From Tubulanus polymorphus (Eukaryota; Animalia; Nemertea), in NCBI RefSeq assembly GCF_964204645.1, contig NC_134029.1, positions 11,682,850 through 11,746,849 on the forward strand: a stretch of DNA of 64,000 bases. The letters are read 5' to 3'. The notes under the pieces were generated by a model. The model was given only the letters and a program-made list of their open reading frames with translations. It made no database searches and was not told the origin of the DNA. Numbering within the stretch: the stretch's first letter is position 1; each line of letters begins with the position of its first letter. The position numbers and the translations under genes were made by a program. Of the stretch, positions 1 to 64,000 are shown one piece after another.

Positions 1-2869
1 CGCATTCATCATCGGAATATTAGTAGAAATATAGCTGCAAAGCAGCGATAACAGGTTTCTGCCTTTCTGCCTAGCTGCCTTGCTGGGTTTAATGTCGTAC
101 TAGGAAGCTTGCAAAAAATTTCACTGAAATCAGTTCATAAAGTACCGCGGTTTTGAAGGAGTGCCACCTAGGGCCTAGACCATCAGTCCATAACATGACT
201 ATTTCCATGAAGCGAAATCTGGGTCAACAATATGCTGAATATGTGGTGGATCCTAAAGGGCTACCACGTATAAAGTACTGATGTACCAAGTCTAGTCAAA
301 ATGACTTAACCGAATATACAGTGCTTTCAATGTCCCCTGGTTGCAGTTGCATGAACTTGGTAAAGTCTCACATCAAGGCAGGTGGTGGCCAGAAAAAGAA
401 ATATTTCTGGGAAAAATTAAGACGCAAGGCAAACACTTATTGTTCACTTTTTTTCCTATCCTCATTTTGAAATTGAAGTATTGTAAAAAAACAATTTATT
501 TATTTTTGGTGATCAATTGATTTTGTTGTTTTCTTTTTTAATTTACATTTGATTTGGAAGGTCAGCTTGCTTAGGAGTCAGTTTGTCAAAGCATAGCGAA
601 GAAATACAGTCCAACTTGTTTATGTCTCAGTTGCAGCAGGGTTATTATATTGCTGACTGATCCAAATTACACTTACACAGCCCAATGTTTTTCAGTGTGT
701 AAACTCCATCGTACTCGGCATTTTGAATTTTAGCCCCCTGAGCCCTCGGCTTGATTCTATCGAAAGACCTTAACTGACTTTACAGAATTTAGAGTGTAGG
801 ATTTTCTAAATTTCTGAATGCTTTCTCTGGTTTTAAGATCAATTCAAATTCAATCTTGAATGCGTAAAAATAAGTCAAATAAATTTTGCTTTTATTGAAA
901 GAAAATCTGCTGAAAACACAGATTTTGAAATGAATGATGTGTCGATTAATTACAGACGAAATAATTACAGCAAAATCAACTGACGATCAACAAGGTGAAG
1001 TTTTCATTTATCTTTGGATAACTTGTCAATCCTTGATGATACAAGCATTTTGGCTACACCTTTTGAAACCTCAATGCTTCATCTACCCGCGCCAATTAGT
1101 CAGCCACAATCAATTTTCATGCCATCTGACCTCTTTCCGCCTGTAATTAAGCAATCAAATGTAAGAATTACTCAGTTATGGAATATAATAGAGGAGTGAA
1201 AGAAAGTATAATAGATATCTTAGGAGACCAATTTATATCGTGTGTTTGTCGTGAAAAATCTATTACTACTGTCTCGCAGAGCATAGAAACTGACCGTAAA
1301 GCCATGTGGAATTGGTATTTCAAGGGCTATTCGGTTTACTCCAAAACAAGTGTCTGATAAACTTTAAAAAGCTTCATATCAAGGGTATGTCGTAGGACTC
1401 TTGATGCCCATGAATTATCATCCCATAATAACGATGAATCCAATTCTGCATGTACGTTAGCACGACTGATTACTTATCCAAATATTTTAAACATGGCATT
1501 AGAAAAAAAACAATTACACAAAACGTCAAGTACTTACAGCATCTGACACAGTTGCGCATAAGTTACGGCTTTGATTGCCAATGAAAAAAAAGCTTGATTT
1601 GAAATGTACACCCGCACACTGTGGTTTAAATATAATCCCACCAGCTGCAAGAATCCGCAAAGGAATTGAAGACCAGAGTGACCAGTTCATTCAACAATTA
1701 ATAGCTGAAAAAAAGTAATCGAAATAAATAGTCATATACATGAGTGTAAACCAGCTCCTTACTAACTACTTAGGTTTTCCACTCGCTCTACACACTATAT
1801 TAAGGGCCTAAATCTATTCTAGCCGTATCCCCCAAAACAGCTAGGCATTAAGTATGTAGCCAACAATGACCATTGCTTCGCCGAGTACTCATTTGCTACC
1901 ATATGTACTCATATCATAGCACCACCCAGTGGAAAGGTGACCTTAACTGCAGTTAGACCAAGAAATCAAGTCTAACATTTCCTGGTTAATGGATTCTCAC
2001 CTTAAATTACATCAACTCTGCTGTTGTTGTCATCGATTCGAGTAGTCAAGTGAACGCGGAAGTAAAATTCCATATGAAAATCCCTACCATTTCTGTCCAT
2101 ATTACGTTGATTTGAGCCAGAATTCTTAAGGAAATGTAGCCAACGTAAATTGATTAATGAATAGAATTAATAAATTGACTCATTTTAGGGATCATAGTTC
2201 ATAAAAGTCCGAAACCTGCCATAAATTTAAGCTGAAAATGATTTCAACCATCCGCCATGTTTGCTGTATATTTTTCACGGTAAATGACGGATCCAGACTA
2301 ATTGAAAGTCTGAATCCGTGATTTATGGTTGAGTTTGACACTTGAGGTCGTCTGGTAATTTGTAGGCTTTTCAGGATGCTTTGCGTTATTCTTGTTGCTG
2401 TTTAGACCCGGTAATTACACGGGATTAATTCATAATATATAACAATAAGCAATTTTAAAACGGTGCATCATAGGTTATATATCTCTCCGTATTGAACATA
2501 ACGTTTACAGGCTGTTAGTTGTCGAATCTGAAAGGCATTTCATTTTTTGAAAACTTTTTTGGCTCGAAAGAGGACAAGTAATAATAATAATCAACAGAAT
2601 TACAAGAGGGTTTCTGCTAATAAGGCAATATCTTGATAAAAAAACTGCCAAGCAACTTGCAACTCTGTTGGGATGGTGAAGGGCTTTCTCAGTGATGTCA
2701 TTATTAAGAAAATGCATGTAGAACATAGTATGAAATATTCAGCCATGTACTACTGAGTCATGGGAAAAACCCAATACCATGTTGGCTATATCATCAAATG
2801 TGAACACGCTTACTGCATGGTGCGACAAGATGGTCCTTTATTTGGTTTGCATTCATGGCACCCTAAGAA

Positions 2870-3615
2870 CAGGGGCGGATCCAGGGCCATACCATGACTA
2901 CAGCACAGTGAAATAAAAAGGCAATCAGCCCTAAAAAGGGCAGTATCCATGCCCAGCGAGTGACATAGCCGCGAACGAAATTTTGAAATGTCATGTAATT
3001 TTAATGCATTTTCCAAGCGCTTGAGCACCGAGATGTCAACAAGGCATATTCCAAGTTAAAACTGATCTTCATGCCTTTTTATTAGATTTGTTAAAGATTT
3101 GTGTGCCCTTTATTGATATATCATGCCTAAATTTGGAGGGACCCACGCAATGCCTTCACATCCAATTTGCCTTTTTAAAGACATTTGGACAAATTGCCCT
3201 TTTTCAATTAAGGTTATAAACGCAACGATAATAATGTCTTTTTTCAGAAAAGTGCCCTTTTGAGCAAAGGAGAGTGCCTCAAATTGCCTTTTTAATTTTG
3301 GGGAATTTATTTTCATTCAAATTTAAGTTTGGGCCTAGTACAGAAAGGCAATTATTTATTTATAAATGTGTGCCCATTTTTAGCTTTTTGTAACTCAGTA
3401 AACCATGAAGGTTAGTGCCCTTTTTGAAACCAAAAACGTCACTATAGGGCCTACATCAGTGATGCAGAGCAGAATACTAATTGTCGTACTATAGACTTTT
3501 AACCCTGGTTTTCCACAGCGGGTGTATACTTTTTGCGAAACCAAAATTTTTCGAGGGCACTTCAAACTGCGACTAGCGCATGTGCTGCATGTGCGTTAGT
3601 CTGGATCCGCGCCTG
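2870..3615. mobile_element. Non-autonomous DNA transposon (hAT-like MITE)
   Basis: Termini CAGGGGCGGATCCAG / CTGGATCCGCGCCTG are inverted repeats; no ORF; no clean TSD seen. Confidence 0.5.
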
Positions 3616-3701
3616 AAGATCCTCAACGTATAGTGCCAGGAAATAAGGAATTAATTCTTAATAACTTGAACAGATCATTATTGGATAAATTTATTTTTCA
3701 G

Positions 3702-3902
3702 CTTTATGCATTAGCAATGTATTGGTTCCAGTTAGTAAGTGGCTTCTCAGCATATTCCAACTTCAATCAGTTCTATCAAGTGTTCTACAATTTATTCTTT
3801 ACCTCTGCGCCTCCTGTTGTATTTGGTGGACTGGACCAAACTGTTTCAGCAATCACACTGCTTACTAGACCTCAGCTCTACAAAGATTCTCAAAATTCTC
3901 GG
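3702..3902 (+). CDS. P4-ATPase (phospholipid flippase, ATP10-like) internal exon, TM5-6 region
   Basis: tttttcag acceptor and gtaagc donor; encodes LYALAMYWFQLVSGFS...FYNLFFTSAPPVVFGGLDQ...PQLYK, the typical P4-ATPase C-terminal membrane domain; phase 0/0. Confidence 0.9.
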
Positions 3903-3958
3903 GTAAGCATTGAATACCTTCCTTCTTAAGTTGCTAAGCTTCAAAATTTCTATTGCTT

Positions 3959-5215
3959 CCCAGCTGGCATTTCTACATCAGTACTACGTAGAAACAACGT
4001 CAAAAACTAACGTACCTGACGTTGTTTTTTCATTGGAAAACAGGTCGAAAATGGAAGTTTTTTTTACGTATTTTTCTGACGTTGTAAAAACGTCTAAAAT
4101 ATTACAGCGTCCCAACGTTGTTCTATCGTTGTTTCTACGTTGGTAGATTCCATCATTCCTAACCAGTTACAAAGAGGAAAACAATCTTTTCTTTTATTGA
4201 ATGTAATAAAAAACTTTATTTGAAACAAAAATACATTAACAATTGCCTGCTTTGGCATCAATAATAAGTCACTAAAAATAGAGGCTAAGATTGGATTTCA
4301 GTATTCATCTAATACTTTTCATTAGGTACATAAGCTTCACACCTTAAGCCTATCTACCACCACCACCCTTACGATCGGGTGCATATTTCAATGCATTTCC
4401 AATGGACTTTAGAACCTCGGACTCAGTGCCGCACACGAAACGCCGCATTACACATTCTGAAAAAAATACCATCTAATTACAAATCGATTTCAGGCAAGTG
4501 CTCTACGTAGTATGTCTCACTAGTTACGAAGTAGAGAAGGAATATTATCATTGTTTAAAGGAACTAGGTAAAAAAATATCAACGAAAAATAAAGGGGCAA
4601 CCCAAAAGGGAAGGCAGGGCCCTGGGTCCGGAAGGAATGGCTCGTAGCCTCTATAATTGCTCATTACAACAGGCTTTTTGTCCAACGCGTTATTCAACTC
4701 GATCTAAGGCCCAATTTTATGCGATCTAGCAACTAAAATATATGAAATTACTTACCTTAGATCAAAATAATGTAGATAATGAGTGACAAACTGAAAAACG
4801 GCGTGCGGTTCGACGGGGTTCGGCAACGTTCAAAATGGTGGATGGATCTCGTTCGGTACGAAACCGAACGCAATAGCCTGTACCTGTCAGGTTCGAATCC
4901 CACCGCCTTTCCGACTTTACACAATCGTTCTTTAGAAGACCAAACGATGGTAAATATGTTTTTAAAGGGCATTTTTATTAGCAAATGCTTTTTTAGATCA
5001 AAATTAGTACTATTTTTCTTGTGTTGGATTTGTTAAATATTTCCAACATAATTTCGACTAGTCGAAAAGTGCGACGTCATTTCAACGTCATAAACAGTGA
5101 TAAAGATGATCTCATGCTAACTGGTCAGACCCGACGTAAGTCCGACGTTGTCTCTACGTAACAGCGCAACCTCCACCAAAAATCGACGTCAGATGTCGGT
5201 TGTTTGCCAGCTGGG
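3959..5215. mobile_element. CMC/EnSpm-like MITE in intron
   Basis: TIRs CCCAGCTGGCA...TGCCAGCTGGG, TT on both flanks (2-bp TSD), subterminal ACGTC/ACGTT repeats at both ends. Confidence 0.7.
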
Positions 5216-7669
5216 TTATAATTAGACATGTATTGATGATATGTTCACTGCCACTGTTTAGCTATCTAGTTAACTATTTACTTATCATGGAATAAGTTAA
5301 ACCGTAGCGCCAAGAGATTATGAATACATACCCACTTGACTTCCAGGGAGTTTATCAAAAAAACTGTTAAGTTAACCCTTACAATGCGATTTTCAACTTG
5401 AGCCAAATCAGTACTGCTCTGTTCTTAGTGCAGGATTCAACCCCAGTCAAAATGTAATAATCACTTGTTTGGGGGGGATAACTACACATTTTACACGCCA
5501 TATCAAAGGTCGTGTAATTAGACTAACACCACATCTGAATATGCCATCACATCTGTCGCCGCTATTAACTCATTGCCAGCTGCCACGCCTATTTTTTCAG
5601 GAAATGGTGCGCTTTGCCAGGATTTCTGTGTTTTTCACAGATCCATAAAACAAAAACTAGATATTTTCATCAAATTTGTTTATTGATGGGTTTCGTCATC
5701 AAACGAACCCATCTATGGCATCGTCGTCATGTCCGTCCGTCCGTCTGTGGATGTTTCATTACTACACGATTTAAACTGTTTGTGTGGACCGATTTTACTG
5801 TAAATTGGCACATATATTCTGTACTTGGTGTAGATGGTGCAGCTTTGGTTATATTTGATTCTGATGTTTATAAGTGCTCAAATTTGGTTATGAAATAATC
5901 AACGTTATTCGTTGGTTCAAGCAGCTGTAGCGCGTAACTACGGCGACGCTCAATACACTCGCTGTGTGTGTGTAACACAGAACACGCTTGTACATGAAGA
6001 TATGATACGCTCATACTACATGCGCGCGCTGATCTAGTCGAACGCCTCGCCCGCGATATTCAGCGCTAATGCCGAGAGACTGGGGAGTGCTCCATACACT
6101 ACGCAAGACTTTTGGAATTCAGATAAGGCCAGATCATTCTTTGCAGTTTCAGAGGGTTGCTACTCTTTACGTAAAAACCAGCATAAATTAATTGGCCAGC
6201 TGAGATTTCCGCCCGGAATATATCACTCGAATTTACTGGGTAGGGGAGCTTCAATCACAGTCGCAAGAAATATTGATGAAATGTCAAAAGTTACCTACAT
6301 ATTCCACAAAACAAACGAAGCATTTTGATGAATAGAGTTTATTTTGTTTGAAAAGAACATCATCTAAACACCGAAATATTATCAGCGCACCACGGCAGGT
6401 AGCGTGCATCCACTATTTTCCGCAGTGATAACACCACACGCCCAAGATCCGTGTTTTGATCAACGCTGAGAACTAATCTTAAGTAATTAAAGATGGCATT
6501 AAGAGTCATCAATTGAACCTGTCATTTTTATGGCCTTACGTTAGCAGTCGTTGGAGCCCGGCTACCTTGTATTTAGTTTGCAACACTGATGATTTTGATA
6601 TTTTTGATACTTAGTGCACAACGCGAGTCGATTGCATTGTCAGCAATAACACGTTAACCGTTAACCATTTATGTATCAATTACGTGTAGTAATAGATAAC
6701 ACTTCCCACGGAGAAGATTAGTGTTTTCAACCCGTGCACACAGACGTGCATCAACAAACCCACTTTTAATTGTCGAATGGTCATGCGAAGACATGGTGTC
6801 ACATTTAAAAACGTTTTAGGCTTGGGCCTAAATTGCTTTACTATTAAAAGCTATCATGAATGAAACTATTGAAAGCCACATTCACTCAGTTGCTGAACTT
6901 GATTTCAACAGTAACTGGCCGTCCTGGTTTAATATGTACTGCCCTGAAATTTGAAAAAAACTTATAAAGCATCATCTGATTTTGTTTGTCCCGAGTAGTT
7001 AATGTTCAAGTTTCAGTTGTTTTATGTCATTGTCTCACGGGATCAAAATTGGCAAGTCCAAAATGTCCATGATTAAACTTGCGTAACTGTCGTTCTTCCG
7101 CTGGTGAATATTGTTTTCCTGTTCCACTTGGTCAATCGTAAGACTAGCTATAGGCCCTCAGGGTACAGCTAGCAGTTGGCCTCAAGGTTCAGTCTGTGAA
7201 CAATCTGTAGCTATCACTAGTGAAGAAGGGGTATTGTTCAGAAAATTTGCCCATTCATGCGTGTTCAGTCCCATTTAAATAGATGAAGTTACTAACACAC
7301 TCATAGAATGACTGATGATTATCATTATGTCCGTAGAGTACTGTACTCTTTCCTATGGTTTTTGCCAATATTTTCTAAATTTGGATTGATCGCCAATGGT
7401 TTTTCTATATGAACCCGGCCCTGCAGTATTGCATTTAGCCACCGGCAAAATCCACCATCTTTTTTTCTTGGCGTTCTTGCTTATTTATGAAAGTGTTGGA
7501 TTTTTTCACCAAAAATGAAGGGATTAGGAAGTTAAGAGAGTTGTCACTCTCGTAATGGTGAGTCTGTTCGGTTTGGGGGCTATCCCTTGTTTCTTTATCC
7601 CGAAATAATTTAACTAATGTAATGTAATTGAATTGATTTCATTATTGTTGAACGATTGATTGAATAATT

Positions 7670-9300
7670 ATGCCTCCCCATCCTAAAGGTCAGCATCGTA
7701 TTGGGGAGGGATGTGGACATTTATTCGGTACCTGGGACAACCACGTTTGGTGTGCATCGTGTAGGCAAAAATCTGGCCGGTTAAGACTACAGGATCTGAA
7801 CCGAGCACGCGCGGCCACGGTCGTCGAGATACCGACACTGGTCTGGTCGGTAACGATCTGGTCCGGTCCACTTCGGGCACCAGTCCGGTCCAGACGTCAC
7901 CTGATTCTGAACTTCCAGTTCGGGATGGGGATAGAGCTCGCTCTCCCACCAGGTCCAGACGCCGTGAACGTAATAAATAAACACGCAAGGTCTCCTCACA
8001 GATCAAGGATAGATCGCGAGAGGGATTACGAACATTATTGCAGAAAGTTTCGCCGGCAGTCGCCTCATCGTTCGTTGATGTCGGTTAGCGAAAAAGCCGA
8101 TTCTTCTACTAGCAGGTCTCAATCCCATTCGAGGGACTGTCACCGAAGTCGTCATGATCGTCGGGATACGGGAAAATTCCTGACTTAGTAGGATTTCCGT
8201 GTATTCGAAGAAAAAATTTGTTATCATCATCGCAACAAGTCGTTACTGCAACTTCTACAAAAGGTAAGCCTATTCCTGATTGTCCGGTTAAAAGTCCGCC
8301 AGCCCACTCAGTTATTCGGAATTCTGACGGTGAGTCAATGGAAGCTTATTGCCCTCCGGACTCTGATCTGAATGTTTTATGCGAATCATCAGCGGTTTCA
8401 AGAGAATGGGCTAGATTAGATACGCAATTATGGGGTGAATGTTGCCCCAGAACGTTTTCGTTTCCCCCTCCAGAAGGGGGTATGAAATCTGGAAAATATT
8501 TTAGTTCAACTGATCTGAGGTGCATTTCGCTCGACGTATTATGCAACTCCAAGTGCTGTGGATCATAGTCATAGCTGCCTGGATGCTCATTATACTTTGA
8601 TCAGCCCGGATACTGGTTCAACGCAGTCGGCTATTTGTTTGCCTAAGTCTGGTTAGACTGGCCATGACCTCAATCCAGGACAATCTTACCAGGGTTGGTT
8701 CGTTTCAGGATATGGCTCTTAAGGTATTGGCGGACGAGCTTCGCAAAACTTTTGCTGTCGTCCATGGGGGCTCCAACCCTGAGTCAGTTGCCCTAAAACT
8801 AGAGGGAATGGACCGGATCATCCAATTTTTGGCTCGGTCGGTTTCACATGTCATTCCGTTGTCGGTTCGGGGTCAGGCTAATCTTGTTTTAGCCTCCCGT
8901 CAGTCAGATATGGACTCCAGTTCCAAAGCTTGTTTACCAGATATGGTGTCAAATTCTTTACTGAGAGCTCTATTGGGGACCTCTTCACATCTCTTCTCCA
9001 TTTAGTGCGCTCCTGTTTCCGCTGAGCTGAGGAAGAATCGGGAGGTCCAGACCAAGCCCACCATCCGAACTCCGTGGAGAAAGCGTTCTGGTCCGGTGCC
9101 GGCAGCGCAACATTCGGCACGGACTCAAACAGGACCAACTCAAACTTCAGTGCTTTCTTAGGCATCAGATGCCGGTTGGAGAATTTGCGCACAGCTCCAA
9201 CAATCACGTCAAGCCTCGTCCGGTCATAACAGTTCCAATTCGTATCGGGGCAAGGGGAAGGCTCCGAGAGGGGGCTCTTCCTTTCAGAAAAACTCGAAAT
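7670..9300 (+). pseudogene. DIRS gag-like ORF1, frameshifted
   Basis: Cys/His N-terminus (CGH...DNHVWCASCR), Arg/Ser-rich stretch, position upstream of RT. Confidence 0.55.
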
Positions 9301-9399
9301 GAATTCTCTGGACCAGTGGGAGGTTGTCGGTAGCAGGCGGCCACCCACTGGTCCATCCTTTTCGAAGATGGTTGGCCCTCCCTGGTCCTCTCACGTGGC

Positions 9400-10480
9400 T
9401 ACCGTCTACATTTCCTAAAGCGACCGCGCCTGACAAGGTCACCTCCCAACATGCGGCCTAAACCAGGTCAGGAGGCCTCAATCCCTCCGGCTCCCGAGGA
9501 ATTGGTTATTATTTTCAGGTTCCAATTCACCCAAAATCTCTGATTTCTCAGGATAAAGTGGAAAGGCCACCGGTTCCAGTTCAGGTCTCTTCCATTTGGC
9601 CTCAGTATGGCCCCGTGGGTCAAGTCCGTTCAGAAGGTACTTCGGTCCGGTGGTGTTCGACTGTTTGTTTACCTAGACGACTGGTTTATACTCGCAAACT
9701 CAGCTCAAGAACGTCGGAAGGTAATGACCTCAGTCTTGGACTTAGTCCATCAGCTAGGGTTCCGCGTAAACAGGGAAAAATCTTAGTTGACGCCGGCCCA
9801 ACAGTTCTCTTAGTCAGTTATCTTGGCATGGACTTCGATCTCCGAATTGACTTTCCATCCATGGCTCGAGTAGCCAAACTTCAAGGAGCTGTAGCGGGAG
9901 TGTCCACAACCCTGAGAACAGCTCGTTACTGGTAACAGCTTCTAGGCTCCATCAGCTCCATGGGTCTGGTGGTGCCCTTAGGTCACCTCAGTAGCATGCG
10001 CTTGCAACAATATTGGAAGGTCTTCTGGTCTCAGTCAAAAGGGTACTGGGAGACCTTGATTCCTGTACCTCCAACCAATCTAAGTCCAGATCTTCATTGG
10101 TGGATGACAACTACGAATCTTCGTCGCGGGGTTTTCCTGGCCACGTTGGAGGCTCCAGTTCATGTATTCACGGATGCCAGTCACCAAGGGTGGGGGCGCA
10201 TCTGGAGATCCGAGTCAAAGCCGGTGGTCTCGCTACAAGGCCACCAACTACATATCACAGGAGAGTGGAGGGACATCACGTTTGGTTAGCCACGGACAAT
10301 TCAGACAATTCAACAGTGAGGGCTTACCTTCAGAATCAAGGAGGCACTCAATCAGAAACCCTCACGGGTCTGTCGGCCAAAATTCTTCTTTGGTGCCAGG
10401 CAAAGGGCGTTTTCCTGACTGCATTTAGCAGGGAAAAGGAATGTGATGGCCGATGCTTTTTCTCGTCGAAGTCAGGCTAT
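9400..10480 (+). pseudogene. DIRS reverse transcriptase / RNase H, frameshifted and partly deleted
   Basis: SLPFGLS (~9587), FVYLDDW (9664-9684), VFTDASHQGWG, ATDNS motifs spread over several frames. Confidence 0.85.
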
Positions 10481-10518
10481 TGCGACAGAATGGGTTCTCC
10501 ACCAAGAAGTAGCCAGAC

Positions 10519-10761
10519 ATGTTTGGCAATCCGCTGCTGGATCTGTTTGCCACCCGGTCCAATAGGAGGTATCCACTGTTTGTTTCCCCTTTTCCAGACG
10601 CGGAAGCATGGGGGGTAGACGCCTTCTCTCTGGATTGGTCGGGGATGCATGCGTATGCATTCCCACCCACACCAGTCCTCCCACGCTTGCTGGATCAAAT
10701 GGAGAGATCAGTCAATTGCAACATAGTTCTGGTAGCACTATGTTGGCCGGCGCAGAAATGA
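10519..10761 (+). pseudogene. DIRS N6-adenine methyltransferase-like domain
   Basis: DLFATRSN...DAFSLDW...AYAFPP motifs typical of the phage-like MTase domain of DIRS1 elements. Confidence 0.8.
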
Positions 10762-10879
10762 TTCCTACCACTTCTAAACCTTCTGCTCGACAACCCCCGG
10801 ATTCTTCCAAATTTCCCATCAATTCGGTCTCAGGGGAACTTTCGGCTTCATCTGAACAGTTAGTGGTTAAATCTGCTCG

Positions 10880-11640
10880 TCTGGCCATTGTCCAGCGATC
10901 CTTGTCAGCTTCAGGCTTTTCGAAACAGACTGCCTCCTTTATCCCAGGATCTAAGCGGCCATCGACAAGTACCATTTACGTTGCCAAATGGGGTCATTTT
11001 GCAGATTGGTGTGCTACAGGGGAAATTGATCCATGCTCACCCTCTGTAGCTCAATTAACAGATTTTTTACTGCATCTATTTGTAGTAAAAGGTCTGCACG
11101 TTATAATTATTAAACGTTACCGCTACGCGATTTCCCATACATTACGGGCTCCTGGACGGCCAAATGTAAAGGCATATCATTGGATATCCCAGCTAGTTGC
11201 ATGGTTTTCTGTTTCCCGGCCTCGGTATCGAGGATAGTTCCAACATGGGATCTGTTAGTAATTTTGAAGAAGTTAATGAATGGAGGCTCCATTTGAACCT
11301 CTTTCCGCAGCGTCATTTGCGAAGTTGTCAAAAAAGACTGTATTCTTGTTGTTCTTTGCTTACTCGGCCTGTCGTTCTGAGATTTATGCATTTTCAGTTC
11401 GACAAGGTCATATTGTCTTCGGGCCAGTGAAGGAATTTGTTTCGCTGCGGCCTGCTTTGGAGTTTTGGCAAGAATCAACAGCCAGGCTCGGGTGGTCGTC
11501 AATTGCAAACCCTAAAACTAGGCATGAAGCCCTAAAACATTGAGTGGAACTGGGTCTTCCGGACAGGACGTTATGCCCTGTACAGGCGTTGTGTTTTTAT
11601 TTCGATCGCTCTGGTCCACGAAGAGGTACGCGGGAGCATT
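10880..11640 (+). pseudogene. DIRS tyrosine recombinase, truncated
   Basis: SKRPSTSTIYVAKWGHFADWC core-binding region; KTVFLL...CRSEI (catalytic Arg); LCPVQAL; C-terminal catalytic region deleted. Confidence 0.8.
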
Positions 11641-12520
11641 CTCCATGGACATTCACGCCCTTTTATTTACGGGATGTGTCAGGCCAGTTATGCTCATTAG
11701 CGTCGCTTGGTCCTGTTGTTATGGCTCAAGGTGTCCGTTCTTTCGGACCGGACTCCTTAGCCTAGAATTTTTATGTTTCCATTATCAGGATAACGAGAGG
11801 TGTATCCATGTACATAGATTGAGCTGATATTCGCAAGTAATAATTTTGCAAAATTCGGGGGCCCCGAGCTGGACAGATTCACTGTGGCCAACCGGTCTTC
11901 CCTGTGCTACAGTGCTCCATTCCGTGCTTTAGTAAGTTCTCTCTTTTTTCCCTCTTACCTTGCGTTCGAGCGGTGGTTTTTCTATCTACCTTTCCCACCA
12001 TCCTTGTGCTAGGCTAGTCTAGCAAAAACGATAGGAAAGGGTACAGTACTCGACGGAAATATTACAATTTTTTTAACTAAAATTTGTATTTCCGAGTAGA
12101 ACTTACCCTTTCCTATGGTGGGAATCCCGCCCGTCTGCCCCGCATAGCTGAATTTTTGGGTCTGCTATGGCGTAAAAATATGGCGGATTTTGCCGGTGGC
12201 TAAATACAATACCACTGGGCCGGGTGAAAAACCATTGGCGATCAATCCAAATTTAGAAAATATTGGCAAAAACCGTGGAAAGGGTAAGTAATACTCGGAA
12301 ATACAACTTCTAGACCCAAAAATTGCAATTTTAGTGGTAAAAGGCATTAAACTAACTGGTATTGTGCGATGAATTTGCCATCTATCTAAGGTCGAGTTAA
12401 AGAAAAATGTTAACCGTCCCAGTATGGTTTTGGCAGGCATGGGATGGGATATATCGAACGTATACCAGCTTGTTTTGGCTGGCAATGAGTTAAGTAATGG
12501 AGATAGCGATTGTCAACTGA

Positions 12521-12800
12521 TTTTTGTCCCCCGGGTGGGGGACTTGGAATCCGCCCCGTCCGTCCGTCCGTTCGTCTGCCCGTCTGCATCTGGTTGTAAA
12601 CGCGATTCAAGAACAACCGTTGATAGCATGACTATGGTTTACATAGCAATATTACTCTAGGGAGAGGATGTGCCCTATTGATTTTGGGGTCCAAGGATCA
12701 AAGGTGAACGTCACTACAGGTTATTCATGTGAAACATTGCAATGCTATTCAGGAAGAAAGAACCATTGATAGCAGGACTATGTTATTACATATTATGCTT
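12521..12800 (+). repeat. HINE/DINE-like dispersed repeat (5' part)
   Basis: T-tract start, GTCC microsatellite, body homologous to 39050-39570. Confidence 0.6.
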
Positions 12801-15800
12801 ACTCCTGCTTTTGCCATAAGCTCAAACTTTAAATTCAATCAAATTTTACTCTGCAAAATATCAAATCCAATTCAATTTTATTTTATTGAACAAATAAAAC
12901 ATCAAATCACATCCAACTCAATTTTTTTTTTATTGAGCAAATTTCAGAAAATCTAATTCACTTCTATTCCGCATTCAAATCAATAAGACCAAGGGATAAG
13001 ATTGATCTGAGGTATTTGTTCCTGCCAGCTCCCTGTCTTCATGTGCTACTTATGTAAGCACTTGATTTTACTGTGTAAATTATAGGTATTGACTCAGAGC
13101 TGGGAGTGTATGTTGACAAATATAACTAACAGAATTCATCATTTGCCATTTTATGAAAAGCTGACTGGCTGGCCATTGTGCCCCTTGGAGCTCTTAATTT
13201 CAAACTTGGTACACACGTATGGCATCACTTGGGGCACCACACTATTTCAAATTCGTTTACCTTTACATTAGTTAGTTACCTAATCGTTGGTGGTAAGCTT
13301 TTTATAATCGGATGGGCTTATACCAACGTTAGGGATGACAAGGACCAAAACACGGTTGAAAAAAGTAACACTTCAAAAATATACTTTCTATCCACTTCAG
13401 TCCACAATTAATGGCTTAATTCACAAACTGACACGGGTACCTTTCGAAATAATCCAATTCTATGTATGTTTCGAGTGATTAATCAACATTATTTTGAGAA
13501 ATTAATTAATTTCCTTACAAATTTCGCCATTGGCCGCTGTTTCTCTGTATTGCACATGTGGCATGATAAGACAAGGGGACCTACAAGGATTTAGATAAAA
13601 CTTTCAAGACGAAACGACAATTTTTATTTTTGATGGTTTTCCAACCTATATTTCAAATCTTCGTGTTTTCCATTATAAATAATGAAATAATAAATTCTGG
13701 TAAAAGAAAAATGTGAATAAGTGTTGATTTCTTAATATTTTTCAATTTCGTCGTTTCGCTTCGTTAGTTTGTGCTGTTGTCCTGGCCTCAGTCCACAGGT
13801 GCCAGCACCTCCAGTAATTTTCAAAATGGCAGCTGTTGACTCTACGGAAATTTACTCTCACTTTACGGCCGATTTGCACATGGATTAAGATCGTCAGGTG
13901 AGGTGTTATAGGTATCAGACAAACTACGAATCTGTTGTGTGTCGATTACAACAAAAATTTGACGGATATCTTAAGAGACAATGAAATGCCAGGCAAATTA
14001 CTCGTCAGTCAAATTGGCTGACGAAGATTTCATACAAAAATGACCTTCCCATTCCTGACTGTGGTTTGTGAAAATATCCGATCGTGAAACTAAACCACAG
14101 ACAGGTTACTGACTACCTTTACATATGCTTATATCCCCCATGGGTCCATCAGCATAATAGAAGATGGGTCAATCAGACACAAAATGACCGACCTGTGACC
14201 TTTTTGTGCCCAAAAAGGTAATTTCTACCCTGAGTTCTGAGACCTGTAACTCCTCATGATTTGCCATTTTTATTGAAATTCATAATGGGTATACATTTGG
14301 AAAAGATTTTAACATAACATATTTTCTATCAGTCAGGCATGAAACAATCTTAGTGTCACCAGTCCTCATTTGTAGATAATGAAAGCTAAGGAAAATATCG
14401 ACAGACTGTTATCACTGGCATAGGATTCAGCTCCTCACATAGAATCAGCGTCACCTGGTTTTTTGTTCTCACCGCTAAGGCTTGTATATTGAATTACGGT
14501 ACAGCCTAGAAGAAACTTAACTCGTTCCTTTCCGTTTTCTTTTTCATTGAGTTTTAAATCGTTCAAACCGCATTCTGTAATTCGTTTCCGTTTAGTTCCA
14601 AACGCGTTCGACACTTGTTAGGGATGAACATCTGTCTCAAAATTACGCGTTTCGCTACTGGGTGCAATGAAACTTCAAACGCTCCGATTAGGCGTTCATA
14701 ATGTTATTGCATGTATTTTACCATGTAGTCATCTAAATACAAGAAACTTCTCGCATATTTGAAATATGAAATTGATTGAAGGACAGGTCATTTATAATTT
14801 GTGAAGCTGCCGCATCAAGCCCCATGGGGCTCTTGTTATCATGCAATATGCGTATGTCATAACATGTATATGTAAATGTGATGCATGTCGACGCACCTGT
14901 GATCAATGAACAGGTATCTTAACAGTTCGATTGGAAGCAAACATTGGTTGCATGTGAGGTTTCTTATGGATGAGATGTCTATTGACCTTGAATTGTGTGT
15001 TTGTATTGTGTTTATACGTGTTACAGCTCCTTTCACTTAGTTTCCACTGCTACAAGAAGTTCGCAACAACCCAATAAAACAACACTGAAAACAAATTAAT
15101 ACATATTAGGGCACTTGCTGACTGTCCAGCAGCACTTATGATATAGTTTTCCTTTCTTATTTTCTATAAAATTACTTATTTCACAAATTTTTCGTAAAAT
15201 GACATATTGCAATATCTTAAAGCTAGAGGCCTTTCCCTTAATTGTCTAATTTATAGAAATATGTAGATAAGATATAATTCGTACCTGTGAAAACAAATGA
15301 CGGCAGCAGTTATAATATTGTTTTCACAGGTCCCAGTTCGAGAGGGCACCACAAAATCTGCTACACTTAGGTGGCTAAAAGCCAACGCACCAAAATAATA
15401 CAATACTCGTTTGGTCGCCCGTTAAACGATGATCATGGATCCACTCAACACGACTGTCAGACCGCTCACATATATGTCCGACGATTTTGCTGAGATAGAT
15501 TTTTTGCATTTACTCTGCATTCAAATAAGAAATGAAGTGTCGTGATATAAGGATTTCAAATTCTCTATTGCATTTTTCATAATTTTAGAAAAATGACTGC
15601 GACATCAACAATAATCTTATTTGCTCTATTTTAGAATGAATACCCGGTACTATAGACATCACCTAGCCATTGAAAAACAAAACTAGAACTTGTCATGCTC
15701 AACTAATAAAACATAAATTCTTATACAAACTTAGTTCTTGTGTACATACTGAGGGAGGAAATTTAAGTAAAAAGTACTGCTGCATACAAGGGGAGGATTT

Positions 15801-16041
15801 AAAAATTGTTCGATTTTTGAGTACATACTAAAATTGATGGTCCCAAATACAGAATGGCTGTATCTTTTATGATGTACAAAGATATACCCACATAACCCCC
15901 ACCACCAATACATTCTATATACCGCCAAATTCATGGATCCCCTATATCGGCAGTGTATCGTGTATTATATAAATATAAAGAGAGCAAATATTTTTCATGA
16001 AATATTTTTAAAAGAAATTTCTGTGTTTATCTCATTTTCAG

Positions 16042-16227
16042 AGTTATCTGTCATTCTCATACTGGGTGAATGTAATTGATGCAACATATCAGAGTTTGAT
16101 GATATTCTATTTGCCGTATTTCACATACAAAGACTCGGAAATTGGAATATGGCAGTTGGGCATGATACATATTAGTCTGTGTGTCATAATGGCTACTTTT
16201 CATTTAGCAATTGAGACAAAGTCATGG
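16042..16227 (+). CDS. P4-ATPase exon (TM7-8)
   Basis: ttttcag / gtatgt splice sites; SYWVNVIDATYQSLMIFYLPYFTY...HLAIETKSW; phase-compatible with neighbouring exons. Confidence 0.9.
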
Positions 16228-16381
16228 GTATGTATCATTGATTTACTGACTAAATTTACAAGTGGTATTACTTATGTACATAAATTACCAAAGCTTTGGC
16301 ATCATGGTCATTCCTGCTGCAGATACCTTTACAACATAGTTATTAAAATCCCTTTTATCAAATATTTGCCTTTTATTTCAG

Positions 16382-16569
16382 ACATTGCTGTATACATTTT
16401 TTATTTCGGTGAACTTCATCAACTTCTACGGCTTTTCGGCAGTCTTCGCTGCTGCAATTACAACCTCTGATCATCCTTCAAATCCATATTGGGTGTTTTA
16501 TGTCACATACAGTTCTCCAACATTTTGGTTTACTCTCTTGATTACGGTTGTGGTGGCATTGCTTCCAAG
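16382..16569 (+). CDS. P4-ATPase exon (TM9-10)
   Basis: tttcag / gtaaac; ...PSNPYWVF...SPTFWFTLLITVVVALLP(R), ATP10-like; phase 2 end. Confidence 0.9.
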
Positions 16570-17774
16570 GTAAACATTTATATAAAGTATACAAACGACC
16601 CCCAGACATATCAAACTTACTGTGCAATCCATATCTGTCAGATCTGGTCGGTCAAGTTAACGGTTGGGAGCAGTTGAAATATCCCAAAAATCTTGAAAAA
16701 CTGAAAAGCACGCATTTTGATTGGAGCTGGACAAAATCTTGAGATATTCAAAAAAAATTTCATGCCAGAAATATATAAGTGTCGCATATGGTAACTAGCT
16801 CGAAAATTAGCTCATTTCTTTAAAAGTCGCTGCAGTTGGCAGTGAATTTGGCATAACATGGGCAGTGAATGGCAGTGAATTTGGGTCAATAAACCCTGAA
16901 CTGTGCGCCGCCATGATAAACACTAAATGCAAGCGCATATTCTAAATCTTTAAAATAAGGAGTAGGCCTATAATGAAATCTTTATGAATTATAAATGCTT
17001 AAACTCTAGAATATATTTACAGATGTTCGATTTTGATAGAAATACACCATCATGTGAATTTAGGAAAGTCCATATTAAGAATTTTGTTTCTTGTTTAAAA
17101 ATTTGAACGATTGATAGTGATATATTTTGACTCATATCATGAAAACAGGTCCTCCGGAGTACATGACCTTTGGTCCTCTAGTTCGTCTCTACTTTTTCAC
17201 CAAGGGCAATGATTATTAGTTATATTGTCAAGCATTTAACCAAGAGGATATGGTGTTCCTGGACCTCCATTTTCTTATTGACGTTAAAATTATTGTTACT
17301 AAATGGGTAGTATCAGGAAGAGGTGCTGAAACTTCATTAGGACAATGTTGAGAAATGTCATACTACATGTATTGCCATATTTGTTTGGCAGACTGAGTGA
17401 ACTCGGCTTACCATTCAAACTCAGTTCCATCATGACCAAACCATTTGTGTGGCTTAGTTAATTCTGTCAATTTTATATGACATGATTAACAGCTGAAAAA
17501 ACTGTTTAACAGTTTTATCAGCTGTTAATCAACAGTTAGCTAAGACCAAATCAATACAATAGAGACTTATCCTTAAAGAAGCCCTATTGATTTAGACAAT
17601 CTCCATTCAATTGAGATGATAGACTGACATTTACTGTCAACCAAACAAAAATGAATACATTGATGTATCTAATGGTGTTAAAAAGTTTCATCACTATTTT
17701 CACCATGACTCATACCAATGTAAGCTTAATATTCTTGAATACTGTTATCAAAAACTGAACCTTTCCTTTTTCAG

Positions 17775-18711
17775 GATGACAATCCGTGCACTGAAAGCTA
17801 CTTTATACCCATCTATGACTACATTTGCAAGACAAGTTGAGTTATTGGATCCAAGCATGGGTAGTCAGTGGTTCCAGAAATCTACAGCCACTATGCCCAA
17901 TGAGAGTGCAGTTAGCTTTTCAAATCGTCCGCTTAGTAAGACTACACTGAGTAAACGTCGTCAAAGTATGACGATGGCAGTTATGAGACATATCAGTCGC
18001 AGTATGCCATCATTCAACCTACAACAGCGAGACATTCATTCCAGTACTCACCACCACCATCATAATCCCACCTTTTTTCAAGCGAGTTTCATATCACCGT
18101 CATCGTCAATCGATAATTCTCCACATAAAACCACAATGAACTCATCTCGTCATTGGAAAGGTCATCGCCGCTACCCTAGCATGCCACCAGATATTACCAG
18201 CCTTTCATCTCACGTAAAACCAGGCGAAGATTTAAAAAACGACAATGTGATTCATTTAAAGTGTAATGATGAGCATAATAAAGGGGAGATGCTTCATACA
18301 GAATCACTTCCTCCTCACAAATTATCTCACAAACCATCTGACATTAGTTCAGATAAAGCAAATGATGATATTGCTGTAGTCGACTTACATGATGATTATC
18401 AATGTGTCACAGAATTGAGTTTGGTTTGTGCTGATTTGGCTTGTGTGTCCTCTTCCGATTTGCCCAGCATGGATATATCTCAAACTTACCACAGATCGAA
18501 TGATGGCGATTCAATGAGCAAGACTGAATTTGAATTGCATCAAATTAGAAGTAAGCTTAGGGAAGATAGCGTTGCTGGAAGTGAAATTGATTCTAGATAT
18601 GCAACTCCTGATAACCTGATAGAATCTCACCGATCGAGCCGCAATAATCTCATTGATATGTCATATTATAATCAATATGATGATAACCGTCCTACTGACA
18701 TTGACATTTAA
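17775..18711 (+). CDS. P4-ATPase terminal coding exon, long cytoplasmic tail
   Basis: ttttcag acceptor at 17773-4 completes the AG|G Arg codon; MTIRALKATLYPS resembles the post-TM10 helix; open for 311 aa to TAA. Confidence 0.82.
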
Positions 18712-21117
18712 GAGATAATGTTTAAAATTTCCGTCCATATGAATACTGATAATAATTATGTCTTTTATAAGTCTTTTAAATGTTTTTTCTACAAATAACA
18801 AATATTTTTGTTTTACACAATTTTTCCTTTTTGAATACTAAGGGCCTCATGTAGGTCAAAAGTTTATTTATTTTACCATTTAACTAATGCTGTGGTTCCA
18901 TTTTGGTTACAATGACGTTTTCATAGCCGCAATTTCAACTGTCCACTGGTTAGGCTATTGTTTTGTAAGATTGGAGTAAGCATGACAGCAGTGAAACCCA
19001 CTTAGTCAGGATCGCTTGAATCTGGATTTTGATCTTGTCTAGATATGGTTCACAAACACAATTTCATGTGAGATATTGATTTGGATTTCTCATGAACCAG
19101 ATGAATATCTGTGATCCTAACAGGTCCAGATTAAGCAAGCGGGTTTGATTGATTCCAAGCCAACTCTGAATTCAACCATTAGATCATGTTTTTCTTCTCA
19201 ATGGTTTTGTTTGCCTTTAAAAATTTACTTTCATATTAGAGACTCTGCTTAACAAATCTATTAAAAATTCAGAAATCATTGATTAATAGGTTTACTTAAC
19301 CAAACGGTTAATTTTTCAAATGTTAAGGATTATCTAAGAGCAATCTGCATGTCAAAAGGCTAAAGAAATACCTTGTTTCTCCGAATCGGTCAGGTTGGGA
19401 AAAAATCATGCTGAAAATTTGTTATAATGTAATCCTGGCAAGAGGGGTCCCTTCAAAAAGCAGGTATGAATTTTATATAAAACTTAAATTAAGTTCAGTC
19501 TGTCCGTAGACAGAATCAAGTTATCACCATTGGTGAAACACTATATCCGTGTTGTGACGATAAATTAACGAGAACCCCACAACGATAATGAAAGACGAAG
19601 TTCGAAAATATATTAAGTGTGTACCGGTAACTGTTTCTATGTTAATTTTGCTTTAGTTTGTATCACAGTTGATTACTTAAATTAGTCTCTTTGTTCTGGA
19701 TTGTATATAAATGTATATTTCATAGTTTCTGTTGTAACTCTGCATTCCTGAAGATGACTATTAGAATATAGGCAAAACATCGAATAAACTACTGACTAGA
19801 AAATATTTTTGGACTTCTTCTTTCAATATCATTGTGGGATTCTCGTTATTTTATGGAATCCAGTTATTAGCTCTCGAGGAACGAGAGAGCTAATATGACG
19901 ATGCCTGGAAATCGGTTGTGTATGTTGCCTGTTGTGCGAAGCACACACGTGTATGCATGCGCGCTGAACAAATAGTTGCATAATTTTAAGGCTAATATAC
20001 ATTTTGGTAGTTATGACTCCGGAGTGATCATGATGTATTGTGAATAAATGAATTGTCATGATTAAACTATTTTTCGATTAGTGAGTTGTTTATGAATTCA
20101 TGTCTGTGCGGATGAATATAACAACAATGTAGTCAGCCGTCAGCATTGCGCTTTTTTGCTGTGTGGACGATACCGCACGTGTCGCTGGTAAGTGGTCGTT
20201 TTTAAGAGGCATGGAAACAGCAAAATCGTGTCCAGAGAAATAACATTGTGAATACTATATTGAGTCCTTATACTGATTAATAGAGCTAAATACCATAATC
20301 GCCAGGCGGACAGAAATTAAGTCCTCGTGGAAAAAAATAAAAACTAATATAAGCTTTGTTCAGTATAAATCAATCTTTGAGAGGAACAATTATCAATTTG
20401 AAGCATACGCTACTTCCTGTCTTACTTAAAAAATCAAAATTGTACTCTGTTAATAAAACAGGAGCTCGAGAGCACTGGACCTCTAGTTTTGGGAAGTTTT
20501 GAAGACGCTTCAATGAAGTATTGATCTTTGGTCTATACATGTATCTACCCTAGATACATCTTCTGCCCCGAAACTGGCCGTCATGTGACCTTTTTTGTAC
20601 CCAAATAGGTAATTTTTACCCTGAATTCCAAGACCCGTGGCTTCCGAATGGTTTGCCATTTTCCCTTGAAATTCTTGATTTGAGAATTAAGGGCTCTTTC
20701 TTAAACATATCTGACAGATTCTTTGATCAGTAGAGCGTGCCGCAATTAGCAGCCATCTTAATGTCATCAGTCCTCATTTGTAGAAAATATCAACAGGTTT
20801 TGACTTATAGTCGTGATTTTTTTATGAATACTATCTCCCACATGGAATTGGGCCTTTGAATCCTTATAGAATGGTCATGAGAGTAACTTTCTGTTAGCTC
20901 TTGGTGGCAAAAATTGTAACCAATGGATAAACACAACTGATATTTTATCATTAAGAGGAGAATAGGTGTTGCAATTGATATGGCAAGTTTAGTTGGGCAT
21001 CACTTGGAAATCCCTCTGGACTGACTTTCCCGGTGAAATCATTATTAAGAACTGTTCTACCATAAATGAAGAAATCCCACACTTCGAATTGAATTATAGG
21101 ATAGAATTCATTATTTT

Positions 21118-21200
21118 GAAACCACAACGTTTCGGCTGTTGACTAACAGCCATCAGCAGGTGGAAATGGGCCTGATGATGCCTCATTTCCACCTGATGAT
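21118..21200 (-). repeat. Penelope-type terminal remnant with hammerhead-like motif
   Basis: Minus strand CCTGCTGA-TGGCTGTTagtcAACAGCC-GAAAC-gttgtg-GTTTC; adjacent inverted CCTGATGA copies. Confidence 0.45.
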
Positions 21201-22044
21201 CTTCATTTATCTACAGTAGTATACACGGATTATAGTGTTTATTCGACAACTAACTGTTCTACCATGTACTTGTGACTCTTGAAGCCCATTACAATGTATG
21301 TCATCGAAGTTGAGTATGCTTACTACACAGTTTACCATGATTTCATCTTTATCAGCTGTACGTTATATGTTATTGCAAATCCAAGAACAAATCAAGTTTT
21401 GTGCTCGAAACAAGAATATACCCAGTTGATCCTACTGGTCCCATATGGTCATTTAATGAATATTAGATTGATGAGTTAAATATTGAATTATATACAATTT
21501 GCCAATTTATATTGGTACCTTTTTAGCCCACCTGGGACTTAAGTCCCAGCGGACTATTGCGTTCACTTGTCGTCCGTAGGCGGAATCCAGTTATTTTGGA
21601 AGTTATGAAGACGCTTCAAGGTAATGTCTTGATATTTGGTTTATGCATGTATCTACCCTAGACACATCTTCAGCCCAAAAACCGGCCCTGTCAGAATCAA
21701 GATGGCCGACTGGCAGCCATTTTTTTACACGTTTTTGAACTTTTTGAGGGAAATTTTGAAGACGCCTTGTTCAATTATCTTGATCTTTTGTATATATTTG
21801 CACCTCCCCAGGGCCCATCAGCATAGAAAAATTGGGTCAATCTGACTCAAGATGGAGTCCTATGACCTTTAAAGTGCCCAAAAACGTCAATTTTGGCCTG
21901 AATTTTGAGTCCTGTAGCTTCCTACTGGTTTGCCATTTCTCATTGCAATTGCTGATGGGTATTCTTTGGAAAGGGATGTTTTATACCTGAGACAGGTATT
22001 TTTGATCAGCCAATTATGGCGCAATTGGCGGCCATCTTGGTGTC

Positions 22045-22326
22045 TGTCAATACCTTTTCTCCAGAAAGAAGTGACTAGCAGTACGACTCGGTGTTGACAT
22101 TAAAGTAGTTTATTCTCAAAAGTGACTCCCTCTACCCTTTACATATCAATATATATAGTGAAATATCACATGATGTGTACTGAGCATGACGTACAGATGT
22201 AATGCAGTTTAATACAGTTTAATACAGTTGAACACAGTTGAATACACGTTTAACTGCAGAACAAGTTACTGCTCTAGTGAGCAGTATTCTATTGTAAATA
22301 TAAATGTATGTATAACCATTCCAATA
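22045..22326 (-). repeat. BEL 3' LTR
   Basis: Near-identical to 27944-28213. Confidence 0.95.
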
Positions 22327-22484
22327 TACTCCTGCCCGGCGTAAGCGTGATTAAAGTACACATATAAATTTGAAAGAGTTATCAATATATACACGATTTT
22401 AAACTACTATCCCATATTCATTAATACAAAATTTGAAAGTACACATTGTTCATTAATACAAAATTTGAAAGTACACATTATTCA

Positions 22485-25400
22485 TTAATACAAATTGTCG
22501 GATTGCTCCGCCGCCGCGATGGCCGTGATCTTCTCCTCTGCTGCAACGGCAGCAGCTCTTTTCGGTCGCACATTCGCTTCTCCCGCTGTTTTTGTAGCCG
22601 AATATTTCGATACGGATGCAAAATCGGTTGACGCATAAACTTCGAGAGGGTACAGTTTCGGCAACGCTCTATTCGTGTGACCTCTCGCGGTTTTTAACGA
22701 AACATTGCGTACTTTTCCGTCCTTTCCACGATGTAATTCCGTAATTACGCCAAGTCGCCATTTCAATCGTGGCCCATCATCGTGAATTTGAACGACCGAA
22801 CCTTTTTTCACTAATTCCGTATCAACTCCCTTACATTTCTGGTATTCGCACAAATTTAACAAGTATTCACCTTTCCAGCGTCTCTTATATTCACTGAGGA
22901 GCAAGGAAATATATTTCATCCCACGTGTTAACAATTCGCGAGTGACACAAAAGTTCGGATAATTCAACTCGTAATCTCGCACACTAGGTTGAGGTAACCC
23001 GGTTATCCGGTGACCGAACATTAACATGGATGGCGTCAAAGCTTCTAAATCTGAAACATCTGAAGTTAGATAGGTCAACGGCCTATCATTTAAATGAGAT
23101 TCAACTTCAATTAAAAAAGTATTTAACTCATCATCGGTAAAGAGCTCTACCGAGTACTTTTTTTGTTATATTTTTCACCAACCCAATCAATCGTTCGTAA
23201 AACCCCCCTTGCCAGGGGGCCCTCTTAGCTATGAATTGCCATTTCACCCTGTTCACGGATAGATTAGTCCGATACTTCAACCGAGTAAATAATTTCATCT
23301 AGAATTTTATTCGCCGATGTAAACGTTGTTGCGTTATCAGAAACACAAGTCCTCGGCAAACCTCTACGACCTGCAAACCTACGTAACGCTAACAAAAAAC
23401 AATCAGGAGTTAAATCCCGAACTAGCTCTAAATGCACCGCTCTACTGACCGCACATGTAAATAAACAAACGTGGCATTTAGAGGTTTCGCCACCAGATCC
23501 CTTAATCACAAGTGGACCTAAATAATCAATACCAGTATGGTGAAAGACTGGAACCTCTGAAACTCTGATACCAGGTAGTGAAGGAGGTAACGGTAAGAAA
23601 AAGGGTCTACCTTGCACACGTTTGCACTTACAGCATGATTTTAGTAGGTCCTTTACTCTTTGACGGATACTCGGTATCCAATATTTACATCGAATATCGG
23701 CAACAGTAGCATTAACGCCTTGATGCATTATTCTGAAATGTGATCGACGAATCACCAAATTGACATACTGGTGATATTTTGGAAGCAGTATTGGTCGTTT
23801 AGCCAAATCGTCCAAATCTGCATTCTCTAACCGACCATTCGAATGAATCAAGCCATCATTACCAATAAACAACTGTAAATCGTTTATCAACCTGTCAACA
23901 ACCGGAGCTCTAAATGACTTGTCACCCGACAATCGCGCAAACACCAGAGGATATTCTGATCTTTGAATACACAATAACCACACTTTCTCAGAATTGTTTA
24001 GATCATCAGCCGAAATACTGTCAAAGTTTCTATCAGAAACTTTTACCTTACAATTATTTATGAAACGAAGTACTAAGGTAGTCATTCTGAACAACTTAGT
24101 TAATGACGAGAAACCATCTGCATCTACTACTTTCGAAATGCCGACAGGTTCACTTTTTTCAATTGAAACATATTGTACACATGTAGATGTATTTATGTGT
24201 ATAATCGGAATTTGATTTATTCGATCTGCGATGTCAATTGGACCGCACAACCACTGCCCGTTAGAAAATAGGCATTGTGCAGATACGCCTCTAGTCAATA
24301 AATCAGCTGGATTTCTATCACCATTACAAAATTTCCACTTATCAAAGTCACAAATAGATTTTATAGCACGAATTCTATTGGCAACAAATTCTGGTAATTT
24401 TTTATCACTTCTCAGCCAACTCAACACTCTGAAAATCCGAATAATATTGCGTTTCGATTACAGGATACGATTGTTTTAATTCATCACAAATATATTGCCC
24501 TAATTTAGCGCCTAACATCGCGGCCATGAGTTCTAAGCGTGGAATTGTGACCTGCTTCAACGGGGCTACCCGGCCACGACTCAATATGAATTGAATCTTA
24601 CCCCCTTGATCAAGATAAGCCACAGCGCCATAAGCCGGCTGACCGGCATCGACAAAAACATGTAATTTTACCGGTAAATTGGTATCGAATCCATACCATC
24701 TTGGTACGTGCATATTTCTGATCGCATAATTCAGATCTGAAACTATTCTTTGCCACTGCAGACCAAATTTCTGTGGTACTGCTGTATCCCAATCATATGA
24801 TTCTCTCCACAATGTTTGAGTTAATATTTTCCCTAATAGAAATTGGTAATATAAGACCTAACGGATCATAAATCTTGGCTAAATTTTGAACAATAGTCCG
24901 TTTCGTAGTACCAGAGAATTCGTCTAATATAACCTTTTCTTTGAAGGTGATAATATCTTGCTCAATACTCCAATTCAATCCTAAGACATTCACATGATTT
25001 GAATATTCCAATACTTTCTCAGATTCTGCCAATGAACGTACCTCTTCACTGTTTGAAGACCAGGACCTTAAATTCATTCCTGCTAGAGAAAAGATCTCTC
25101 TCGAAGACTTAAAATAATCTAAGCTATTCTCCTCGGAATTGCATGATGTCAGTATGTTATCTACGTAAATGTTTCGTAGAATATCGGAACTCGTTCGACA
25201 ATTTTCAGTTACTACCTGATTCCGTAAATGATGTAAAATTGTGCAATTCAAAATAAATGGAGAACAGGTAGCACCAAATAATACTCGTTTGAAACGATAA
25301 ATTACTAGTTCAGAATCTGGATTTCCTGGCTCTCTAAACCAAACGAATCTAGTTACATCCCTATCTTCAGGGTCGATGCCTATTTGGAGAAAGGCTTTTT

Positions 25401-26069
25401 CGATGTCCGCACAAAGACCAATCTCGTTCAATCTAAATCTCAATAAGATACCTGTGAGATCGTTCTGTAGAGCTGGACCAGGTTCTAAACTATCGTTCAA
25501 ACTAGGTGATCCAAAACTACAATCAAAAACAATTCGAATTGGAGTTGTATTCGATTGTCTGTACACAGGATGATGTGCCAAATAATGTACTCGTCTCGAT
25601 GATGGATGTAATCATCCACCGGAACAATCTCAATATAATCTCGTTTCAATTGCTCATCGATAATCTCCGAATAGATTTTAAGAATTTCCGGAGTTTTTGA
25701 AAGTTTCTTCAAAGTTGATTTAGTTCTATTTACACAGCACAATAATTAGCTGTTAACGTATCATGTTCAGTTTTCCAAGGTAATTTCACATTGTATCGAC
25801 CGTCATTGTCTTTCCATATAAAATCACAAATGTACTTATCAACAAAACTCTCATCCGATAATTTTTAAATCCCAATTTCGTCACAATTCAAAGAAAATTC
25901 AGGGTATGACAAAACACTCATTATCGAAATTTTATCATTGGAAGTACCAGTCGGACCCGACACCAAATATCCAACACATGATTTTATAGCTACAGGACCT
26001 TGTTTTGATCTGATTATCTCAGAACTAACAAAATCGTAATAATGATCGCTTCCAATCAAAAGTTGAACT
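22485..26069 (-). pseudogene. BEL pol (RT, RNase H, integrase, DUF5641-type tail), broken by frameshifts
   Basis: ADIEKAFLQI and YVDN (RT); VFVDAG (RNase H); H-H-C-C zinc finger, GIDYLGP and VSDNA (integrase); WRLGVITELHRGKDGKVR tail. Confidence 0.9.
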
Positions 26070-27875
26070 TCAAATTTGCACTCTCGAGTGAATTGGATTA
26101 GCCAAATTTAAATCTTTGAATTCAGGAATCTCTAGAAAACCACCCATGTCTAATGGACGTGTAATCATCGGAACCACCAAAACAGATACTTCGATTAAAT
26201 ACGAATTCTCACACTCGATGCATATTTTTACGACATCCAAAGTTCTAACTTTCGAATTCTGTGATCCAAATGCACCTAAATCTAGTGTTTCAGTCCTACT
26301 GGATTTCAAACCTAACTGACTCGCCATTTTGGCCGTCATAAATGATCGCTGCGAGCCATCATCGAACAATGTATTACAGGACACAATAGAACCACTATAC
26401 GGGTTCTCGATATTAACAACTGCAGTCTTCAACAGAACATTTCCGAAAGAATTACACAAACTAATATTCTGAGATGCCGTTTGTGTCTCAATGTGATCAT
26501 CACTTTGTATTAAAGACTCTGTTTCAAAAATTGGAACCGATGAAGACTGCGTTGTCACAGAATTGGTCATATTGCTTTTGATTCTATTTTGCTCATTGCC
26601 TATACCACGGTTTTGACCTTCCTCAACGGAAAAATTGACACCTCTAGAATTCGGAACAGAATAAGGTCGTGTTTTCCGCGTTTGAAAACAAATACTGGTG
26701 TGATGTCGCTTTTTACACATACGACACGAATATTTAGACTTGCAGTTTCCGGCATGATGCTTATCTCCTAAACAATTAAAACACAAAGATTTGTTTCTCA
26801 GAATTTCCATCCTCTTTTTAACATCATTAACTACAGTGCACTCGTTGGATGCATGCAAACCTTCGCAAAAAACACACTTCTTTTTAGAATTCTGAGCTCC
26901 GGTCGATAAGAATAATTGACTTACGGTGCTTGTAGGTTCAGTAATAGTACAATTACTCACATCTTTGACATCAAGAGATACAGTGGACTCAATAATTTCT
27001 AATTCGAATCTAAAACAATCAAGAAGAGATGTTATTGACCATTCACAATTTTTGTTTGTGCGACACATATTTCGATAGATTTCATACGGAAGCTTTCTTA
27101 TAATTATTGGTACCAACATTGCGCCGTGATTATCATGAGACGTTCCAAGTGCATTCAACTGACGCATGTGATAATTACATTCGTCGTAAAATTTACGCAG
27201 GGATGATCGTTCGTTGTTCGGTGGACTTAAATCAACAAGCGCGGAAAGGTAAGCCTGTGATATCTTGTGATTCTGTCCAAATCGCGTTTTCAACAAACTA
27301 ACAGCCGCTGAATAATTGTCATTCGTCAATGGCAAACCGTCAATGCACGATCTTGCATCGCCGATTAACAAACACTTCAAATAGCTAAATTTTTCGATTT
27401 CCGAAAACTGTGAGTTGAGATGAACTGACGTTTCGAATAAACCCCAGAACGTTGGCCACTCTTTCAAATTTCCGTTATATTTCGGAAGTTGTAACTTTGG
27501 TAGTAAAGCTGTTTTAATTTCAGTTGATCTCACTGGTGACTGTTTCTCTAGCGAAGACACTTTCCCGATTTCACGGTTAAATTTGAAAATACTGCCATTC
27601 AAATTGTTCAAATAATCTTCAGCTTCCAAAATAAATTGTTCTATTTCATTATCAGACTGGATCTCGTCTAATAAATGGGCATCAATCATCTCTAACTGGC
27701 TGAATTTGCGTTTGAGATTGTTAAAATTAATACTAGCCTTTAGTAAGTCGTGTTCTCTGATAGCTGTATCACATGCAGAGGTAAGAGCGTTCGCGACTCT
27801 TCTGTTTGCTGAACGTCCTGCTCTCGAAAGTTTTACACCAACTCCTGATTTTTCGGTAGCTGAATTCTCCGCCAT
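26070..27875 (-). CDS. BEL gag-protease (5' part of polyprotein)
   Basis: LPKLQLPKYNGNLKEWPTFW (DUF1759-type gag), three Cys/His knuckles (CVFC..H...C, CFNC..H...C, CRMC..HH..C), LFDDGSQRSF aspartic protease. Confidence 0.9.
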   Translation of the reverse strand: MAENSATEKSGVGVKLSRAGRSANRRVANALTSACDTAIREHDLLKASINFNNLKRKFSQLEMIDAHLLDEIQSDNEIEQFILEAEDYLNNLNGSIFKFNREIGKVSSLEKQSPVRSTEIKTALLPKLQLPKYNGNLKEWPTFWGLFETSVHLNSQFSEIEKFSYLKCLLIGDARSCIDGLPLTNDNYSAAVSLLKTRFGQNHKISQAYLSALVDLSPPNNERSSLRKFYDECNYHMRQLNALGTSHDNHGAMLVPIIIRKLPYEIYRNMCRTNKNCEWSITSLLDCFRFELEIIESTVSLDVKDVSNCTITEPTSTVSQLFLSTGAQNSKKKCVFCEGLHASNECTVVNDVKKRMEILRNKSLCFNCLGDKHHAGNCKSKYSCRMCKKRHHTSICFQTRKTRPYSVPNSRGVNFSVEEGQNRGIGNEQNRIKSNMTNSVTTQSSSVPIFETESLIQSDDHIETQTASQNISLCNSFGNVLLKTAVVNIENPYSGSIVSCNTLFDDGSQRSFMTAKMASQLGLKSSRTETLDLGAFGSQNSKVRTLDVVKICIECENSYLIEVSVLVVPMITRPLDMGGFLEIPEFKDLNLANPIHSRVQI

Positions 27876-27943
27876 TGTTCTCTAATTCTCTGGCTTCTTC
27901 TAAGAAGTTTGGTTCATCTCTTTCTCGGCTCGAGGGACCATTA

Positions 27944-28213
27944 TGTCAATACCTTTTCTCCAGAAAGAAGTGACTAGCAGTACGACTCGGTGTTGACATT
28001 AAAGTAGTTTATTCTCAAAAGTGACTCCCTCTACCCTTTACATATCAATATATATAGTGAAATATCACATGATGTGTACTGAGCATGACGTACAGATGTA
28101 ATGCAGTTTAATACAGTTGAACACAGTTGAATACACGTTACTGCAGAACAAGTTACTGCTCTAGTGAGCAGTAATCTATAGTTGATATAAATGTACGTAT
28201 AACCATTCCAATA
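27944..28213 (-). repeat. BEL 5' LTR
   Basis: Near-identical to 22045-22326; PBS immediately internal (27926-27940). Confidence 0.95.
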
Positions 28214-28249
28214 GTGTCATCAGTACTCATTCGTAGGTGGGAAAATGTT

Positions 28250-29233
28250 TTTCGACATTATATTGATACCTAAGCATATTTTGTTACAACAATGAATTAG
28301 AAAGTTGTTGCTTATAACGTGTTCTATGATTGTGGTGAGTTTCAAGTTCATTGGTTTTTGTATATGGCCACCAGGGGGCGTTGAATAATACAATATCTTA
28401 GTATTTCTATATTATATTTGTACAAACACATATTTTGTTATTACCATGACAAGTTGTAGCTCATGACATCGTCTATGATTGTGGTGAGTTTTAAGGAAAT
28501 TAGCTATTCCATATGGTCACCAGGGGGCGTTGAATAGTAGAATATACTAGTATTTCCTTATTATATTGGTACCGAGGCATATTTTGTTACCATGATCAAT
28601 TGCAAAGTTGTAGTTCATGACATGTTGTTTGTTTGTGGTGAGTTACTCGGTTATTGGGTTTTGAATATGGTCACCAGGGGGCGTTGAATAGTAGAATAAC
28701 TTAGTATTTCCATATTAATTTTGTAACGAGGCATATTTTGTTATCACAATCAATTACAAAATAGCTGCTGACATATTCTGTGATTGCGGTGAGTTTCAAG
28801 GTTATTGGTTTTTGTATATGGTCACCAGGGGCGTTGAATATTGAAATTGTTAGATTGTTGAGCATTTGAAACCACTCCCCAAGTGGGCATGGTGTCCCTG
28901 GACTCCTAGTTCATTGCAATCAATCAATTGCAAAATGGTAGCTCGTGACAAGTTTTATGATTGTGAAGGGTTTCCAGGTCATTGGTTGTTATATATGGCC
29001 ACCAGGGGATGCTAAATAGCCGAATAAATTACTATCTTCATATTGTACTGGTACCCAGGCATATTCTGTAACCACAATGAATTGCCGAATTGTAGCTTGT
29101 GACACGTTCTATGATTGTGGTGATGTTTAAGGTCATTGCTTTCTTAATATCTTCACCAGGGGGCAATAAATATTGAAATTTTCAGTTTTTTGGCATTTCA
29201 AACCACTTCTCAAGGTGTCCATGGACCCCTAGT
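28250..29233 (+). repeat. Tandem array, ~6 units of ~150-180 bp, each with a CCACCAGGGGGCG-type motif
   Basis: Recurring ATGATTGTGGTGAGTTT...TGG(C/T)CACCAGGGGGCGTTGAATA at ~28365, 28514, 28668, 28819, 28997 and 29153. Confidence 0.9.
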
Positions 29234-31697
29234 ACTTTGTCATATTCCTTTTGAAAATAACTTGCTCACAAAATGCCATGTATCAATTCTGATGTTATTG
29301 TACTGTACACTTTCGATGTGCGATAAGTGTGTAATAAAAAAACTGTGTAAGTGATGAAAGGCAGACAAATATCAGCGCAGCCACATTTAATGCTTAATCA
29401 TGCGCTCTAAAAGGTTTTAGAATTCATGGTTTACACAGCACAGTGAATTTGTAGCTATTTGTACATAGTACTCACCACAGCAAGGAACTGCAGATGCTGT
29501 GCAGCACGGTCCCGTGGGAAATAAACTTACAATAACATAAACTTTCGATATGTGAAATCTCCCTAATCGTTTCCAGAACCTCTAAGATAACTAAAGATCA
29601 AGCCGAAATTTACCGAACGTCTTGGTGTCACAAAATGCGGATCTGGACTCGGTAAAAGCCGGGTACCGCGCTTTACAGGTCCATCATCGATAAGTTAGCT
29701 TTTCGACTACAGTCACACCTATGGCAGTTCACTAAGTACGACAGAGCGAATTTGTTGCTGGAGATTGTAGAAAATGTTTCGGTTTACCTCTGTCAGCGAT
29801 AGTGTATGCATTGAGCCAGTTATGAAAAAATCGTGGTACGTTTTTTTATGTGAGCATTTTTTTTCATTGGTTCTCGGCCTAAACGATGTATAATTGATGC
29901 GATTGAAGACATGCCAAACCTCCGTTGATGAACTGGTCGACTTCGTTTAAATTCTCCGAATAACCGGTTTTGGCGGAAAAATTCTTGGCTCATGCATATA
30001 AAATTTCAATGAGCTTGATTGGTAGGGTTTTGTCTCTACAAGTGAATGTGATTGGCTGTTTTTGGGATATACAGGACATTCTGGGAATTCTGGCGCTAAT
30101 GACGTAATTATGGGAAGACCACAAAATGGTGAGTGTTTTATTGATCTAGGAACTGTACACATGCTTAGCATTATTCAAATGCTTAGCTTATGTATATATT
30201 TTACATCCGCCGCTGGTATTGTTTCATCTAATACCCGTAATTTGTTTGGATTGACCATAGACCATTGAAAACGCAGTCTCAAATGTTTTGTGACTTTCTC
30301 AAAATGTATCAAAAATTTAACTAATTTTTAGTTCATAAGTCCTCAAATATTCATAAATGAACAGTTAAAAATTGTTGAAACATGTCGACTCTGCCGTAAA
30401 ATCAACCTATTAACAGTCCGGAATTTGGGATAATATTGGGCTTTAGAGAACATAATGCCCCCGAGGTCTTCACATTTACAGAAAAGATTACGTAAGTGAT
30501 TCACGCGCAGCGCGCGATAGGCGCACAATAGAAATCTGAGCCGCGCGTTCTTTGAGTGTCACCAATTAAGAGGACCGCTATTGTGAAAATTGACTGCGGG
30601 AGGAATATTCCTCCCAATGTCAATCGATGGAAACTTGACCATGGGGTCCGATATTCAAAGAATTGACTTTGGGAGGAATATTCCTCCCAAGGTCAAACGA
30701 AGAGAATTTGACCTTCAGGTCTGATATTCAAATTATCGACTTCGGGAGGAATGTTCCTCCGAATGTCAAACGAAGGAAACTGGACCTGGTCTGTTATTCG
30801 AAATATAGACTTTGGGATGAATGTTCTTCCAAACGACTAAACGCTAAAACCTGAGCTTTAAGAATGATAGGTGTATATATTAATTATATTGGTGTAATAA
30901 TTGTTTTAATAAGTAGTATACTATAGCGACGACACCAGACATATTTAGGCAATTTGAGTGATAATGTACACGGTATTTGAGGGTCTGCGACGAATGATTT
31001 ATAGAAAGTTGAATAGCTGTAGTGCATTTTCTAATAATAAGGCTTATATAGTCTTCACATCGCAATCAGTTGTTAGAATGCATCTTCCTTTTTCTTTACT
31101 TGATCTTGAGTCTTTGACTAGTTAAATTTTTTCTTCATTGATTGACGCTGGGAGGTCTAGATCGAATTATACTGTTAATCAAATCAATTATTTTTCAACT
31201 GCAAATTCACACTTGATATTGATATTAACAATCAATATTACTTATTTCATTATATAGCGCACTGCTGCAAATTGTAATCAGTGTGCTTTGCATGAGTATA
31301 AAATCAACACAAGCTGAAAGAATCGAAATTTAAATACGTGGATGATAAAAATCAAGTTAAAAGGTGTAGGGACGGAGAGATCCGGCGAAAAAAAAACAGT
31401 AATGGGTGCAAAATGGACCCGTGCCTAATCGCCCGACCAAAAACGACGGACCAGACCTGAGTCAAATTAAGCGTGTTGATTTAAACTGGTTCTGGAAGTC
31501 AGTCACTTCGCTTGGTTTAAGTATGGACTCGTTTTAGATTCCATGGTTTAAGCATTGTTTAGTAACGAATGAATGGGTTTGAATTTGAATGTGAAATGAA
31601 TTTGAACATGAAAATCTGCGCGCTCTTTGGTAAGCCATGCGTAAAATTTAAGTCGGACCTGATTCGAGCCAATTTAGCCCCGACAAATCGTCTCTAT

Positions 31698-32023
31698 AGC
31701 CGCGATCACACGTGTATTTTTTTAGGCCAGGGCCAAATTTGGGCCGGACCAACTGTTCACACGGGTGCCAATGGGCCCGAGCCTGTTTGGCCCGGGCCAA
31801 ATTTGGCCCGACCAAAAACGTCGGACCAGGCCCGAGCACCAGACAAATGACTGCGTTTGAATTGCAACTAGCACCGTAAATGATCCACTTCGCTTTGTTT
31901 GAGCATTGTTTAGTATGGAGTGAATGGTTTGCGTGTGAACGCACTCTCTAATTACCAAATTTGGCCCGAGCCTGATCGGTGCTAATTTGGCCCGGGCCAA
32001 ATCGTCTCCGTGTGATCGCGGCT
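31698..32023. mobile_element. PIF/Harbinger-like MITE
   Basis: 15-bp TIR AGCCGCGATCACACG, 3-bp TSD TAT, internal GGCCAAATTTGGCCC repeats. Confidence 0.8.
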
Positions 32024-33899
32024 TATGTGGGTCATGATTGTTGAGAGAAATTTTTCCCTTTATGTTTGCAAATTAGCCATTGTCCTAGTTTTAACTTCTG
32101 ATTTGTACCCTGTATAGGGTTTATATTTCTGTTTGTACTCTTTCATAGAAATACGACAGATATCAAATGGAATCTTTGATTTAAGACACTGTAAACCGGT
32201 ACACACTAATATGTCCATCCATCCGACCTACGAGCGATCATCTCATTAATGTGATAATTGCTCGTAAATCCGACAGCTACGTTTTACAACTAGAAATATA
32301 TTAGATCAGATTCCTAATAATAAAATCATTACTATTAAGAATATGTTATTGATTATGGATAAATTCAAAAAGAATTGACAAAATATATTGCTTTGAATGG
32401 CCTTTAGATATTGGATAGGGCGATTTTGAATTATTTTTGGGGAATTTTATCGAGAAGCTCAAACTCCCTAAGGCGATAAATTCTTTAAGGCAGATCTTTT
32501 CCGATTATGATCCCACCATATGAATTGCTCACGAAACTATTATGTATAAACACCTCACAATTAACGTAATGAATCAGTGACGTCCTGTTGCACAAGCTAT
32601 ATTACACCATGATAAAAAGCCTATTATAGTCGAGTTGGATTTCTCGATGTATAAATGCAGGGAGGGTTGGGAGCTTTATGTTCAATAACATTAGGTTCCA
32701 ATGTTTGCTCTATGGATTTCAAAATAAAAGAAAAATCTACGTTTAAACGTGATATCTGTTTCATTACTCGTGATATATCGGGGAATCTCTGCAATAAAAT
32801 TGGACGATTTCAAAAATATTACAAAATGAGCAAATTGCGATTCTTAGTGATTTTTGCTAACAGTATTGATTTTAGCGTATACGCGGATTTGTGTGATATG
32901 TAATAAGTAACGTAGCGAATAATCAAAGTATCTACTGTAGCTAGATATGACAATTAAAAATCCCCCAGAATATCTCCTTCAAAATACCTTCATCCGTTCA
33001 AAAAAGATCACCTGGTAAAGATTTCCTATGTAGAAATCTAAAAAATCTAAACCCTGGGTAAACATACCCTGGGTAAAAATCCCCCAAATATTCATACTTG
33101 GTGATTGTCAAGAACATGTCAAAGCACGATGTTTCTCGAATTTGCAATGAGACTGAAATATGTTTGAACTTTTAAATGAAATCTTTCGTTGCGATAAATT
33201 CTTACGGATAAAATAAATTGTAAGAATTAATAAGAGTAATAAACTTTTATTTGTAATATCTTAAGATTCGAACTGGAATATTTTTGAATTTCAGCTGTGC
33301 GATGTCATGAATTATTAGAAATAACGTACTTTTGATATTAAATATTTTAGATTCAAGCTAGTGTAATATATTTGAAATGCGCGATGAACCCCTTTACTAA
33401 GCTGTGCAATAACTACATGTATATGTACTAATTTAGTATCAATGAAACGTTAATTTGTAGTATGTTTTAATTTAAATAGCATAGCTTGTATGGGCATATT
33501 GATATCCTTACGGTGTTCGACAGTAAAATATGAATAAATTGGATATACGTATCAATAATACGAATTAATTGACCTTAAGATTTTATCTATTTATAATCCC
33601 TTCAAAGGGAGGGATTACCTAATTTGAAGAATTGGGGATTTTTACTCGCTTACTTAGATGTTTTAAATTATTGACTTAGTTATTTTATTAAGTTTAAGTT
33701 AATCACTAGTAAGTTTATTCATTGACCACTTGCATGATAGTTCTTGATATATTCATTATATGCAATGAAATGAAATGTAAGTTCATCACATTTCTGAACT
33801 CATTAATACCGATTTTAATTGTTTTAAGCCCCATGAAAAATATGTGATGTCATTATATTGAAAGCTTTATGTTTTATTAACATTGGCAGTAGTTCTCAT

Positions 33900-34008
33900 A
33901 AATTTTCCTTGGCCTTTTTTCCGTGGCCATTTTTTCCTAGACAAATTACCTTGGCCATTTTTTCCTTGGCCATTCTTTCCTGGCCATTTTTCCTTGGCCA
34001 TTTTTCCA
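33900..34008 (+). repeat. Minisatellite (TTGGCCATTTTTTCC)n
   Basis: About 6 imperfect 14-16-bp units. Confidence 0.8.
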
Positions 34009-36875
34009 ACATTCTGGGGTTTTTTACAACTAACCCTTAGCAATGCACTGTAATGAACAATTTACTTTGTTTTGCTAAATTAACTACTTGTAATCAATTC
34101 ACTATAGAACTGTGGTCGATCCTAACAAAATGTCCGGCGTGCTATTCTAAACTTCAGTGGACAAAAATCTCTTTCTAAAAATTATATTGCTAAGATATTC
34201 TTAGTCTTCATCCTTCAGCATGAACTCTAGGCCTGGATATATTTCGGATTCATTAAATGGTATCATGCGTGTGTAGAACGTTTGGGCAAAGGTATTATCC
34301 CCCTGGATCACGCGTAAAACAAACAGAAAACATATTTTCATACATAGGTCATCGCATTATAGAAATTGAACTGTTGACAAGTTGTATTAAATCTCTATAG
34401 ATGAAACACTTTTAAGGAAAATGCATTATGTTTGTTGTTTCTATATAACTACTATCGACTTGCGCCTCGGGCTCAGTCAACTCGCCATCTTCATGATTGA
34501 AATATTTGATTAGGCAATCCTATCAAAAGTGGCGTAAATTCATACAAGCGAATAATTTGTTGTTTCCAAAGGTTTTTGTTACCGGCTCGTCTACACGGTA
34601 ATGGTCGAAATTCCCCGGTAAAAATCCCCTAAGAAGACCCATTAAAGAGCTTATGATTTGCTGCCGCGGGTATGTTTTCGTTTGTATTGCAAAATTAAGT
34701 CCAAAATAACTGGAATCGTTTTAAAGGATTTCTGTGAAAATTTTCAATTTTTCCCAACACGTCAACAAGTGCCTTTCAAATCAAGATCGATTCCTCATGC
34801 GTAAAAACGATTGAAGCAATTTTTGCAGTTTTATTTATTTATGATTTGATACGTCAAGATTTCAGTTAAAAGGGCAACATCATCGTTTATGTTAGCAAAG
34901 CTTGGTATACAAGCAAGCTGACAATAACAAGCCACTGAATTTTATCGGTTTAGGCTTTGTATAGCTCATTATCTATAGAAAGTCAGTGATTAAGTCCTAA
35001 GTAAATATTGCTCATTTAAAGAGAATTCATTGTACAAGCGATGACAGGCCTATGAGGCACCCGTAAATCAAAAATGTATTTCACGGATTTTGCTGTGCGA
35101 TGCGATAAATTATTGAAACTTTTTATTTGAAATATCTTTGAAATACTATTTGAAATTTGAAATATTATTTTACCAGTGCGATAACTTTTAGTATTAGTTT
35201 AGTATTAATGAAGTATTTCAATCTTTGGATAAACGTTGGAAAAATGGCAGGGGGAAAATTGCCGCTAAATAAACATTAGAATTTGCAAGTTTTGTAGTAA
35301 CTTTGAATTGTTAAATTTTACTGGACATTGGTGTATGCTGAATATCACGAACAACGAAACATATATCTCATAAAAACGTTGATTGTCTTTTTCAACTTTC
35401 ATCATTTCAATAACAATCAATCGATTTTTAAGTCGATTTAATTACCAGGATAGCGACTATATGCGTTTGTTCTTTTAATCAACTAGTTTCCGAATCCGTG
35501 GTATGTCGATCAAATAATAATTTTTAAGTCGAGAAAAAGTAAGATGCATTCTATCAACTTATTTCAATGTAAAGACTATAATGCTTCCTATATGAATCAA
35601 TACTAAATCATGCATACCGCAGGCCACTTAATCTTAAGCTTGATTGTGAGAGGTGTTTAAACATAATGGTCACATGAGTAATTAAATGGTTGTGTCACAA
35701 AGGGAGAAATCTGCCTTAGACATAACATCCCGATATCTGGAGTTCTGGGCTTAGTAACGCATGTTTAGAATGAATTTTATCCGATATTTTTGTAACATAA
35801 TGTTTTCTCTCTGCAAATTACTGACGTTTTCTGGGAGCTAACGTTCAGTGGCTAGTAGGCTGGATTGTATTTTCCCTTATTTCATAGATCTCCATGCATA
35901 TAAACTTGAACTGAACTGAATGGGAACTGAGTTCGGTTAGGAGTAAAAACCTCCTTATCAACTCCTATTTCTGAATTGTATATAAAGGAGTGAAGAAAGA
36001 AACAAACCCTCATACCGAATACACTTTTACGTATAAATGAGAATAATGCTCACTAGGACGATGGCTAATTTGCGACCGTAAATGAAAGAAATACGACTCG
36101 AATAATTTTTTTTATCATGCGTGACACGCGAATCTCCTATTAACACTAGTGATGAGAGAAGAATCCACATGAATGAAATGTATCAGCTTCATAACGATCT
36201 TTAATCCTTGAATGACCATTCTTAATTAACACAAAACACTTAATATAAATGATTTGTATCGATTACTATAGAATTTCCATTTAAAGAATGCATTTATCAA
36301 ATTACGTCCATTGACTCTGTAAAATGAACCTTTAAACCCGTAAATTAGCTAAACTCGTGCCGTATTAAGCTATTTAGATTTATCGCAGTCTAGTGAAAAT
36401 TTGTAAGCAGTCCTAATATATTCCCTGTATAATCAAAACTTAATTTCTATGTTATGCACGTGTTTTAATTACGATTTCCCCTCTACATGTTTATCGAGAA
36501 GGGCCTGATTACAATCTGATTACAGTTGATTGTCAACAAAGTTATAGCAATTTACTGTTAGACAAAGAAAATACAAAATCTATTTAGTTTTCTAAAATTG
36601 TATGTAGGCCTATGTCTCATACCGTCTCATTACCTCGAACACTGTGTATCGTATCACTCGAAATTCATAAATCTACCGGCTTTATGGCTTAAAAAAACTA
36701 ATTACACCCAAAACACCTATCTTTCTAAAATTTCAGGTTACAGCATTTAGTGGTGGGAGGAAAAATTCCTCCCTAAATCAATATACTTTGAATCTAAGAC
36801 TCGGGTTCGTTTTCCTTCAGTTGACAAATGACATTATTTCGAATATCAGAACAGGTCCATTTTCCTTCGTTTGAC

Positions 36876-36907
36876 CATGGACGTATAAACTAGATTATAC
36901 GTCCATG
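36876..36907. mobile_element. 32-bp micro-MITE (P-superfamily-like ends)
   Basis: CATGGACGTATAA-actaga-TTATACGTCCATG flanked by 7-bp direct repeat GTTTGAC. Confidence 0.7.
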
Positions 36908-37166
36908 GTTTGACATAGGGAGGAACAAATCTCCCGACGTCGATACTTTGAATATCAGACCTGAAGGTCAAATTCTCTTCGTTTGACCTTGGGAGGAATA
37001 TTCCTCCCAAAGTCAATTCTTTGAATATCGGACCCCATGGTCAAGTTTCCATCGATTGACATTGGGAGGAATATTCCTCCCGCAGTCAATTTTCACAATA
37101 GCGGTCCTCTTAATTGGTGACACTCAAAGAACGCGCGGCTCAGATTTCTATTGTGCGCCTATCGCG

Positions 37167-38625
37167 TATGGGCGGCCATTCCCGCCAAAAATCAGAGTTT
37201 CGTCCATTTTTCTGTACTTCGACAAAATGTCATAGTACACCGCCAAAATGTGTTAGCGTAACGTCAAATTGTGTAATGCGGCTAAAAAACACAGGAGGGC
37301 GACACTGTACGGACAGTATTTTGCGGTATTTTTCTCGCATTGCGATCATCTCAAGGTCGTTTTATTGAAATAATTTTGCGAGTATCAAATCGACAAATCG
37401 TATCATATTCCTTCAACCCAATAAAATGATTTTATTGTTACTTTAATTTGTTAATACTATAATATATAGTAATAATGTACGGTAAAATAGCGGAAGTAAA
37501 TACTTTGCCGTAAACCTATGGAAGCCCTGAGACGACATCTTGAGTTCATGAGTTCCGAGTTCATAACTTCCTGAGTTCTCAAGTTCATGAGTTCGTCTAA
37601 TGAAAAAAGCCTGCGATACCGAAACGTCGAATGTAAACACGATGCTCTATCAAAGACCCGCGTCTCAGGCTCAGACGACACTGAATAACCAGCGATTAAT
37701 GGTATGTTGAAGGGCGCCTCCGTTCCTCCTCTGGTAGGTAGCTCGGATTTTCTGTGCGCGGGCTAGAGAGAAGGGTGACTCCGATTAACCGGTGACTCTC
37801 GATGAATCGGCTCAGGTTTTAATGATGAAAAAGATAACAAACGCTCGTTATGAGAAATTTTTAAACATCTATTTATTTTCTATAAACCATTAAGAAAGCT
37901 GATGTCTGATGATAGACTGGTTGCCGGTCGACTTCATATGACTGCCAGTGCAGAATTGGGCACAGTCAACCAGTCTTGGTTGATGCTGGACATCATTTTT
38001 TTAGTTAATTCATGACGTAATCGGATTTAGCATCCTGATAATAGGATTCTTTATGTCGCAAAATTTCATAGTGTTGTACATGCCCAAATAAACTCGAAAT
38101 ATCTTCACCAAGAATCTTAGTGTCTGATGTACCACAGTTGTACCACAGTTGGTTACACTAGGATCGTAGAGCGACGGAGATCACTGGTGGAGACAACCAC
38201 TGCCAGTGCTGGGTGAAGAAATATCATAAACTCTGGAAGTTATGAACTTGGGAACTCATGAACCCAAGGTGTCGTCTCAGGGCTTCCATATAGGGCCTCC
38301 ATACCTCCAGACGACATCTTGAGTTTATGAGTTCCGAGTTAACTAATAAAGTAATAATAAATTCATTTTATTGGGTTTAGGGAATATGATACGATTTGTC
38401 GATTTGATACTCGCAAAATTATTTCAATGAGACGACCTTGAGATGATCGCAAAGCGAGAAAAATACCGCAAAATACTGTCCGTACAGTGTCGCCCCCCTG
38501 TGTTATTTAGCCGCATTACACAATTTGACGTTACGCTTACACATTTTGGCGGTGTACTATGACATTTTGTCAAAGTACAGACAAATAGACGAAACGCTGA
38601 TTTTTGGCGGGAATGGCCGCCCATA
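37167..38625. mobile_element. Non-autonomous TIR element inserted in the right TIR of the 8.6-kb element
   Basis: ~270-bp TIRs starting TATGGGCGGCCATTCCCGCC; 6-bp TSD ATCGCG; inner inverted pair 37517-38290. Confidence 0.88.
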
Positions 38626-39049
38626 ATCGCGAGCTGCGCGTGAATCACTTACGTAATCTTTTCTGTAAATGTGAAGACCTCGGGGGCATTATGTTCTCTA
38701 AAGCCCAATATTATCCCAAATTCCGGACTGTTAATAGGTTGATTTTACAGCAGAGTCGACATGATTCAACAATTTTTAACTGTTCATTTATGAATATTTG
38801 AGGACTTATGAACAAAAAATTAGTTAAATTTTTGATACATTTTGAGAAAGTCACAAAACATTTGAGACTGCGTTTGAAGTATAAGTGAATATTCACTTAC
38901 ACTTCATGCGTGCGCGAGTTCTGATCATTAGACTTTGTTACACGACGCACGTACACACACACACACACAAACCATTATTACAGAAGATGCTCAGCCTGTG
39001 AATATATCTTACATCAGCCGTCAGTATTGTTTCATCTAATACCCGTAGC

Positions 39050-39570
39050 TGTCCCCCGCGCGGACTTGGAATCCGACCCCGTCCGTCCACATCTGCTTGT
39101 GAATGCGATTCAGGAAGAAGCGTTGATAGCAGGACTATGATGTTGCATAGCAATATTACCCCTAGGGAGAGGATGTACCCTATTGATTTTAGGGTCAAAG
39201 GTCAAGGTCACTACACGTCGTTCTTGTGAAACCTAGTGAATGCGATTCATGAAGAACCGTTGATAGCTGGATTATGATATAACATATTATGATTACTCCT
39301 AGGGAGAGGATATGCCATATTGATTTTGGGGTCCAAAGATCGAAGGTCAAGGTCATTATAGGTCGTTCATGTGAAACATTGTGAACGGGATTTAAGACAA
39401 ACCCAATGATAGCAGGACAATGACATTACATAGTAATATTACCCCTAGGTAGAGGATGTGCCCTATTGACTTTGGGGTCCAAAGGTCAAGGTCACTAGAG
39501 GTCATTTATGTGAAACCTTGTGAATACGATTCAAGACGAACCATTGATAGCAGGACGATGCTATATCATA
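39050..39570 (+). repeat. HINE-like repeat with ~3 internal tandem units (~140-155 bp)
   Basis: Repeated GATAGCAGGACTATG...CCCTAGGGAGAGGATG...AAAGGTCAAGGTCAC; homologous to 12521-12800. Confidence 0.75.
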
Positions 39571-42531
39571 GTTTGCCCGAGTTCTGAAAATTAGACTTTG
39601 TTACACGACGCACGCACGCACTCACACACACACCCACACACACACGGTACCGGTATGTTAGGTTCCGCGGCCCTCTACATTGGAAGAGGTTGTCAAGACT
39701 TTCAATATCCAGCCACCCTCTGATTCGTGATATCATATGTATTTTATCTAAACATTTCTTTCATTGTGAAAAATGTTTTTTTTTTTAATATGAAATAGTT
39801 TCCCTACCTATCCGTACCCTACCAAATTTTGGACATGGACTGTAAACAAAGGTATATTTTTAGCCTTACTTATTTGACTACAAAATAATTCTTTGAAATA
39901 GATGAAATATTATATAAAATAGAACTTTGATCTTGAGAAATAAACAGATTTTTCATAGGCAATGCCAATTCACAAGGCATTTACTTAGCTGCAATAAATC
40001 CTTATTGAATTGATTGTCTGATTCTTAGTCGTCTGAATGTGCTGCAATCTGTCCATGACATCAAGGACATACATGCCTTTGCAATAGAGATCGATCTCCA
40101 CTGATTTTTTAATTCGAATCGGAGAGGGTTTAGATTCTTTCTTCAAACACTGTTGGCAGGCACGCAACTTCTATTTGTTGACGGTTGATATCTTTATCAT
40201 CATAGAGACATTGCATAGCAGTATTTGCGGAGCCTCAAGACTTATTGAAATTGGTTCAAAAATATTATATAATATTATGCAGGAATGAGTTTTTCCAGAT
40301 TACTGACCTCTAATGATTAGAGTGAGAACTATTGTGTGGGGGGTTCATTGTATTTAGATATCAGGTATGTTTTTAATTTACATAGAAATTCCTTAATCCC
40401 ATTAGTAGATGCAGATGAAAATGTGCTTTCCAGCATCTTGTAAGTGACGCTAGTGGAGAGAACCATATGAGTTACCTACGTAGTTAAACCATACATCAAT
40501 ACAAGTGTCTTGTAAAGGGCTACGGAACGCAACTGCAACCACTATTCTGTGTCTGTTGGTTAAGGAGCTAGTTTCTCATTTAAGAAAATTGGGTCCCATA
40601 TTTGACCCCCTAGTTGGCGAATGGCTGTCCCCCCAAAAAAATCCTTGGGAATTGTCGTAAAGGTACGCTGCATTTGGTACATCTCACAGAAGTTTCAAGT
40701 AATTCCGTCAAGAGATATTTGTGATGCTAGCAGATAATCGATTCTTATCTAGTTAAATGTTCTCGCCTATAAAGATACGGCGATGAAATATAATTCAGCT
40801 CAGTTCACTGATAAGGACACTTTAAGTCATCTCTACCAGTCCCTCAGTTTAAAAGGGCACATTTTTATAAGATAAGGCAGCCAATTTTCCCAAAAAAAAG
40901 GCTCACCATTCTTCAGGATTTCATCTTCATTGCCTGGAAACTACATCCCAGTGCAGTAAGATTTCTTAGGAAACTACATCCCAGTGCAGTAACATTTCCT
41001 AGAAACCAATTTGCATCAGGACTTCTTTTATTGCTTGGAATTGCACCAAAAATCCGTAAATTTTAAAAAAAAATTCTTGGGGAGGACCCCCAGATGTCTT
41101 GTTCTTTTCGTCGATAATGCCGCTTTTCAAGCCCACTTGGGACTTAAGTCCCAGCGGGCTGTAGACGGAATCCAGTTGTTTTGGGAAGTTTTGAAGACGT
41201 TTCAAGGTTTATGCATTTATCTACCCTAGACACGCCTTCAGCCCAAAAACTGGCCCTGTCAGATTCAAGATGGCCAACTGGCAGCCATTGTTGTACGCCA
41301 AAATTAACACTTTCCACATTTTTGGTTTACCTTTGTCAGCAGTATGAGGTTGGCATTGAGCCAATTCGCGGTACGTTTTTTTATGTGAGCATTTTTTCAT
41401 TGGTTCTCGGGTTAAACGACGTATAATCGATGCGATTGAAGACATGACGAACCTCTTATTAATTCGTGACTTCAAAGTTCTAGAAGTTTATATTGTATTT
41501 CATCTTTCTTACAGTTTTATGTTGTAGTCAAATGAGACCAAAGATAATATGGTCTACGTCCAAAATTTCGTAGCGTACAGGCATGCGCGGCAGGGAAACT
41601 ATTTCATATTTTCAAAAAAAATATTTTTCACAATATGAAAAAATATTCAAATAAAATTCATATGATGTCACAGAGGGTGGCTGAATAGTGAGTCTTGGGA
41701 ACGAAACCTCTTCAAATGTATGGCCGCGGAAGCTAAAACAGTGGGGCGTAGTATTATATCGTTTTAAATCCTGGAATTTACCACTACAATATTCAGACCT
41801 CGACCTATACCTATAGTTTGCTGCTTAGTATTTTCAGGTCACAAGAAATAACAATTTATTCTAACAAATTCTATCAAACAGAAAACACAGCGCTCATCTT
41901 CGGCTACGACGATTATTCAGCCTGTTATCATACCAAACGTGCACGCGTCAAGCAGCGTTACAGCATCACCATATAGTAGTCTGTATGAGCGTGTGTTTGT
42001 GTGTGCAACAGTCTAATGTTTAGCACTCTTGCGCAAGTGGAGGCCTTGTGTAGTGAACGTTCGCTTCACTTCAATCTCAATCACCAATCACCGGGTATTA
42101 AAATGAAACAATACCTCACCAGCAATGGGCATTTAAAATTCGCACATATACGGCACCAGTCCAAACGTTCGCCATTAATGGCTTTCCCATAATTATTTTA
42201 GAAGCGCCGGAATTCCCCGTATATCCCAAAAACAGCCAATCACATTCGCTCGTAGAGACGAAGCCTCCGATCTAGGTCATTGCAATTTTATACGCAAGAG
42301 CTAAGAATCCCGCGAAAAACATTTTTTCGTCGAATTTAAACAAAATTGACCATTGAAGACATGACGAACCTCCGTCGATGAATAAATTCTCGCACACTCG
42401 AATTTATTTTTGACCCTTCAACCTTTGACCTGAACCCCTATTATCCCTATTACTCTCAAAATATTCATATATTAATATTTTATATATGAATAACTTCTAA
42501 AATCAATTTTAATAAAAAATTTGATATTAAA

Positions 42532-43261
42532 ATGGAAGCAAATAAGAAGTACTACTTTCCGTCAGAACAACCACAAACCGACGATATTACAAATAATACT
42601 GGGGTTATAAATATTTACTACAAGAAATGTTCAAAATGTGAATTGAATAAACAACTCTCGGAATATTATAATTATAAAACTCAGAAAGATGGTAAGCAAA
42701 GTTATTGTAGAACTTGTGTTAAGGAAATGAATAAGCAATATCGAGCAAATAACCCAGATTATCAAAAGGAATGGAGAGAAAATCACCCCGAATATATGAG
42801 AGAATGGAGGGATAATATTCGTGAACATTTTAATGAATATTATAAAGAAAGATATAAAACGGATCTTAATTTTAAATTGAAACAATGTTTAAGAATTAGA
42901 TTATCACATTTATTCAGTAAAGAAGCGCATTCAGTTACACTATCTAATTTATTGGGGTGTTCAGATGAATTTCTCAAATCATGGATTATATCAATTCGAT
43001 GATAAAATGAATGAAAAAAACTATGGTGAATATTTCCACATTGATCATGTGTTGCCGATTTCTAAATTTGATATGAATGATGAATACAATCAACAGTTAA
43101 TCTGGAATTGGAAAAACCTGAGACCTCTTGAAAAAAAGGAAAATATAAGGAAAGGAAATTAACTAGATTTAGAGTTGTATTTAGACCAGTTGGTTAAAGC
43201 AAAGACATTTGTTGAATTATGGAACTCAACACATAATGAAAAATACGTTGAATCTTTATAA
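42532..43261 (+). pseudogene. HNH endonuclease (copy 1), one frameshift and one stop
   Basis: KKCSKC...YCRTC, FHIDHVLPISKF...WKNLRPLEKKENIRK; paralog of 61419-62084. Confidence 0.85.
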
Positions 43262-44436
43262 ACGCCCGATAATACTCAGCTATATAGCTGGTTGTATTAG
43301 CTCTAGTTTGGTAAACATCTGTTACCAGCTCACATTTCAATTGTAAAGAATTAATTATTCTCATTACAAAAGAACACACGTTACCAGCGCTGCATGGCAC
43401 CAGACTTTGCCTGGATGTTTTGAGTCATAGTGAATTACCGAAGGCGCAGATCATTCTGGAACGCGCACCCGAACCGAACAGACGGCATATACAGAACGCA
43501 TAGGATATTCTCTCTCGAAACACAATTAGGAGTTTACAGTTTACAGTTCTAAATCTAAATGTAAGTACTGTTTTTTGTAGTTATTATGAAGTAGGGAAAG
43601 GGTGTTACTAAATATGAAACCTTTAAACATATTTAAGTACAGTAATTCATTTTCACAACAACTGCTTCATAAGTTAATTCTATTTTACGTTAGATAGATA
43701 TCTTTTAGATTAAAATTGAATACTGAGACCAACCAGAATTTCCAAGTCAACCATCGGAAGAGGAACCAGAACCGATGGACAGTGAACCCCAGGATTCAAC
43801 AGAAATGGAAGATGAATTTCAAGAGACTGACGAACAAACTTTACGAAAATTACAACATTTGGACTATCATCAAGAAATGGAGAAAATGCTGGGCGATGTA
43901 ATACGAACAATTACCGCGCATATCATCATTACCACAATTACCAACAACACACCTGGAATTGCTGTTGGGACTCAAGGTATCTGAATTGCTGTTGGGACTC
44001 AAGGAATTGAAAACTAAGAAAATGAGTGGAGATGAGTTGAATGAGTTTTAAAAATCTAAATTAATTATTGAAACAGAACATTTAAGCTTTCCAGAATTAC
44101 AAAGTGAAGAAGTTATTTCATTTACCAAAATTACTGATATCTTAAAAACAAGTTATAAAACCATATTAAATAGAAAAGCAAAGCACCTATGGGACCATTT
44201 CATTTTCGGGAGTTATTTAAATATAGGGTTTGAAATGTTTGATAAAAAAGGGGATTTCTTGGGGGCTTGGGTTAAAAAAACATAGATATCAGCACCGGCT
44301 ATGAAAGAAAACTGAGAAGAGTAGGAAGATTAATAAAATACGAAAAATTCCAATCATTAAGTTTATCATTTAGTGAAGTAGTCAAATATTTGCGAGAAAT
44401 TGAATAAAAATGATTGAAAACGATTTAGTAATTACG

Positions 44437-44557
44437 ACGGACCTCGCTACGTGAAGAGAATGTCCGTACGGATAACACATAAATTCTATTCTGACGGACC
44501 TGGCTACGTGAAGAGAATGTCCGTACGGATAACACATTTTCTATTCTGACGGACCGC
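44437..44557 (+). repeat. Tandem duplication, ~56 bp x2
   Basis: ACGGACCT.GCTACGTGAAGAGAATGTCCGTACGGATAACACAT..TTCTATTCTG. Confidence 0.85.
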
Positions 44558-44859
44558 GATCAGATTGACAATATCCTCCGTAGTACGGTTCCTTTTTTAA
44601 GATAACAAAATTTTTGTGTTTAAATGCAGGTTTTTTATTATAAAGTATCACAAATGAAATAAATCAACAAAAATTTCTACTATTTACAATAATTTATACA
44701 ACAGCACCAAAGAAATGATTAAAACTACTTTACATGAATAACAATTATTTTTTTCAAGTTTAAAATAGAACATTTTATATATTATATAGCATATACAATA
44801 ATCAATTTGGGCAGCACCAACTAAATACGTTCGAACATCTATGCAGTTATAGTACTTAA

Positions 44860-45225
44860 TAATACTATCAATAAAACCAATTAATACATTTACAAAAAAG
44901 GAGAAAATAGAACAGAAGCATACACATTAATCACACAATCAGTAGGGAGCATTGCACCTTAAAAATCAATTAATTAATACAATTACAGAAAAGAATAAAA
45001 TAGAACAGTAGCATATACATTAATCACACAATCAGTAGGGAGCATTGCACCTTAAAAATCAATTAATTAATACAATTACAAAAAAGAATAAAATAGAACA
45101 GTAGCATATACAATAATCAACAATCAGCTATACTTATTAGGGAGCATTGCACCTTAAAAATCAATTAATACAATTACAAAAAGAATGAAATAGAACAGTA
45201 GCATATACAATAATCAACAATCATA
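44860..45225 (+). repeat. Tandem array, ~90 bp x ~4
   Basis: AAATAGAACAGTAGCATATACA...GGGAGCATTGCACCTTAAAAATCAATTAA. Confidence 0.85.
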
Positions 45226-45290
45226 ATAATTTTTTTGGCATAATTTGGGCAGCACCAAGAAATAATTGCTGACATCAACATTGCAACGAT

Positions 45291-45399
45291 AGCCTCTGGA
45301 GTAATCCGTACGGGTCCGTACGAATAGCTTCCGGAATAATTCGTACGGGTCCGTACGAATAGCCTCCGGAGTAATCCGTACGGGTCCGTACGAATAGCC
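45291..45399 (+). repeat. Tandem array, 35 bp x3, each unit palindromic
   Basis: AGCCTCCGGAGTAATCCGTACGGGTCCGTACGAAT units. Confidence 0.9.
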
Positions 45400-46025
45400 A
45401 CTTTGATTAAAGAATTCTGGTCTAAATTATAAATTACAAGGCTGAAGATCTTTGTAATATAGAAATAAAAAAATGTAATCTCGATTGTGTAAATAACTAC
45501 AAAATCTGCTTTAAGATTGTATTGTTATGCATTAGTTGTTCGGTCGTTGTTAATGGTGACAGCCGTTCTGCATTGATTGGTTACTGTTAACTGGTATTAC
45601 GCAATAACCGGTCCTATAGGGCCGCTTTTCTGCATTAGTCGTTCGGTCGTTGTTGGTGGAAACGACTGTTCTGTATTGATTGGTTACAGTTCTATGTTTG
45701 AATGTTGTAGTTTACAGAATAAAAATATAACATGTGATTACGCAATAACCGGTCCTATAGGACCGCTTTTCTATTGTTCTCAATTATTTTATCTTCGATC
45801 GTTGTTGATAGAAACGACTGTTCTGTTTTTAGGACGTCGTGGTAACACGACGTCCTGTTGGAATCGTGTAAGTCAGTTTGTTAAGACGTAGATAATTTCT
45901 CGGAAGTGACTGAAAGCTTGGTGCTGTAACTTGCACATTATTTTAGTCATGAATTTTAAAGGATTGAGATTTGTTTCTCGTGGAATTCTATGCGGTAATT
46001 GCTGAGAACTTTCTAAAAAAACATG

Positions 46026-46404
46026 AGTAATAGGGGTAATGGGCTTTCATACCAAAGGTCGAAAGGTCGAGCCCGAGAAATTTTCCAAAATGTTAAATAA
46101 CAACAATTTCTACTTGAATTAGTCGCGTACACTCCTAATTTAAGTAGAAATTATTATTATTTTAACATTTGGAAAATTTATCAACCTCAACCTTTCAACC
46201 TTTGATATGAAAGCCCATTACCCCTATTACTCTTAAATGTTATTCATATATATATGAATAACATTTAAATCATTGAACTTCTAAAATCAATTTTAATAAA
46301 AAATATAGTATTAAAATGGAAGCAAATAAGTACTACTGCCCAACATGTAATATCGATATAGATAAATCCCAAAAAGCAAGACACAATAAAACTAGAACAC
46401 ATTT
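46026..46404 (+). repeat. Left TIR (contains a 206-nt hairpin, a 36-bp palindrome and the pPolB start)
   Basis: Reverse complement of 63592-63971 with only about two differences seen. Confidence 0.95.
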
Positions 46405-49400
46405 AGAGAATAAATTGAAATTAGAATATGAAGATGATATATTAGAAAATAAATTAGAAGAATTAAAGGATGAAAAAGAAACATACAAATGTGATACATG
46501 TAATCAATCATTCAGTGATAAAAGATATTATAAAGAACATTTAAAATCTATAAGTCATATTAGAAATAAGAATAATGATATTTTAGGTGAAGATTATTTT
46601 GATAATGATAACGATAAGAAACAGAAGACAATTAAAAGAATAAAAAATAAATTAAACAATAAAAGGCCATACATGGAAGATGTAAGAAATTATATTAATT
46701 CATTAGATAATAAAAAAGATATAGAGATTACCGAAGCATTTAAAAGTGATATTGGTCCAGCAGCTATCGAGTTTAAATTTCATAAAGGTAAAACATTAGA
46801 AGAAAATAAAAAACATTTAGAAAATATGAAAGAAATAATAAAAATAATTACAGACGTTGAATATCCTAAAATTAGTATATCAGTTAAAGTTAAATTCATA
46901 AAATCTGAAGATAAACCAATATATAATATAAATTCTCATTCACAACATATTATATCTAAACAACATATAGATGATAAATTAAATAAATGTTATAATGAAA
47001 TAAAAAGTAAAATAGAAGAGAAATATTTTGAAGGATCAGGTTTAATATTTGATGAAATAATATTTATGACTTTACATGTTTATAACACAAAATATAATAA
47101 GTTAACTAAATCAAAACCAATTGATGAAAATAATGTATCATATTATAAAGAACCAGATATTGTAGCATCGAGTTATATTAAACTACCATTTAAAACTAAT
47201 GCTGTAATAAATATACAAAATGAAGATGATAAATGTTTTCTATGGGCTATAATAAGTTGTTTACATCCAACAGAAGATATTACACATAGTTTTAGATTAA
47301 CTCATTATAAACCATTTGAAAGTAATTATAAGATAGATAAGTATCCTGTTAGAATTAAAAACATCCCAAAAATAGAAAGAGATAATAATATAAAGATAAA
47401 TGTATTTGATTTAATCAAATTACCAAATACAAAAGGAAATAATATTAAACATTATACATTAGAACCTTTATACCTATCAAAAGATTATGATTCAAATGAT
47501 GTTATAGATATACTATATTATGAGAATCATTACATGTGGATTAAACAAATAGATTTATTTTTCAAATCAGAAAATGATCACCATAAAATATATCTATGTA
47601 GAAAATGTTTACATAGATTCAGTAATGAAAGTACATTATTAAATCATAAACAACTATGTGATAATCATGATTATTGTAAATTAGTTTTACCAAATGAAAA
47701 AGATAAAATATTAGAATTCAAAAAATATGATTACAAAAATAAAGTACCATTTGTAATATATGGAGATTTTGAATCATTAAATAAAGAATTAACAGATAAA
47801 GATAGAAAAGATATATACTATAAAAGAAAGAAATTAAATTCTAATGAAAGTGATTATTCAGAAGACCCACCAAAAACAAATACAATTAAAAAGATTCATC
47901 AATCAGCTGCAGCTTTCGGGTTATATATTAAATCTAATTATCCAGAACTAATCGAAAGTGAATATTATAATTATAGAAATGAAAATGTTATCAATCATTT
48001 TTGTGACTTATTAATTGAATATGAAATAAGATTTAGTAAATTATTGAATACAAATAAAGAAATAATTATGACAGAAGAAGATAAAGAAGAATTTGAGTTT
48101 GCAGATAAATGTTATTATTGTGAAAAGATATTGAATTATAAAGATAAAAAAGTAAGAGACCATGATCATTTGAACGGAAAGTTTAGAGGCGCTGCACATG
48201 AGAATTGTAACTTACAAGCTAAGAAAATTAACTTTGTACCAGTTATATTTCATAATCTATCGGGGTATGACGCGCATTTATTCATCAAACAGTTATGTCA
48301 TAAAATAGAAGAAATCAATAATGAAATAGAAATATTAAATTCAAATAGATCAAAAGATAAAATACCAACTTATAAATTTAGAATGTTAGCTAAAACATCT
48401 GAGAATTATATATCTTTCCAATTTGGATGCTTAAGATTTATAGATTCATATAGATTTTTAAGTAGTTCATTAGATAACTTATCAAAATCATTAGTTGATG
48501 ATGAATTAAAGATATTAAAAGAATATTACCCAAATTATGATGATTTTAAATTAATGAGATATAAAGGAGCGATTCCATATTCTTTCTATAAAAATCATAA
48601 TGATTTTAATATAACTGAATTATTAAAAGAACAATTTTATGATGAATTAAAAAATGAATATGTTAAAGATGAAGTTTATAATAGAACATTGAATATTTGG
48701 AATCATTTCAAAATAGAAAATCATGGACAATTAGTAGATTTATATTTAAAATCAGATGTATTATTATTAACCGATATATTCGAAAGGTTTAGAGATGTAA
48801 ACCTAAAATATTTTAACATTGATCCTTGTCATTGTTATTCATCACCAGGATTAACATGGGATTGTGGATTAAAATTTACAGATATAAAAATGGATTTGTT
48901 AACAAATATAGATCAATTACTATTATTTGAAAAATCTATAAGAGGAGGTGTTTCAGGTGTATTGGGTGATAGATATTTCAATGTAAATGATAATCCTGGA
49001 TATAAATTATTATACATAGATGCAAATAATCTTTATGGTTGGGCAATGATGGAACCACAACCTTATGGGATGTTTGAAATAACTGAAGTTTTACAAATTG
49101 ATAAATTTGATTGGAAGAAAAGAATTCTAGATATTGCAGATGATTCAGATACTGGTTACTTCTTCGTTGTAGATTTAGAATACCCTGAAAATATTAAATT
49201 CAAATCTAGAAATCTAGCATATTGTCCCGAACATAAAACTGTTAAACATGAAGAATTATCAAATTATCAAAAAAGAATTAAACCCGATAATCATATTCAT
49301 ACAGAAAAGTTAATGGTAACTCAAGAAGATAAATATAATTATGTAGTACATTATAGAATGTTAAAATTCTATTTGAATCAAGGAATGATATTAAAAAAAG

Positions 49401-50344
49401 TACATAGATATATTTCATTCAGTCAATCTAAATGGTTAGAAAAATATATAGATTTTAATACTACACAGAGAACTAAATCTAAAACTGATTTTGAAAAAGA
49501 TTTCTTCAAACTAATGAATAATGCATTCTATGGTAAGACTTGTGAAAACATAAGAAATAGAAGTGATATTGAGTTAGTTAGTAATGGTAAAAGAATTAGA
49601 CATTTACAATCGTATCCGAAATTTATAGGCAACAGAATATTCGATGAAAATTTAGCAGCAGTTAAATTAAAAAGAACTTCTATGAAGTTCAATAAACCAA
49701 TCTATGTTGGTGCATCAGTTCTAGAAATTTCAAAATTATTAATGTATCAATTTTACTATAACATATTACAACCCCATTTTGGAGAAAACAATATAGAAAT
49801 ATTATATCTAGATACTGACAGTTATATATTAAAGATAAAAAGTGATAATATAAAAGATGATTTAAAATCATTAAAACATCATTTTGATTTTAGTAACTAT
49901 CCAAAAAATCATGAATTGTTTAGCAATGATAATAAAAAAGTTCCTGGGAAGTTTAAGGATGAATTAGGTGGTGAAGAAATGATAGAGTTCATTGGTATTA
50001 GATCTAAAATGTATTCATATAAAACCAAAACTCATGAAGCTAAAAAGTTAAAAGGAATAACCAAAAGTGTAGTAGAAAAAAATATTCATTTTAAAGATTA
50101 CATCAATTGTATATTTAATGAAGAAGTTAGAAAACATAAAATGAAATGTTTAAGATCTGAAGATCATGAAATGTATATTGAAGAGATAGAGAAGATAAGT
50201 CTAAACCCATTTGATGATAAAAGATATATTTTAGATGATGGAATCCACACAGTCGCCTATGGTTGCAATTTAGATGAATATATAAAATTCAAAAGAGAAG
50301 AAACAAAAGAAAATGAGATTATGAAAAGGATTCTAACGTGTTAA
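46316..50344 (+). CDS. Protein-primed family B DNA polymerase (pPolB) with C2H2 fingers, OTU-like and EndoVII-like domains
   Basis: Exo I VIYGDFES, Exo II FHNLSGYD, Exo III YLKSDV; Pol A YIDANNLYG, Pol B KLMNNAFYGK, Pol C YLDTDS; CYYC...DHDHLNGKFRGAAHENCN insertion. Confidence 0.96.
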   Translation: MEANKYYCPTCNIDIDKSQKARHNKTRTHLENKLKLEYEDDILENKLEELKDEKETYKCDTCNQSFSDKRYYKEHLKSISHIRNKNNDILGEDYFDNDNDKKQKTIKRIKNKLNNKRPYMEDVRNYINSLDNKKDIEITEAFKSDIGPAAIEFKFHKGKTLEENKKHLENMKEIIKIITDVEYPKISISVKVKFIKSEDKPIYNINSHSQHIISKQHIDDKLNKCYNEIKSKIEEKYFEGSGLIFDEIIFMTLHVYNTKYNKLTKSKPIDENNVSYYKEPDIVASSYIKLPFKTNAVINIQNEDDKCFLWAIISCLHPTEDITHSFRLTHYKPFESNYKIDKYPVRIKNIPKIERDNNIKINVFDLIKLPNTKGNNIKHYTLEPLYLSKDYDSNDVIDILYYENHYMWIKQIDLFFKSENDHHKIYLCRKCLHRFSNESTLLNHKQLCDNHDYCKLVLPNEKDKILEFKKYDYKNKVPFVIYGDFESLNKELTDKDRKDIYYKRKKLNSNESDYSEDPPKTNTIKKIHQSAAAFGLYIKSNYPELIESEYYNYRNENVINHFCDLLIEYEIRFSKLLNTNKEIIMTEEDKEEFEFADKCYYCEKILNYKDKKVRDHDHLNGKFRGAAHENCNLQAKKINFVPVIFHNLSGYDAHLFIKQLCHKIEEINNEIEILNSNRSKDKIPTYKFRMLAKTSENYISFQFGCLRFIDSYRFLSSSLDNLSKSLVDDELKILKEYYPNYDDFKLMRYKGAIPYSFYKNHNDFNITELLKEQFYDELKNEYVKDEVYNRTLNIWNHFKIENHGQLVDLYLKSDVLLLTDIFERFRDVNLKYFNIDPCHCYSSPGLTWDCGLKFTDIKMDLLTNIDQLLLFEKSIRGGVSGVLGDRYFNVNDNPGYKLLYIDANNLYGWAMMEPQPYGMFEITEVLQIDKFDWKKRILDIADDSDTGYFFVVDLEYPENIKFKSRNLAYCPEHKTVKHEELSNYQKRIKPDNHIHTEKLMVTQEDKYNYVVHYRMLKFYLNQGMILKKVHRYISFSQSKWLEKYIDFNTTQRTKSKTDFEKDFFKLMNNAFYGKTCENIRNRSDIELVSNGKRIRHLQSYPKFIGNRIFDENLAAVKLKRTSMKFNKPIYVGASVLEISKLLMYQFYYNILQPHFGENNIEILYLDTDSYILKIKSDNIKDDLKSLKHHFDFSNYPKNHELFSNDNKKVPGKFKDELGGEEMIEFIGIRSKMYSYKTKTHEAKKLKGITKSVVEKNIHFKDYINCIFNEEVRKHKMKCLRSEDHEMYIEEIEKISLNPFDDKRYILDDGIHTVAYGCNLDEYIKFKREETKENEIMKRILTC

Positions 50345-50372
50345 TAAATTTCAATAAAAATTTGTATAATAA

Positions 50373-50714
50373 ATGGAGAGTAAACAAGTACACAGTGAAT
50401 TCTTAGATAGAATTAAAGATACTTCAAGCGTTAAATCTGTAGATTATAAATTCAAAAAGTTAACAGAATTAACAATTCACAAGAAATATTTAATTACTAA
50501 CATTGAAACAATTACTAATAAATATGGAGATAAATTAGTAATTCATTTAGAATATGAAGGATTAAAAGGAAATATATATAAATTCAGAACTTATTTACCA
50601 GATAGATTTCATAGATTATCAAGTGAAGATCTAGAAGAATTATGTTCTGGAGATTTCTATTTCGTATACAAAGGTAAGAATGAAAAAGGGCACCATGAAA
50701 TAGATTTCGAATGA
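50373..50714 (+). CDS. Small Polinton protein, possibly an OB-fold ssDNA-binding protein
   Basis: Intact ORF with TAAATG start next to pPolB; KKL.EL...Y.I...NKYG...YLP.RF pattern; function is inference. Confidence 0.55.
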   Translation: MESKQVHSEFLDRIKDTSSVKSVDYKFKKLTELTIHKKYLITNIETITNKYGDKLVIHLEYEGLKGNIYKFRTYLPDRFHRLSSEDLEELCSGDFYFVYKGKNEKGHHEIDFE

Positions 50715-50729
50715 AAATATGTAAAATAA

Positions 50730-51487
50730 ATGGTAGAATTAAAAGAATACAGAATATTTGTAGATTCTAGAAAACTTACAAATTATAAATCTCATAATTT
50801 ATTAGTACAATTAGATAGAGAATTCAAGAATTGTGTAGATTTAAAATTAGTAAATATAAGTTTATGTAATTCTTTTTATAATATATCGAATAAAACTATT
50901 GAACATAATACTTTTTTAATTCATATTAGAAATATAAATAAATGGTTTCATCTATTTCTAAGACCAGGATTATATAATTTAGAAACATTATCTCAAGAAA
51001 TTAATCGTAGAGCACGGTTGAAAATTAGAAAAGATGATAAATTTTTAATAAGATTTATAAAAAGTGATAGCTCAAATAGAATTAAAATAAAGGTATTTGA
51101 TGAAAGTCAACATGCATTTATGGTAAAAAAACCTATAGCTAAATTGCTAGGAATTGAACCAGATGTTGTTACTGTAAACGTAGAAGGTATTTCAAATATA
51201 ATACCTTTTACACATTTTTATATTTATTGCAATTTAATTGACCCAACAAAAACATTTGAAGCAACTAAAGATACAACATGTAATTCTAGTATATTAAATA
51301 TTTTACCATTAAAAAATGTTAAAGAATTTGGAACGCAAATAAATTATAATTTAACAGAATGTGATTTCAAACCATGCATTCCTAGTTTTAATAATTTTAG
51401 ATTAGAAATTAGAAATCATAATGGATACTTAATTGATTTAAAAATTTCCCTGTAATTTATGAATTAGTTATAAGATGTAAAGAGTAA
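50730..51487 (+). CDS. Minor capsid (penton-like) protein; probable 1-nt frameshift near 51440
   Basis: IFVDSR...NSFYNI...PGLYN...FYIYCNLID...LEIRNHNGYLID pattern; restoring one T gives a FPVIYELVI terminal strand ending at TAA 51487. Confidence 0.75.
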
Positions 51488-51504
51488 TTTTTTTCACTAT
51501 ATAA

Positions 51505-51846
51505 ATGAATATAACTGTTGGACCGAGTATATGTTTTGGGTTTGATTTTAAACATGGTAAAGAAATGAGAATTAAACTAAATGATGTAATTACTGATATA
51601 AAAAGTAAATCATTTAACAATGCATCAATGATTGATAAAGAAAAGTATAATATAGAAAAAGTAATTGATTTAATTAAATCACCTTTAGAATATTATGAAT
51701 TAAATGAAGATGGAATTATTGAAGATATTAAAAACATATTATCCAAAATATATGATAATCATAAAACTAGTAATGAAATAAATGTTGAATTAATCATAAA
51801 TAAGTTAACTAAATATTTTGAAGATAGTAATTTTTTTGATAAATAA
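51505..51846 (+). CDS. Hypothetical protein
   Basis: Intact ORF, shared start motif, tight gene packing. Confidence 0.65.
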   Translation: MNITVGPSICFGFDFKHGKEMRIKLNDVITDIKSKSFNNASMIDKEKYNIEKVIDLIKSPLEYYELNEDGIIEDIKNILSKIYDNHKTSNEINVELIINKLTKYFEDSNFFDK

Positions 51847-52068
51847 ATGAGTGATAATAAGTGGATAATAACTGGATTATATAATGGCGCATTACTATCA
51901 GTTGGAACGGTTGGTTATTCAATGGTATTAAAAAAAGTATTCAAAATGGGAAGTGTTAATGTTGATAGATTTGATATAAATGATATTTTGAAATTAACAT
52001 TAGCAGTTACTTTATCTAATTTAACTATTGATTATTTGGAAAAACAAAAATATATTCCTCCCATATAA
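51847..52068 (+). CDS. Small hydrophobic (putative membrane) protein
   Basis: Two hydrophobic segments; shared start motif. Confidence 0.65.
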   Translation: MSDNKWIITGLYNGALLSVGTVGYSMVLKKVFKMGSVNVDRFDINDILKLTLAVTLSNLTIDYLEKQKYIPPI

Positions 52069-52092
52069 ATGCATAATTTTTTTGCTAAATAA

Positions 52093-52515
52093 ATGGCTTC
52101 TGCAATTATAACTATTATAGGATCGGCAATCGTTAACGCTTTAGCATTTACTGGTGGTGGTTATTTATTTAAACATATTGATAAAAATAGTTCATTAGGA
52201 GAACAAAGAAGACATAACTTAGCGTTAGAGAAATACAATAAAGCTGCAGAAGAATATAGAGAAAAGAGACAAAACTATATGGATTACATCAATAAAGAAT
52301 TATATGATCAGAAGATTTCACATAGAGATTTTCAATCAGTTGATGATGCAATGAGTTTATATAACACAGTAACAAATAAAGAAAAATTACATCTATACAA
52401 ACCTAAATTATCAGATTATTATACCCCAAGTAAAGAACAACAGAAATATGAAATAATATGGATTTTAGGTGGAACAGTTATTGTTATATTTGTTGCTTAT
52501 AAGTTTACTAATTAG
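52093..52515 (+). CDS. Putative membrane protein (N- and C-terminal hydrophobic segments, central coiled coil)
   Basis: MASAIITIIGSAIVNALAFTGG...RRHNLALE...IIWILGGTVIVIFVAY. Confidence 0.75.
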   Translation: MASAIITIIGSAIVNALAFTGGGYLFKHIDKNSSLGEQRRHNLALEKYNKAAEEYREKRQNYMDYINKELYDQKISHRDFQSVDDAMSLYNTVTNKEKLHLYKPKLSDYYTPSKEQQKYEIIWILGGTVIVIFVAYKFTN

Positions 52516-52534
52516 TAATTTTTATTCTAAATAA

Positions 52535-52969
52535 ATGGAAGATAAAGTTGATAGTATTGATATTATTCCTCATGATATAAATAAAACTAAATTAAAAACA
52601 TATTTAGAAAAACAAATATTAGAATTTGAAAGTGACTTAAAGATAAAAAAGAAAAAATATTTAAAAAGTAAAATTATATATTATTTGATTATAAGTGGTT
52701 CGGTTACAATTAGTTCTGTAATAACATTTCTAGCAATATTCAGTCCATTAACACCTTTAGCTATATCAATTGGTGTGTTAGGATTAAGTTCAAGTGTTTT
52801 AACCGGTATAAGTTCAAAATTAAATATAAAAAGTAATAAAGAAAAAATAAAATCTAATATAAAAGAAATTAATAAATTAAAGAACACACTAGATTATATA
52901 ATAAGTTTAAATGGTCATATAACAGTTGAAGAACAAGATAAATTATTAAAAGAATTGATAAATTATTAA
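52535..52969 (+). CDS. Putative two-TM coiled-coil protein
   Basis: Hydrophobic hairpin IIYYLII...ISIGVLGLSSSVLTGI between coiled coils. Confidence 0.75.
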   Translation: MEDKVDSIDIIPHDINKTKLKTYLEKQILEFESDLKIKKKKYLKSKIIYYLIISGSVTISSVITFLAIFSPLTPLAISIGVLGLSSSVLTGISSKLNIKSNKEKIKSNIKEINKLKNTLDYIISLNGHITVEEQDKLLKELINY

Positions 52970-52985
52970 TTTTTTAATTATATAA

Positions 52986-54374
52986 ATGGTAGATAGTTTT
53001 CCAAAAGCTTTCCAATATAATAAATCAATTAAATATAATATTCCAGCAATAGATTTTAATAAAGATATTACATATAGAAATGAAGTTTTAGATTCATTAA
53101 TTGATTTATATATTTATGTTACTGAAACTATTTATTTTAATGCAAAGATGGAAAATATATTTCATGTATATTTAATTAATTTTAAAAAATTGAAAGATGA
53201 AAAACAATGGTTATTAAAATCTTATATAAAGTATTGGCAGAACCAATTAAATTTTGCTGTTTATTGTGCAACAACAGGATGTGGAATTAGTTGGAATGAT
53301 CATTTGAATAATTCTAAATATAAACTAATTCAAAGTTTATTTAGATTTCATACATACTTTCAAATCAGAATAATATTAAATGAATTAGAGTGCGCTTTAC
53401 CAGGATCTAGGTATTTTAAAGAATTAGATAATAATATTAATTTATCTAAGTTTTATAAAATTTGCAATGAATTTAATATAAATATAAATAATTCTGATTT
53501 TAGAACAAAAATTGGAACAATAAGATCACTTCCTTGCCCTAGAAAGATTGCAGAATATTGTGCTCTTCCCATACCATCTAATAGTTTTTATAATATCTAT
53601 AATAAAAAATTAGGTTATGGTAAAATAGAAACAAAGGATTTAGAAACATTAAATTTCAATAAATTACCAAAATTTTATGATAATTTAAAACAAGAAAACA
53701 ATAATGGTTGGGTTTATTTTATTTTAGAAAATAGTGAAGGTTTTACTAAATCAGGTATAGAAAGAATAAATCAATCTATTAGAACTTATTTGATATGTAT
53801 TTTAGGTGCGCAAGTTGAAACAAGATCACCGATAATTGGAAATTTGAATACATCATTCGATACACAAAAACAGTTTAAAGTTTTATTTGAAGATTCCATA
53901 CATAATGATAAAAATAGATCGATTCCAGAAAACATTATAAGATATCAAAATTATTTAGATAAATCTCATGTAAGACTTAATTATTGTATAGGCACTAATC
54001 TATTAATTATTTCTAATGATTTAGTATTAAAGATGGGAAACATAATTGGTTATAATAATCTAATTAAAACTGCAACAATAAATAATTCATTTGGATTGAA
54101 TGATATAAATAAAAAGATTATTACTGCTCCAAAATTAATGGAAGGTGAAAAAAATAAAAAACATATTCAATCAACAGAAACTAAAACTAATAATATTAAA
54201 TTAAATAATGATTCTAAAATAAAAGATTACAATACATCAGAAAATATAAAAACTGATAATATTCAACATGATATAATTAAACTAAATGATGATAATAAAT
54301 CCCATGAAAATACTAAATTAGCTATAACTTGTATAGGAATTGTAATCGGAGGAATATTATATTTTAAATTTTAA
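52986..54374 (+). CDS. Uncharacterised protein with C-terminal TM anchor
   Basis: 462 aa; YWQNQLNFAVYCATTGCGIS block; ends LAITCIGIVIGGILYFKF. Confidence 0.8.
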   Translation: MVDSFPKAFQYNKSIKYNIPAIDFNKDITYRNEVLDSLIDLYIYVTETIYFNAKMENIFHVYLINFKKLKDEKQWLLKSYIKYWQNQLNFAVYCATTGCGISWNDHLNNSKYKLIQSLFRFHTYFQIRIILNELECALPGSRYFKELDNNINLSKFYKICNEFNININNSDFRTKIGTIRSLPCPRKIAEYCALPIPSNSFYNIYNKKLGYGKIETKDLETLNFNKLPKFYDNLKQENNNGWVYFILENSEGFTKSGIERINQSIRTYLICILGAQVETRSPIIGNLNTSFDTQKQFKVLFEDSIHNDKNRSIPENIIRYQNYLDKSHVRLNYCIGTNLLIISNDLVLKMGNIIGYNNLIKTATINNSFGLNDINKKIITAPKLMEGEKNKKHIQSTETKTNNIKLNNDSKIKDYNTSENIKTDNIQHDIIKLNDDNKSHENTKLAITCIGIVIGGILYFKF

Positions 54375-54390
54375 TTTTTTTATTATGTAA

Positions 54391-56067
54391 ATGGATGTAG
54401 AAGGTGGAGAAGATTATGAAATGGGAGAAATGGGAAATAATAATGAAGGATATATTGATGATGATTATAATGATGCAGAAACTAATATTGATAATAATGA
54501 TGAATCAGCATATAATACTAATTTAGGTGAAGATGATGATTCCGAATTACGTGAAAAATTAAATAAATATTTAGAAGCTCCTGAAAGGGGTAGAATTTCA
54601 ACTAGAAGAGAAAGAAAAGAATTTATGGAACTATTAGTAAAAGAACAAGAAAAATATCCTGATAAACCTATGGAATTATATAGAATGAAATCTAGAGTAA
54701 CAGATACAATTGTTAACGAATTATTACCAAAAGTTGTAATAGATGAAATTGATACTGAAGATGTTGTAGAACAAACTTTTAAAGATGACCCATATTTCAC
54801 AAATAATTTAGAATTTAAAAATGATGCATGGTATTATAATCTTGATTTAAATAGGAATACTGTATCAATTCAATTATCTAGAATGGGTCAAGAAAATATT
54901 TTTGAACCTGGAATGCGAGCATTATCTACAATTGAAGGTTCAAAAGGTGGTAGAGAATTTCTCAGAATTATATGGAATGCAATCGATAGAATAAATGAAG
55001 AAGAACCAATTCCTAAAATTGATATAAACAAATATTCACCATTTAAAAATCCAAATCCAAATCCTACTGATGTTGATCCAGAAACTGATGAAGATTTTGC
55101 ACATCGATTAGATAAATTAAGATCTTCAACACCCGAAACATCGAGAAGAGACACTCAACAAATTGATAATGATTCAAGTCAATTACAATTAACATTAGAA
55201 AAACAAATTGATAGATTAAGAGATTCAGAAGAACTGATGAATAGTATATCAGATACATCTGGTTCTGAAACTGGAATAAATCGAATACAATCTTTACTAG
55301 AAAAAGGATTACTTGATTTAACTGATGAAGAATTAGAAGCATTTCCTGAAAAAACACGTAGAGAAATTAAAGGTATGCAAGAATCAGCTGGTGAAATTGC
55401 TAATATTAAGATGAGATTTTCTAAAATAACCATGTTAGAAAAAGAATTAACTAATGCAAATGAAGAATTAAAACAATTAGAATTAAATAGAGATCTTCAA
55501 TTAATCGAGGAAGCTGATTTTGAAAGCAGAAAGTTAGCTTTAGAAAAAGAAATAGATGATTTAAAATATAACAAAGAATAACAGGAAAAAGAAAGAGATA
55601 TATTATTAAAATCATATGATCTTAATCATATTAAAAAATTAAAAGTTATTTTTAAAGATTTGTTGATAAAACCAAATTCTGAAATATAATTAAAAGACAG
55701 AATAAAGTTATTATTTAAATTAGAAGGAATAACAATTCTTTCAATTCTAACAGCTGTAACTATGTTATTTACAACAATAGGTTTAGCTATATCAAATGCT
55801 TTAAAATCTACTCCTACTCCCAATAAACCAGATAAACCTCCAGGTAATAATTCTATACAAGATAAAGTTAAGGATGGTTTAAAGAACTATCTAAAAAATC
55901 TGCTGCAGCATTGCCAGGAGTTATTGCTTCAATTGTTGGTTTTATATTGAAATCTGCAGGAAACATTATTAACTTTGCTGCTGAACATATTATTTTATTT
56001 TTAATTACAGTTGTAAGTGCTATTATTTTTGGGTTAGTAAATATGATATCAAAAAATATCAAGTAAA
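54391..56067 (+). pseudogene. Acidic coiled-coil protein with C-terminal multi-TM region; two in-frame TAA and a frameshift
   Basis: Frame continues past TAA 55581 and TAA ~55689 into LKDRIKLLFKLEGITILSILTAVTM..., then shifts to KSAAALPGVIASIVGFILK...HIILFLITVVSAIIFG. Confidence 0.7.
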
Positions 56068-56110
56068 CCATGATATCAAAAAATAAATAATTAATTTTTT
56101 TGTTAAATAA

Positions 56111-57358
56111 ATGAGTGGGAGTTATATCAGTCCTTCTAAGATTTCTAGAATATCTAATGCTATTAAAGCAGAAAGATCACATCATATAATTACTCATAAC
56201 CCTTCAAATATTAATCCCGATGAAACTTTATACGTTAGAATCCCTCGATTAACACAAAATACTTTTTATGTTCCAAACAGTATTTATTTATCAGCTGATA
56301 TAAAAGTAATCGGTAATAATAATAATTATGTCGTTGATAATGTTGGAAGATATTTGATTAAAAAGTTAACAATAAAGATTGGTCCAGAAACAGTTTTCTC
56401 ATTAGATGATTATAATTTATTTATGCATTATAAAGATTTATGGTTAACTAAAGAAAATAGAAATAATATGATATTTCAAGGCATCCAATCAGAAAACCAA
56501 AATAAATTAAGATCAGAAGCTAATAGCGCAATATTAACAAATGATGTAGATAAATTGATAAAAAGTATATATGGAAGCAAATATAAAATTCCATTAGACT
56601 TTGAATTGATAAATAATAATGCACCTTTATATAAATACGCAATTCAAGAAGATATTATATTTGAGATAACATTTGCTCCTGTAAATGAAATTGTATTATC
56701 TAGCGTTGTTAAAGATATGAGTTATAAATTATCGAATATATGTTTAGAATATGATACAGTAACTGATGAAAATATTTCAAGTATAATTCAAACTCAATAC
56801 AATCAAGGATTTTCATTATTATATGATTATATTGATAAATTTAAAACTGTAACTATTAATGCAAATGATGAAATAATTAATGAGAATATTAACTTCCCTA
56901 GAAGATCTATTAAAGGTATATTAATATTTTTTACTATTGGAACATATACTAATGGCGCAATAAATGTTGACAATTATTATAATCCTGAAATAACAAAAGT
57001 AGAAATAACTATCGAAGGTATAGCGAATAAAATATTTTGTCAAGGAATGAGAATGATTGATCAATGGGTAGAAATTAAAAAACATTTTATGAATGAAAAA
57101 ATAAAATCATTTGAAAATTGTAACATTAATCAAATTGATTATTATACCGGTAATAAATATGCATTATGGTTAGATTTTAGAACAACAGAGGATAATTCAT
57201 TACATGGTTCTGGAAAAAAACTACAAAATACAAAAGATGGAATACAATTATTCATGACAAAGAAAAAGGGAATCAAAAATTTTAAAATGCACATTTATAT
57301 TATATCTGACGCGCAATTAAATATTGTAAATTCACAATTAGATAGTGTTATGTATTAA
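56111..57358 (+). CDS. Major capsid protein (double jelly-roll, putative)
   Basis: 415 aa, beta-rich; HNPSNINPDETLYVRIP...LIKKLTIKIG...YKLSNICLEYD...YIISDAQLNI; size and context fit a Polinton MCP. Confidence 0.8.
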   Translation: MSGSYISPSKISRISNAIKAERSHHIITHNPSNINPDETLYVRIPRLTQNTFYVPNSIYLSADIKVIGNNNNYVVDNVGRYLIKKLTIKIGPETVFSLDDYNLFMHYKDLWLTKENRNNMIFQGIQSENQNKLRSEANSAILTNDVDKLIKSIYGSKYKIPLDFELINNNAPLYKYAIQEDIIFEITFAPVNEIVLSSVVKDMSYKLSNICLEYDTVTDENISSIIQTQYNQGFSLLYDYIDKFKTVTINANDEIINENINFPRRSIKGILIFFTIGTYTNGAINVDNYYNPEITKVEITIEGIANKIFCQGMRMIDQWVEIKKHFMNEKIKSFENCNINQIDYYTGNKYALWLDFRTTEDNSLHGSGKKLQNTKDGIQLFMTKKKGIKNFKMHIYIISDAQLNIVNSQLDSVMY

Positions 57359-57390
57359 AATTTTAACTTTAATAAAAATATATATAATAA

Positions 57391-58314
57391 ATGGAAGGAG
57401 GTAAAGTATATAAACATATTCCATACATCGATACACATGAAAATAATGATGGTTTATATTATGTAATACCTTGTAATATAGCTTTGATATTTGATCCTAT
57501 TTTTAAAAATTATAAAACTAAACTGATAGAAATCGATAATAATAAAAGTGGTGTTGTTAATAATAATGTAATACCTACTACTACATCTGTAATACCTACT
57601 ACTACATCTGTAATACCTACTACATCTGTAATACCTACTACATCTAATAACGTAATACCTTCTACATATAATAATGCAATATTATTAGATGTTAGTGAAA
57701 ATAGAAATTATTGTGGTTATTGTAATGGTGAATTTTCAAACGCTCCATCAAATTGGAATAAACATATGAATACAAATTCACATATTACTAATGTTATAGA
57801 ACGTGTTGGTAAAAAAGAATTTATAGAACACCCATTTAGATATGTTACAAAATTTGTTTCAAATAAAAAAGTAAATGGTGAAAAAATATATGAAGATTTA
57901 TTATTAGCAACACCTAATAAAGATGAATTAGATTTAACCGATGCTAATGAAATATTAGGATCAAACACTGTAAATGAAATATTAGGAGCAAACACTAATA
58001 AAGATGATAATGAAAATGATGCCATACACCCACATGACCCACATGATGATATAGTTACAGTTAAACATATTGATAATAAAGATTCTATAAAACTTAAAGT
58101 AGAAAATAATAATAAATTTGATTGGAAGAATAAGTTTAAAAATGAAACAACTATTGATGATTTAGTAAAAAATATGAAAAAAGTGAAAAAGGTGAAAAAG
58201 GTGAAAAAAAATTATAAAGATGGTGATGTAGATTCGGTAGAGCATTTAAATATGTTGTTAGAGCCGTCTGATAGTGAAAGTGATTCAGAAATTGATTATC
58301 TAAAACTCGAATAA
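57391..58314 (+). CDS. Zinc-finger protein with Thr-rich tandem repeat
   Basis: (VIPTTTS)n repeat, CGYC...H...H finger, KKVKKVKK basic patch. Confidence 0.7.
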   Translation: MEGGKVYKHIPYIDTHENNDGLYYVIPCNIALIFDPIFKNYKTKLIEIDNNKSGVVNNNVIPTTTSVIPTTTSVIPTTSVIPTTSNNVIPSTYNNAILLDVSENRNYCGYCNGEFSNAPSNWNKHMNTNSHITNVIERVGKKEFIEHPFRYVTKFVSNKKVNGEKIYEDLLLATPNKDELDLTDANEILGSNTVNEILGANTNKDDNENDAIHPHDPHDDIVTVKHIDNKDSIKLKVENNNKFDWKNKFKNETTIDDLVKNMKKVKKVKKVKKNYKDGDVDSVEHLNMLLEPSDSESDSEIDYLKLE

Positions 58315-58372
58315 TAAAGGTTGAAAATTGTATAAAATAATAGTAAATAAAAAAGGGGGTTTAAATTATTTA

Positions 58373-58463
58373 AGGTATCTAATAGGGTATCAGGTATTAG
58401 GGTATCAGGTATTAGGGTATCAGGTATTGGGGTATATAATAGGGTATCTAATACATAGGTATA
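58373..58463 (+). repeat. 15-bp minisatellite at the convergence of the two transcription blocks
   Basis: (AGGGTATCAGGTATT)n, about 3 full and several degenerate units. Confidence 0.85.
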
Positions 58464-58470
58464 CAAATAG

Positions 58471-59085
58471 TTATTTTATAAACTTATATTCATATGGAAA
58501 TTGTAATCTCATAAGTAATTTTGAACCTTTATTATTTTTTAATTTATTCATATATTCATCATGTAATTCAGGAGGTATAATTTGATTTTCTTCTAATGAT
58601 TGTTGCATAGATTTTTTATCTTTGTTGTAGAATAAAACTAGAAATCTTATATTCTCTCTAAAATCTTTAACAATTGAATTATATTTCTGATTTAAAACCC
58701 AAGTTGTTATACCAAAATGTCTACCAGAGAAAGCTAAATAACATAACTCACTTTCTCTAATTTTAGAATCATGTAAATTTGCGCAATCATCGATAATAAA
58801 TAATGTATTAGATCCTTTATAAATATCTAATGCAATTTTTATACAATTATCTAAATTATCTTTTACTGTTTTAGAATTTAATATAATAAAATTTTTATCT
58901 TTAAAAACTATATCTCTATTATACGTTTCATTCATTTCATAAGTAGGACAGAATAATATTATATTATCAAAATGATTTTTATAAATAGTTTCTAACAAGT
59001 CTAATATGAAATGTGTTTTACCACAATTCGTAACTCCAGTAACTAACATATTATGCGGTTCAAATATAAATAAATCTTTATTCAT
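58471..59085 (-). CDS. Genome-packaging ATPase (A32/FtsK-HerA family)
   Basis: Walker A GVTNCGKT, Walker B LFIIDD, SGRHFGITTWVLNQ motif. Confidence 0.92.
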   Translation of the reverse strand: MNKDLFIFEPHNMLVTGVTNCGKTHFILDLLETIYKNHFDNIILFCPTYEMNETYNRDIVFKDKNFIILNSKTVKDNLDNCIKIALDIYKGSNTLFIIDDCANLHDSKIRESELCYLAFSGRHFGITTWVLNQKYNSIVKDFRENIRFLVLFYNKDKKSMQQSLEENQIIPPELHDEYMNKLKNNKGSKLLMRLQFPYEYKFIK

Positions 59086-60163
59086 TTATTCTTTTAATTT
59101 TACTAGATAAAATCCATTCATTAAATTTATCATCATATCCTTTATATTTCACCAAAGAATACTTTTTTCCTTTAAGAGTTTTTGTTTTCAATACCTTTTC
59201 TATTTTGTATTCTATTTCATCTGGATTTGGTACTAATGATAATTCTTGTTCATAAAAATAACCTAATATTTCTTCATCTTTTAAATCAAACAATTTATAA
59301 ACAAATGGTTTAGTTAATATTATCTTTTTAATTTTAAATATTTCTTCAGTAAAATTAGGGGTATAACCTTTATAAAATGTTTTTCGATATTTAGAAATTC
59401 TAACATGTTGTCCTATTTTAAATTTAGGTTCTCCAAAATCATGTGTAACAAACGCGCCATATAAATTATTCCAAACTATTTCTGAATTTTCTTCTTTTCT
59501 AGCTTGTATAGGTTTCATATTTATAGAACTATGTTTAGAATTATTATAACCTTTCACTAAATCATCTAACACATCGATATATTTATATGTTTCATTAGCG
59601 GTGAAATATTTCCACATTCTAGTTTTCAATGTTTTATTAAATCTTTCTATAACAGATGCTTTTTTATCTGAATGTGTTGAAAAATATTCTACATCGTTAT
59701 CAGTTAATAGTTTTTTAAAATGTTTGTTATAAAATTCTTTACCTTCATCAAATTGTATTTTATCTGGGATAGCTTCTTTAAATATTAATTTGAAAGAATT
59801 TGTAACTTCTATACCAGTTTTATTTTTGATTGGAATTGACCATGCGTATCTACTGAATATATCTATAACATTTAGTATCCAAAAATATCCTTTGTTGTAT
59901 TCTTCTAAGTTTTTCATATCAATTAAATCAGCTTGCCATTGTTGGTCAATATATGAAACCATTACTTTTCTTGTTAAATAAGTTTTATCCATTTTCTTGT
60001 GGATTTGATATGTGGGTTGATTTTGTAACCATGATTTTAATTCACTATATTTTATTTTTTCTTTATCAGATTTAATTTTATCCCATAATTCCGAAACACT
60101 TGAATATGAAACTTCACTTTCTGGGTTGTAATATAAATCTCTTAAATATTGTTCTTTTTTCAT
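59078..60163 (-). CDS. Retroviral-like (rve) integrase with C-terminal chromodomain
   Basis: DDE triad WQADLIDM / IQFDEGKEF / VIERFNKTLK; chromodomain YKIEKVL...LVKYKGYDDKFNEWI. Confidence 0.95.
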   Translation of the reverse strand: MKKEQYLRDLYYNPESEVSYSSVSELWDKIKSDKEKIKYSELKSWLQNQPTYQIHKKMDKTYLTRKVMVSYIDQQWQADLIDMKNLEEYNKGYFWILNVIDIFSRYAWSIPIKNKTGIEVTNSFKLIFKEAIPDKIQFDEGKEFYNKHFKKLLTDNDVEYFSTHSDKKASVIERFNKTLKTRMWKYFTANETYKYIDVLDDLVKGYNNSKHSSINMKPIQARKEENSEIVWNNLYGAFVTHDFGEPKFKIGQHVRISKYRKTFYKGYTPNFTEEIFKIKKIILTKPFVYKLFDLKDEEILGYFYEQELSLVPNPDEIEYKIEKVLKTKTLKGKKYSLVKYKGYDDKFNEWILSSKIKRINE

Positions 60164-60169
60164 CTTATT

Positions 60170-60565
60170 TTAATCCATTAATAATATTTTAGATTTATTT
60201 TCATTTGATTTATGATTTGACTTATTTTCGGGTATGATAGGTTTATTGTCATTGGAATCATCTTTATCATCAGATTTGAATTTTGATTTATATATTACAC
60301 CGGATAATATAATAACTGTTACTAATCCAATTGTAATATATAATTTATAATTACTTCCAACATTAGAAGAATTAGATGGATTATTATTTGAATCAATACC
60401 ACCGTGTGGGTGCCGTACGACACCATCAGATAAAGTCTGTGATTCATTTATATCAGTTAATTTCTTTTTCTTAGCTTTTTTTAATTCTGATGATCTTTTA
60501 CCTAATTCTCTTGCCCATTTAATTTGTTTCTCGGATCTAACCTTTTTTTTAACTCCATCACTCAT
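60170..60565 (-). CDS. Basic protein with a single TM segment
   Basis: RSEKQIKWARELG N-terminus; LYITIGLVTVIILSGVIY. Confidence 0.7.
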   Translation of the reverse strand: MSDGVKKKVRSEKQIKWARELGKRSSELKKAKKKKLTDINESQTLSDGVVRHPHGGIDSNNNPSNSSNVGSNYKLYITIGLVTVIILSGVIYKSKFKSDDKDDSNDNKPIIPENKSNHKSNENKSKILLMD

Positions 60566-61160
60566 TTATTTTAGTTAATTTTTGTTCTGATTCATTTTCT
60601 GTTTCGACGTTTGGTTGTAGTACATCTGTTTCGTTCTTACCTGATTTACATTCCATAGGTTTGATGTTCGAAAATGTTATAACTCCAGTAGAAATCAATG
60701 TCATAACCGATCCTAATTGAAATGAAGCATATCCGACCCATTTTTGTAATTCAGTCATAACTAAGTAGTCATTTTTCAAATCATTATATAATTTATTTTC
60801 ATCATCAATTGGTATTAACTGGTTACATAACTTAGAGTAACATTTGACAATACCATCTGAAATAGAATCATTTATTCTAGCTAATCTTGCTTCTTCATAA
60901 ATCTTAAAATATTTTATTACTTTATCTGGTTTCATAGCATCTAGGTCTTGAAAAGTAATGATTCTATTTAAAAACTCATTAGTTTTTCCACCAGCAATCA
61001 ATAGTTCTATATGATGCTTACAATATAAATAGTATTCATAATCTATATTGTTATTAACTTGAATAGAATTAGAAACAACTGTATCTTTATTATCACTTAT
61101 ACCCAAATCATCTAATGTTTTTTCAATATCAGTATTATTCTTACTCGATTTCTTTGACAT
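60558..61160 (-). CDS. Hypothetical protein with hydrophobic C-proximal segment
   Basis: Intact ORF overlapping the next gene by 8 nt; shared start motif. Confidence 0.7.
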   Translation of the reverse strand: MSKKSSKNNTDIEKTLDDLGISDNKDTVVSNSIQVNNNIDYEYYLYCKHHIELLIAGGKTNEFLNRIITFQDLDAMKPDKVIKYFKIYEEARLARINDSISDGIVKCYSKLCNQLIPIDDENKLYNDLKNDYLVMTELQKWVGYASFQLGSVMTLISTGVITFSNIKPMECKSGKNETDVLQPNVETENESEQKLTKINE

Positions 61161-61418
61161 TTATATTAGAGAAATTTAATAAGAAAAATATTATAAGTAT
61201 TATAAAATGATACTAGCTAGTTAAAGCTAAAGAATTCTAGTATTGACTACTGATACTAGCTATTTGAATTTAAAGAATTTCTATTCGGATCTATTCAAAA
61301 TATAAAGTATTCTCTTTTTGAAAAGAAAATATTAAAAATATAATAGAATTCACTAGCTAGTTGAAGTTATTGTTTTTTAAATACTTTTTATTATATTTTA
61401 TTTGAGATATATTATTCT

Positions 61419-62084
61419 TTAACCACTCATTAAAGACTCAACGTATTGTTCATTATTTGGATTATTATTCCATAATTCAAAAAATTTTTTTACTTTATCC
61501 AGTTGATTCAAATATAACTGTAAATCTAGTTTGTCATGTTTAATCATATTTTCTTTCTTTTCAAGAGGTCTTAAATTTCTCCAGTTCCAGATTAGCTTCT
61601 TATTATAATCATCATTCATGTTAAATTTAGATATTGGTAACACGTGATCAATATGGTAATAATCCCCATAATTATCAATATTCATTTTATCATCGAATTG
61701 AAATATAATCCATGATTTGAGAAATTCATCTGAACAACCCAATAAATTAGATAGTGTTTCTGAATATGTTTCTTTGTTAAATAATTGTGTTAATCTAGAC
61801 CGTAAACATTGTTTCAATCTAAAATTAAGATCTGTTTGATATCTTTCTCTCATATATTCTGTCATATAATCATTATAAGATTCTCTATTATCTTCTCGAT
61901 ATTGTTTGGTATATAGTTTAATGCAAGTTTTACAGTAATATTGAAAACCATCTTTGCTAATCTTACGCTTACTAAATTCTGTTAATGATTTATCTAATTC
62001 ACATTTAGAACACTTTTTGTAATATATGTTTATAACGCCAGTGTTATTTGTAATATTGATAGTTTGTGGTTGTTCTGGTTCCAT
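61419..62084 (-). CDS. HNH endonuclease (intact)
   Basis: KKCSKC...CKTC zinc ribbon; YHIDHVLPISKF...WNWRNLRPLEKKENMIK. Confidence 0.85.
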   Translation of the reverse strand: MEPEQPQTINITNNTGVINIYYKKCSKCELDKSLTEFSKRKISKDGFQYYCKTCIKLYTKQYREDNRESYNDYMTEYMRERYQTDLNFRLKQCLRSRLTQLFNKETYSETLSNLLGCSDEFLKSWIIFQFDDKMNIDNYGDYYHIDHVLPISKFNMNDDYNKKLIWNWRNLRPLEKKENMIKHDKLDLQLYLNQLDKVKKFFELWNNNPNNEQYVESLMSG

Positions 62085-62219
62085 TTATTATACGTATTTT
62101 TTTACTAAATTGGTTAATAATTTATAATCCTCTTCTATTTCTTCGACTAACGTTATCCTTTTTCATTCCTAGCTGCTTTTGATAAGTTTTTTCGATTCCT
62201 TGATATCTAAATCATACAA

Positions 62220-62560
62220 GCAGCCGGCCATTTATGGCCGGTTTTGCTTAATGCGCATGCGTTAAACATAATTATAAATTCATTCTATAAATTCTGTAAA
62301 ATAGAAACAACACATGCGTTACATGTGTCACATGCGGCCATTGATGGCCGGTTTTGCTTAATGCACATGTGTTAATCCTAATTATATATTCATTCTATAA
62401 ATTCTGTAAAATAGAAACAACTGAACATAGAAAATTCAAACGCATTCATGTCCCTCGTCACATGCGTTACATGTGTCACATGCGTCACATGCGGCCATTT
62501 ATGGCCGGTTTTGCTTAATGCGTATGTGTTAAACATAATAGAAACGACTGAACATAAAAA
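62220..62560. repeat. Three imperfect repeats with GGCCATTTATGGCC palindromes and CACATG boxes
   Basis: GGCCATTT(A/G)ATGGCCGGTTTTGCTTAATG-type units at ~62226, 62336 and 62493. Confidence 0.8.
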
Positions 62561-63172
62561 TTCACAAATCAGATTTACACAATACATTATACAAGTTGTT
62601 CAGTCATTTCTTCTAATACATCATTTGATTTCTGTAAATACAATTTATAATTACAAACATTTTTTCAATTGCTGGTAAATATTTAACTACATCAACAAAT
62701 GTTAAACTTAATCATTGGAGTCTTAATGTTTTTGAAATTCTTATATTTCTTCTTCGATCTTTTAGCGATTCTATTGGTTTGATATCCACCGGTTTGTGCG
62801 TGTTTAATTTGACACCAGTTCCACAGTTGTATATAGGTTTATTTGACTCTGGGCCTAGTTCCACAGTTATCTAAAAGATATATCAAAATATAAATTGCTA
62901 CACATAAATATATTTAAAGGTTTCATATTTAGCGGCCTTAATAAACAAAAACTGTACTTACATTTAACTCACGAACTGTAAACTGTATATGATGTGGTGT
63001 TTATGAGACTGTTATGATACAACGTTTATGAGAATATCCTGGTTATGACACAATGTTTATGAGACTATATCCGTTGAAAAGCGATCGATATATGCTGGTA
63101 TTTCGTTCTGTGTGTGTATACGCAACTAATTGCTTTTCACCCGTAGACTGTCAAGCGTCTGATGTGCGCGCC

Positions 63173-63250
63173 TATTTATACTATTCTATGCTCAGAAACA
63201 TCTAGAATAAGTGTGTTGAGACTTGCGAATTATGAGATTTTTGATTGGTT
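63173..63250 (-). promoter_or_regulatory. Putative Pol II promoter (CCAAT plus TATA)
   Basis: Minus strand CCAAT at 63244-48 and TATAAATA at 63173-80, upstream of a GT-AG intron at 62871-62961. Confidence 0.45.
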
Positions 63251-63506
63251 AGAGCTTAGTTGTCCAGAAACATCTAAAAAGCGCGTTGAGACTTGTAAAT
63301 TATGAGATTTGTGATTCGCTAACGTCCGCCGTATGATGTATAATACACAACGCGTTGAGACTTGTAAATATAGTTGAAAAAAAATCAATAATAAAGGCAT
63401 TTAGATCAATGAAATTAATTAACTCTTTACAATTGAAATATAAGCTGGTAACATATGTTTACTAGAGCTAATACAACCAACTATATAGCTGAGTATTATC
63501 GGGTGT

Positions 63507-63680
63507 TTATAACGATTCAACATATTTTTCACTATATGTTGAGTTCCTTAATTCGATAAATGTCTTTGCTTTAACCAACTGGACTAAAAACAAATGTGTT
63601 CTAGTTTTATTGTGTCTTGCTTTTTGGGATTTATCTATATCGATATTACATGTTGGGCAGTAGTACTTATTTGCTTCCAT
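63507..63680 (-). CDS. 57-aa chimeric ORF: pPolB N-terminal zinc finger fused to HNH C-terminal tail
   Basis: MEANKYYCPTC...KTRTH plus LFLVQLVKAKTFIELRNSTYSEKYVESL; open and in frame. Confidence 0.5.
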   Translation of the reverse strand: MEANKYYCPTCNIDIDKSQKARHNKTRTHLFLVQLVKAKTFIELRNSTYSEKYVESL

Positions 63681-63971
63681 TTTAATACTATATTTTTTAT
63701 TAAAATTGATTTTAGAAGTTCAATGATTTAAATGTTATTCATATATATATGAATAACATTTAAGAGTAATAGGGGTAATGGGCTTTCATATCAAAGGTTG
63801 AAAGGTTGAGGTTGATAAATTTTCCAAATGTTAAAATAATAATAATTTCTACTTGAATTAGGAGTGTACGCGACTAATTCAAGTAGAAATTGTTGTTATT
63901 TTAACATTTTGGAAAATTTCTCGGGCTCGACCTTTCGACCTTTGGTATGAAAGCCCATTACCCCTATTACT
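63592..63971 (-). repeat. Right TIR
   Basis: Reverse complement of 46026-46404. Confidence 0.95.
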
Positions 63972-64000
63972 AACATGCGATTTTGGCTCGTTTTGGTTGT

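Follow-up and report, generated by a model that had tools for sequence, protein, structure and literature searches.

Poxvirus-type post-replicative promoter motifs in an integrated, multi-copy Polinton: a probable virophage-like element in an animal genome

A locus of the nemertean Tubulanus polymorphus, analyzed here within a window (the whole stretch of 64,000 nucleotides), bears on the questions of how animal Polintons are turned on and of whether they live as autonomous viruses. The earlier note on this DNA had proposed a possible virophage-like Polinton, with an early and a late set of genes that a cytoplasmic helper virus would transcribe with its RNA polymerase. The window contains a complete element that belongs to a multi-copy family in the animal genome and is bounded as follows:

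46026..63971, no strand: complete Polinton, 17,946 bp; first bases AGT, last bases ACT
46020..46025, forward strand: left target-site duplication, AACATG, 6 bp; second copy at 63972-63977
46026..46404, forward strand: left terminal inverted repeat, containing the promoter and first 30 codons of the polymerase gene (pPolB)
63592..63971, reverse strand: right terminal inverted repeat, carrying a second copy of the pPolB promoter, facing inward

The two repeats are 99.5% identical over 380 bp, and in the left one the first 207 bp make up an imperfect palindrome (86%). In reads, molecule ends do not pile up at the left terminus, an observation that is uninformative for protein-capped DNA. Besides the long inverted repeats and the 6-bp duplication, the Polinton/Maverick assignment is based on an rve integrase, an A32 ATPase, a protein-primed PolB and a predicted double jelly-roll major capsid protein. 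The polymerase was recognized by its 34% identity to the polymerase of locus L022, which matches PF03175; the ORF itself had no PF03175 match, its Pfam matches being Endonuclease_7 and zinc fingers only, and a search of Pfam alone gave no OTU domain at its N-terminus. The polymerase and the genes outside the two promoter classes are:

46316..50344, forward strand: protein-primed DNA polymerase B (pPolB), 1342 aa, with zinc fingers and an endonuclease VII insertion
50730..51455, forward strand: 241-aa conserved ORF, TAAATG; putative minor capsid protein; family of 28
58471..59085, reverse strand: packaging ATPase, A32-type, TAAATG; PF04665, E 1.6e-12
59078..60163, reverse strand: rve integrase with chromodomain, TAAGATG
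60170..60565, reverse strand: 131-aa ORF, TAAATG
60558..61160, reverse strand: 200-aa conserved ORF, TAAATG; family of 47

The suggestion of a minor capsid (penton) protein comes from a sub-threshold Pfam match. Intergenic gaps are, in order, 28, 15, 49, 0, 24, 19, 16, 16, 529, 32, 156, -8, 6, -8 and 258 bases, the 529-base gap being the broken 3' portion of the gene starting at 54391. Thus 11 of 15 are under 45 bases, much as had been noted, but compactness does not discriminate, because a locus without TAAATG (L044) is equally compact. The core is indeed more AT-rich than its flanks (GC 0.235 versus 0.384 in window positions 1-41000); as an argument for a helper this is likewise not discriminating, since loci with TAAATG cover GC 0.20-0.44.

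As claimed before, TAAATG is found at 14 of the 16 main ORFs, the exceptions being pPolB (TAAAATG) and the integrase (TAAGATG). This is far above the background of 26 among 301 out-of-frame ATGs within the same ORFs (binomial p=1e-13; Fisher p=3e-12); in-frame internal ATGs were excluded from the control because TAA would be a stop codon there. Among 21 non-redundant related loci, which fall into one capsid clade (SH-aLRT 100 in a quick tree), TAA precedes the ATG at 50 of 53 homology-checked starts. Outside the clade this was observed at 0/94 starts, including 0/20 in AT-rich outsiders, where AAA precedes the ATG at 16/20. Chance could be invoked in view of the low core GC and of motifs chosen after inspecting the sequence, but the pattern recurs in independent loci up to GC 0.44 and is absent from the AT-rich outsiders, and we give this explanation practically no weight. 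The TAAATG initiator is a lineage trait that survives gene rearrangement. Two sister loci of the same clade, L015 and L044, use a TATA(G) motif resembling the late initiator of ASFV.

Gene orientation bears on the possibility that the TAA is the stop codon of an upstream gene or short upstream ORF in a polycistronic mRNA translated by stop and restart. One TAA-ATG junction has a gap of 0 (51846/51847) and two genes overlap by 8 bases, as such coupling would have it. However, in tandem genes the TAA is the stop of the preceding gene in only 4 of 54 cases, TAG or TGA occupies position -3 at 1 of 53 checked starts, and in 12 head-to-head gene pairs the TAA is kept at 23 of 24 starts, which excludes stop-restart coupling there. 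Such translation is very improbable as the general explanation.

Another possibility is transcription by host RNA polymerase II in the nucleus, with TAAATG and the T-rich patch upstream of it serving as a compact host-type initiator, or as translation context combined with the poly(A) signal of the upstream gene. AATAAA overlaps the start at 10/16 window genes and at 30/78 starts of relatives, above shuffled sequences; A-rich contexts are also frequent outside the clade, and integration requires the element to enter the nucleus. Moreover, coral Polinton genes are transcribed, with promoter type unstated and no helper mentioned in the text available from that report (PMC11131425), which we counted against a helper. 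On the other hand, 48 of the 78 relatives' starts lack AATAAA, head-to-head starts lack an upstream gene that would have to be terminated, the pPolB ORF contains 17 AATAAA, the T at -3 is fixed in the clade and absent in AT-rich outsiders, and translation context does not account for a T-patch 10 bases further upstream. Host transcription therefore appears unlikely. AATAAA is depleted neither in ORFs of the clade (66 versus 62) nor outside it (63 versus 70) and thus does not discriminate cytoplasmic transcription, and neither did depletion of splice donors.

The upstream patch defines the first of two promoter classes. Seven genes had been said to carry TAATTTTT some 6 to 10 bases before TAAATG; the spacing proved tighter than that, the motif lying 19 bases before the start in six and 20 before it in one, and the element has 14 copies, both strands counted. 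These genes, all on the forward strand, are:

51485..51846, forward strand: late-like promoter (TAATTTTT at 51485) and 113-aa ORF, ATG 51505
51828..52068, forward strand: late-like promoter (within the preceding ORF) and 73-aa hydrophobic ORF, ATG 51847
52074..52515, forward strand: late-like promoter and 140-aa hydrophobic ORF, ATG 52093
52516..52969, forward strand: late-like promoter and 144-aa two-helix membrane ORF, ATG 52535
52967..54374, forward strand: late-like promoter and 462-aa conserved ORF, ATG 52986
54372..56054, forward strand: late-like promoter and conserved gene, ATG 54391, broken in this copy
56092..57358, forward strand: late-like promoter and double jelly-roll major capsid protein, 415 aa, ATG 56111

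The 144-aa protein is weakly SLATT-like, under cut-offs; the 462-aa protein had no fold match, either Atlas or viral; and the gene at 54391 has a stop at 55579-55581 and a frame change near 55872-55893. The predicted structure of the major capsid protein (pLDDT 87) matches iridovirus and PBCV-1 capsids in Foldseek (E 1e-16).

In the lineage, a T-rich patch lies 9-12 bases upstream of the start, and T at -10 was present at 69/92 starts versus 57/174 non-start TAAATG (p=5e-11), including 16/17 capsid genes. TAAATG with T at -10 is described as the signature of vaccinia late promoters (PMC11980589), and the clade carries it in the same arrangement, TAAATG lying over the start codon. For comparison we used 125 TAAATG starts from 16 chordopoxvirus loci, which are orthologous promoters and hence not independent. 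The T-profiles correlate at r=0.81 at offset 0 (0.55 at -1 and 0.64 at +1), and the four-base profiles at r=0.52 (reached by 0/200 shuffles), versus 0.05 for non-start TAAATG and 0.09 for AT-rich outsiders. The match has its deviations: the T peak of the clade is at -9 (0.84), and A at -1/-2 is more frequent (0.71/0.54 versus 0.32/0.35 in poxviruses). AT-rich outsiders have a looser motif of T-patch and TAAAA (16/44 versus a shuffled mean of 4.4), with r=0.44 in a small test (23/500). The T-tract had also been linked to the poxvirus early terminator TTTTTNT; its fixed distance from TAAAT, and its presence at several head-to-head starts, point instead to a late-promoter T element. As a candidate terminator, TTTTTNT is scarce in clade ORFs (26 versus 61.5 expected), but T5, T6, A5 and A6 are depleted too, and its scarcity therefore reflects general avoidance of runs; one copy occurs inside pPolB, at 47998.

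The second class, A-rich, had been described as a shared early motif at four genes. It is present at all four, although the exact consensus fits three and the gene at 50373 has one extra base:

46291..46318, forward strand: intermediate-like pPolB promoter, core TTTTAATAA at -22..-14, initiator TAAAATG
50349..50714, forward strand: intermediate-like promoter and 113-aa ORF, ATG 50373; possible ssDNA-binding protein, as a lead only
57367..58314, forward strand: intermediate-like promoter and 307-aa zinc-finger ORF, ATG 57391
61419..62109, reverse strand: HNH/endonuclease VII ORF, ATG 62084, A-rich promoter with core displaced by about one base

The nearest named Atlas cluster of the 113-aa protein is phi29 SSB (score 0.84), and searches with the 307-aa protein gave no matches. 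The HNH protein had seven matches, all unnamed. An early assignment was not borne out, as the poxvirus early core AAAANTGAAAA was absent upstream of all 16 window starts and all 78 starts of relatives. TAAA initiators are reported to be post-replicative in poxviruses (PMC11980589, PMC12917281), and the pPolB core aligns with the vaccinia G8R core TTTAAATAA in the same register at 8/9 bases; for these three reasons we consider the class intermediate-like rather than early, an assignment that uses a single comparator (G8R) and a core type for which poxviruses show little consensus (PMC12917281). In layout, too, it resembles poxvirus intermediate promoters, which are characterized by a TAAA initiator, an AT-rich core some 12 bp further upstream and the lack of T at -10. 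The 50373 core also matches G8R at 8/9 bases in register, the core class was found at 5/78 relatives' starts versus 0/125 controls, and the class at 57391 is kept in 3/3 homologues. Taken together, these comparisons support the view that the motifs match the poxvirus post-replicative promoter layout position by position.

We therefore regard as probable that the element is an integrated, virophage-like parasite of a poxvirus-type helper and expresses its replication genes from intermediate promoters and its virion genes from late ones. What stood of the earlier proposal is that the motifs are real, conserved in the clade and poxvirus-like in layout; its early class became an intermediate-like one. 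The co-infecting helper would supply the RNA polymerase, and transcription of the genes would take place in the cytoplasm. Following helper replication, the A-rich class (the polymerase, the SSB-like gene and two zinc-finger/nuclease genes) would come under the helper's intermediate factors first, and the T-tract class of capsid and membrane genes under its late factors next. Transcripts might begin within TAAAT, where slippage would yield a 5' poly(A) leader replacing the 5' UTR. The element would be copied by its own polymerase, packaged by its own ATPase and capsid, and returned to the germ line through its own integrase. Poxvirus early factors act inside the core, and an element without early promoters is what would be expected if it never enters the helper core.

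A polymerase that acts in the cytoplasm and uses a TAAA initiator might instead come from a helper other than a poxvirus, for example an unsampled Pokkesviricetes lineage, or, in the manner of yeast virus-like elements, a linear plasmid or sister element encoding its own. For yeast pGKL elements, PMC6211774 describes 5' poly(A) leaders together with a TAAAN initiator; the TATA(G) of the two sister loci is like the ASFV late initiator (PMC7458399); and no record of poxviruses in marine invertebrates came up in a limited literature search. Nevertheless, ATNTGA, the upstream element of the yeast system, is missing or underrepresented (1/78 relatives' starts versus 8.8 shuffled), the T-patch is at the poxvirus position, and the ASFV initiator is TATA, not TAAAT, so that we judge a non-poxvirus helper improbable. 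Motifs of yeast elements, mimivirus, CroV and baculovirus and of trans-splice acceptors were not enriched upstream of starts, and no RNA polymerase subunit was matched in 16+61 ORFs.

With chordopoxviruses as stand-in helper, the element appears to have promoters in common with a large DNA virus, as virophages do. In 7/64 of the viral_contigs collection, no TAAATG-rich helper candidate was detected among 120 viral loci (the best locus with more than four ORFs had 4/9 starts), scans with poxvirus polymerase returned close chordopoxvirus genomes only (at least 62% identical), and no relatives turned up when viral_contigs was scanned for the capsid, ATPase and polymerase. Domain, sequence and fold searches identified no genes common specifically to Polinton and poxviruses. 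In a BLASTP comparison of the proteins of one poxvirus locus with all Polinton ORFs, a single weak match (E 0.006) was obtained. No description of poxvirus-type promoters in Polintons was found in the literature, and the word 'promoter' is absent from the main text, as available, of PMC8502044 and of reports on nematode (10.1101/2023.08.22.554363) and coral (PMC11131425) elements.

A broader reading, which we put forward tentatively, is that this deep animal Polinton clade comprises endogenous virophages of undiscovered poxviruses, running an intermediate-then-late programme on the helper polymerase. Promoter type would mark the helper, sister lineages having changed over to TATA initiators of an asfarvirus-like kind; copies in the genome could serve animals as an inducible brake when poxviruses infect them, and the distribution of the clade would indicate where unknown poxviruses occur. 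If true, the virophage way of life would reach from protists to integrated animal elements, poxvirus satellites would be common, and promoter motifs could predict unknown helper viruses.

Among known systems, the element shares with animal Polintons/Mavericks ('adintoviruses', PMC8502044) inverted ends, the 6-bp duplication, pPolB, rve integrase, A32 ATPase, double jelly-roll capsid and small membrane genes. The adenain protease that belongs to the adintovirus definition was not matched in ORFs of the window or its relatives, nor as a family among 83 relatives, and a divergent protease is possible. Yeast pGKL1/2 are, as described, likewise linear and AT-rich with pPolB and a TAAAN initiator, but encode their own polymerase and use ATNTGA (PMC6211774), which the window Polinton lacks while possessing capsid, ATPase and integrase. 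With vaccinia late and intermediate promoters it appears to share TAAATG over the start codon, T at -10, an A-rich patch above, a G8R-like core and divergent pairs about 30 bp apart; its T peak is one base closer and broader, its -1/-2 positions are A-richer, and it has no early class. The polinton-like viruses (PLVs) AHEV_PLV1/2 and CBEV_PLV1, found in entomopoxvirus occlusion bodies and proposed as hyperparasites (PMC11296320), are also Polinton-like with a poxvirus link, and differ, by description, in their size of about 12 kb, the presence of a protease and the lack of rve integrase. Their link is physical, whereas that proposed for the window Polinton is regulatory; promoter analysis is absent from the main text of that paper. 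Finally, protist virophages and PLVs (mavirus/EMALE with CroV, Sputnik, Gezel-14T/PgVV, Tetraselmis PLVs) are integrated small DNA viruses as well, and according to 10.1101/2022.07.28.501842 helper promoters are shared by mavirus, Sputnik and Gezel, with mimicry of the large helper shown for mavirus, Sputnik and PgVV. They use Imitervirales motifs (AAAATTGA; TCTA), neither of which is enriched in the lineage studied here, and with regard to Lavidaviridae, the mavirus capsid ranks 43 or lower among Foldseek matches of the major capsid protein and a protease was undetected. In contrast to protist virophages, the window Polinton resides in an animal and has motifs of poxvirus type, which form two classes.

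By its anatomy, the element at 46026-63971 is a Polinton. It is complete, with terminal inverted repeats of 380 bp (99.5% alike) and the target duplication AACATG on both sides, and its genes include a protein-primed DNA polymerase B (pPolB, ATG at 46316; 1342 aa) with an endonuclease VII insertion, an A32 ATPase, an rve integrase with a chromodomain, an HNH/endonuclease VII protein (ORF 62084; ORFs are named by ATG position) and a double jelly-roll capsid protein (predicted structure pLDDT 87; Foldseek E about 1e-16). Neither a protease nor an RNA polymerase subunit was detected among its ORFs, and a poxvirus polymerase subunit was likewise absent from all 77 ORFs that were scanned. Further features of the window are as follows:

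16012-18711: P4-ATPase-like exon, in the flank
22485-27881: decayed BEL/Pao retrotransposon, in the flank
42413-43653: fragment of a related element, in which sequence resembling the terminal repeat and the polymerase promoter is joined to a frameshifted HNH gene (72-88% identity to portions of the main element)
46026-46232 and 63765-63971: 86% palindromes, formed by the outermost 207 bp of the two terminal repeats
52535-52969: two-helix membrane protein with recurrent but sub-threshold SLATT matches
54391-56054: ORF disrupted by a stop codon together with a change of frame, the gene being kept in 41 ORFs of relatives; the remaining 15 ORFs are open
62225-62540: repeat blocks in the stretch that separates the HNH gene from the right terminal repeat

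The terminal palindromes could fold back while the element replicates, and the exon and retrotransposon are consistent with an animal nuclear genome. In about a tenth of a DNA run labelled as the same species (X6), 49,987 reads matched most of the element and its left flank, the majority of them with 90-99% identity. At the left terminus, 1,076 reads exited into unlike sequence (agreement 0.34), and the element therefore belongs to a multi-copy family inserted at many sites. In 76 reads of this run, the terminal-repeat promoter (46293) led into sequence matching the promoter of ORF 57391 (57374) over 23 bases, which suggests that in further members of the family the terminal gene likewise begins with this promoter class and TAAATG.

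The earlier note had claimed a TAAATG initiator on nearly every gene and a motif shared by seven successive genes, and both observations held. TAA directly preceded the ATG in 14 of 16 ORFs, as against 26 of 301 out-of-frame ATGs inside these ORFs (p about 1e-13). TAATTTTT was found 19 or 20 bases before the seven starts, and these sites make up 7 of the 14 at which the element carries it. A capsid alignment served as the query for relatives; of 198 metagenome matches the 80 best were retrieved, together with three loci from the genome collection. In a quick maximum-likelihood tree of 81 capsid rows, which was rooted at its midpoint, had SH-aLRT as its only support measure and omitted three short loci, the window element fell in a clade of 27 rows with a support of 100. 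After removal of 12 near-duplicate loci and assignment of one further locus (L068) to the clade by identity, TAA preceded the ATG at 50 of the 53 starts checked by homology in 21 clade loci (GC 0.20-0.44) and at none of 94 in 48 loci outside the clade. Thus, the TAAATG excess over background is real and clade-wide.

Base composition could produce such a motif, and it was ruled out by the GC range of the clade together with the 0/20 checked starts in outside loci below 40% GC. Gene order varied between clade members; TAA was kept at 23 of 24 starts in 12 head-to-head gene pairs, and among 54 tandem cases there were only 4 in which it doubled as the stop of the upstream gene. Therefore, neither composition, nor stop-restart coupling, nor a poly(A) signal serving the upstream gene explains the motif, the last being excluded by the head-to-head starts. 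AATAAA overlapped the start in 10/16 window and 30/78 relatives' cases, more than in shuffles. Within ORFs it was avoided neither in the clade (66 versus 62, with 17 in pPolB) nor outside it.

Across 92 TAAATG starts (14 from the window and 78 from relatives), T climbed to a fraction of 0.57-0.84 between -12 and -9, and A to one of about 0.6 between -15 and -13. At -10, T was present in 69/92 starts versus 57/174 non-start TAAATG sites, and in 16/17 capsid genes. According to the available text of PMC11980589, in vaccinia late promoters TAAATG is accompanied by a T conserved ten bases upstream of it, whereas intermediate promoters have TAAA, no T at -10 and A-richer upstream sequence. TAAATG was found at 10/23 orthopoxvirus control starts (one 20-kb stretch) and at 125/290 chordopoxvirus starts (16 of 35 loci). 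The clade T profile correlated with that of the chordopoxvirus TAAATG starts, which are orthologues and hence not independent, at r=0.81 at zero offset and less well to either side. For the four-base profile, r was 0.52 against poxvirus starts (0/200 shuffles), whereas non-start sites gave 0.05 and AT-rich outsiders 0.09. The clade differed from poxvirus late promoters in its T peak at -9 and in being A-richer at -1/-2. In a smaller test, AT-rich outsiders showed a modest correlation with the poxvirus profile (r=0.44; 23/500). These loci (L016, L019-L021, L029, L050, L060, L061, L081 and L082) often had a T-patch and TAAAA(A)ATG at starts; this looser bipartite motif occurred in 16/44 cases in AT-rich outsiders (shuffled mean 4.4, maximum 12), and none of the kind was found in GC-rich outsiders. 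In addition, a close relative carried a deoxynucleoside kinase gene (L003:10340-10981, E 2e-31) with a late-like TAAATG promoter.

A second, A-rich class had been described as early. Its presence at pPolB, 50373, 57391 and 62084 was borne out, but it is better read as intermediate-like, because of its register match to the orthopoxvirus G8R promoter and because no poxvirus early core was found upstream of 16 window and 78 relatives' starts. From -22 to -14 (T of TAAA being -1), the sequence is TTTAAATAA in G8R, TTTTAATAA in pPolB, TTTCAATAA in 50373 and CTTTAATAA in 57391. This core was present at 5/78 relatives' starts versus 0/125 controls. The G8R core lies at -26 to -13 without a strict consensus, and TAAA is read by the polymerase itself (PMC12917281, available sections). 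The ATPase, the integrase and two or three further starts fitted neither class cleanly. TTTTTNT, the poxvirus early terminator, was scarce in clade ORFs (26 versus 61.5), but so were other T and A runs, and it is present inside pPolB.

On these promoter comparisons, the likeliest reading is that the post-replicative machinery of a poxvirus-type helper, a co-infecting virus, would transcribe the element. Transcription by such a helper is moderately probable, and it is quite likely that some helper polymerase, of whatever type, reads the element. The intermediate class would drive the polymerase, the SSB-like gene and the nucleases, and the late class the capsid and membrane genes; slippage on TAAAT would yield poly(A) leaders, as described for vaccinia and yeast elements (PMC6211774, available sections). 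We infer dependence on the helper, the timing of the classes and any protective effect. The SSB-like identity of the 50373 product is a lead only, and the penton and SSB labels are putative. A motif scan of 120 viral loci and poxvirus polymerase scans gave no candidate helper.

Two loci inside the clade, L015 and L044 (the latter whole), had TAA before none of six checked starts and lacked TAAATG. Instead, TATA(G) stood shortly before most starts (TATA in 12/14 versus 4.1 expected; GC 0.49), frequently with TTTTCT some 10 bases further up, an arrangement that resembles the late initiator of ASFV. One ORF of L044 codes for a Bcl-2 protein (E 2e-18), and another is weakly VLTF3-like (E 6e-4, below cut-off). 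A switch to an asfarvirus-type helper is possible in these loci.

With regard to known systems, the element is not a lavidavirus, and no adenain, by which adintoviruses are recognized in the available text of PMC8502044, was detected in it. TAAATG is annotated throughout a fish poxvirus genome (PMC4542343, available sections), and the motif is therefore old among poxviruses. Polinton-like viruses (PLVs) were sequenced together with occlusion bodies of entomopoxviruses (PMC11296320), in the available text of which promoter, motif, transcription and TAAAT had zero matches. A search that did not extend to subscription journals, Repbase or supplements (among the last, those of PMC11296320 and PMC8502044 may be relevant) turned up no account of poxvirus-type promoters in Polintons. 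Sharing of helper promoters is documented for mavirus, Sputnik and PgVV (available text of 10.1101/2022.07.28.501842 and 10.1101/2025.10.09.676808).
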